Positions 1 through 32,000 of a DNA stretch of 32,000 nt are shown here, piece after piece. Both the position numbers and the translations under genes were made by a program. Each line of letters starts with the position of its first letter. The first letter of the stretch is position 1. The stretch covers positions 120,001 through 152,000 of the forward strand of contig JBAZRV010000001.1 in assembly GCA_041662745.1 (NCBI GenBank), given 5' to 3'. The notes beneath the pieces were generated by a model, which worked only from the letters and a program-made list of their open reading frames with translations, made no database searches and had not been told where the DNA came from. The DNA is from Patescibacteria group bacterium. GTDB lineage: Bacteria > Patescibacteriota > Patescibacteriia > 2-01-FULL-39-33.

Positions 1-13
1 TAAACAGAACAGT

Positions 14-3000
14 TTAATCTTTTAAGTTAGGATTGTATCTAAATAAAGCTTCTCGGCCGTCTTTATAACCATCGCCGTCACTGTCGGCATTAGCCGGTTG
101 AGTATTATAGATGTTAGTCTCATCGCTATCGGCCAGACCATCTTTATCGCTATCAATAAAACCGGCATCGTTCCTGATATAATCATTCTCAAAGCTTGAT
201 TGGATAATGATTAATCGGTTCTTCCATTTTTCCCCAAAAATATCAGCTGCTTCCTGCTCGCTAATATATTTCAAATTATTATTGCCAAAAACCATGTAAA
301 CTCTGGGACTATTATCAAAACTAATCAAGTTTGATCCGGGATTAGCCCTAACATGATCCCCTTCGGTTAACGCATCAAAGGTTGCTTGGTTGATTACTTC
401 TACTTTTTGTTGCGCCCAAGCGCCGGTATGCCAAGTCCAATAAGTCGCCTCGTTAACATATAAATGCCTTTTATTATCGTCAGTCACATGATAAACAGCT
501 GGATTGTTTGCTACTTTTATCATTCTGCCGGCAGTATAAATTCCCTTCCCAACCGTTGAAGCCGTCGAACTGCTTTCAATAATTGAACTGCCACACGGCT
601 GGCTCTCGGCCGGCCTCGTGCTGTTTTGTTTACAGCCGTGACTATCGGTGCAGGTTCTAATCTGCGTACCATTAGAACAAGCCATCCAAGCCGTGCAACC
701 CCACTTAGGCGTACAGGCTGAAGCGCAGGTTTGAGAAAGCGCCGGCCTATTGGCAACCGTACCGCAACTGCTTGAATCGGCGCATGTTCTGGTTTGATTA
801 TTGCCGGAACAAGCAGACCAAGAGCCACAAGTCCAATTTTCCGTACAATCCGATCCGCTTGAAGCGCAGGTTTGAGAAAGTGCCGGTCTGTTGGCAACCG
901 TACCGCAACCATTACTGTCAGTGCAGGTCCTGATCTGGCTATTATTAGAACAAGCAGACCAAGAACCACAAGTCCAATTTTCCGTGCAACCGGAAGCTGT
1001 CGTTGGTTTGATTTTAATTGCAATATCCTTTGAGAAACTGGGTATTGATCCGGTTAATACTCCGCCGACGGTCTGAACCTGCCCCTCGCTAATCAAACCG
1101 CCCGTTCCCCAAGTATTATAATATTGTATTTTGTAAGTACCGGCGCTAAGGCCGGGTAAAGTGAAAGTAGTATTGCTTATAACTCCATTGTTTTCTAATC
1201 CATACTGACTCCCGATATCATAAACCCATAAGTAAGCGGAATTATTTCCAACTAAACTGATATTTTGCAAAATATGAGAATTAAAAGCAACTGAAGTGGG
1301 ACAGCTGAAAGAATAATCTTTGATATAAAACCAATCGCGGCCGGTATTTTTAACCTGGATTGTGTGTGTTCCGGCCGGGATAGAAGCCTCCAATTCCAGA
1401 TTTGAGGCTCCGGCGGCCGGCGCCAATGAGGCAGCCACCACCCCATCAACCAAAATCTCCATGCTGCTCGGCAAATAAGCGTAATTGGAAACAGAGGGAA
1501 TAATAAGCTTGATAGTTGCCGGCGCATCAAAATTTGTATGAAAAATTGGATCGGAACGAAGGCTTTCTTGGATTGTTCCATGGAGATTAACGGTCATTTT
1601 TTCAAAATCTTCTATTTGCCCGTACTGATCAACATTAAATATTCGCTGTTGAGGCACATCATAAAAATTAATAAGGCCGGGAAGATTAGAACGAACAACA
1701 GTCTCTCTGGCCATCGTTTGAGTGGTTACCTGCACCTCAGTATTTATAAGGCCCTCATCGCCCCAAGTCTCGCCGTCCATAAAAAGGAATGGCGGTTTGA
1801 AAAGTTGATATAACCTTAAACTGCCACCGACATAAGAGGCGTACCAAATATGGGCTGATGATTTTAAAAACAACGATTCCCATATAATATTATGAAGATG
1901 CAATCCTTCCGCTAATTGCGAACGATACGGTTCGGAGAAGGAAGAATAAGTGAGTTCCGGCGCGTCATCGTCAGCTCCTAAACCAAATTCACCCGTAAAA
2001 ATCGGCTTGCCATACTGACGAAGTTTTTCTGTTGATGATTTAAGATAAGCGAAAATATCAGTGGTATAGGAATGAAGCTGTATTATATCCATATTGGACA
2101 ACGACCAAAACGGTGTTTCGTTGGCTTCAGTGTATCCGGCCTCAACGCTGGTAGTAATGGGGTGGTCAAAAGGATCAAGCTCCTTGATAAACCGCGCCAT
2201 CTCCTCATGCCAAGCAACGATAGCGTTTCGGTTGCTGGCGGCTCCGCTGGAATACATCACCTCATTAAATAATTCCCAACTTTGGACGGACGTGGAATAA
2301 CCCCAGCGGGCAATAATATAACGATATTTATTTTTGGTTAGACGAATTGCTTCTGCGTCGGTAAAAAATTGTTGCGGGTTGGTCAGCCAACCGCCATAAT
2401 CTGAATTAGCGCTGTTATAAGGATTATTGCGCCACTCGTCATAATTAAGAAATTGCTGAAAATATTGCAAAACAAGCTGAATGGCAACACCATTTTGTTC
2501 GGCAAGCTCAATAACCCTGTCTAATCGCCAAGAAATTTCAAGGCCGTATTGACCAACGCCATGATAATAGGGCGGCGGGCTGGTAATATTTTTGGGAGTC
2601 CATTCAATATTTTCTCCGGTATTATAACTGCTCATCCAAACTCTTTCCCAAGTAACGCCATTATCATGCATTTTTTGAAAATGAGCTGTCCACCAGGCTA
2701 GGCCGGTATTGTTACCGGCGCAAATTTGATTATAGCCAATAGGGGCAAATTGTTCTCCTGTTGTCCGTCGCAACAAAGAATGATCGCGTGAATCTATGCG
2801 GATAAAACCCTTTTTTGCCGAGGAGACGCATTGAAAACTATTGGCGCCTGGAATAGTCTGGGTGCCAATGCTGTCAGTCACACTAATGGTATAACTATGC
2901 GTGCCGAATTGGGTGGGAGCAAAACGAGCTTTCCAAGAAGGATTACGGCCATTGCCATAACGTTCGGGATTGCCGGCTGTAATATCATATTCCATATAAT

Positions 3001-3370
3001 AAAAAGCAGGGACAACCTTACTTGTTCCATCCGGTTGGATAAAAGTCACATCCACCTTTATCTGGTCGGCATCAAAAGGATTTTTATAAGTCGCGGTCTC
3101 AGAAGGATTTGAATAATTTCCTTCCAAAGTAAAGGTTAATTCAAATTTTTCATATTGGCCGATACTGTTTGAGTTTTGGGATTGGGAAATAACCGGATTA
3201 TCACCCGTCAATGCTTGAGCCACATTAATCTGTCTTGCTAGGCCAAACCCAAAAAACATTAAAATTAAAGTAATAAATAAAAAAACAGCTGGCCATAAAA
3301 ACTTGGCTATAGCTGTTTCAATTTTGTTACGACCGTTTAATTTCTTTATTTTCCGTGAAAATAAAGCCAT
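14..3370 (-). CDS. Secreted multidomain glycoside hydrolase (GH5-like catalytic domain) with Cys-rich repeats and a TSP3-like Ca-binding tail
   Basis: 1118-aa ORF. N-terminal membrane/signal anchor FLWPAVFLFITLILMFFGFGLA. GH5 hallmarks WELFNE (acid/base NE) and FTGEFG (nucleophile Glu). Ig-like N-terminal region resembling DUF5060-type domains. Three tandem six-Cys modules. C-terminal DxDxDG runs (DSDKDGLADSDE, DSDGDGYKDG). Confidence 0.8.
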   Translation of the reverse strand: MALFSRKIKKLNGRNKIETAIAKFLWPAVFLFITLILMFFGFGLARQINVAQALTGDNPVISQSQNSNSIGQYEKFELTFTLEGNYSNPSETATYKNPFDADQIKVDVTFIQPDGTSKVVPAFYYMEYDITAGNPERYGNGRNPSWKARFAPTQFGTHSYTISVTDSIGTQTIPGANSFQCVSSAKKGFIRIDSRDHSLLRRTTGEQFAPIGYNQICAGNNTGLAWWTAHFQKMHDNGVTWERVWMSSYNTGENIEWTPKNITSPPPYYHGVGQYGLEISWRLDRVIELAEQNGVAIQLVLQYFQQFLNYDEWRNNPYNSANSDYGGWLTNPQQFFTDAEAIRLTKNKYRYIIARWGYSTSVQSWELFNEVMYSSGAASNRNAIVAWHEEMARFIKELDPFDHPITTSVEAGYTEANETPFWSLSNMDIIQLHSYTTDIFAYLKSSTEKLRQYGKPIFTGEFGLGADDDAPELTYSSFSEPYRSQLAEGLHLHNIIWESLFLKSSAHIWYASYVGGSLRLYQLFKPPFLFMDGETWGDEGLINTEVQVTTQTMARETVVRSNLPGLINFYDVPQQRIFNVDQYGQIEDFEKMTVNLHGTIQESLRSDPIFHTNFDAPATIKLIIPSVSNYAYLPSSMEILVDGVVAASLAPAAGASNLELEASIPAGTHTIQVKNTGRDWFYIKDYSFSCPTSVAFNSHILQNISLVGNNSAYLWVYDIGSQYGLENNGVISNTTFTLPGLSAGTYKIQYYNTWGTGGLISEGQVQTVGGVLTGSIPSFSKDIAIKIKPTTASGCTENWTCGSWSACSNNSQIRTCTDSNGCGTVANRPALSQTCASSGSDCTENWTCGSWSACSGNNQTRTCADSSSCGTVANRPALSQTCASACTPKWGCTAWMACSNGTQIRTCTDSHGCKQNSTRPAESQPCGSSIIESSSTASTVGKGIYTAGRMIKVANNPAVYHVTDDNKRHLYVNEATYWTWHTGAWAQQKVEVINQATFDALTEGDHVRANPGSNLISFDNSPRVYMVFGNNNLKYISEQEAADIFGEKWKNRLIIIQSSFENDYIRNDAGFIDSDKDGLADSDETNIYNTQPANADSDGDGYKDGREALFRYNPNLKD
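584..988 (-). repeat. Three tandem coding repeats (141, 132, 132 nt), each encoding a six-cysteine module
   Basis: Units start at 988, 847 and 715 on the minus strand. They encode CTENWTCGSWSACSNNSQIRTCTDSNGCGTVANRPALSQTCAS, CTENWTCGSWSACSGNNQTRTCADSSSCGTVANRPALSQTCAS and CTPKWGCTAWMACSNGTQIRTCTDSHGCKQNSTRPAESQPCGS. Units 1 and 2 are also highly similar at DNA level. Confidence 0.9.
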
Positions 3371-3423
3371 ATTTATTAGATCTTTTAAATTATTATGAAA
3401 TAATTACCATTCTTTACTTATTC

Positions 3424-3453
3424 ATTTTAACATATAAAACAGTTTTTATCCAA
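3424..3453 (-). promoter_or_regulatory. Candidate sigma70-type promoter for the GH5-like gene
   Basis: Minus strand reads TTGGAT-N18-TAAAAT, with TGt immediately upstream of the -10 (extended -10). It lies about 50 nt upstream of the ATG at 3370. Confidence 0.3.
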
Positions 3454-3487
3454 CATTTTATCTATCTTTTAAGCCATAAAAACAAAA

Positions 3488-3513
3488 TTGTTACGTAGCC
3501 TGCTACGTAACAA
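3488..3513 (-). terminator. Intrinsic terminator closing the tRNA cluster
   Basis: Perfect 11-bp stem ttgttacgtag/ctacgtaacaa with 4-nt loop. On the minus strand it is followed by a U-rich run (caattttgtttt), 20 nt downstream of tRNA-Pro. Confidence 0.6.
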
Positions 3514-3533
3514 TTTATCAAAGTTTCGTCTTA

Positions 3534-3607
3534 TCGGGGTGACACGACTCGAACGTGCGACTTCTTGCTCCCAAAGCAAGCGCTCTAGCCAACTGAGCTA
3601 CACCCCG
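3534..3607 (-). tRNA. tRNA-Pro (anticodon UGG)
   Basis: Folds by hand as a 74-nt cloverleaf: CGGGGTG/CACCCCG acceptor, GCTC..GAGC D arm, anticodon stem CTTGC/GCAAG with loop TTTGGGA, T loop TTCGAGT. No encoded CCA. Confidence 0.95.
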
Positions 3608-3614
3608 TAAATAA

Positions 3615-3686
3615 AATTACGAACTGCGAATTAAAAACTACGATTTAATCATTTTTTTCGTAATTCATAATTCGCAGTTCGTAATT
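3615..3686. repeat. Perfect 18-bp inverted repeat (36-nt spacer) in the tRNA-Phe/tRNA-Pro spacer
   Basis: aattacgaactgcgaatt (3615-3632) is the exact reverse complement of aattcgcagttcgtaatt (3669-3686). On the transcript the hairpin is followed by UUUAUUU. Confidence 0.9.
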
Positions 3687-3702
3687 ATTTTACAATTCAG
3701 GA

Positions 3703-4016
3703 TGCCGAGGGCGAGAATTGAACTCGCGACACAAAGATTTTCCATATGCTTGCTTGAGTTTCCTCAAGGATTGGACTATTTCATCTTCGTATTCTTACGA
3801 ACTTAGAAGTCGGGCGCTAATGTGAGATTATTGTTGGGACTCACTCACTAGTCTCTACACCTTTTCCGGAAATTTTACCCGCCGGAACTTGGCTCGAGAT
3901 TGCCTATTCGTTAAAAACGAATTTAGGTTTCCTCGAATTCACCCGATTTTCATTTTAAGGTTTCCCTTAAACGGACCAAAAATCAGTCTTCTGCTCTACC
4001 ACTGAGCTACCTCGGC
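3703..4016 (-). tRNA. tRNA-Phe (anticodon GAA) interrupted by a group I intron; exon 1 = 4016..3985, exon 2 = 3742..3703
   Basis: The joined exons give GCCGAGGTAGCTCAGTGGTAGAGCAGAAGACTGAAAATCTTTGTGTCGCGAGTTCAATTCTCGCCCTCGGCA. This is a canonical 72-nt tRNA with anticodon loop CUGAAAA and a body typical of bacterial tRNA-Phe. The mature sequence is the same for any of the three ambiguous junction placements. No encoded CCA. Confidence 0.9.
3743..3984 (-). ncRNA. Group I intron, subgroup IC3-like, 242 nt, no internal ORF
   Basis: P1 is exon GACU with intron GGUC (U.G wobble at the splice site). P10 is exon GAAAA with intron UUUUU, immediately 5' of the guide sequence. P2 is UUUAAGG-GAAA-CCUUAAA. 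P3 is UCGGGUG/CGCCCGA. P4 is UUCGAGG/UCUCGAG. P5 is CCU[AA]AUUCG/CGAAUAGG. P6 is UUCCGG/CCGGAA. P7 is GACU/AGUC. P8 is UUCGUA-AGAA-UACGAA. P9 is CUUGAG-GAAA-CUCAAG. Conserved strings GAGCCAAG, AAGGUGUAGAGACUAG and AGUCCAAU are present, and the terminal nucleotide is G. Confidence 0.85.
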
Positions 4017-4104
4017 AAATTAGCTTATAGCTAATGGCCAATAGCTTATAGTAATTTATTAAAAACTATATGCCATACGCCATGAGCCATATGCTTTTTC
4101 GCTG

Positions 4105-4178
4105 TGCGCATACCAAGATTCGAACTTGGGACCTCGTCATTATCAGTGACGCGCTCTAACCAACTGAGCTATATGCGC
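4105..4178 (-). tRNA. tRNA-Ile (anticodon GAU)
   Basis: 74-nt cloverleaf: GCGCATA/TATGCGC acceptor, anticodon stem CGTCA/TGACG with loop CTGATAA, T arm CCAAG-TTCGAAT-CTTGG. No encoded CCA. Confidence 0.95.
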
Positions 4179-4218
4179 ATAATAAAGGGAGAAATCTCTC
4201 CCAAAGAACGGCAAAAAA

Positions 4219-4482
4219 TTAATTCAAATAAATGCAATTCTTGGCGAAAGTGACTTTAAATAAATTATCGGAAAAAAATTTGATCAATTTTTTCCGTTCT
4301 TCCGCTGACAGAACTGGCAGATGAATCGTATCACTATAAGGAATATAATTCTCACCTCGGCCGTCGCACAAAATATACATCCTGCCGAAGATGAACTCTA
4401 CCCATTGATTTAAGGCGTGTAATTCGCGAATAGCATTAAGCGCAATAGTGTTACATTTGAAATCATCCGGTTTTGGAAACAT
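4219..4482 (-). CDS. Hypothetical 87-aa protein lying between the 16S rRNA gene and tRNA-Ile
   Basis: ORF with ATG preceded by AGGAGG at 7-nt spacing (minus strand ...AAAAGGAGGGAGAGCAATG). No family recognised by eye. Confidence 0.6.
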   Translation of the reverse strand: MFPKPDDFKCNTIALNAIRELHALNQWVEFIFGRMYILCDGRGENYIPYSDTIHLPVLSAEERKKLIKFFSDNLFKVTFAKNCIYLN

Positions 4483-4534
4483 TGCTCTCCCTCCTTTTTA
4501 GTTTACAATTCTAAAAGAACAAAATCACTTAATT

Positions 4535-4563
4535 AATATATCAAAATAATGCCGGTTGTTCAA
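4535..4563 (-). promoter_or_regulatory. Candidate promoter for the 87-aa ORF and the tRNA-Ile/Phe/Pro cluster
   Basis: Minus strand reads TTGAAC-N17-TATATT, located between the post-16S hairpin and the ORF. Confidence 0.4.
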
Positions 4564-4571
4564 TATCCATT

Positions 4572-4615
4572 AAAAAATCCCGACTCCCGCTCTTCCGCGG
4601 GGCGGGATTTTTTTT
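4572..4615. terminator. Terminator-like GC hairpin about 110 nt downstream of the 16S 3' end
   Basis: atcccg..tcccgc-tcttcc-gcgggg..cgggat forms a 6+6 bp interrupted stem. It is flanked by A6 upstream and T8 downstream, so a U-run follows the hairpin on either strand. Confidence 0.5.
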
Positions 4616-4720
4616 GACAACTAGATAGCGGTAAAAAGCTTTCCAAACCCATTCTTATGCCTTTCGGCACAAGAGCGACCATGAGACAAATTCGTGAGAA
4701 CTGTCTCAATTTCTCCTTAG

Positions 4721-6195
<1,475 letters not shown>

Positions 6196-6506
6196 GATGA
6201 ATAAAAGGGTTCCTTATCAACACCGAAGTGAGATAAAGAAATTTCATTCAACTGGCTTTGCAACTAGATTACGATCAGTTGCCAACCGTTTTTTGCTTTA
6301 TGACTTGCGCTAAGGGCGCGCCGGCGAACCGGTTGTCATAAAGTTGGATTGAAAGTATTGTAGTGAATTCGGTTTACTCCGCGGGGGCGGAAACGAATTC
6401 ATAATAAACTCAAATTTAAATTCTTTGGTTTGGTGCTTTTTACCACTATTCAGTTGTCAAATTTCATTTCTCAACACTCATCCGCCTTGTTCTTCCTGTT
6501 CTCCTT

Positions 6507-6600
6507 TGTCATTCCCGCGCAGGCGGGAATCCAGGTTTTATGGATTCCTGATATTTTTGTTTCGGCCATTAGGCCTTAACACAAAAATTCAGGAATGACA
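6507..6600. repeat. 94-nt nested palindromic (REP/MITE-like) element in the 16S leader
   Basis: Terminal inverted repeat tgtcattcc...ggaatgaca. Internal hairpins are attcccgc-gcag-gcgggaat, ggaatcca-ggtttta-tggattcc and attcctga(t)atttttgt...acaaaaattcaggaat, and they share the ggaatcc/ggattcc arms. Confidence 0.6.
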
Positions 6601-6798
6601 GGGTGAGGAAACGGCTGATTTTTGAGTTAAGAAAAAACAGAGGGATCCGACTTGACGAACTTTGCCTGAAGCAAAATTCATTTCAGATACCACTGTTTTC
6701 CCTTTTTTATCTCACCGCAATATCAATGCCGGCGGATAAAACAACTTAATTTTGATTTCTTTTTGGGAAAGAGTTTGGTGTTAAGTTTTTACCCTCTA

Positions 6799-6827
6799 AT
6801 TTTATCTTATTTTAGAAAGAATGTCAA
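6799..6827 (-). promoter_or_regulatory. Candidate 16S rRNA promoter
   Basis: Minus strand reads consensus TTGACA-N17-TAAAAT, about 600 nt upstream of the mature 16S 5' end and just downstream of the terminator of the preceding unit. Confidence 0.5.
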
Positions 6828-6903
6828 GGATAATTAATAAAGAATAAATAATAAGCCAAAATCATTACATTATTAGCTAAATTTAGACAAAATTAAGCCA
6901 AAT

Positions 6904-6928
6904 AAAAACCGCCGGCCTTAACCGACGA
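6904..6928 (-). terminator. Intrinsic terminator ending the trmD transcription unit
   Basis: Minus-strand RNA reads (U)CGUCGG-UUAAGG-CCGGCG(G) followed by UUUUUAUUU. Confidence 0.55.
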
Positions 6929-6977
6929 TTTTTGAGTAAACTCATTTATGCACAGCATTTGCACAAACCCGCTTTCA

Positions 6978-7136
6978 TTATTCAGCGGCTTCTTCAGCCG
7001 GAGCTTCGGTAACTTCGGGCATAGCTTCTTCAGTGGCAACCTCGGCTGTCGGCTCTGCGGTTTCTTCGGTGGCAGCGACTTCTTCAGTCGGGGCAACAAC
7101 AGTATTGTCGTCGTCGCCTAAAAATTGAAATGACAT
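6978..7136 (-). CDS. Possible 52-aa acidic low-complexity protein (MSFQFLGDDDNTVVAPTEEVAATEETAEPTAEVATEEAMPEVTEAPAEEAAE)
   Basis: ATG-to-TAA ORF below the track size cut-off. It sits in a GC-rich patch between trmD and the terminator at 6904-6928. It has no SD, and the patch is open in several frames, so coding status is uncertain. Confidence 0.25.
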   Translation of the reverse strand: MSFQFLGDDDNTVVAPTEEVAATEETAEPTAEVATEEAMPEVTEAPAEEAAE

Positions 7137-7210
7137 GTGTTTGTGGTTATTAGTTAATTATTTTTTAATCATACGCTACAAATGGCGATTCGTCAATAAT
7201 TGGAAATGAC

Positions 7211-7927
7211 TTATTGTTTTTTGCTTTTTTTCTGTCGCCATTTTTCCACGGCGCCATGATGGCCGGACAAAAGCACTTTGGGCACTCTTAATTTTTTGCC
7301 GTTAACCGTAAAAACTTCCGGTCGAGTATAGTGCGGATGCTCTAAGTAGCCGACGGTCGCATGCGATTCTTTCTCCACTGATTCCTGCTTGCCGACAAAG
7401 CCCGGCAATTGACGGCAGACGGCCTCAATAATCACTGCCGCCGGCAATTCGCCGCCGGCCAGAACATAATCGCCGATAGAAATTTTTTCATCAACTAATT
7501 TTTCCACTCGCGCGTCCACGCCTTCATATCGGGGACAGACAAAAACCAATTGCTCGTATTTGGCCAAACGCGCCGCATCTTTCTGAGTGAACCTCTTGCC
7601 GTTGGCCGCAGTTAAGATTATTCTGGTCTTTAGCTTGTAGCTTGTAGCTTGTAGCTTTTTATTACTATTATTCTTTTTGATTATTGTATCTTGTTTCTTG
7701 GTTATTGCTTTGAGTGCCTTATATATCGGTTCAATCTTAAACAGCAAACCCGCTCCCCCGCCATAAGGCTTAGCATCCACCGTCTGATGGCGATCGGTCG
7801 TCCAACGACGCAGGTTATGGGTCTTAACGGCGAATAATTTATTTTTCTGCGCGCGCTTAAACAAAGACTCATTAAAATATGATTCTAAAATTTCCGGAAA
7901 AATTGTAACAATATCAAATCGTTTCAT
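7211..7927 (-). CDS. trmD: tRNA (guanine37-N1)-methyltransferase TrmD
   Basis: Motifs DRHQTVDAKPYGGGAGLL, VCPRYEGVDARV, SIGDYVLAGGELPA and HPHYTRPE. Contains a lineage-specific low-complexity insertion (KKQDTIIKKNNSNKKLQATSYKLK). Confidence 0.9.
   Translation of the reverse strand: MKRFDIVTIFPEILESYFNESLFKRAQKNKLFAVKTHNLRRWTTDRHQTVDAKPYGGGAGLLFKIEPIYKALKAITKKQDTIIKKNNSNKKLQATSYKLKTRIILTAANGKRFTQKDAARLAKYEQLVFVCPRYEGVDARVEKLVDEKISIGDYVLAGGELPAAVIIEAVCRQLPGFVGKQESVEKESHATVGYLEHPHYTRPEVFTVNGKKLRVPKVLLSGHHGAVEKWRQKKSKKQ
7631..7657. repeat. Tandem heptanucleotide repeat (TAGCTTG, about 3.9 copies) inside trmD
   Basis: tagcttg tagcttg tagcttg tagctt read directly. It lies in an AT-rich insertion of about 80 nt within an otherwise roughly 50% GC gene. 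Confidence 0.9.
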
Positions 7928-8007
7928 ATAATCATTTCAAACAATTTAATTATAACAGATAATTTAAAACCGGCCAAAATGACCGGTAAAGAACTTTTTA
8001 TGTTATG

Positions 8008-8036
8008 AACATACTGTAAAAATAAAATTTTGTCAA
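8008..8036 (-). promoter_or_regulatory. Candidate trmD promoter
   Basis: Minus strand reads TTGACA-N17-TATGTT, directly after the khpA-like terminator. Confidence 0.35.
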
Positions 8037-8053
8037 GACTGCTTTATCTAAAC

Positions 8054-8085
8054 AAAACACCGCCCCAAGCGAGGCGGTGTTTTTA
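8054..8085 (-). terminator. Intrinsic terminator after the KH-domain gene
   Basis: 8-bp stem acaccgcc/ggcggtgt with 8-nt loop, followed on the minus strand by UUUUGUUU. Confidence 0.6.
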
Positions 8086-8102
8086 TGTTTCTGATGGCTT
8101 TA

Positions 8103-8429
8103 TTAAATGCTCAAGTCATCAACTACATCGGTGTCAACTCTTTCGGCATCAACCGGTCGAGAAGCGCGAGGGCCTCTGGAACCTTCCGGTTCATCAATTT
8201 TTAAGTTGACTCTGGCGTTGTTCTTAGCGCCGATGATTTTGGCCAAAGTTCTAATTGCTTTGGCGGTCTGGCCCTGGCGGCCGATAACGTAACCGATATC
8301 GGTGGGGGCGACATGGAGGGTCAATAAAACGCCTCTTTCGTCGACGGTTCTGTCGACTCTGACATCATCGGGGTTGGCAACAATCGCCTTGACGATGGTT
8401 TCTACAAACATTTGGTCTTTCTCAGCCAT
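8103..8429 (-). CDS. khpA: KH-domain RNA-binding protein (KhpA/YlqC-like) with an acidic C-terminal tail
   Basis: Core reads VKAIVANPDDVRV...LTLHVAPTDIGYVIGRQGQTAKAIRTLAKI, including a GxxG-type KH motif. The position next to trmD is typical of the rpsP-KH-rimM-trmD cluster. Confidence 0.75.
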   Translation of the reverse strand: MAEKDQMFVETIVKAIVANPDDVRVDRTVDERGVLLTLHVAPTDIGYVIGRQGQTAKAIRTLAKIIGAKNNARVNLKIDEPEGSRGPRASRPVDAERVDTDVVDDLSI

Positions 8430-8564
8430 ATTCTTTGTTTAATAATAAACCGATAACACTTTCACAAATTCCAGCAAAAGCGGAATAACTGCGAAGTAAG
8501 TTATCAAGGTTCATGGGTTTTTCTACCCTTCACCTGTGTATAATTATAGCAAATCAAAACAAAC

Positions 8565-8594
8565 TTGTCAAGAGGATGAAAAATCAAGTATAAT
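8565..8594 (+). promoter_or_regulatory. Candidate promoter of the tandem ATPase gene
   Basis: TTGTCA-N18-TATAAT, about 45 nt upstream of the ATG at 8641. It lies inside the GTG-extended ORF of the track, which argues against that extension. Confidence 0.4.
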
Positions 8595-8640
8595 AACAAT
8601 AAGAAAGACAAAAAACTATCTCTTACACTACACATCATAT

Positions 8641-11600
8641 ATGACTGATACTTTAGGACCATCACTGGAAGACCTTATGACGGGAGAGGCAACCGAAGAA
8701 GAATCGGCCGGAGAAAAACTCCAACAGAAATTGACGCAAATAAAAATCAAGGAAAAAGAGGACGAGGTGGCGAAAAACGCCGACGCCTTGGGTTTGCCTT
8801 ATATTAATTTAGTCGGTTTCCCTATTTCTCCCGACGCGCTAAGCTCTATTGCTGAAGCAGCGGCCAAAGCCGCTCAAGCGATTTGTTTTTTCAATAACGG
8901 TTCGGAGTTGCGCGTCGGTTGCGTAAATTATAATGATGAAGTCAAAAAAATAGTGGCTGACTTGCAAGAAAAATTCCACGCCAATGTCCTGCCTTATCTT
9001 ATTTCCCAACACAGTTTTGAACGCTCGGCTAAATTATATGACTCTCTGCCTAAAATCACCCGACTGGTGGGCGGAGTGGAAATAAAAAAAGAAGATATTG
9101 AGCGTTTTGAAAAAGAAATAACCACTTTCAAAGATTTAAATGAAAAAATAAATAAAGTTAGCATCACTGACGTAGTGGCGATTATTTTGGCAGCCGGCCT
9201 TAAGGCCGAAGCTTCGGATGTCCATATTGAAGCCGAGGAGAAAGGCATCATAGTGCGCTTGCGCGTGGATGGCGTTTTGCATGATTCGGCCATGATTGAA
9301 AAAGATAAATGGAAAAAAATAATTGCTCGCCTTAAAGTTTTGGCGCGAGTCAAAATCAATATTGATGACAAGCCCCAAGACGGCCGTTTCACTATTTTTT
9401 TAGAAGATGACGCCGTGGATGTCAGAACATCCTTCCTGCCGACTAATTTTGGCGAGAGCGTGGTTATGCGTTTACTGCATTCCCAGTCAGTCGCCCTGTC
9501 TTTTGAACAGCTGGGTTTATTGCCGGCGGCCTTTAAAACATTGGAGGCGGAAATTAAAAAACCCAACGGCTTAATCTTGACTGCCGGCCCTACCGGCTCG
9601 GGTAAAACCACTACCCTGTATGCAATTCTCAATAAACTCAATCATCCGGACGTAAAAATCATCACTTTGGAAGATCCGATTGAATATCGCCTTAAGGGCA
9701 TTAACCAATCACAGGTAGACCCCAAGAAAGATTATACTTTTGCCAAGGGCTTGCGTTCTATTTTGCGCCAAGATCCGGATATTGTAATGGTTGGCGAAAT
9801 TCGCGACAATGAGACGGCTGATATCGCCACTCAAGCGGCCCTGACCGGCCACCTGGTGCTTTCTACCGTCCATACCAACGATGCGGCCGGCGTGATCCCG
9901 CGCTTAATGGATATGGGCATTAAACCCTTCTTTATTGTTCCGTCCATTAACGCCGTTATCGGCCAACGCTTGGTGCGTAAACTTTGCGAGAAATGCAAAC
10001 AACCGCATCAAATTACAGAAGAGGAAAAAACCACCATAGAGAAGATTTTGGCGACCATCTCGCCCAAATCGGGCATTGATGTTCCGGCCAACCTGCCCCA
10101 AATGTACGAACCCGGTCCGGGTTGCGAGACTTGTGGCGGCATCGGCTATAAGGGCCGCATCGGCATCTATGAAATTTTCACCATGACCGACAATATCAAA
10201 ACCTTGACTATGGCCGGAGCGGCGGCTTTTGAAATTCTCAAACAAGCGATTGAAAACGGCATGATTACCATGTTGCAAGACGGCATCATTAAATCTTTAA
10301 ACGGCGTTACTGATGTGCAAGAAGTTTTCCGCGTTATCGGCAAATTGGATTATGTGGAAGAACTTTATGATATTGTCATTACTCAAACAATCGGCCGTGG
10401 CATCAGTTTGACTGCCAAAGAATTAATAAAAGGCGAGGAACTATCCAAAAACTTAAAACAAATCCAAGAAAGCTTAGAAAATCTGCCCGCCAAAGAATTA
10501 ACGGCTCTATTAATGGCTGCAGCGCTTAAAGCGGATGCCGGCGATATTCATATTGAACCGACCGATACCGGCGTTAAGGTGCGCTTCAGAATTGATGGCA
10601 TCTTATATGATATGGCTACGCTGGATAAAAGCCAATACCTGCCGGTTTTATCCAATATGAAAATTTTAGCCGGCATGCCCACCAATATTAAAAAGGCGGC
10701 TTGGGACGGACGGTTCGGCATCTTTACGCCACAAGCTAAATTGGATTGTCGCATTTCCATTATCTCCGGCGGTTACGGTGAAACAATCGTTATCCGTATT
10801 TTATCGGCGCAAGCCGCCAGCCTGAGAGTTGAGGATTTGGGTATGCGCGAGTATTCTTTAAGGTTGCTGCAAGGGTCAATGGAAAAGACTAAGGGTATTA
10901 TTGTCACTACCGGGCCGACGGGCTCGGGCAAAACCACTACCCTGTATGCCCTGCTTAATCAACTTAACAAACCGGACACCAAGATTATTACCATAGAAGA
11001 TCCGATTGAGTATCATTTGGCCGGCGTAATGCAGACGCAAATTGATGAGGCTCAAGGCTACACTTTTGCCGCGGCCATGCGTTCCTTGTTGCGTCAAAAT
11101 CCCAACATCATGATGATCGGAGAAATCCGCGATAGCGAGACGGCTAAAACAGCGATTGAAGCGGCTTTGACCGGCCACTTAGTCTTATCCACCATCCACA
11201 CCAATTCCGCGGCCGGCGCCTTCCCGCGTTTCTTGGGGTTAGGCATTGAACCTCATATTTTAGCCAACTCCTTAGAGTGCACTATTGGCCAACGTTTAGT
11301 CAGAAAAATCTGTCCTTATTGCAAACAGCCGGTTGAGCTTAATCCGGAGATTGCTGGGGAGGTGGAAAAAATAATCAAAAGCATCAATACCAAATCGGGA
11401 GCCAAAATACCTGATAAACCGACTTATTTCAAAGCGGTTGGTTGCGAAAAATGCGGCGGTTTGGGTTACAAAGGACGTTTAGGCATCTATGAAGTCATAC
11501 CGAATACCGCTGAAATGCAAAAAGTGGTGCAAGGACCGGCGGTTACCAATTTGGAAATTGAAGCCTTAGCCGTTAAAGAAGGGGTAGTTCTAATGCTGCA

Positions 11601-11667
11601 GGACGGTATCCTAAAGGCTATGGCCGGAGAAACAACAGTGGAAGAAGTATTCCGAGTAGCCAAATAG
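8641..11667 (+). CDS. Tandem-duplicated PilB/GspE-family secretion ATPase (N-terminal T2SSE_N-like domain plus two complete ATPase modules)
   Basis: Each motif occurs twice. Walker A GPTGSGKTTT at nt 9586 and 10912. Asp box ITLEDPIEY / ITIEDPIEY. Walker B DPDIVMVGEIRD / NPNIMMIGEIRD. His box TGHLVLSTVHTN / TGHLVLSTIHTN. Tetra-Cys CEKCKQ..CETCGGIGYKGR / CPYCKQ..CEKCGGLGYKGR. Both modules end EVFRV. The start at ATG 8641 is preferred over GTG 8536. Confidence 0.85.
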   Translation: MTDTLGPSLEDLMTGEATEEESAGEKLQQKLTQIKIKEKEDEVAKNADALGLPYINLVGFPISPDALSSIAEAAAKAAQAICFFNNGSELRVGCVNYNDEVKKIVADLQEKFHANVLPYLISQHSFERSAKLYDSLPKITRLVGGVEIKKEDIERFEKEITTFKDLNEKINKVSITDVVAIILAAGLKAEASDVHIEAEEKGIIVRLRVDGVLHDSAMIEKDKWKKIIARLKVLARVKINIDDKPQDGRFTIFLEDDAVDVRTSFLPTNFGESVVMRLLHSQSVALSFEQLGLLPAAFKTLEAEIKKPNGLILTAGPTGSGKTTTLYAILNKLNHPDVKIITLEDPIEYRLKGINQSQVDPKKDYTFAKGLRSILRQDPDIVMVGEIRDNETADIATQAALTGHLVLSTVHTNDAAGVIPRLMDMGIKPFFIVPSINAVIGQRLVRKLCEKCKQPHQITEEEKTTIEKILATISPKSGIDVPANLPQMYEPGPGCETCGGIGYKGRIGIYEIFTMTDNIKTLTMAGAAAFEILKQAIENGMITMLQDGIIKSLNGVTDVQEVFRVIGKLDYVEELYDIVITQTIGRGISLTAKELIKGEELSKNLKQIQESLENLPAKELTALLMAAALKADAGDIHIEPTDTGVKVRFRIDGILYDMATLDKSQYLPVLSNMKILAGMPTNIKKAAWDGRFGIFTPQAKLDCRISIISGGYGETIVIRILSAQAASLRVEDLGMREYSLRLLQGSMEKTKGIIVTTGPTGSGKTTTLYALLNQLNKPDTKIITIEDPIEYHLAGVMQTQIDEAQGYTFAAAMRSLLRQNPNIMMIGEIRDSETAKTAIEAALTGHLVLSTIHTNSAAGAFPRFLGLGIEPHILANSLECTIGQRLVRKICPYCKQPVELNPEIAGEVEKIIKSINTKSGAKIPDKPTYFKAVGCEKCGGLGYKGRLGIYEVIPNTAEMQKVVQGPAVTNLEIEALAVKEGVVLMLQDGILKAMAGETTVEEVFRVAK

Positions 11668-11686
11668 ATTTATAACAGCTGAAAGT

Positions 11687-11714
11687 AAAAACTCCGAGAC
11701 TGTTCGGAGTTTTT
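11687..11714. terminator. Bidirectional intrinsic terminator between convergent genes
   Basis: aaaaactccga-gactgt-tcggagttttt; stem flanked by an A-run and a T-run. Confidence 0.7.
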
Positions 11715-11750
11715 ATATTAAAAATATTATTTTTATTTAATTCCTAAAGA

Positions 11751-12275
11751 CTAATCCATATGAATCATCCTTTGGGGATTATAAGCTGGCTTTTTGCCGT
11801 AAACAGCTATGCCATGATTAATTATCTTCTGGTCTTTCTCTTGAGCGTGCCATCTTTCCTTAAGCTCTTCGTACGACAAATAGACGTAAGCGAAGGAATA
11901 AGGATCTTCAAAAAATATTTTATCTTTATCGTAGCCGATGGCGATAGCCCAATGGCCGTCACGGTAACTGTCGGTATAATCAATTTTCTCAAAACTCCAA
12001 GCTTGTAACAGTAACATAACGGGAATCTTCTTATCAAGATACTTCTTTAATTCTTTAACGGTTAGGCTTCGCGAATCAGTCTTTAAACCGTATTTTTTGA
12101 AAACCGCTACCAGAGGGTTTATCAATGTTCCTTCTTTTTTATTGGTTTTAGCACATTTAATAAGCGCCTCTTCACGCACTTCTAGGCCGTAATAGAGCAA
12201 GACCGCCTGCAGGGCCTTGGCGCCGCAATCATATTCGTAAGTCTGTATGACCCTGGGAAAATTCAATTGCTTCAT
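11751..12275 (-). CDS. Stand-alone papain-like cysteine peptidase, C39-like
   Basis: 174 aa. Candidate catalytic Cys in QTYEYDCGAKALQAVLLYYG and His in DGHWAIAIGYD. Size and order match single-domain C39-type peptidases. Confidence 0.65.
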   Translation of the reverse strand: MKQLNFPRVIQTYEYDCGAKALQAVLLYYGLEVREEALIKCAKTNKKEGTLINPLVAVFKKYGLKTDSRSLTVKELKKYLDKKIPVMLLLQAWSFEKIDYTDSYRDGHWAIAIGYDKDKIFFEDPYSFAYVYLSYEELKERWHAQEKDQKIINHGIAVYGKKPAYNPQRMIHMD

Positions 12276-12299
12276 ATGATTATTTATGGAATAATAAAA

Positions 12300-12737
12300 T
12301 TATTTTATTTTGATTTCCCTTTCATCACCTTTTAAAATTTTAAACTCAATTCTAATTATCTTCTTCGGCCAGATATCGCGAACGCGATCGGCCCATTCAA
12401 TAACCGTCACGCAATCAGGGTCGGACAAATAATCCAACGCGCCAATGGCCGCCAGCTGTTCTCCGTCAATCAAGCGATAAGCGTCAATGTGAACCAATTG
12501 CCTGATTTCTGACTTTGCCGGCTGGCGGCTTTCAATTTTATAATTTTTCATTAATACGAAAGTCGGACTGGTAATAATGCCTTTGATTCCCAATCCGCCG
12601 GCCAAACCTTTGGTAAAAGCTGTCTTGCCGGCGCCTAAATCGCCAATCAAACAAAAAACTTCTCCGCCTTGCAACTGTTTAGATAATTTTTTGGCAAAAT
12701 TATATGTTTCCTTTTCTGATTTGGAAATAAACTTCAT
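12300..12737 (-). CDS. tsaE: tRNA t6A37 biosynthesis ATPase TsaE
   Basis: GDLGAGKTAFTKGL P-loop followed by SPTF and HIDAYR motifs. Lies immediately downstream of tsaD. Confidence 0.85.
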   Translation of the reverse strand: MKFISKSEKETYNFAKKLSKQLQGGEVFCLIGDLGAGKTAFTKGLAGGLGIKGIITSPTFVLMKNYKIESRQPAKSEIRQLVHIDAYRLIDGEQLAAIGALDYLSDPDCVTVIEWADRVRDIWPKKIIRIEFKILKGDEREIKIK

Positions 12738-12755
12738 AAAAATTTTAACTTTAAC

Positions 12756-13787
12756 TTATACCAGTTCCCAATTCGGATTAGCCGTGGCTCTTTTATAATT
12801 TTCTATCGGCACCTTTTTCTTGGCTGAAAGATAATAAGCAGCTAATCCCACCATAGCAGCATTATCAGTACAAAGCTTGAATTCCGGTATGGTAAATTTT
12901 AGGCCGGATTTTTCTGCTTGCAGCTTCAGTTCCTCCCTTAGCCGCTTATTGGCGGCAACTCCTCCGGCCATCATTACTGTTTTTACTTTATATTTTTTAG
13001 CCGCTTTGATTGTTTTGCTCACCAAAACCTCTACCGCCGCTTCTTGAAATTCATAAGCCATGGCCGAACGAAAAACGTCGTCAAGATGGCGAATTTTCTG
13101 AGTAGCATACAAAACCGCCGTTTTGAGTCCGGAAAAACTAAAATTAAAATCATTGGACTTCAGCATGGGTCGGGGCAAATCAATTTTCTTATACATTTTC
13201 TTGCTATTGCCATATTCCTCGGCTAAACGAGAGATCGCCGGACCGCCCGGATATCCCAAATTCAATAATTTAGCCACTTTATCAAACGCCTCGCCCGCAG
13301 CATCATCAACCGTTTGTCCGATTTTAATATACTTATAATAACTGTTCAACACTACTATTTCCGTATGGCCGCCGGACACCACCAAACAAACAGCGGGAAA
13401 GGACAAATTAGCATCTAAAAAATTAGCAGCAATGTGCGCGTACATATGATTAACCGCCAAAAGCGGTTTATGCCACGCTAAAGACAAACCCTTGGCTGTT
13501 TCTAATCCCACTACCAAAGAACTCACTAATCCCGGTCCGGAAACGGCGGCTAATAAATCAACGTCTTGTGATTTAATATTGGCCTTAGTTAAGGCTTCCA
13601 TTACTACCGGCAAAACATTTTTAATATGATGGCGCGCGGCTATTTCCGGCACTACTCCGCCGTATTCTTTATGGATATTTATTTGTGAAGAAACAATATT
13701 AGACATTATTTCCAATTGGCCGCGATCAGCCTTAATAACGGCCGCGGAAGTTTCATCACAAGATGTTTCTAAAGCTAAAATTTTCAT
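12756..13787 (-). CDS. tsaD: tRNA N6-adenosine threonylcarbamoyltransferase TsaD (Kae1/Qri7 family)
   Basis: MKILALETSCDETSAAV, GVVPEIAARHH, VSGGHTE, GGPAI and MMAGGVAANKRLRE motifs. Confidence 0.9.
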   Translation of the reverse strand: MKILALETSCDETSAAVIKADRGQLEIMSNIVSSQINIHKEYGGVVPEIAARHHIKNVLPVVMEALTKANIKSQDVDLLAAVSGPGLVSSLVVGLETAKGLSLAWHKPLLAVNHMYAHIAANFLDANLSFPAVCLVVSGGHTEIVVLNSYYKYIKIGQTVDDAAGEAFDKVAKLLNLGYPGGPAISRLAEEYGNSKKMYKKIDLPRPMLKSNDFNFSFSGLKTAVLYATQKIRHLDDVFRSAMAYEFQEAAVEVLVSKTIKAAKKYKVKTVMMAGGVAANKRLREELKLQAEKSGLKFTIPEFKLCTDNAAMVGLAAYYLSAKKKVPIENYKRATANPNWELV

Positions 13788-13902
13788 AAGCTTACTTTAA
13801 ATTTACCCGAAAATTAGTCTTTTGGCAATATTTGGAGTATAATTCAATAAAAGGCGGGATTTTAAAGTTGTAAGGTTGGTTAATAATTCAAATTATTGTT
13901 CT

Positions 13903-15042
13903 ATGACTAATAATCATAAAATAATTCTAATTGTTAGTGTAATTATCATTGCCATATCAATGGCCGTCTTTTACTTCTTGCCGCGGCATACGGCTGAATC
14001 GCAACAAATTGCAGAAGAAGAAATCTCTACTGCCATTAAGCCGTTGCCTACGCCAGTTAAAGTCAAAGGGATTTATATGACCGGCTATGCTTTTAGTAAT
14101 TCAAAATTCCGCCAACAATTAATTGATTTAGCGGAGAATACCGAACTTAATGCCTTGGTAATTGATTTTAAAGACCCGGCGGGTAAATTAATGTTTAAAC
14201 CGCAAGACGAGCTATTAAAAAACTGGCCTCTTTCCAAAACATCATTAGCTTATAATGACTACCAACAAATAATTACTGATTTGCAAAATAAAAATATTTA
14301 TACGATCGCCAGGATTACCACTTTCCAAGATCCGACGGCCGTAGCGGCCTTTAAAAATCTAGCTCTAAAAAATATTAATGGCGGTATTTGGTTGGATAAT
14401 CGCGGGATTTCCTGGTTGGATATGACTAATCCTGATTCTTGGGATTTAGTGGTCAGGCAAGCCCGAGAGGCTAAGGAGATCGGTTTTGACGAAATACAAT
14501 TCGATTATATTCGTTTTCCGTCTGATGGCAATATAAAAACCATCAGTTATGGCAACTTTCCGCCAAACAAAAAACGTTTTGAAATATTAAATGATTTTTT
14601 CTCTTACTTAAAAACTCAACTTAAAGACATCGGTGTTCCTCTTTCCATTGATTTATTCGGCCTGACTTATTGGCAAAGAAGCGATCCTGAATATGATTTG
14701 GGTATCGGACAAAGATTAACGGATGCGGCTCAATACTTTGATTATATTTCTCCTATGGTTTATCCTTCCCATTACTATTCCGGCATTATGGGTTTTGATA
14801 ATCCCGCGGCCCATCCGTATGAAATAGTCAATAAAGCCCTGCGAGATGGCAATCTTATGATTGCTACCGCCTCCTCTACCGCGCAAAGCCGGCCTTGGCT
14901 GCAGGATTTTAATCTGGGAGCCACTTATACCGCCAGTATGGTAAGGGCGCAAATTAAAGCAGTTGACGATAATAACGCTTCCGGCTGGTTATTATGGAAT
15001 GCTGGTAACAGATACACTTCTGGCGCTTTGGAGAAGGAATAA
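13903..15042 (+). CDS. Membrane-anchored putative glycoside hydrolase (DUF4015/COG1306-type TIM barrel)
   Basis: N-terminal TM segment IILIVSVIIIAISMAVFYF. VKGIYMTGY..LNALVIDFKD..ARITTFQD..FDEIQFDYIRFP pattern. The alternative TTG start at 13876 (track) cannot be excluded. Confidence 0.6.
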   Translation: MTNNHKIILIVSVIIIAISMAVFYFLPRHTAESQQIAEEEISTAIKPLPTPVKVKGIYMTGYAFSNSKFRQQLIDLAENTELNALVIDFKDPAGKLMFKPQDELLKNWPLSKTSLAYNDYQQIITDLQNKNIYTIARITTFQDPTAVAAFKNLALKNINGGIWLDNRGISWLDMTNPDSWDLVVRQAREAKEIGFDEIQFDYIRFPSDGNIKTISYGNFPPNKKRFEILNDFFSYLKTQLKDIGVPLSIDLFGLTYWQRSDPEYDLGIGQRLTDAAQYFDYISPMVYPSHYYSGIMGFDNPAAHPYEIVNKALRDGNLMIATASSTAQSRPWLQDFNLGATYTASMVRAQIKAVDDNNASGWLLWNAGNRYTSGALEKE

Positions 15043-15047
15043 TTCCC

Positions 15048-15076
15048 TTGACAAAAAAGAGAAAATAAATTATACT
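15048..15076 (+). promoter_or_regulatory. Candidate tRNA-Glu promoter
   Basis: Consensus TTGACA-N17-TATACT, 34 nt upstream of the tRNA. Confidence 0.45.
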
Positions 15077-15109
15077 GAAAAAGTCTTTTAAATTTCCCGG
15101 CAAAAATTT

Positions 15110-15181
15110 GCCGCCATCGTCTATCGGTTAGGACAGCGGGTTTTCAATCCGTTAAGCGGGGTTCGACTCCCCGTGGCGGTA
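15110..15181 (+). tRNA. tRNA-Glu (anticodon UUC)
   Basis: 72-nt cloverleaf: GCCGCCA/TGGCGGT acceptor (G1.U72), GTCT..GGAC D arm, anticodon loop TTTTCAA, T arm CGGGG-TTCGACT-CCCCG. No encoded CCA. Confidence 0.9.
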
Positions 15182-15186
15182 CATAA

Positions 15187-15224
15187 TAAAACAAATAATA
15201 GGCTTTGTGCCTATTTTTTGTTTT
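15187..15224 (+). terminator. Intrinsic terminator after tRNA-Glu
   Basis: aaaacaaataataggc-tttgt-gcctattttttgtttt; the stem is followed by a T-run. Confidence 0.6.
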
Positions 15225-15306
15225 ATTATAATAAGGTTTTGCCTTATGTTATTTTGTTTGAAATAAAGTTTGCCGGCTTTTTATATTTTATAAAGATAAT
15301 TCTAAA

Positions 15307-17178
15307 TTAAGGAATAATCAATAATTCTGAAGTGGTGGTCGCTACTACTCCGATTAAACACACTGCTTGCCAGGGCCTGTAAACAGAAGAAAAAGTGGTT
15401 GTTGCCGTATGTCCGTCAGAATAATCAACAATATAATTAAATGATGCGCTTACCCCTTTATGGGAAACCTCGGTGCATTTTTGTTCTCCTGGTTTTAAAT
15501 CGTTACTCTCAATAATTTTAGTAGGAAGAGGGTCTTTCCACCCCCAAACCTTCGGTTTTGTTCTGGTGGCAGTGCGTCCATCATTAATTCCCCAAAAATC
15601 AAAGTATAATTTATCGCCCTCTATTCTGGCTTGGATTAAAATGTAATTGCCGGTATCGTTTTTAAATCTTAAATCCGGCTTGGGATCATAAATTGTCGCA
15701 TCAACTCCCGGTAAGCCATTTTCTAAATAATAAGTTACATTGTAAGAATGGTTCTGTCGTTCCAAAATAGGCAAACCGGAGGCTAAAGCGGCGCGAAAAA
15801 CCGTAGTTCCTATCTGGCATAATCCGCCGCCGTATTCTGCCGTAGTTTTATTGCCTTTAATCACTAATTCGGGAAAATAACCGTTAGCCGCGTCTACCGG
15901 CAATAAGGCTTTAATTAAGGAAAACTCCTCATCCGGCTTAATCAACAAGCCATGCAGCTTGGCGGCGCCGTTTTTAATGTTTTTGCGGCGATTAGTCGGG
16001 CTGCCGGCGAATGATGATTGTCCGGTACCGATAATTTCTTTAATGCCAAGATCATTAACCTGATCGGTTGTTACCTCAGGATAAACTTCTTTGGTGATTA
16101 TGGTTATCTGATTAACAGAATAGCTATTGTTAATTATTTTTTGATTAAAATCATTATAGGCTTCTTCTTTATCAGCTTCCAATCCGTTTTGATGAGTTGA
16201 TAACTTATTCACTTTGCCGTCTTTTATTTCCAAAGAAGCGTTTTTAGCCGGCAGATCTAACTCTGGGCTGATATTTAATTTAAACCAATCAAAAAATTTA
16301 TCTTGATTAATGCCAACGGCTATTTTATTACCTATTTTTTGGAATTCTATCAATTGGCTTAGGCTTTTTTTGCTTAAAATCCATCTTTTATCCTGATAAG
16401 TAAATTCTGTACTGGAGGCGTTAAGGATGGTTTGTATTTCATTCTGCTTATTACTTACTTCTATTTGCTTTATTTGCGGTTGCGAAATAATCGGATTAAC
16501 TTTTATTGGCCTGTTTTCTAATTGATTAAGGTTATCCTTTATTTCTTTGATAATACCGTTATAATCGATAAGTAACCCTTGTTTTTCCGGTAAAATCGTT
16601 ATTTGGCAATTATTTTTTTCACATTCAATATTAGGAGCGGAATTTATTGCTGGCTGCTCTAATGATTTAAATTGTTGCTTTAATAAATTAATTAATAATT
16701 CTTCGTTTAATTTATAACTGGCTGATAATTTCTTATGGCCGGAAAGTACATCTAATTGCTGAACAATATTTAAAAATAAATTATTATTATGGCCTAATTG
16801 AAAATTACCATATACTGTCTGATGAATATCAAAAAATAATAAATCAACTCCCGAAACATCCGGATCTTCCGGTATTTCTAAAGGTGAAATTTTTTCCTGA
16901 TTATCACTTTGATAGATAAAACTGAAGCCATCTTGGCTTATTTTATTAGTCTTATTTTCTATTTTGTCTAATGCTTGACTAATAGTTAAATTTGACAAGT
17001 CAGTTGAGCTTATACGACTGCGAGGGAAAAATTTAACAGTATAAACTAATTCAAAAAAAATAATAAAAACAAACAAAATTAAAAAAATAACGGCGACAGC
17101 AATTATTACTAACCAGTGGCCGCTTAATTTATTATTGATCTTACTTGACTGTATTTTCTTCAGTAAATCTTCAAGCAT
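15307..17178 (-). CDS. VanW-family protein with N-terminal membrane anchor
   Basis: TM segment WLVIIAVAVIFLILFVFIIFF. C-terminal VanW-like core reads YGGGLCQIGTTVFRAALASGLPILERQNHSYNVTYY. Confidence 0.8.
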   Translation of the reverse strand: MLEDLLKKIQSSKINNKLSGHWLVIIAVAVIFLILFVFIIFFELVYTVKFFPRSRISSTDLSNLTISQALDKIENKTNKISQDGFSFIYQSDNQEKISPLEIPEDPDVSGVDLLFFDIHQTVYGNFQLGHNNNLFLNIVQQLDVLSGHKKLSASYKLNEELLINLLKQQFKSLEQPAINSAPNIECEKNNCQITILPEKQGLLIDYNGIIKEIKDNLNQLENRPIKVNPIISQPQIKQIEVSNKQNEIQTILNASSTEFTYQDKRWILSKKSLSQLIEFQKIGNKIAVGINQDKFFDWFKLNISPELDLPAKNASLEIKDGKVNKLSTHQNGLEADKEEAYNDFNQKIINNSYSVNQITIITKEVYPEVTTDQVNDLGIKEIIGTGQSSFAGSPTNRRKNIKNGAAKLHGLLIKPDEEFSLIKALLPVDAANGYFPELVIKGNKTTAEYGGGLCQIGTTVFRAALASGLPILERQNHSYNVTYYLENGLPGVDATIYDPKPDLRFKNDTGNYILIQARIEGDKLYFDFWGINDGRTATRTKPKVWGWKDPLPTKIIESNDLKPGEQKCTEVSHKGVSASFNYIVDYSDGHTATTTFSSVYRPWQAVCLIGVVATTTSELLIIP

Positions 17179-17398
17179 TATCGGTTTGAAAAATTTTTTT
17201 TAATAAATTCTTAGTTTGATCCTCTTGGTATTTATCATCAATTTGTTCTGGCAAAATACTGATTTTAACCGTTTCGCCGTCTTTTATAATCCAATTGATT
17301 TCTTTTTTCGGCCAAAGCAATTCTCTTCCATCTTCAAATTTTATCACTAAGAAATCACCCGCCTGCTCGCTAATCACTCCCTTTTCCTGATTAATCAT
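17171..17398 (-). CDS. Small protein, DUF3006-like
   Basis: 75 aa. GVISEQAGDFLVIKFEDGRELLWPKKEI..KDGETVKISI resembles the DUF3006 pattern. Its stop overlaps the vanW start by 8 nt. Confidence 0.45.
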   Translation of the reverse strand: MINQEKGVISEQAGDFLVIKFEDGRELLWPKKEINWIIKDGETVKISILPEQIDDKYQEDQTKNLLKKIFQTDNA

Positions 17399-17401
17399 AA
17401 A

Positions 17402-17839
17402 TTACTCATTTATTTGCCTTATTTTTATTCCTGATGTTTTATATTTTTTTGGTAATTTTATCGTTAATACGCCATTCTTAAGATTAGCATCTATTTTTTT
17501 CTGGTCAACTTCCCGCGGTAAAACAATTGAACGGGAAAAAGCCCCCCAATAACATTCTTGAGAATAATAATCTTCCTTAATTGCTTCATCTTCCTGTTGG
17601 CGCGAACCCCTGATAGTCAATAAATCATTAGAAATAGAAATATCCAGATCCTCCGGTTTGACTCCGGCAACCGTAGTTCTGACTATAATATCGTTTTTTG
17701 TTTCATAAACATCGCAAGATAATTGGGCTTCCCCGTCAAACCATTGGGGATTATTGCCAAAATACCCAATAAAATCATTGTTTTCTTGAGTATTCATGCT
17801 TTCCATACTTGTCTTTGTTTTTAAGAAAGAATTAGCCAT
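17402..17839 (-). CDS. Hsp20/alpha-crystallin small heat-shock protein
   Basis: Alpha-crystallin domain DVYETKNDIIVRTTVAGVKPEDLDISISNDLLTIRG...FSRSIVLPREVDQKKIDANLKNGVLTIKLPK. Confidence 0.85.
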   Translation of the reverse strand: MANSFLKTKTSMESMNTQENNDFIGYFGNNPQWFDGEAQLSCDVYETKNDIIVRTTVAGVKPEDLDISISNDLLTIRGSRQQEDEAIKEDYYSQECYWGAFSRSIVLPREVDQKKIDANLKNGVLTIKLPKKYKTSGIKIRQINE

Positions 17840-17950
17840 ATGTTTATATTATAACAGGATATTAAAAATAAATATAGACTAATACTTGACTTTATTATAT
17901 TTTAATCTTGAGGTATCTATTATATAATATAGCTATATTAATAAATTTTT

Positions 17951-18373
17951 ATGTTTAAAGAAAACCAACCATTAATAAATGAAACGGATACCATTATTGG
18001 TCCATCAGTAAAAGTCGAAGGTGATTTCATTACTGAAGGCAATATTATTGTTGAAGGCATGATTTGCGGCACAATCAAAACAAGTAAAAATCTTAAAGTC
18101 GGTCCTGATTCAAAAATATTCGCCAATATTGGAGCAGAAAATGCTTTAGTTGCCGGAGAGATACAAGGTAATATTAATATAAAAAATAAATTGGAATTAA
18201 CTTCTACCGCCAGGATTTACGGAGATATAAAAACTGGCATTTTATCAATTGCCGGCGGTGCTTTAGTTAATGGCAAATGCACTATGAATGACAATAAAGA
18301 CCGCAGTCCCAAACCAGAATCAACTAAACAGAAAAAAATGGAATTAAAACCGCCGCTAATCGATAAGCAATAA
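17951..18373 (+). CDS. Bactofilin (polymer-forming cytoskeletal protein)
   Basis: Beta-helical repeat pattern IIGPSVKVEGDFITEGNIIVEGMICGTIKTSKNLKVGPDSKIFANIGAENALVAGEIQGNI...IYGDIKTGILSIAGGALVNGKCTM, with a disordered basic tail. Confidence 0.85.
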   Translation: MFKENQPLINETDTIIGPSVKVEGDFITEGNIIVEGMICGTIKTSKNLKVGPDSKIFANIGAENALVAGEIQGNINIKNKLELTSTARIYGDIKTGILSIAGGALVNGKCTMNDNKDRSPKPESTKQKKMELKPPLIDKQ

Positions 18374-18383
18374 ATTATTTATG

Positions 18384-18410
18384 CCCGCGGTTAAAACGCG
18401 GGTGTATTTT
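18384..18410 (+). terminator. Candidate terminator after the bactofilin gene
   Basis: cccgcg-gttaaaa-cgcggg followed by tgtatttt. Confidence 0.4.
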
Positions 18411-18418
18411 AATTGATT

Positions 18419-19174
18419 ATGTATTATTACATTTACGATAATTATTTAAATGAGGCCAAATACAGCAATACTCTTTCCAAAATAGAGTCACGGTTGGCTG
18501 ATTTTGGAATTAATGGAAAAATAACCAGAATCTCCCCTTTAAAAAATCTTAAATTAACTTTACGCGATGATTTAAATCAAGGCATAAAAACAGTGGTAGT
18601 AGTAGGCAATGATAAGACTTTAAATCAAATAATCAATCTTTTACCTAATTTATCATTAACTTTAGGATTTATACCGGTTGGACCTAATAATAATTTATGT
18701 AATATTTTTGGCATTCCGGAAGGGGAAGAGGCATGTAATATCTTATCGCAAAGAATAATAGAAAAAATAAGTCTCGGCTTAATAAATGATCATTATTATT
18801 TTATTTCTTACTTAGAAATGTCCGGTGATAATATCAATATTAATTGTAATGATGATTATTATATTAGTGTTGATAAAAAAAACAGTATTATAACTGTTAG
18901 TAATATTTATTACGGGGAATATACCAATAAAATTCCTTTAGTTAATAATAATAATTGGCTTAATTTAGTAATTAAAAATGTTAATAAAAAAATATTTTCT
19001 CAATCAAAAGAATTTTTCAGTTATTTTAAAGCGAAAAAAATAAAAATAGACAGTGATAAATCAATTCCCATACTTTTAATTGATGAGAAAAGAATCATTA
19101 AAAATCCAATAAAAGTAAATTTAGCGCCAGAAAAAATAAATCTAATTGTAGGAAAGAATAGAAAATATAATTAA
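18419..19174 (+). CDS. Diacylglycerol/lipid kinase-fold (DAGK_cat / YegS-like) protein with degenerate catalytic motifs
   Basis: Family pattern ..TVVVVGNDKTLNQIINLL...LGFIPVGPNNNLCNIFGIP. The canonical GGDGT is replaced by GNDKT and GTGND by GPNNN. The TTG at 18413 is an alternative start. Confidence 0.55.
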   Translation: MYYYIYDNYLNEAKYSNTLSKIESRLADFGINGKITRISPLKNLKLTLRDDLNQGIKTVVVVGNDKTLNQIINLLPNLSLTLGFIPVGPNNNLCNIFGIPEGEEACNILSQRIIEKISLGLINDHYYFISYLEMSGDNININCNDDYYISVDKKNSIITVSNIYYGEYTNKIPLVNNNNWLNLVIKNVNKKIFSQSKEFFSYFKAKKIKIDSDKSIPILLIDEKRIIKNPIKVNLAPEKINLIVGKNRKYN

Positions 19175-19205
19175 AAAACCCCTCCTTTAGTAGGAGGGGT
19201 TTTTT
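19173..19205. terminator. Bidirectional intrinsic terminator
   Basis: aaaaaacccctcct-ttagt-aggaggggtttttt lies between convergent genes. Confidence 0.75.
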
Positions 19206-19207
19206 AA

Positions 19208-20347
19208 TTACTGCCTGATAGGCATAATTAAATAGAGATAATTATTGTCTTCACCTCTGATTATACAAGGATTATTAGGATCACTAATGGAAAATTCTGC
19301 TTTTTCCGAAGTTAATACTTGTAATCCATCTAATAAATATTTATAATTCAGAATAATTTCCCCGCCTTGGCCGATTTTTTCCATTTCTACCACTGATTCA
19401 TTTTCACCTGTTTGAGAAGATGAAGAAGTGATTATTAATTCATTGGGAGATTTATTATAATCTAATTTTATATCAAATACGCCGTTTTTTACAAATAAAC
19501 TGGCAGTTTTTACCGCTTTAATTAATTCATTAATATTAACCTTTAATTTATTTGGACATTCTATGGGTATGATTTGATTATAATCGGGATATTGTCCGTC
19601 AATTAAACGGGAAATAAATTCTACACCATTATAAACAAACATAATTTGATTTTCATTGGTGTAAATTTCTATATTCTCTATTACTTCTAAATTATCATCA
19701 TCTTTAAATACGCTTAAAATACGGGAAATCTCTTGCAGTGATTTGGCGGGAATAATGACTTTTTCATTATTATTTGATTTAGAATTTTTATTATTCTCAA
19801 TATAATCAATTTTTATCTCCGCTAAACGATAACTGTCAGTAGCGGCTAAAATTAATTTATTATCAGAAAAATCCATTAAAACACCGGATAATTCCGGCCT
19901 TAATTCGGAATTAGCGGCTGAAAAAAACACGCTATAAATGGCGTCTCGCAATTTTTTAGCGGAAATAATATAAGGGTTTTCTTTTTCAATTTTAGGTATT
20001 AAAGGAAAGTCAGAAGTATTTTGGCCTTTTATTTTAGTTTTTTGTTTTTGACATTGAACTTTTAATTCTTCATTAATCAATTCCAAATCAATCCGATCTT
20101 TAGGTAATAAAGAAATATAATTATTAAGTAACTTAGCGTCAATTGAAAATTCCCCGTTATTTTCCACTTTACTTCTAATATTAACAGTTACTCCAACCTC
20201 TAAATTAGTCGCTGATAAAGTTAAATTATTATTTTCAGCTTTAATTAAAATATTAGCCAATATTGGCAAATTAGAATTTTTTCCTGCTATATGGGAAGTA
20301 ATATTTATTGCTTGATTAAGATTTTCTTGAGTGCAAGATAATTTCAT
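19208..20347 (-). CDS. dnaN: DNA polymerase III beta sliding clamp
   Basis: 379 aa. Begins MKLSCTQENLNQAINITSHIAGKNSNLPILANILI and ends PCIIRGEDNNYLYLIMPIRQ. Lies directly downstream of dnaA. Confidence 0.9.
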   Translation of the reverse strand: MKLSCTQENLNQAINITSHIAGKNSNLPILANILIKAENNNLTLSATNLEVGVTVNIRSKVENNGEFSIDAKLLNNYISLLPKDRIDLELINEELKVQCQKQKTKIKGQNTSDFPLIPKIEKENPYIISAKKLRDAIYSVFFSAANSELRPELSGVLMDFSDNKLILAATDSYRLAEIKIDYIENNKNSKSNNNEKVIIPAKSLQEISRILSVFKDDDNLEVIENIEIYTNENQIMFVYNGVEFISRLIDGQYPDYNQIIPIECPNKLKVNINELIKAVKTASLFVKNGVFDIKLDYNKSPNELIITSSSSQTGENESVVEMEKIGQGGEIILNYKYLLDGLQVLTSEKAEFSISDPNNPCIIRGEDNNYLYLIMPIRQ

Positions 20348-20682
20348 ATTAGTATTTATAATAATATATATATAACTAATAATAGTAATAATGGACTGGT
20401 TAAAGTGTATAACTATTATTATATCTTATAGTTGTTGGATTTTATTGATAATTTACTTGTTGATAATAACTGCTTAATTTGATTTGATATCTTTATAATT
20501 TAGGTAAAAATTTATTACTTTATTTTTCCCCACTTAATAATCAAATTAATTCACTGTTTTAACACTCTTAAGTCACTTTATTATTAGTGATATCACCAAG
20601 TTATCCTAAAGTGGAAAAAATGAGGATAAGTTTTTTCCACTATTATAATTATTTATCACCAAGTTATCCACTAAATATATAA
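20348..20682. other. dnaA-dnaN intergenic region: AT-rich tract plus DnaA-box-like motifs (candidate oriC half with the unwinding element)
   Basis: TTATCCACT at 20664-20672 and TGAGGATAA at 20621-20629 each have 1 mismatch to TTATCCACA. TTATCCTAA is at 20601. A 16-nt direct repeat tatcaccaagttatcc occurs at 20591 and 20654. 20348-20560 is very AT-rich. Confidence 0.5.
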
Positions 20683-22098
20683 TTAAACGAATAATTTTTG
20701 CTTGATTATATTTACATCTTGCCTGATTTTTTCATTTATTTTAATAAGATTAATAATTTTATCGCAAGCATGTATAACAGTGGTGTGATCGCGCCCGCCT
20801 AATTCTTGGCCGATTACCGGATAGGATAATTTAAGCTCTTCCCGCATTAAATACATAATAATTTGGCGCGGTTCAGTTAAATTTTTCTTTCGGCAAGGGC
20901 TTATAATATTATCAATAGTTATATCATAATATTCAGAAACTAATTTAATTATATTTTTTGGGGTTAAATTGTTTTTTTGGTTATTACTGATTGTGGCCGC
21001 GGTAATCTGTTTAACCTCTTCTAAAGAAATAGAGCGATTTTGCAGTTGGGTTAAAGCAATAACTCTATTTAATACCCCTTCTAATTCCCGAATATTATTT
21101 CTAATTGACCCGGCTAAATATTCAATAATATTATACTCTAGTGTAGTATTTTTTTCTTTTAATTTCTCTTGAATAATTGCGATTTTTGTCTCTAAATCAG
21201 GAATGGAAATATCAACGATCATTCCCCATTCAAAACGAGAAATTAAACGCTGTTCAATATCCGGTATCGCTTTAGGCGGCCGATCAGAAGAAATAATAAT
21301 TTGTTTGTTATTTTGGTGTAATTCATTGAATATATTAAAGAAAATCTCCTCAGTTCTTTCTTTATTAGATAAAAATTGGATATCATCAATTAAAAGAACA
21401 TCCAAAGTCCTATATTTATTATTAAATTCTTCCATGGAGCGCTGGCCGTTACCGGAAAGATTGCGTACAGCTGTTAAATAATCATTGGTAAAATTTTCAC
21501 AAGTTGTATAAAAAACCTTAATTTCCTGGTTATTTTCCAATATTTTATTGCCAATAGCATGCATTAAATGGGTTTTACCCAATCCAACACCGCCATAAAT
21601 AAATAAGGGATTATAGGCTGTGCCAGGAGATTTTATTACTGCTAAAGCCGCAGCATGGGCTAAATCATTATTTTTTCCTACAATAAAAGTATTAAGAGTA
21701 TACTTATAATTTAATCCATTTTTATTATTAGGCAATTTTTCATTGCTTACCCGATTAGGCGATTCAAATATTTCTTTAATAGGAGTTGTTTTTTCATTGC
21801 TAATTATAACTTCTACTGGTTTAGTAAAAGCATTTTTATTTTGGGTTGATGACTCTATTTTATATTCAATTTCTTTTAAATTATGATTATTGGTTATATT
21901 TCTGATCGCTTTTAATATGGCGCTGTGATATTTTTTAGCCAAATATTCCTTAGTGAAAATATTAGGGACATTAATCACTACTTTATTATCATCATAACTA
22001 ACTATATTAGTATGCCTAAACCAAGTAGTAAAATTAGCTTTAGATAATAAAGTTTCTAATTCTCCTAAAGTGGCCTGCCAGAGTTCTTGTGGTGTCAT
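20683..22098 (-). CDS. dnaA: Chromosomal replication initiator DnaA
   Basis: Walker A GGVGLGKTHLMHAIGN, Walker B LLIDDIQFL, sensor/box VII region ISSDRPP, C-terminal DNA-binding GGRDHTTVIHACDKI. Confidence 0.95.
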   Translation of the reverse strand: MTPQELWQATLGELETLLSKANFTTWFRHTNIVSYDDNKVVINVPNIFTKEYLAKKYHSAILKAIRNITNNHNLKEIEYKIESSTQNKNAFTKPVEVIISNEKTTPIKEIFESPNRVSNEKLPNNKNGLNYKYTLNTFIVGKNNDLAHAAALAVIKSPGTAYNPLFIYGGVGLGKTHLMHAIGNKILENNQEIKVFYTTCENFTNDYLTAVRNLSGNGQRSMEEFNNKYRTLDVLLIDDIQFLSNKERTEEIFFNIFNELHQNNKQIIISSDRPPKAIPDIEQRLISRFEWGMIVDISIPDLETKIAIIQEKLKEKNTTLEYNIIEYLAGSIRNNIRELEGVLNRVIALTQLQNRSISLEEVKQITAATISNNQKNNLTPKNIIKLVSEYYDITIDNIISPCRKKNLTEPRQIIMYLMREELKLSYPVIGQELGGRDHTTVIHACDKIINLIKINEKIRQDVNIIKQKLFV

Positions 22099-22166
22099 AC
22101 TAAAATATTAATTAAGTAAAGGTATTAAAAGGAGTTTCTATTTAAGTTAATAACATTTTATCATAA

Positions 22167-22232
22167 TTATCCACAATTGGAAACCGATCAAAAAAAGAAA
22201 GAAAGGTTAAACTGTTAATAACTTGTGGATAA
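22167..22232. promoter_or_regulatory. Two perfect DnaA boxes in inverted orientation between dnaA and rpmH
   Basis: TTATCCACA at 22167-22175 and TGTGGATAA at 22224-22232, read directly. Confidence 0.75.
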
Positions 22233-22304
22233 TAATTTTTATTGACTTATAATAAAAAAAATGTTACTTTTACTTTAGTTATTAATAATCATTTTTAGTA
22301 TTTT

Positions 22305-22460
22305 ATGGCAACTAAAAGAACTTATCAACCACATAAAGTTAAAAGGGTTAAAAAACATGGTTTTAGAGCTAAAAACCGTACCCACACAGGTAAATTAGTC
22401 TTAAAAAGAAGAAGAGCCAAAGGAAGAAAGAAGTTGGTTATCTCGGCTGGATCTAAATAA
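22305..22460 (+). CDS. rpmH: 50S ribosomal protein L34
   Basis: 51-aa ORF missing from the track: [51 protein letters not shown]. Has the classic position upstream of rnpA. Confidence 0.9.
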
Positions 22461-22484
22461 TTATAATTTGGCTAAATTTACATT

Positions 22485-22823
22485 ATGTTGGCCAAAAAAT
22501 ATAGAATCTCTAAAAAGCAAGAGTTTGAAAAAATATTCAAAAACGGCAAAAAAGACTCAAGTCATAATTTTATTATCAGATTTATGGATAATGACTTAGA
22601 AAACTGCCGTTTTTCTGTTATTGTCAGTAATAAAATTAGCGGTAAAGCCACGGAGAGGAATAAGATTAGACGCAGAGCCAAGGCTATTATAAGTGATAAT
22701 TTGTCTAATTTTAGGAAAAATATTGATCTATTAATTATAGCTCTATTACCAAGTAAAAAACTTGATTTTGCCAATTTTAACAGTGATATTGTAAAATTAC
22801 TGGTAAAAAACAAAATTATATGA
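22485..22823 (+). CDS. rnpA: Ribonuclease P protein component
   Basis: 112-aa basic protein with RNR-type motif [12 protein letters not shown], in the order rpmH-rnpA-yidD-yidC. Confidence 0.85.
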
Positions 22824-23074
22824 ATTTTTTGTCTAATTTTACAAAAATTTCAGTTTTAAGACTAATAAAAATTTATCAAAAGATATTATCATTTGATCAT
22901 GGCTTATTTAAAAATCTATTCCCTTACGGTTATTGCCGTTTTCACCCAACATGCTCAGAATACGGCTATCAAGCTATAGATAAGTATGGAGTAATAAAGG
23001 GTGGTTTTATGGCATTTATTCGTATTCTTAAATGCAATCCTTTTTCTAAAGGCGGCTTTGATCCGATAAAATAA
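22820..23074 (+). CDS. yidD: Membrane protein insertion efficiency factor YidD
   Basis: YQKILS...[37 protein letters not shown]. Overlaps the rnpA stop by 4 nt. Confidence 0.85.
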
Positions 23075-23083
23075 CTTAAAATT

Positions 23084-23833
23084 ATGATTAATTTGATTAT
23101 AAATGCTTTTAATTTGATTTGTTATCAGCCATTACTTAATTTATTGGTTTTTGTTTATAATATTATTCCCGGACACGATATTGGTCTGGTGATAATTACT
23201 TTGACTTTATTAATAAAATTAGCTTTATATCTGCCATCACGCAGTACGATTAAAGCCCAGCAATCATTACAGGAGTTACAGCCGAAAATTGATGAAATGA
23301 AAGAAAAATATAAAGATGATAAAGAACGGCAAGCCAAAGAAATGATGAATTTGTATAAGGAGCATAAAATTAATCCACTCTCTTCTTGTTTGCCCTTGCT
23401 TATCCAATTGCCTTTTTTAATTGCCATTTATCAAGTGTTTAATACCGGTTTAAGAAATGGCAGTTTATCTTTGCTTTATCCGTTTATTGCTAATCCCGGC
23501 CACATCAACTCTTTAGCTTTTGGATTTTTAGATATGGCTAAACCCCAATGGATTTTGGCCGTTTTAGCCGGCGCCGCGCAATATTGGCAAGCATCTATGA
23601 TGATTGCCAAACGTCCGGCAATTAAAAATAAAGACAGCAAGGATGAGGATATGTCAGCGATCATGAGTCGTCAAATGACGATTATGATGCCTTTAATGAC
23701 CATAGTAATCGGTTGGAGTCTGCCTAGCGGTTTGGTATTTTATTGGTTATTATTAACAGTTTTCACTTCCTTGCAACAATTAATCACAAAAAAGAAAACA
23801 ATTACCGATAAAGCAGAAGTTATAAATAATTAA
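23084..23833 (+). CDS. yidC: Membrane protein insertase YidC (short form)
   Basis: QPKIDEMKEKYKDDKERQAKEMMNLYKEHKINPLSSCLPLLIQLPFLIAIY and PSGLVFYWLLLTVFTSLQQ motifs; multiple TM segments. Confidence 0.85.
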   Translation: MINLIINAFNLICYQPLLNLLVFVYNIIPGHDIGLVIITLTLLIKLALYLPSRSTIKAQQSLQELQPKIDEMKEKYKDDKERQAKEMMNLYKEHKINPLSSCLPLLIQLPFLIAIYQVFNTGLRNGSLSLLYPFIANPGHINSLAFGFLDMAKPQWILAVLAGAAQYWQASMMIAKRPAIKNKDSKDEDMSAIMSRQMTIMMPLMTIVIGWSLPSGLVFYWLLLTVFTSLQQLITKKKTITDKAEVINN

Positions 23834-23840
23834 AGTAATT

Positions 23841-23868
23841 AAAAAACCCGGAAACTTCCGGGTTTTTT
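23841..23868. terminator. Bidirectional intrinsic terminator
   Basis: aaaaaacccggaaacttccgggtttttt lies between convergent yidC and the PBP gene. Confidence 0.75.
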
Positions 23869-23870
23869 AA

Positions 23871-26741
23871 TTACTTTAATTTTATTCTTAATTTATCTGA
23901 TTCGTATTTTTTATTATTTAAATTAAAAATATTAGCGTAAACAGTATAATCGCCGGAACCGGGATATTTTTTCCAACTGAAATTAAAACTGTCGCTTTGC
24001 GGCCTGATGGCAGTAATAAAATTTTCTTTGGTGCTGGTAGCCGATAAATAATAAATATCAATTTGTTTTATTCGGTCAAAATTAATTAAATCCGCCCTTA
24101 AAGTCAAAGGAAAACTATCAATAATCGCGCCATCAATCGGCGCTGTCCAATCAAGACGCGGTAAGGGATTAACGGCAACTAAATTAAGATCAACTGATTT
24201 TGAAGCGGTATTTTGCAGATCATCATTAATAATTACAGTTAATGTATGATAACCGCTTGTTAATTCAGATAAATCCAATGTTTTATTTGCGGTTAGGCCG
24301 CTAACAGTGTCAATTAACTGATTATCAATTAAATATTCCGTCTTCTGAATGCCACGAACCGCCGAACCCTGTAAATTTACAACTACAAAAGCATCCCTTA
24401 TCGTTTGTTTATCGCTGGGACTGATAATATTCAGTTGCGGTTGGTCGGAAGCCAAGTGAATATCGTCATAAGAAGTGGGTATCGGTTGGCCATCGGTAAT
24501 AATATTATTTTTTTCCGCCCAAGCTTTGACCCCGGCTTCCCAGTTATAATATTGCGGGTCATTTTCCGGATGAGCAGGAATCGGGCCGCGCGGATCATCT
24601 TTGTCCACATAATATAAAATATCATGCACTTCGCCCGTGGCTATTTCTTTAGTGGTGCTTAAGGGAGTATATTGGGTGGCTAATTTCCCTGAAATGGTAT
24701 CAATTTTTACCATTGTGCCGGAGTTAGCTACGCCGTCTAAAACCGCCTTATTGGTAATTACTGTTTGAGGTTTGGTAAACTCTTCCGCCACTTGGCCTTT
24801 AAGTGCCTCAGACATATAAGTATTCCAGATGGGAGCAGCAATTACGGAGCCGTCGGCGCCCGCCTTCATGACTGCATTATCGCTATTGCCAACCCAAACA
24901 CCGCAAACTAATGATGGCGTATAACCTAAGGCCCAAGCATCATGGAAGTCATTAGTAGTGCCGGTTTTGGACGCCGCCGGTCGTCCCGGTAAGACTAACC
25001 GGCTGCCGGTACCGAAAATGTAAGCCCGCGCCGAATCATCGGATAGGATATCGGTTGTTTGTCTGGCAATTTCTGCGTCTAAAATTTCATTATTTTTATC
25101 TTTAAATTCTTCAATTACTTTATTATTTTTATCTTCAATTTTTAAAATCGGATTAACCTCATGTTTAACGCCTTCGGCAGCCAGGGTGGCATAAGCTGAG
25201 GCATGCTCCAATAATTTTACTTCCGCCCCGCCCAAAACAATAGATAATCCAAAACGGCTGCGATCATCAAAAGTGGTATAACCTAATTTTTCCGCTAAAT
25301 TAAAAATATTATCCATGCCGGTCAAGTAGGTTAATTTAACCGCTGGGATATTCAGTGAGCCGGCTAAAGCCTTACGCAGGGTGACCGGTCCATTTTCGTC
25401 ATTATGGTAATTGTGGGGCTCATATTTTTTCTCGCCGGTAGTATCAAAGTTAGTCACCGTATCATAAATAATGGTGTTAGGCGTATAACCCTTAATGAAC
25501 GATGCCGTATAAACGATCGGCTTAAAGGATGACCCCGGTTGGCGCGGCCGCAGAGAAACATTAACTTGTCCATCAATAGCCTCGTCAAAATAATCAACCG
25601 AGCCAACCATAGCCAATATTTGTCCTGTCTTCGGATCTAAAGAAACCAATGAAGCATTAGTGAAGCCGTATTTTTTTCCATTAGTTTCCACGCCTTTTTT
25701 GACAGCCTCTTCGGCTATTTTTTGTTTTTCCAAATCAAGCGTGGTATAAACTTTCAAACCCTCTTGATTAATGAAATTTTCGCCGTATTTTTCCGATAAT
25801 ATTTCCTTGATATACATAACAAAATGCGGCGCAATAATTGATTCTCTCAGGGGCTTGAAAGTTAATTTTTCATTTTTTGCTTCTTCCGCTTGTTCTTTAG
25901 TGACGTAGCCCAATTCCGCCATGGAATCAAGAATATATCTCTGGCGTTGCAATAATTTATCTTTATGATTGCCATAGGGGGAATAGTAAGTCGGCGCGTT
26001 GGGTATGGCCGCCAGAATGGCAGATTCGGCTAAACTCAGATCCTTGGTCGGTTTGCCAAAATAAGATTGAGCGGCGGCCTCCACGCCGTAAATTACCGAG
26101 CCGTAAGGTATCTCATTTAAATACATGCCCAAGATTTGGTCTTTGGTAAATTTGCTTTCTATTTGATAAGAAATCAACAACTCTTTAATTTTTCTAGTAT
26201 AAGTCTTTTCATTGGTTAAAATGGCATTTTTGACGAATTGTTGGGTTAAGGTTGATCCACTGACTTTGCTGCCGGTAGTGATATTGACTAAAACAGAGCG
26301 GATGATACCGGTGAAAGAAAATCCATGATGTTGATAGAAATCCCTGTCCTCGGCGGTAATTACCGCTTGTTTCATATAGTCAGGCACTTCAGATAAAGGA
26401 ATAACAGTGCGTTTAATGTCGCCATGAATGTCATAAAGGACGGTTTGGCCGGTACGATCGTAAATTTTAGTTGAGACCGTAATATTGCGTTTAAGCACGC
26501 CATCGGCCGAAGGCAAATCTTTAGAAATCCAAAATAAAGCCGCCGCCGCAACCAGAGCTGAAAAAAGAATACCTACTATGGCTATAGGTATTAATGCCTT
26601 AAAGCATCGTCGCCAAATATGGCGTCGATGCTTTCGTGGTGACTTAACCGGATTGGAAGAAAAAAAGATCTTTCCGCCCCTTGGCTCTCGTTGATGCGTC
26701 GGTATGAGTTTTTGCGGATCGCGCCAATTTATATTAGACAT
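23871..26741 (-). CDS. Class A penicillin-binding protein (glycosyltransferase GT51 + transpeptidase) with a C-terminal beta-rich extension of about 200 aa
   Basis: GT51 motifs EDRDFYQHHGF, GSTLTQQ and RKIKE. Transpeptidase motifs SSFKP (SxxK), SLN (SxN) and KTGTT. N-terminal TM anchor. Confidence 0.9.
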   Translation of the reverse strand: MSNINWRDPQKLIPTHQREPRGGKIFFSSNPVKSPRKHRRHIWRRCFKALIPIAIVGILFSALVAAAALFWISKDLPSADGVLKRNITVSTKIYDRTGQTVLYDIHGDIKRTVIPLSEVPDYMKQAVITAEDRDFYQHHGFSFTGIIRSVLVNITTGSKVSGSTLTQQFVKNAILTNEKTYTRKIKELLISYQIESKFTKDQILGMYLNEIPYGSVIYGVEAAAQSYFGKPTKDLSLAESAILAAIPNAPTYYSPYGNHKDKLLQRQRYILDSMAELGYVTKEQAEEAKNEKLTFKPLRESIIAPHFVMYIKEILSEKYGENFINQEGLKVYTTLDLEKQKIAEEAVKKGVETNGKKYGFTNASLVSLDPKTGQILAMVGSVDYFDEAIDGQVNVSLRPRQPGSSFKPIVYTASFIKGYTPNTIIYDTVTNFDTTGEKKYEPHNYHNDENGPVTLRKALAGSLNIPAVKLTYLTGMDNIFNLAEKLGYTTFDDRSRFGLSIVLGGAEVKLLEHASAYATLAAEGVKHEVNPILKIEDKNNKVIEEFKDKNNEILDAEIARQTTDILSDDSARAYIFGTGSRLVLPGRPAASKTGTTNDFHDAWALGYTPSLVCGVWVGNSDNAVMKAGADGSVIAAPIWNTYMSEALKGQVAEEFTKPQTVITNKAVLDGVANSGTMVKIDTISGKLATQYTPLSTTKEIATGEVHDILYYVDKDDPRGPIPAHPENDPQYYNWEAGVKAWAEKNNIITDGQPIPTSYDDIHLASDQPQLNIISPSDKQTIRDAFVVVNLQGSAVRGIQKTEYLIDNQLIDTVSGLTANKTLDLSELTSGYHTLTVIINDDLQNTASKSVDLNLVAVNPLPRLDWTAPIDGAIIDSFPLTLRADLINFDRIKQIDIYYLSATSTKENFITAIRPQSDSFNFSWKKYPGSGDYTVYANIFNLNNKKYESDKLRIKLK

Positions 26742-26785
26742 ATTATTATAAAATTTTTGGTTTAGATTTTAATCTTTTCCTGTTT

Positions 26786-27295
26786 TTATGAACCAATTCG
26801 GGAATTAAGCTTATTAATGCCGGCGCCGCAAATGGCCATCGCTAAGGCGTCGGCGGCGTCATCCGGCTTGGGGCTTGTTTTCAAATTAAGAATAATCTTG
26901 ACCATTTGTTGGACTTGTTTTTTATCGGCTTGACCGTAACCGGTCAATCCCTGTTTGACTTGCAATGGCGTCAGTTCAATCAGTTCCAGCTGATTTTGCA
27001 TTAAAGTCAGTAAGATAACTCCGCGAGCTTGGCCGACAATCAGGGCGGTTTTGACATTAGTGCAAAAAAATAACTGTTCAACCACCGCCAATTCCGGCTG
27101 GTGTTTTTTAACCAGTGCCGTTAATTGCTCATGCAAAGCCAATAATCTTAGAGACAATGATTTTTTCTTATCAGTTTTAATGGAACCGTAATCAAGCAAT
27201 CTAAACTGACCGCAATTTTCTTCAATTACGCCAAAACCGGTATCAGCGATGCCGGGGTCAATGCCCAAAATTATATGCGGTTTTGTTTTTACCAT
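26786..27295 (-). CDS. ruvC: Holliday junction resolvase RuvC
   Basis: ILGIDPGIADTGFGVIE start, EQLFF and DAADALAMAIC motifs. Overlaps yebC by 7 nt. Confidence 0.9.
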   Translation of the reverse strand: MVKTKPHIILGIDPGIADTGFGVIEENCGQFRLLDYGSIKTDKKKSLSLRLLALHEQLTALVKKHQPELAVVEQLFFCTNVKTALIVGQARGVILLTLMQNQLELIELTPLQVKQGLTGYGQADKKQVQQMVKIILNLKTSPKPDDAADALAMAICGAGINKLNSRIGS

Positions 27296-28017
27296 GAAGC
27301 GTTAGTGTAAACATTGGTAATATCATCCAAATCATCAATAGCGCCGTATAGGCGCTCTATTCTTTCACGATCTGCCGCGTCAGTAATAGTTATTTCTTCT
27401 TTGGGTTGGTAAATGATGGAGGTTTCTTTTATGTTTAATCCGATTTCTTTGGCTTTATTTGCCACCTGAAATAAGGATTCTACTGGCGTGTTTATTTCCA
27501 CCTCGGTTGTTTCGGTTATTTTTTTAATGTCTTCCGCTCCGGCATCAATCAATTCCAATTCTTGTTCTTCGTTTAAGCCGCTTGACTCTATCAATAATGA
27601 TCCCAACCTTTTAAAATTCCACGAAACACTGCCGGATGATCCTAATTGGCCGCCATTTTTATTTAAGGCTGATTTCAGGTCGGCAACCGTGCGGTTTTTG
27701 TTATCGGTTATGGCCTCTATAATAAAGCCCGCCCCCGCCGGACCAATCACTTCATAAATGATTTCCTCAAAATTAACTCCGTCTTTATTTGCGCCCGTTC
27801 CCTTGGCAATCGCCCGTTCAATATTATCTTTTGGCATATTAGCCTCCCTCGCCTTGTCAACCGCCAACCGCAGTTTGAAATTTGTTTCCGGATCACCGCC
27901 GCTTTCGCGAGCCGCAATGGTTATTAGGTTGGCTAATTTAGTGAAGATGGCCCCCTTTTTAGCATCAGTCACTGATTTTTGGCGATGGGTTTTCGCCCAC
28001 TTGCTATGTCCTGACAT
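27289..28017 (-). CDS. yebC: YebC/PmpR-family transcriptional regulator
   Basis: MSGHSKWAKTHRQK...AREANMPKDNIERAI..; has the canonical position upstream of ruvC. Confidence 0.9.
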   Translation of the reverse strand: MSGHSKWAKTHRQKSVTDAKKGAIFTKLANLITIAARESGGDPETNFKLRLAVDKAREANMPKDNIERAIAKGTGANKDGVNFEEIIYEVIGPAGAGFIIEAITDNKNRTVADLKSALNKNGGQLGSSGSVSWNFKRLGSLLIESSGLNEEQELELIDAGAEDIKKITETTEVEINTPVESLFQVANKAKEIGLNIKETSIIYQPKEEITITDAADRERIERLYGAIDDLDDITNVYTNASW

Positions 28018-28109
28018 AAAATTTTAAGCAATAATTTTTAGTATTTACTTTTTATATTATAATGATAAAATAGCCAAAAATCAAGTCTAAATAACCGCTT
28101 AATATTTAC

Positions 28110-28137
28110 TTGACAATTATAAAATTTATGCTATCAT
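28110..28137 (+). promoter_or_regulatory. Strong candidate promoter of the orphan gene
   Basis: TTGACA-N16-TATCAT with TGc immediately upstream of the -10 (extended -10). Confidence 0.5.
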
Positions 28138-28189
28138 ATTATGATAATGAGTACTTTAAAACAAAAAGCGAAAAACCAAGGAGGTGCGC

Positions 28190-29458
28190 ATGTCTCAAGA
28201 AGAATCTGATAATTTAATGTCGGCAGGCAATAACCGGGAAGCAGAAAGCCGTCATGAAAGAGATTTATCTGATGAAATAAAGATTGCCGTAATCAGGGCG
28301 GAAAAAGCGCTTAAAGAACGGAATTTGCCCGTGACGATTATTTATAACTCCCTACTTAACGGTTTGGCCATGCTTTGCGGCGGCCATGTGGAATTGATTC
28401 GCCAGCTATTGTCCCTGAAGAATGAAGCAGAAGACGGTCAAATAGAGACGTTTGTTTATGCATTAGAAGATATCTTTTCTTGGTATTTATCAGCAAAGTT
28501 TTCCAGCCAAGAGATATTTAGTTGGTTTGGGGGCGGCGGCCTGAAGGATGATGAGATAACTAATGCTTTGGTTATGTCTCTACTTTGGAATGGCACTGAT
28601 TATGAGGGTCTTAGCGACGAAGCTATCACTGATTATATCTTGGCCAGTCATTGGGATCAACCGCGACAAATGGCAGCTATGGTTAGGGGCGGTATTATTA
28701 CGCCCCACACGCTTAGGCTCCTGAATAATTTTTATGGCGGTATGGATGTTGTTATGGAACTGATCGGCAAGGGCGGTTGTTTTGATAAGGACGCCCTCAG
28801 AGTTGTTCAAACGATCCATGTTCCCAGCAACAAGGACCCCAAGAAAACCGTTCCGCAATGGACTAAGCGGAAGATATGGTATTTCTGGGACCGATTAGGG
28901 ATAACCGATGAGCAAAAGATTTCTCTATTTCATCAAGCATTGGGCGTTGAAAGTTTAGTTGCTTTTTTACGCTCTTTGCCCATGAATGAAAAACAGATAA
29001 TAGTTCTTCTGCAGTCGCTTAGCGAACCCTTAGGCACGATTGCCGATATGCTTTCATCAAAGGTCGTTCCCAAAGATTTTTTGGCGGGCGATACGGATCA
29101 GCCCCGGAAAATTTCAGTTGATGCTACGCGGATACCTCCTGAATTCATATCCTTCGTTAAGGAACAAGGCAAGAGCGACCAGGAGTTAGTCGGGGTTTTA
29201 ATGGATCATGAATTCACTTTGTATATGATTGCCACCAGCCTAATCGCCGCTGGTTGGGAACCGTTTCGGACATTAATCGCCCTGCTTCAATCAGGCTGTA
29301 ATTTTATCTTGGTTTCCCGGATGATTGAGGCGGCGGCGGAAAGCTTTAAAGCCGGTCATAACTCCATTTGGAAGCCGGAGGTAATTGCCGCTTGGCGCAA
29401 ATTAGTGAAAGATAAGATGGAAGAATCGGCCGATCATGAAATTTTTGGTCAGCCATAG
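28190..29458 (+). CDS. Orphan 422-aa, predicted all-helical protein with recurring (S/T/K)-D/N-D/E-E/Q-hydrophobic helix starts; no family recognised
   Basis: Long ORF with AAGGAGG 5 nt upstream of ATG 28190. The track's GTG at 28184 overlaps the SD and is unlikely. The gene has its own promoter and terminator. Recurrent motifs: LSDEIKIAVI, SSQEIFSWF, KDDEITNALV, LSDEAITDYI, ITDEQKISLF, MNEKQIIVLL, KSDQELVGVL. Confidence 0.7.
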   Translation: MSQEESDNLMSAGNNREAESRHERDLSDEIKIAVIRAEKALKERNLPVTIIYNSLLNGLAMLCGGHVELIRQLLSLKNEAEDGQIETFVYALEDIFSWYLSAKFSSQEIFSWFGGGGLKDDEITNALVMSLLWNGTDYEGLSDEAITDYILASHWDQPRQMAAMVRGGIITPHTLRLLNNFYGGMDVVMELIGKGGCFDKDALRVVQTIHVPSNKDPKKTVPQWTKRKIWYFWDRLGITDEQKISLFHQALGVESLVAFLRSLPMNEKQIIVLLQSLSEPLGTIADMLSSKVVPKDFLAGDTDQPRKISVDATRIPPEFISFVKEQGKSDQELVGVLMDHEFTLYMIATSLIAAGWEPFRTLIALLQSGCNFILVSRMIEAAAESFKAGHNSIWKPEVIAAWRKLVKDKMEESADHEIFGQP

Positions 29459-29480
29459 TATTAGCTCTTTATAGCCAAAC

Positions 29481-29511
29481 AAAAGCGTCCCCGCTTGACA
29501 GGGACGCTTTT
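29481..29511. terminator. Bidirectional intrinsic terminator
   Basis: aaaagcgtccc-cgcttgaca-gggacgctttt followed by a T-run; lies between the convergent orphan gene and gyrA. Confidence 0.75.
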
Positions 29512-29518
29512 TTATTTT

Positions 29519-31996
29519 TTACAGCAATGTTACATTGGCCACAGTATCTTTTTCTTCTTTAAAACGCATTACTCTGACTCCTTGCGTATCGCGACCCAGA
29601 ATACTGACGGTTTTGACGGGCAAACGAATGACCTGGCCGTGATTGGAGATTATAATCATATCGGCAGAATCATCATAGATCAGTTTGCCGGTGATTATTT
29701 CCCCGGTTTTAGAGGTGATTTTGGCTGTCTTGATGCCCGAACCGCCGCGTCCCTGGACTTTATAATATTTGAGTTCGGTTTGTTTGCCGAAACCGTTAGC
29801 CATGATAATCATAAGCCTGGCCACCTTCTCGTCTTTGGGATCAAAAACCGCCATGCCCACCACTTCATCCTTGCTCTTCAAGCGGACGCCCCTGACACCG
29901 GAGGAGGTTCGCCCCATAGAGCGGACATCGGCTTCTTTGAACCTGATGGCTTGTCCCAACTTAGTAACCAGGATAATGTTTTCTGCGCCCTTGGACGGTT
30001 GAACCCATTGCAAGTCGTCATCATTCTTCAGTTTGATGGCAATTAATCCGGAACGACGGACATTTTTGAAATCCTCAATCTTAGATTTCTTGATTGTCCC
30101 GCGGTTAGTCACCATGACCAAAAACTTGTCATTTTCCACCTCGGTAGAGGGCAGAATGGCCGAGACTTTTTCATTGGGCGATAGTTGCAGGAAATTAACC
30201 AAGGCTTGGCCCTTGGCCGTACGCGAGGATTGCGGCACGTCATAACCCTTAAGCTGGAAGACGCGTCCGCGATTAGTAAAAAACATCAGGTCGGCGTGCG
30301 TTGAGGTTAAGAAGAAATGTTCTACGGAGTCTTCTTCTTTAGTGGTTAATCCGATTACTCCCTTGCCCCCTCGTCCTTGGGTTTTAAAGGTATCGGGCGG
30401 CAGGCGTTTGATATAGCCGTCATTGGTAACCATAACGATCATTTCTTCATCTGGAATCAAATCCTCGGTTTTGAAGCTATCTACGCCATGGACGATAATT
30501 TGAGTGCGCCTCGGCTCGCCGAATTTTTCTTTTAATTCTAAAATTTCCGTCTTGATCAAACCCAATATTCGGGCCGGTGATTTCAATAGCGTTTCCAATT
30601 CTTTAATTAACTTCATTTTTTCTTTCAATTCCGTTTCAATCTTAATTTTCTCTAAATTGGCCAATTGTTGCAGCTTCATTTCCAAAATAGCTACAGCTTG
30701 CCGTTCGCTTAGTTTGAATTTTTTAATCAAATTCAACTTGGCATCGTCTTTATCCTTGGATTTTTTAATGGCAGTGATGATTTCATCAATGTGCGCCAAA
30801 GCCATAACCAAGCCCTCTAAGATATGGGCGCGATCTTTGGCTTTGTCCAGTTCAAATTGGGTGCGGCGGGTGATGACTTCTTGGCGATGCTTGAGATATT
30901 CTTCCAAAACCATTTTTAAGTTCAATACTTTTGGTTGAATGCCATCCACTAAAGCTAAAACGTTGAAATGAAAGGTATCCTGCAATTGCGTGAATTTGAA
31001 CAATTGATTAAGGATTTTTTGCGGATAGGCGTCTTTTTTAATTTCAATCACAACGCGTACGCCGTCTTTATTGGATTCATCGCGCAAATCTTTAATGCCT
31101 TCAATTTTCTTATCCTTGACCAGCTCGGCAATTTTTTCCAATAAAGTAGCTTTATTGGTTTGATAGTTAACTTCGGTGATGATGATGCGGTAGAGTCCGG
31201 TCTTGGTTTCTTCTATGTCTGTTTTGGCACGGCAAACTACGCCTCCCTTGCCGGTTAAGTAGGCCTGTTTAATATCATTAACATTGTAGATAATCCCGCC
31301 GGTGGGAAAATCCGGCCCCTTGATGAATTTAACCAAATCCTCAACTTCGCAGTCCGGATTATCAATTAAGTGCACTACGCCGTCAACAACCTCGCCCAAG
31401 TTATGCGGAGGAATGTTGGTTGCCATACCGACAGCTATTCCTTGAGTGCCGTTGATCAGCAGATTGGGTAACTTGGCGGGCAAGACGCGCGGCTCTTTAT
31501 GGGCGCCGTCATAATTGGGTATGAAGTTGACCGTATTTTTATCAATATCAAACAGCATTTCCTCGGCAATGGGAGAAAGCTTGGCTTCGGTGTAACGCAT
31601 GGCGGCAGCGCTGTCGCCATCCATGGAGCCGAAGTTCCCTTGGCCTTTGACTAAAGGATGGCGCAAGGAGAAATCTTGAGCCATGCGCACCATAGTCTCA
31701 TAAATGGCCGAGTCGCCGTGCGGATGGTATTTGGCCATGACTTCGCCGACCACGTTGGCGGATTTGCGGAACTTTGCATTAGCGCGCAATCCAATGTCCC
31801 ACATAGCATATAAGACGCGGCGATGCACCGGCTTTAAGCCGTCACGGACATCGGGCAAGGCGCGCGAAACAATAACCGACATGGCGTAATCCAAATAGCT
31901 TTGCTGAACCTCCTCGCTGATCAGGCGATCGGTGATGGCATTTGGATTGGCGTTAAAATCAAGGTATTGTTGGCTGCGATCTTCTTTTTTGGACAT
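29519..31996 (-). CDS. gyrA: DNA gyrase subunit A
   Basis: 825 aa. [12 protein letters not shown], active-site region [10 protein letters not shown], and C-terminal beta-pinwheel repeats. The start codon is 4 nt from the window edge. Confidence 0.95.
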
Positions 31997-32000
31997 AAAC

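Follow-up and report, generated by a model that had tools for sequence, protein, structure and literature searches.

The split gene and its surroundings

On the minus strand of the window, the 32,000-nt stretch of a Patescibacteria contig analyzed here, a tRNA-Phe(GAA) gene lies in two pieces. Exon 1 (3985..4016, 32 nt) comprises tRNA positions 1-33 with U33 as its last base, and exon 2 (3703..3742, 40 nt) comprises positions 34-73, the first bases of which are the anticodon GAA. The exons enclose a group I intron of 242 nt (3743..3984, Rfam RF00028) that begins with G1 and ends with G242, the omega-G at 3743. ARAGORN applied to the joined exons called tRNA-Phe(gaa) with a canonical cloverleaf, the anticodon GAA and discriminator A73, and with introns allowed it returned tRNA-Phe(gaa) with a 242-nt intron; CCA is not encoded in exon 2. 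An earlier sequence-only reading of the locus had described a textbook tRNA-Phe(GAA) in two halves, with exon 1 at 4016-3985, the intron at 3984-3743 and exon 2 at 3742-3703, and was correct in all of these coordinates and in the identity of the tRNA. ARAGORN writes the junction as 34/35 because the intron starts and finishes with G. This junction was rejected, as it would place G, not U, at position -1; the spliced product is the same in either case. The insertion site is 33/34, since only this site puts U at -1 with a U.G wobble, and the proposed insertion between U33 and G34 therefore holds. Neither ARAGORN with default settings nor the Rfam tRNA model called the split gene in the window, nor did ARAGORN or Rfam reveal a second tRNA-Phe there, in agreement with the earlier statement that the split copy is the only one in view.

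Directly upstream of the split gene lies tRNA-Ile(GAT) (4104..4178) and directly downstream tRNA-Pro(TGG) (3534..3607), both on the minus strand and both called by ARAGORN and Rfam. Many relatives likewise have a tRNA-Pro(tgg) after the split tRNA-Phe. On the same strand, a hairpin with perfect 15-nt inverted-repeat arms and a 2-nt loop, followed by a T run (3485..3516), is terminator-like by consensus match only; it is likely to be the end of the tRNA transcription unit, and the split precursor is probably co-transcribed with tRNA-Ile and tRNA-Pro. A 16S rRNA gene without an insertion is located upstream (4721..6195, minus strand, RF00177, 1453 bits), an arrangement relative to the split tRNA-Phe that recurs in the loci L066, L025, L051, L043, L038 and L055. 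TrmD is also encoded in the neighbourhood of the tRNA cluster; exact matches to this protein are located on the metagenome contigs ENA ERZ27249449 and JGI 3300014208, both of which stop short of the cluster. The similarity of the 16S gene to that of family loci and the distribution of the family place the organism in CPR.

Splice sites and catalytic core

RF00028 (Intron_gpI) matches 4014-3752 on the minus strand over its full length (model positions 1-253) with 86.4 bits, compared with a gathering score of 50, and with an E-value of 6.4e-21, so the match is far beyond chance. The significant Rfam score, the full-length alignment and the presence in the sequence of every helix that had been named bear out the assignment to the group I introns. 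Of 18 relatives sampled, 15 likewise score above the cut-off of the model, with 60-89 bits.

The elements that define the splice sites are complete. P1 (3974..3988, minus strand, as are all intron elements) is formed by exon G30-U33 (3988-3985) and intron G8-C11 (3977-3974), GACU/GGUC, with the U33.G8 wobble at the 5′ splice site. Its loop consists of intron nucleotides 1-7 and includes the P10 guide U3-U7 (3982-3978), which pairs with G34-A38 of exon 2 (3742-3738), GAAAA/UUUUU. P1 and its U.G are both found in 63/63 sequences of the family, and P10 is paired in all 62 sequences with data (100%) but is almost invariant and hence lacks covariation. Apart from C or U at intron nucleotide 7, neither element varies in the family alignment. 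In P10 of the window intron a G.U takes the position of the G-C seen in most relatives; P1 consists of 4 bp, with 5 bp possible in many relatives. The terminal nucleotide is G in 68/68 family members, although G was not required by the rule used for extraction. The U.G-bearing P1, P10 and terminal G named in the earlier reading are thus all in the sequence and conserved across the family. Its further statement that the intron has no homing-endonuclease ORF stands as well: the longest ORF that overlaps the intron has 38 aa, and there is none above that length.

Pairing was evaluated in 63 non-redundant copies with a mean identity of ~62%, aligned with MAFFT in 452 columns. Over the whole structure 90.1% of the cells are paired, as compared with 80.1% in shuffles, and 45 pairs change on both sides; the observed values were reached in 0 of 500 shuffles. 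When the partners were slid by 1-3 columns, pairing fell to 31-54%. As the shuffle controls ignore phylogeny, they overstate the significance of the covariation to some degree. P1, P7 and P10 never vary and therefore yield no covariation evidence, but P2, P3, P4, P6a, P9 and the extra hairpin described below covary, in support of the pairings proposed from the single sequence. An MFE fold of the intron alone (z = -3.25) gives P2, P3, P4, P5, P6, P6a, the extra hairpin and P9, and in the window intron all core helices are paired.

P2 (3954..3971) is a 7-bp hairpin with a GAAA loop (L2, 3964-3961); all seven pairs change on both sides, 96% of the cells are paired, and L2 is a GNRA loop in 62/63 sequences. 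The 5′ strand of P3, UCGGGUG (3940..3946), pairs with CGCCCGA (3810..3816), with covariation in the family alignment in 4/7 pairs and 99.3% of the cells paired. P4 (UCGAGG/UCUCGA) surrounds J4/5 AAA and P5 within 3894..3936; three of its six pairs covary and 99.7% of its cells are paired. P5 (3927-3903) is the hairpin CCUAAA...UAGG with a bulged AA, the proximal pairs of which covary, and both P4 and P5 were recovered by the MFE fold. P6 (GCC/GGU) and P6a (UUCCGG/CCGGAA) occupy 3859..3893. All six P6a pairs covary (98.4% of cells paired), as does P6 in the family alignment, and the P6a loop contains a GGG (3880-3878) that covaries with a triplet in the loop of the extra hairpin. P7 consists of GAGACUA (3849..3855), in which A131 is bulged, and UAGUCC (3773..3778), and is invariant and paired in 63/63 sequences of the family alignment. 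By analogy with the Azoarcus intron, G132-C211 is predicted to be the guanosine-binding pair. P9 (3753..3768) is a 6-bp hairpin with a GAAA loop (L9, 3762-3759), with 6/6 pairs covarying and 97-100% of the cells paired; L9 is GAAA in 47/63 sequences.

The distal stems of P5 and P8 were only 40-56% paired on the MAFFT alignment, which misaligns them, and each sequence was therefore folded on its own. A hairpin at the P8 site was then found in 63/63 sequences. In the window intron (3785..3809) it consists of CUUC/GAAG, an internal loop UAA/AC and GUUC/GAAU capped by a GUAA loop. Another register, from U184-A199 onward with an AGAA loop, is preferred by the MFE fold of the window intron but was dropped in favor of the family-consistent drawing; the P8 structure thus rests on the family. 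All helices named in the earlier reading are present, and three were slightly redrawn: G92 belongs to P6 rather than to P4, according to Rfam and the family alignment; P7 is better described as G130-C212 plus GACUA/UAGUC with the bulged A131; and P8 is best drawn as given above.

P8 reads UCUAAG...UACGA, near the 11-nt receptor of GAAA tetraloops, for which L043, the closest relative among the matches listed, has the canonical CCUAAG...UAUGG. Together with CCUAAA..UAGG in P5, this receptor-like motif may allow tetraloop-receptor contacts between L2 and P8 and between L9 and P5. Most relatives have other motifs in P5 and P8. The variability or degeneracy of these receptors, with neither an 11-nt nor a 10-nt motif in P5 of 50/63 relatives, would be expected if this were a true group I intron that is no longer self-sufficient and needs a host protein for folding, as do some organellar group I introns. 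The short P1 and the AT-richness of CPR genomes (the window intron has a GC content of 43%) point in the same direction. Dependence on a protein is nevertheless unlikely: conservation extends over the entire catalytic core and three putative peripheral contacts, the compact relatives in Azoarcus and Anabaena self-splice, and there is no candidate maturase in or beside the intron.

In the preferred reading, which is held with high confidence, the locus encodes a functional tRNA-Phe(GAA) that is split at U33/G34 by a protein-less 242-nt group I intron of the class 'Phe.2Ug' (see below). Conservation suggests that the split tRNA-Phe is spliced. The guide GGUC would pair with G30-U33 of exon 1 to form P1, in which the U33.G8 wobble would mark the 5′ splice site, and free guanosine bound in P7 would attack this site. 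The neighboring guide UUUUU would hold G34-A38 of exon 2 in P10, whereupon the terminal G242 would take over the binding site from the free guanosine and ligation of the exons would restore the anticodon loop CU/GAAAA. The predicted fold is an Azoarcus-like compact core with P3-P8 and P4-P6 domains and a P7 pseudoknot, surrounded by the putative peripheral elements L2 and L9, both GAAA tetraloops, and the receptor-like motifs in P8 and P5.

The hairpin between P7 and P3′

The region between the P7 5′ strand and the P3 3′ strand contains an additional, P7.1-like hairpin of 27 nt (3822..3848, minus strand) with the stem GUGAG/CUCAC and a 17-nt loop, UGAGUCCCAACAAUAAU. In the family alignment the inner four pairs of the stem show 97.6% pairing, with covariation in each of them, and the outermost pair is 82.5% paired. 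The hairpin GUGAG...CUCAC noticed previously at this position is present, and its stem covaries. The loop is nearly invariant across the family, and its conserved motif occurs in 81/84 family loci among the matches listed; L057 and L069 have a different insert at this site.

Within the loop, CCC (3838-3836) is the complement of the GGG in the P6a loop. The two triplets are fully paired in 60/61 sequences of the family, a value reached in none of 10000 shuffles. When relatives from viral contigs are included, 123 of 142 distinct combinations are exact complements (shuffle mean 88, maximum 100), and of 32 variants with a hairpin-loop triplet other than CCC, 24 are matched by its exact complement. 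Seven different triplet pairs covary between the two loops in these 142 distinct sequences. The triplets were picked by a register rule that was identical for real and shuffled partners, in loops located by an anchored stem finder, which does not work for a small number of long P6a inserts. Based on these sequence comparisons, CCC and GGG quite probably form a contact of three Watson-Crick base pairs between the hairpin loop and the P6a loop. Such a contact would tie the P4-P6 domain to the region beside the guanosine site. No published description of a contact between the hairpin and the P6a loop was found in the literature searched.

The presence of the hairpin qualifies the earlier designation of the intron as IC3-type: the core is IC3-like, but a conserved hairpin between P7 and P3′ lies outside the IC3 plan. 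The helix plan and core strings of IC3 are shared with the Azoarcus and tRNA-Leu seeds (56-61% identity over the length of the window intron, 72-76% over aligned positions), whereas in place of the short J7/3 of IC3 there is the conserved 27-nt hairpin (3848-3822). The tRNA-Ile(CAU) intron of Azoarcus belongs to subgroup IC3, and its crystal and cryo-EM structures have been determined (e.g. PMC13168695). Like the window intron it is compact and ORF-less, is located in a tRNA anticodon loop, has the same order of helices, GAAA loops in L2 and L9 and 11-nt-receptor-type motifs in P5 and P8. The likeness to the Azoarcus and cyanobacterial introns that had been pointed out in the earlier reading was confirmed in the sequences: the Azoarcus seed has AAGGUGUAGAGACUAG without any change, and further strings in common are GAGCCAAG and AGUCCA and, with Azoarcus, AAUUCG..GAAACCUAA and AUAGUCCA. 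In contrast to the window intron, the Azoarcus intron lies behind position 36 ('Ile2.5Ug') and is rich in GC. Its identity over the length of the window intron is 56%, its P7 and P3′ are separated by a mere GA, without a hairpin, and its P6a loop lacks a partner.

The IA introns of phage Twort and T4 td have P7.1/P7.2 at the same place, from the P7 5′ strand to the P3 3′ strand, and in Twort these helices pack around the guanosine-binding pocket (summarised in PMC1995217). IA introns differ in their core and in having two helices, P7.1 and P7.2, whereas the window intron combines a single hairpin with an IC3-like core and the P6a loop as partner. The published seeds nearest to the window intron bear the hairpin. 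Identity over the length of the window intron is 67-71% with the hairpin-bearing Phe, Lys and Asn seeds, versus 56-61% with Azoarcus, Leu and fMet, and is highest (68-71%) with Lys.2Ug (Dba165) and Asn.4Ug (Pam37). The latter two share the P3/J3/4 string GGGUGAAUUC, the P3′ string AGCGCCCG and a P7-P3′ hairpin with a ...AACCAAUAA loop, but differ in host tRNA, insertion site and guide. Their loop triplet is also different, and judged by eye its change is apparently matched by one in the P6a loop (GCCA/UGGC, AGGC/GCCU).

It could be argued that the hairpin is a neutral insertion without a structural role in an otherwise ordinary IC3 intron, since classical IC3 introns function without it and L057 and L069 carry another insert in its place. 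A neutral element would not be expected to retain a nearly invariant 17-nt loop on a covarying stem, nor to covary with the P6a loop through seven triplet pairs. Related introns from 63 viral contigs moreover have the same element, and the Lys.2Ug and Asn.4Ug seeds have the hairpin with other loop sequences that, judged by eye, can pair instead. Neutrality is accordingly regarded as highly unlikely, and a structural role of the hairpin is preferred. Whether the single P7-P3′ hairpin and its P6a contact define an undescribed subclass of group I introns, comprising CPR tRNA introns (Phe, probably Lys and Asn) and introns of phage contigs, is a more tentative proposal, for which we see somewhat less than an even chance. 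If it is true, members of the subclass would have a loop-loop clamp beside the guanosine-binding site in place of the larger peripheral domains found in other subgroups.

Class, distribution and descent

In a catalogue of tRNA introns that extended the four classical tRNA settings, by its account the only ones given as IC3 by GISSD, to 21, the class 'Phe.2Ug' is listed with the seed Mba55.Phe.2Ug (Williams 2020, bioRxiv 10.1101/2020.01.27.920355). The sequence places the window intron in this class: it has a tRNA-Phe host, is inserted at anticodon-loop position 2 (33/34) and has U at -1 and G as its last nucleotide. All of these features recur in Mba55.Phe.2Ug, along with the core strings GGGUGAAUUCGGGGAAA, GAGCC.AG, GAAGGUGUAGAGACUA, AGCGCCC and AUAGUCC and the identical hairpin loop ugagucccaacaauaau, at 79% identity over 210 aligned positions (67% over the length of the window intron). 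The seed differs in its guide (AUCUU, UUGGGGC), which serves a tRNA-Phe with the anticodon stem-loop GCCCU/GAAGAU, and in P5, P8 and P9, the last of which is very short. The 2020 text is silent on the hairpin, on a distribution in CPR and on any tertiary contact for Phe.2Ug.

Three features that had been taken as unusual in the sequence-only reading turned out to have precedents. A Phe(GAA) host is represented in the Williams seed alignment by Mba55.Phe.2Ug, with the same hairpin loop. The 33/34 site is occupied by the classical cyanobacterial tRNA-fMet intron, 'fMet.2Ug' in the numbering of Williams (2020), which also has U-1, a terminal G and an IC3-like core but another host tRNA and guide, no P7-P3′ hairpin and 56% identity over the length of the window intron; some copies of the tRNA-fMet intron encode an endonuclease ORF (PMC5733544). 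Finally, group I introns in tRNAs of complete CPR genomes were remarked upon in 2021 (PMC8172020), and a survey of relatives for the same site, as had been suggested, revealed a split tRNA-Phe in at least 84 other species-level genomes, nearly all of them CPR/Patescibacteria. With the cataloguing in 2020 and this number of CPR genomes, the intron is a new example, not a new kind.

The survey was performed with a junction-pattern search, which recovered at least 119 loci, at least 84 of which are complete split tRNA-Phe genes; one of the carriers is the complete CPR chromosome OW818634.1 (895,742 bp, locus L016). An uninterrupted tRNA-Phe was found at none of the 119 loci among the matches listed. 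For 23 family loci labeled 'Gammaproteobacteria' or 'Bdellovibrionales', this assignment was not accepted at face value; L003 matches a Parcubacteria contig with 100% identity over 5864 nt.

These data also bear on the possibility that the gene is a pseudogene with a decayed, non-splicing intron and that decoding relies on a tRNA-Phe gene elsewhere. In its favor, only part of the genome is in view, and the default tools do not call the gene. This reading is disfavoured and considered extremely improbable: the two exons yield a perfect cloverleaf, all core helices pair in the window, and at least 84 genomes, whose introns have diverged to ~62% identity, retain the arrangement and show compensatory changes. 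Moreover, a full tRNA set was found in complete CPR genomes, in which some tRNAs have group I introns and are hard to detect (PMC8172020). The split copy may instead be the genome's only tRNA-Phe gene.

As an alternative to vertical inheritance within CPR, the genome might have acquired the intron in a recent horizontal transfer, with a phage as one conceivable donor. Introns of the same lineage do occur on 63 IMG/VR viral contigs, inside non-tRNA genes, yet the Phe-specific guide sequence is present in 0/63 of the viral copies, and the intron has no endonuclease ORF. Its nearest relative among the matches listed is only 73% identical, intron identity rises with 16S identity (Spearman 0.83, in a small sample of 10 pairs from five genomes), and the 16S-tRNA-Phe neighbourhood is common to several CPR genomes. 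Recent transfer is therefore rather improbable, and vertical descent within CPR is favored.

What is new here is the covariation between the hairpin loop and the P6a loop; the intron itself adds one more member to a class listed in 2020. Default tRNA finders miss the split gene, so that CPR genomes seem to be devoid of tRNA-Phe when split genes are not looked for; the junction pattern recovers such genes cleanly. With lengths of 216-299 nt, the family provides small, naturally diverse group I ribozymes with an extra loop-loop contact supported by covariation. The split tRNA-Phe has been kept across CPR lineages whose 16S sequences are only ~80% identical. If it is the only tRNA-Phe gene, which is likely in genomes of <1 Mb, the decoding of all Phe codons would depend on a ribozyme reaction.

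The split tRNA-Phe gene and its intron

The two halves of a tRNA-Phe(GAA) gene, as read from the sequence, lie on the minus strand at 4016-3985 and 3742-3703, with 242 nt between them. This split gene with its group I intron is real and not a chance resemblance. An Infernal search with the Rfam Intron_gpI model, proposed in the sequence-only reading, gave a full-length match at 4014-3752 (86.4 bits, cut-off 50, E 6.4e-21), and ARAGORN, applied to the joined halves or with introns allowed, returned a tRNA-Phe(GAA) whose cloverleaf is regular and whose intron measures 242 nt. With default settings ARAGORN missed the gene and called only tRNA-Pro(TGG), tRNA-Ile(GAT) and tRNA-Glu in the window. 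Neither ARAGORN nor Rfam found another tRNA-Phe there, and no ORF of more than 38 aa overlaps the intron, in line with the earlier statements that this is the sole tRNA-Phe visible in the window and that the intron has no homing-endonuclease ORF.

Since the insert has a G at both ends, the junction can be written as 33/34 or 34/35, and the mature RNA is identical under both readings. Group I chemistry requires a U before the 5' splice site and a G closing the intron. ARAGORN places the junction at 34/35; this placement was dropped because only 33/34 provides both. The last intron base is G in 68 of 68 related inserts, and this terminal G was not imposed by the extraction rule. Splicing most likely follows the standard group I pathway, as judged from the sequence. 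The intron GGUC would pair with G30-U33 to form P1, free guanosine would attack 3' of U33, the UUUUU adjoining the guide would hold G34-A38 in P10, and G242 would then enter the guanosine site, whereupon the exons would be joined.

The helices of the sequence-only reading, slightly corrected and with the coordinates of all parts verified against the sequence, were mapped onto an alignment of 63 copies, obtained by dropping those at least 95% identical to one another, and the pairs were counted. Mean pairwise identity among these introns is about 62%, and the nearest relative of the window intron is 73% identical to it. Paired cells amounted to 90.1%, versus 80.1% in shuffles, and 45 pairs change on both sides; none of 500 shuffles reached the observed values, and sliding the partners by 1-3 columns reduced pairing to 31-54%. 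Covariation supports P2 (7/7 pairs), P3 (4/7), P4 (3/6), P6a (6/6), P9 (6/6) and the extra hairpin between P7 and P3' (5/5). Every sequence pairs at P7, P10 and P1, including the U.G wobble of P1, but these helices are invariant and hence yield no covariation evidence, and the distal stems of P5 and P8, which vary in length, were misaligned by MAFFT. When the sequences were folded singly, a hairpin directly after P3' appeared in every one of the 63. The minimum-energy fold of the window intron alone recovers P2, P3, P4, P5, P6, P6a, the extra hairpin and P9 (z = -3.25). With the curated Rfam model and covariation behind it, the anatomy first given for the split gene is correct.

Just below P5, alignment columns 76/148 (A57/C83 of the window intron, positions 3928/3902) hold A.C in 32 sequences, G.U in 24, A-U in 6 and G-C in 1. 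Alternation of A.C and G.U typifies isosteric wobble pairs whose geometry is conserved. The position adjoins J4/5, which in other group I introns recognises the P1 wobble. The window intron has GAAA in both L2 and L9 and, in P8 (UCUAAG...UACGA) and P5 (CCUAAA...UAGG), motifs resembling the 11-nt receptor, features that recall the Azoarcus intron; most relatives carry other motifs at these receptor positions. By analogy with Azoarcus, L2 and L9 of the window intron may engage in tetraloop-receptor contacts.

A class common in CPR bacteria

The sequence-only reading had regarded the Phe(GAA) host, the 33/34 site and the CPR-like genome as unusual, but none of the three is. A survey of 80,413 bacterial genomes that detected group I introns in 5292 tRNA genes, and extended the known tRNA settings from 4 to 21, has in its seed alignment Mba55.Phe.2Ug, a tRNA-Phe intron at site 2 (between 33 and 34) with U-1 and a terminal G (Williams 2020, bioRxiv 10.1101/2020.01.27.920355). 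The class was therefore already on record in 2020, although the preprint text does not discuss it. Nor is the site new, since the classical tRNA-fMet intron appears as fMet.2Ug under this numbering (Williams 2020). The Mba55 seed and the window intron share the extra-hairpin loop ugagucccaacaauaau. Over the length of the window intron, identity is 67-71% with the seeds Phe, Lys and Asn, which carry the hairpin; the Azoarcus, Leu and fMet introns reach 56-61%. The earlier label IC3 fits the core well, but the IC3 plan lacks the conserved helix between P7 and P3', and the intron is therefore not classed here as an ordinary IC3 intron.

Relatives were sought in GTDB, with one genome per species, by a pattern comprising the end of tRNA-Phe exon 1 and the intron guide sequence, which an uninterrupted tRNA-Phe cannot match. 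At least 119 loci matched. Among the matches listed, 84 are complete split tRNA-Phe genes, 81 of these with the conserved extra-hairpin loop, and the remaining 35 are either fortuitous hits in unrelated phyla or truncated contigs. The complete genes, at least 84 in all, come from Moranbacteria, Falkowbacteria, Magasanikbacteria, Parcubacteria, Berkelbacteria, Saccharibacteria, other CPR, or MAGs without a useful label; tRNA group I introns in CPR have also been noted before (PMC8172020). The window intron thus belongs to a class that was listed in 2020 and is common in CPR bacteria. The Rfam group I model scored above its cut-off in 15 of 18 sampled relatives. Labels of 'uncultured Gammaproteobacteria' or 'Bdellovibrionales' on 23 of the 84 listed loci are not trusted, since 5864 nt of L003, a locus labelled Bdellovibrionales, match L013, which bears the label Parcubacteria group bacterium, at 100% identity; for CPR genomes, the taxon labels of these 'binchicken' TPA assemblies appear unreliable. 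L115 has a CPR-type split tRNA-Phe despite its Methylomirabilis label.

Several CPR loci likewise have a 16S gene upstream of their split tRNA-Phe. The window 16S shares about 80% identity with the 16S genes of CPR loci and 88% with that of the relative L043, and a 625-nt stretch across the 16S 3' end is 89% identical to a Buchananbacteria locus. The higher the 16S identity, the higher the intron identity (Spearman 0.83, with only 10 pairs, not independent, from 5 genomes), a trend that fits mainly vertical descent. About 155 nt past the 16S 3' end are conserved between the window and L038, another relative. In L067 (MAG 'bacterium isolate C24_maxbin.235') homology to the window 16S falls into two blocks that together span about 2.4 kb, which suggests that this 16S gene carries an insertion. 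Insertions in 16S genes are often reported for CPR bacteria.

The extra hairpin and its probable partner loop

The hairpin noticed between P7 and P3' (3848-3822) is present and is common to the family rather than specific to the window copy. Among the 63 copies the stem shows covariation, and the 17-nt loop, UGAG(N)CCCAACAAUAAY, hardly varies. The CCC of this loop (3838-3836) changes jointly with the GGG at the start of the P6a loop (3880-3878), all three positions being pairable in 60 of 61 family sequences, versus a mean of 52.8 and a maximum of 57 with shuffled partners (10000 trials). Related introns occur on 63 IMG/VR viral contigs (L240-L300, L213, L228), with the extra hairpin UGAG(N)CCCAACAAUAA, a GGG-bearing P6a loop and the P3/P3' strings of the tRNA-Phe introns. 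All 63 lie outside split tRNAs and lack the Phe guide sequence; protein-coding genes are therefore their probable hosts.

Viral contigs with the extra hairpin were searched again for copies with one C of the triplet changed. The exact Watson-Crick complement of the own triplet stands at the P6a loop start in 123 of 142 distinct combinations, viral relatives included (shuffle mean 88, maximum 100). Among the 32 variants without CCC, 24 have the exact complement, 3 more pair via G.U, and only 2 keep GGG. The shuffles ignore the relatedness of the sequences; nevertheless, seven different triplet pairs (CCC/GGG, CCU/AGG, UCC/GGA, GCC/GGC, ACC/GGU, AUC/GAU and CUC/GAG) amid differing P6a stems are hard to explain without pairing. 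We read the two loops as forming a 3-bp loop-loop contact that would tie the P4-P6 domain to the neighbourhood of the guanosine site. No published description of this contact was found in a search that covered part of the older structural literature. The contact may be new, and so may the finding that introns of this structural lineage also reside on phage contigs, in places other than tRNA genes.

The IC3-type core pattern GCCAAG..AAGGTGTAGAGACTAG matches at least 120 IMG/VR viral contigs (L120-L239). On 63 of the 120 listed, ARAGORN calls a tRNA split by an intron of at least 120 nt: 36 tRNA-Leu(UAA), 13 called 'Tyr(ata)', 4 Met and others among the matches listed. Host tRNA genes adjoining prophages, or mis-binned DNA of bacterial origin, may account for these calls. 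According to a 2014 review, every phage group I intron known by then sat in a protein-coding gene, even though phages have many tRNA genes (PMC3984707).

Gene neighbourhood and possible dependence on splicing

Because the split tRNA-Phe is flanked by tRNA-Ile(GAT) (4178-4104, minus) and tRNA-Pro(TGG) (3607-3534, minus), with a strong terminator-like hairpin after tRNA-Pro, co-transcription of the three is likely. Most of the tRNA-Phe/tRNA-Pro spacer is taken up by a 34-nt inverted repeat at 3610-3691, whose arms are 85% complementary and 14 nt apart. In the precursor it may form a hairpin of the processing or RNase III type. The 542-nt gap between 16S and tRNA-Ile contains a GC-rich hairpin between A and T runs (4572-4613, terminator-like on both strands), a promoter-like site (4563-4535, minus), an 87-aa ORF without Pfam match (4482-4219) and a second terminator-like hairpin (4202-4187); from these terminator-like and promoter-like features, the tRNA cluster may be transcribed separately from the 16S gene. 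At 3534-6195 tRNA-Ile, tRNA-Phe and tRNA-Pro come after the 16S gene, rather than tRNA-Ala and 23S, and Rfam found no 23S or 5S gene in the 32-kb window; the rRNA genes appear unlinked. Three tRNA-modification genes lie within 10 kb of the cluster (7211-13787), encoding TrmD, the m1G37 methyltransferase (7927-7211), TsaE (12737-12300) and TsaD (13787-12756). Two type II/IV secretion ATPase (T2SSE) regions occur within a single 1043-aa protein (8536-11667). GC content is 0.25-0.32 at 16000-24000, versus about 0.42 elsewhere, and this block, which starts just right of tRNA-Glu(TTC) (15110-15182), may be a horizontally acquired island integrated beside a tRNA gene.

Complete CPR genomes were found to have a full tRNA set although some of the tRNAs carried group I introns (PMC8172020). 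None of the 259 uninterrupted tRNAs called in the 119 listed loci is a tRNA-Phe, and exons and ribozyme core are intact across deep divergence. Together with the single tRNA-Phe in the window, these observations count in favour of splicing being essential.

Follow-up and report, generated by a model that had tools for sequence, protein, structure and literature searches.

The window analyzed here, a stretch of 32,000 nucleotides from an ultra-small Patescibacteria group bacterium, carries on its plus strand a reading frame without internal stop, which can be opened at GTG 8536 or at ATG 8641 and closes at 11667. The first-pass annotation had described it as a single uninterrupted gene with two ATPase modules and with its own promoter and terminator, and this description holds: the frame reads through for 1008 amino acids from the ATG codon, a promoter-like site precedes it, and a terminator hairpin follows it (Table 1). 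A database protein named “GspE/PulE family protein [Patescibacteria group bacterium]” (P0001) is 100% identical to it over 1008 aa. ATG 8641 is the likely start codon, because P0001 and its relatives span 1003-1018 aa and because the promoter-like site falls within the extension that GTG 8536 would add. The hairpin lies between the ATPase stop codon and a convergent gene for a C39-like peptidase (11751-12275, minus strand) and is common to both; its minimum free energy is -17.3 kcal/mol (z -2.83), and two of 200 shuffled sequences fold equally well.

Table 1. Features of the tandem ATPase gene and its borders (positions in the window)
Feature	Position	Strand	Basis and details
Promoter-like site	8565..8594	+	TTGTCA-18 nt-TATAAT; consensus match at 11/12 positions; 47 nt 5' of ATG 8641
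Tandem T2SSE ATPase CDS	8641..11667	+	1008 aa plus stop; profile and database matches
Probable N1 domain (aa 23-135)	8707..9045	+	T2SSE_N/MshEN-like alpha/beta fold; NCBIfam PilB model, AF2
Three helices ahead of module 1 N2D (aa 150-185)	9088..9195	+	AF2 helices 150-159, 163-170, 175-188
Module 1 N2D (aa 186-295)	9196..9525	+	R249/R262/R277; mapped to Geobacter PilB
Module 1 CTD (aa 296-566)	9526..10338	+	Motifs, Foldseek to PilB/PilF cores; Walker A K322, Asp box E348, Walker B E386, pore loop D389/E391, His box T402/H404/H411, R446, Zn tetracysteine C449/C452/C495/C498
Fusion-specific junction (aa 567-591)	10339..10413	+	Entropy, invariant residues, AF2
Variable three-helix segment ahead of module 2 N2D (aa 592-627)	10414..10521	+	AF2 helices 592-603, 605-612, 617-630
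Module 2 N2D (aa 628-737)	10522..10851	+	R691/R704/R719; mapped to Geobacter PilB
Module 2 CTD (aa 738-1008)	10852..11664	+	Motifs; Walker A K764, Asp box E790, Walker B E828, pore loop D831/E833, His box T844/H846/H853, R888, Zn tetracysteine C891/C894/C935/C938
Terminator hairpin	11685..11716		AAAAACUCCGAG-ACUG-UUCGGAGUUUUU; A-tract on one side, U-tract on the other

Two complete ATPase modules in one polypeptide

The gene encodes a true and conserved tandem protein of the T2SSE secretion ATPases (PilT/VirB11-like family), on their GspE/PilB branch. From the N-terminus, it consists of a probable N1 domain, an N2D-CTD module, a conserved junction helix of 25 aa, and a second N2D-CTD module. 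The Pfam profile T2SSE (PF00437) matches the protein in two stretches (757.6 bits against a cut-off of 24.9), the better of which (aa 174-564) spans profile positions 7-370 of 370, and the NCBIfam GspE and PilB models each match it twice. When the halves are aligned by BLASTP, 180 of 374 positions are identical (48%, E 2e-134). The two modules had been judged by eye to share well over half of their residues from Walker A to the His box and to resemble each other even in their DNA; the counts bear this out, with 69 of 98 residues identical (70%) over that interval and 84 of 110 nucleotides identical between 9581-9690 and 10907-11016. Recent intragenic gene conversion was considered as a source of the DNA similarity and is unconvincing, as the same codon is used at 92 of the 182 identical residues against 78 expected from codon usage (z about 2). 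In Foldseek comparisons, each module superposes on PilB/PilF cores with target-normalized TM-scores of 0.90-0.94 at 42-44% identity.

At the N-terminus, the NCBIfam PilB model aligns from aa 19, and AF2 predicts the alpha/beta domain listed in Table 1; the T2SSE_N profile PF05157 gives faint or weak matches in homologues and is absent for the 1008-aa protein among the 25 Pfam rows listed. The RLG motif of c-di-GMP-binding domains (RLGxx..., as defined in PMC5013675) was not found in the N1 domain by visual inspection of its sequence. The duplicated unit covers about aa 150-566 and aa 592-1008. It begins with the helices at aa 150-185, which are mirrored in the AF2 model by helices 592-630 ahead of module 2; judged by the matching helix pattern and by eye, the segment aa 592-627, which has high sequence entropy, appears to be a copy of aa 150-185.

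A linker joins the two modules as had been proposed, with a length of 61 aa (aa 567-627) in place of the estimated 50 or so. Its first part carries the motif G-K-x-D-Y-[IV]-x-x-L-Y-D-I-V-x-x-Q-T-x-G-R-G-I and is absent from single-module relatives, whose sequences stop at ...EVxRV. The mean column entropy is 0.71 bits over aa 567-590 and 2.26 over aa 591-627, compared with 0.8-0.96 in the ATPase domains, and G567, Y571, Y576, G585, and G587 are invariant in 120 homologues. AF2 places a helix at aa 570-583 and a short strand at aa 587-589. In other words, the junction is, as modeled, a conserved and structured helix and not a floppy tether.

Each module has its own N2-type motif (ASDVHIE in module 1, AGDIHIE in module 2), Walker A (GPTGSGKT, at aa 316 and 758), Asp box (EDPIE), Walker B (GEIRD), His box (TGHLVLST[VI]HTN), and zinc tetracysteine, which is the full set that the first-pass annotation had assigned to both. 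The residues K331, E357, E395, and T411/H413/H420 of Geobacter PilB have their Walker A, Asp-box, Walker B, and His-box counterparts in both modules, and the N2D arginines of both could be mapped to R257/R271/R286 of the same protein. Among the 120 homologues, the catalytic motifs, the pore-loop Asp/Glu residues, and the equivalent of Geobacter PilB R455 are invariant or nearly so in both modules, and both tetracysteine sets are invariant. In module 1, R262 and R277 do not vary, and R249 is kept in at least 90% of the sequences; in module 2, R691, R704, and R719 are all invariant. The mean column entropy within the close family (module 1, 0.80-0.90; module 2, 0.96-0.98) indicates similar constraint. 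No residue for catalysis or gamma-phosphate sensing has been lost from either module in these 120 close and 12 further, distant members, and so the earlier remark that no catalytic residue is degraded applies here and across the family down to 40% identity. As far as sequence can tell, both modules keep the mapped residues for ATP binding and hydrolysis, gamma-phosphate sensing, pore lining, and zinc, and both are apparently active, although conserved motifs are a sign of constraint and do not by themselves demonstrate activity.

Distribution and origin of the fusion

The first-pass annotation had raised the question of orthologues, and the fusion proved to be conserved in related genomes. It is found in at least 120 protein clusters (992-1029 aa, 59-92% identity, 95-100% coverage), and a junction-specific search matched the junction over its full length in 80 or more species-representative genomes. 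All the carriers are Patescibacteria (Buchanan-/Falkowbacteria, Parcubacteria); at the 50%-identity level there are about 13 representatives, and the lowest identity is 40%. That such fusions might already be a described, common subfamily had been named as grounds for setting the case aside: they are indeed a common family of the Patescibacteria, under the generic database label “GspE/PulE family”, but no description of a tandem T2SSE ATPase was found in full-text searches of the literature accessible without subscription, and a 2024 review of PilB and a 2019 primer on the evolution of type IV filaments do not mention one.

This distribution bears on the concern that an error of sequencing or assembly had fused two neighboring paralogues, or that a stop codon or frameshift in the linker was missed. 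The junction stays in frame and is conserved (five residues within aa 567-591 do not vary), and it recurs in independent assemblies (NCBI, JGI, ENA, and Logan), including the closed 977-kb chromosome CP066698.1. Proteins that seem to consist of module 2 only are probably contig-edge fragments. With an in-frame junction conserved across so many clusters and species genomes, we dismiss an artefact as practically inconceivable. The half-length proteins P0133, P0143, P0144, and P0170 are probably truncated tandem copies: P0143 fills a 1.9-kb contig and P0144 begins at a contig edge, and the judgment on P0133 and P0170 comes from match coordinates only. At one related locus (L044) the gene is split into two ORFs, with the break in the N-terminal part, away from the junction.

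In three further tandem proteins (P0126, P0128, and P0136), the two modules of each protein are sisters with 99-100% bootstrap, which is robust sequence-based evidence for at least three further, independent tandem duplications. The modules of P0128 are 74.5% identical to each other. In the neighbor-joining tree, the module-2 clade has a bootstrap of 15%, and the deep phylogeny speaks neither for nor against a single origin. The view that the tandem originated by internal duplication, and not by the fusion of paralogues, rests mainly on the helices shared ahead of the two N2Ds and on the missing second N1 domain.

Genomic context and class assignment

In the candidate phyla radiation, PilB co-localizes with PilC, PilM, PilN, PilO, PilT, or pilins (PMC6744442). 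The gene had been noted as lacking such neighbors, and this is correct: neither a pilin, PilC, PilM-Q, or PilT gene nor a prepilin motif in any frame was found within the 32-kb window. Across 84 related loci (plus or minus 10 kb) there is no other T2SSE ATPase, once pieces of the gene that are split or end at a contig edge are set aside, and a prepilin-like ORF occurs in only one; at none of these loci does the tandem gene stand together with PilC, PilM, PilN, PilO, PilT, or pilins. The nearest single-module relatives are likewise orphans located away from pilus clusters (six of six sampled). The tandem falls into a lineage of “orphan” PilB-like ATPases in the Patescibacteria that lie away from pilus clusters.

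In 71 of 79 related loci, a gene for an uncharacterized polytopic membrane protein (DUF7544-like) lies directly upstream, mostly with a gap of 0-20 nt to the ATPase gene, and the gene further upstream varies; the same pairing is seen with the single-module relative P0134. Genes of the Translin family and for a metallophosphoesterase usually follow the tandem ATPase gene in the relatives. The window and its closest relatives, L004 and L005, do not have the membrane partner next to the ATPase gene; neither tblastn nor an HMM of the partner family found it in the window, and a word-index protein search returned 19 relatives, none of them on the 249-kb contig to which the window belongs. It should be mentioned that conserved order among fairly related genomes can reflect inherited synteny instead of a functional link. 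A group I intron in the same window (3752-4014) was also considered as a tRNA intron and rejected, as ARAGORN found no tRNA in any of 625 spliced boundary combinations.

The function label “PilB” is not established for the tandem. Taken separately, N1 plus module 1 and module 2 miss the cut-off of the PilB model TIGR02538 (473.9 and 385.4 bits against 675.65), and the two halves also miss those of the GspE model TIGR02533 (494.2 and 415.3 against 630.25) and the ComGA model NF041000 (246.4 and 239.5 against 300), and the gene lies apart from pilus clusters. The whole protein reaches 848 bits with the PilB model and 899 bits with the GspE model through the summing of its two modules. Summed tandem scores thus pass “equivalog” cut-offs, and PilB or GspE names assigned in this way are unreliable. 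Of the traits of the GspE/PilB branch, the tetracysteine zinc insert in the CTD is present in both modules; PilT is not known to carry this insert. One core per chain is the rule in this branch, and the solved relatives returned were all single-core, but the tandem has two.

PilB itself (Geobacter metallireducens 5TSG/5TSH/6OLJ; Thermus thermophilus PilF core 5IT5/5OIU) has an N2D plus CTD fold like that of each tandem module, one N-terminal N1 domain, and the Walker A, Asp box, atypical Walker B, His box, arginines, pore-loop D/E, and zinc tetracysteine that the tandem carries per module. The tandem differs from it in its two cores per chain, its 25-aa junction, and half the number of N1 domains per core. 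GspE/EpsE of Vibrio (4PHT, 1P9R, 4KSR) is the best PDB sequence match (E 2.4e-100) and the top NCBIfam model and shares the domain order N1-N2D-CTD(Zn), but the tandem has a doubled core and no GspL, GspF, or pseudopilin nearby. According to one report (PMC6744442), Patescibacteria have neither the secretin PilQ nor an envelope of the Gram-negative type. A long protein of this family is also known from T. thermophilus, namely PilF (chain 6F8L, 913 residues), whose extra length, as in the tandem, comes from internal repetition. PilF is monocistronic and encoded apart from the other pilus genes, and it contains three copies of the N-terminal GSPII/N1 domain. In other words, PilF repeats N1 and has a single ATPase core, whereas the tandem repeats the core and has a single N1.

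Possible ring arrangements and their meaning

In hexamers of PilB and GspE, each N2D forms a rigid “packing unit” with the CTD of the adjacent chain (PMC5424180). In the tandem, the linker, which runs from the first CTD to the second N2D, would tie the two halves of one packing unit together, and we consider it rather probable that three chains form one pseudo-hexameric ring, with six modules in which modules 1 and 2 alternate, in place of the usual six chains. A fresh tandem duplicate would then rebuild the homohexamer of its ancestor, with the N1 domains reduced from six to three, and would be functional from the outset; this would account for the repeated origin of the fusion. ATP turnover at six sites would act through the pore to drive a membrane partner, in the way that has been proposed for PilB with PilC. 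In such a ring, opposite positions are unlike, with module 1 facing module 2, and exact C2 symmetry would consequently be impossible; three-fold or pseudo-two-fold cycles would be expected. The rotary model of PilB, from which the tandem would differ in this respect, rests on C2 symmetry (PMC5424180).

Where one chain contains two P-loop modules in tandem, these commonly assemble into stacked double rings, as in KaiC and the type II AAA+ proteins. Like the tandem, KaiC, p97, NSF, and ClpB have two P-loop modules per polypeptide that derive from internal duplication, and both modules can bind ATP, but these proteins belong to other ATPase families and form two stacked hexameric rings of six chains. 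By analogy, a module 1 ring might be stacked on a module 2 ring, one tier touching the membrane platform and the other acting as a regulator or an additional motor. The length of the linker (61 aa) would allow this arrangement, the higher mean identity of module 1 than of module 2 to single-module relatives (47% and 42%) is compatible with different roles, and the AF2 monomer (pTM 0.50), in which the relative placement of the modules is predicted without confidence, leaves the arrangement unfixed. Against this, stacking calls for a novel contact surface between rings, yet tandems originated independently on at least three further occasions, and because the tandem of P0128 is recent, as its module identity indicates, such an interface would have had no time to evolve. 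No stacked T2SSE ring is among the solved structures returned. The pore-loop D/E residues, which may contact the platform according to one proposal (PMC5424180), are kept in both modules, a weak point against stacking in that they lie within the Walker B segment. For these reasons, and because the junction is a conserved, predicted structured helix, a ring of three chains is likelier than a stacked double ring, which we regard as unlikely but worth serious attention.

A single ring could also work with one kind of module hydrolyzing ATP and the other binding nucleotide as a structural or allosteric subunit, in the manner of F1. The F1/V1-ATPase alpha3beta3 assembly resembles the inferred tandem ring in its six related P-loop modules of two alternating kinds, but there the chains are separate and one kind is catalytically dead, whereas the tandem joins the two and keeps the catalytic residues in both; no dead kind of module occurs in the family of the 1008-aa protein. 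The independent tandem P0136 is an exception, with the Walker A lysine of module 1 replaced by threonine (GPTGSGTTT), which suggests that such rings tolerate three dead sites. Module 2 evolves faster between lineages (43% identity among modules 2, 50% among modules 1), and in some lineages its Walker A reads GPTS[AS]GKT. These points are outweighed by the intact catalytic and gamma-phosphate-sensing residues of the 120 close and 12 distant members and by the equal constraint on both modules within the close family, and we judge a division of labor of this kind to be quite improbable. It is also noted that heterohexamers have been proposed in the PilT family (PMC6711533).

The tandem ATPase may be the motor of type IV filaments that are encoded at another locus, or it may serve a distinct machine organized around the membrane protein encoded upstream. 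In its strongest form, the latter view holds that a ring of three covalent dimers and the DUF7544-like protein constitute a so far unrecognized, pilin-independent membrane machine of the Patescibacteria and not a pilus motor, which we consider rather unlikely. If it were true, a T2SSE-type ring would drive a platform protein unrelated to GspF/PilC, and, to judge from the usual downstream genes (Translin family and metallophosphoesterase), the material that the machine imports or handles might be nucleic acid or something else.

In current models of the type IV pilus and type II secretion motors, six identical subunits open and close in turn under C2 symmetry (PMC5424180, PMC6858323). A naturally occurring covalent dimer in which all six active sites are kept would force the modules to alternate, so that opposite subunits differ. 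It would permit Walker mutations in every second subunit, as engineered linked ClpX rings did, and such alternate-subunit mutants would test sequential, rotary, and concerted models directly. The halved number of N1 domains per ring would bear on the contacts that are needed with the platform or with GspL/PilM-like partners. The gene also marks a widespread orphan PilB-like lineage whose usual partner is an uncharacterized membrane protein, in a group of bacteria whose attachment to hosts and uptake of DNA are thought to depend on such machines.

The gene and its two modules

On the + strand of the window, the ORF listing gives a frame open from 8536 (GTG) or 8641 (ATG) to the stop codon at 11665-11667. 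ATG 8641 is taken as the start of the tandem ATPase, giving 1008 aa, because P0001, a database protein of identical sequence, and its relatives measure 1003-1018 aa and because a promoter-like site sits within the GTG extension. The first-pass annotation had described a single uninterrupted ORF with its own promoter and terminator: there is no stop in frame between 8641 and 11667, and the second part also stands, because a hairpin parts the gene from the convergent gene downstream. This convergent gene, for a C39-like peptidase, has the terminator hairpin in common with the ATPase gene, and such a peptidase near the ATPase is also found in the closest relative (L004), not elsewhere.

Features of the window and of related loci
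Feature	Location	Strand or position	Remarks
Promoter-like site TTGTCA-18-TATAAT	8565-8594		inside GTG-8536 extension
Hairpin	11685-11716		between tandem gene and convergent downstream gene; dG -17.3 kcal/mol, z -2.8
Stand-alone C39-like peptidase	11751-12275	-	174 aa; no ABC transporter attached
Group I intron	3752-4014	-	Rfam RF00028, full-length match, 86 bits
16S rRNA gene, complete	4721-6195	-	followed by tRNA-Ile
ORF with DUF5060 domain	14-3370	-	1118 aa; next feature after 16S-tRNA-Ile
Membrane protein gene	L001:9017-9997; L003:8941-9963; L087:5673-6986	-1 in 71/79 loci (L004-L083)	
Translin-family protein	L001:13020-13595	same strand as ATPase, +1	PF01997, E 6e-20, 191 aa
Metallophosphoesterase	L001:13601-14098	same strand as ATPase, +2	165 aa
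P0136	L085:8001-11144		1047 aa; GspF-like T2SSF domains N-terminal to two T2SSE modules

The presence of two full ATPase modules was borne out by the profile check, in which Pfam T2SSE (PF00437) has two matching stretches (757.6 bits) and the NCBIfam GspE and PilB models each match twice. An alignment of the two halves covers 374 residues at 48% identity (E 2e-134). Over the stretch from Walker A through the His box, where more than half of the positions had been judged identical between the modules, 69 of 98 are so, and the DNA similarity noticed earlier amounts to 84 of 110 nucleotides (9581-9690 versus 10907-11016). Each module has its own Walker A, Asp box, Walker B, His box and tetracysteine set. 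The earlier observation is confirmed in every particular. An AF2 model of the protein (mean pLDDT 84.4) has its best PDB matches in PilB/PilF cores (target-normalised TM-score 0.90-0.94); each match covers one module, about 390 aligned columns, and every solved relative among the matches listed is a single-core chain.

The protein is a member of the T2SSE family, and its Zn tetracysteine and probable N1-N2D-CTD order place it in the GspE/PilB branch. As a whole it scores above the NCBIfam equivalog cut-offs for GspE (899 bits; cut-off 630), PilB (848; 676) and ComGA (482; 300). N1 with module 1 alone (494, 474 and 246 bits, in the same order) and module 2 alone (415, 385 and 240 bits) fall below all three. 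The whole-protein scores are sums over two modules, and therefore the protein is not to be filed as PilB, GspE or ComGA. It is therefore unsafe to let tandems be named PilB or GspE automatically; database names are 'GspE/PulE family' or 'PilB', P0001 itself being a 'GspE/PulE family protein [Patescibacteria group bacterium]', and no tandem-specific NCBIfam model is among the matches listed.

Conservation of the tandem and of its functional sites

In the protein search, tandem homologues made up at least 120 clusters (992-1029 aa, 59-92% identity, 95-100% coverage), the 92%-identity relative being from Candidatus Buchananbacteria. The organisms named are Patescibacteria lineages, with the sole exception of P0083, which is labelled Planctomycetes and is probably mis-binned. 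When the end of module 1, the linker and the start of module 2 were searched in one genome per GTDB species, at least 80 loci matched over the full 115 residues with 45-90% identity, one of them in a closed 977-kb Falkowbacteria chromosome. Of 600 matches to the junction seed pattern, 514 passed tblastn, which is an upper bound because the pattern is also found at the C-terminus of single-module proteins. The junction conserved in at least 80 species and 120 clusters excludes a misjoin or a missed stop; the fusion is real and shared across the family. Of the half-length 'proteins', the two checked are truncated copies, one filling a 1.9-kb contig and the other beginning at a contig edge. In a 50%-identity library, the tandem architecture is found in about 13 representatives, with identities as low as 40%, against 15,735 T2SSE-family matches at E <=1e-30; therefore, the architecture is rare by diversity, yet coherent.

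At one locus (L044), the tandem gene is split in its N-terminal part into two ORFs (7758-8477 and 8554-10782) by a frameshift, pseudogenisation or sequencing error. The title 'uncultured Gammaproteobacteria bacterium' is borne by many MAG records with this Patescibacteria-type gene and synteny (L010, L013, L014 and about 30 others), and the L083 record is titled 'Candidatus Nanoarchaeia archaeon'; these titles look taxonomically wrong.

The functional residues of Geobacter PilB described by McCallum et al. (PMC5424180) were transferred to both modules via alignment to chains 6OLJ and 5TSG.

Functional residues of Geobacter PilB and their counterparts in the two modules
Site	Geobacter PilB	Module 1	Module 2
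Walker A Thr/Lys	T327/K331	T318/K322	T760/K764
Asp-box Glu (Mg)	E357	E348	E790
Walker B Glu	E395	E386	E828
N2D arginines	R257/R271/R286	R249/R262/R277	R691/R704/R719
His box	T411/H413/H420	T402/H404/H411	T844/H846/H853
Pore loop	D398/E400	D389/E391	D831/E833
Arg	R455	R446	R888

In both modules, each mapped residue is invariant or at least 90% conserved among 120 homologues, in agreement with the earlier view that no catalytic residue is degraded, and distant tandem representatives also retain them. At the level of sequence, this establishes a conserved covalent tandem in which each module has its catalytic, gamma-phosphate-sensing, pore and zinc sites complete. Within the close family the modules are under equal constraint (mean column entropy 0.80-0.90 bits for module 1 and 0.96-0.98 bits for module 2). 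Family-wide, module 1 is somewhat more conserved (50% identity among first modules, 43% among second) and nearer to single-module relatives (47% and 42% identity, respectively).

In the AF2 model, three helices precede each N2D (150-188 and 592-630), and therefore the duplicated unit appears to run over about aa 150-566 and again over 592-1008, with no N1 domain in its second copy. Between the copies lies a fusion-specific segment of 25 residues (aa 567-591) with the motif G-K-x-D-Y-[IV]-x-x-L-Y-D-I-V-x-x-Q-T-x-G-R-G-I, in which G567, Y571, Y576, G585 and G587 are invariant among 120 homologues. Its entropy is 0.71 bits versus 2.26 bits for the remaining linker. Because it is conserved like the catalytic domains and has a predicted helix (570-583), with a short strand, the segment is a structured junction rather than a floppy tether.

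Genomic surroundings of the tandem gene

The window belongs to a Patescibacteria (CPR) genome. The absence of pilin, PilC and PilM-Q genes from the flanks was upheld across the 32-kb window, which also has no PilT gene and no prepilin motif in any frame. The housekeeping neighbours include trmD, a KhpA-like KH protein gene, tsaE and tsaD, together with a 16S rRNA gene and the dnaA-dnaN-rnpA-yidC origin region. No 23S rRNA is found within the window, and the rRNA genes appear unlinked. A group I intron lies downstream of the 16S gene between tRNA-Ile(GAT) (4104-4178) and tRNA-Pro(TGG) (3534-3607), with no evident host gene; a location within a tRNA was rejected, since splicing trials yielded no tRNA. 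The stretch 16000-24000 has a G+C of 0.25-0.32, versus 0.40-0.48 elsewhere, a large drop for core genes; it includes the end of a VanW-domain gene (15307-17178), HSP20, bactofilin, a DAG-kinase-like gene, dnaN, dnaA, rnpA and yidC, and is presumably the replication-origin region.

ORFs were called in 84 related loci and their products clustered; 79 loci have a complete tandem gene. In 71 of these, the next gene upstream, on the same strand and mostly at a gap of 0-20 nt, is for a polytopic membrane protein (about 328 aa). At least six different families precede the membrane gene, so the ATPase-membrane pair is retained while the flanks change. The membrane protein (AF2 model: pLDDT 82, pTM 0.78) has a weak match to DUF7544 alone (E 0.005-0.02), no NCBIfam match and no significant PDB fold match; it is no homologue of GspF/PilC. 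It is a candidate partner of the tandem motor. In the window and in its closest relatives, L004 and L005, the membrane gene is not adjacent to the tandem gene, and no homologue was found within the window. Genes for a Translin-family protein (about 64 of the 79 loci) and a metallophosphoesterase (about 52-63) follow the ATPase; both are absent at the corresponding position in the window.

Fragments of the tandem gene itself (split, or at contig edges) aside, none of the 84 loci has a second T2SSE ATPase, and one has a prepilin-like ORF (L044:16829-17365, 6 kb downstream of the split tandem gene). Canonical CPR pilus genes, PilB and PilT included, are reported to co-localise (PMC6744442), whereas the tandem ATPase and all six nearest single-module relatives looked up are encoded outside pilus clusters; several of the six adjoin tsaE, tsaD or polA. 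One single-module relative, P0134, has the membrane-protein family directly upstream (hmmsearch E 3.7e-58) and FtsH/TsaE synteny resembling that of tandem locus L003, and therefore the ATPase-membrane protein pair is older than the duplication. At another locus, six consecutive small T4SS_pilin (PF18895) genes (L091:5825-8911) lie beside an orphan single-module PilB-like ATPase, P0162.

Origin and proposed working of the tandem motor

In a neighbour-joining tree of the separated modules and 30 single-module relatives, the deep nodes of the main tandem family are without resolution. The two modules of P0126, P0128 and P0136 are each other's sisters (bootstrap 99-100%), and those of P0128 (L084:3226-6213) are 74.5% identical. 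These groupings suggest that the T2SSE ATPase was duplicated in tandem at least three further times, or else that the modules were homogenised by concerted evolution. In module 1 of P0136, another residue stands in place of the Walker A lysine (GPTGSGTTT), and the gene lies among ECF sigma, sulfatase, MoxR and BatA genes, a non-CPR context; in this protein, a platform-type domain shares its chain with a tandem motor that is half dead.

How would two modules in one chain assemble? We rather favour three chains forming one six-module ring. PilB is built from rigid packing units, each made up of one chain's N2D and its neighbour's CTD, and ATP binds between these units (PMC5424180); the CTD1-N2D2 link could thus fall within one packing unit and leave hinge motions between units unhindered. 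A new tandem with identical modules would restore the ancestral hexamer in full except for three N1 domains, and would therefore be functional from the outset, which fits repeated independent origins and the recent duplication in P0128. A stacked double ring, which would require a new ring-ring interface at each independent origin, seems unlikely to us. Silencing of one module for a regulatory role, compatible with either ring geometry, we regard as quite improbable; both modules look catalytically competent from their residues.

If the six-module ring is right, modules would alternate and opposite positions would be unlike, so exact C2 symmetry would be impossible and C3 or pseudo-C2 cycles would be expected. 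The rotary model of PilB, in contrast, is based on exact C2; among PilT-family hexamers, both C2 and C3 conformations are known (PDB titles; PMC6858323).

The motor could serve a pilus system whose genes lie elsewhere, or could work with the upstream membrane protein as a separate machine. As public data already represent the family well, the gene as such is not new. Full-text literature searches, a PilB review from 2024 and a primer from 2019 on the evolution of type IV filaments gave no mention of a tandem T2SSE ATPase; the architecture, the two conserved live sites, the recurrent origin and the non-pilus context appear undescribed. The tandem ATPase is a natural tool for testing models of motor symmetry.
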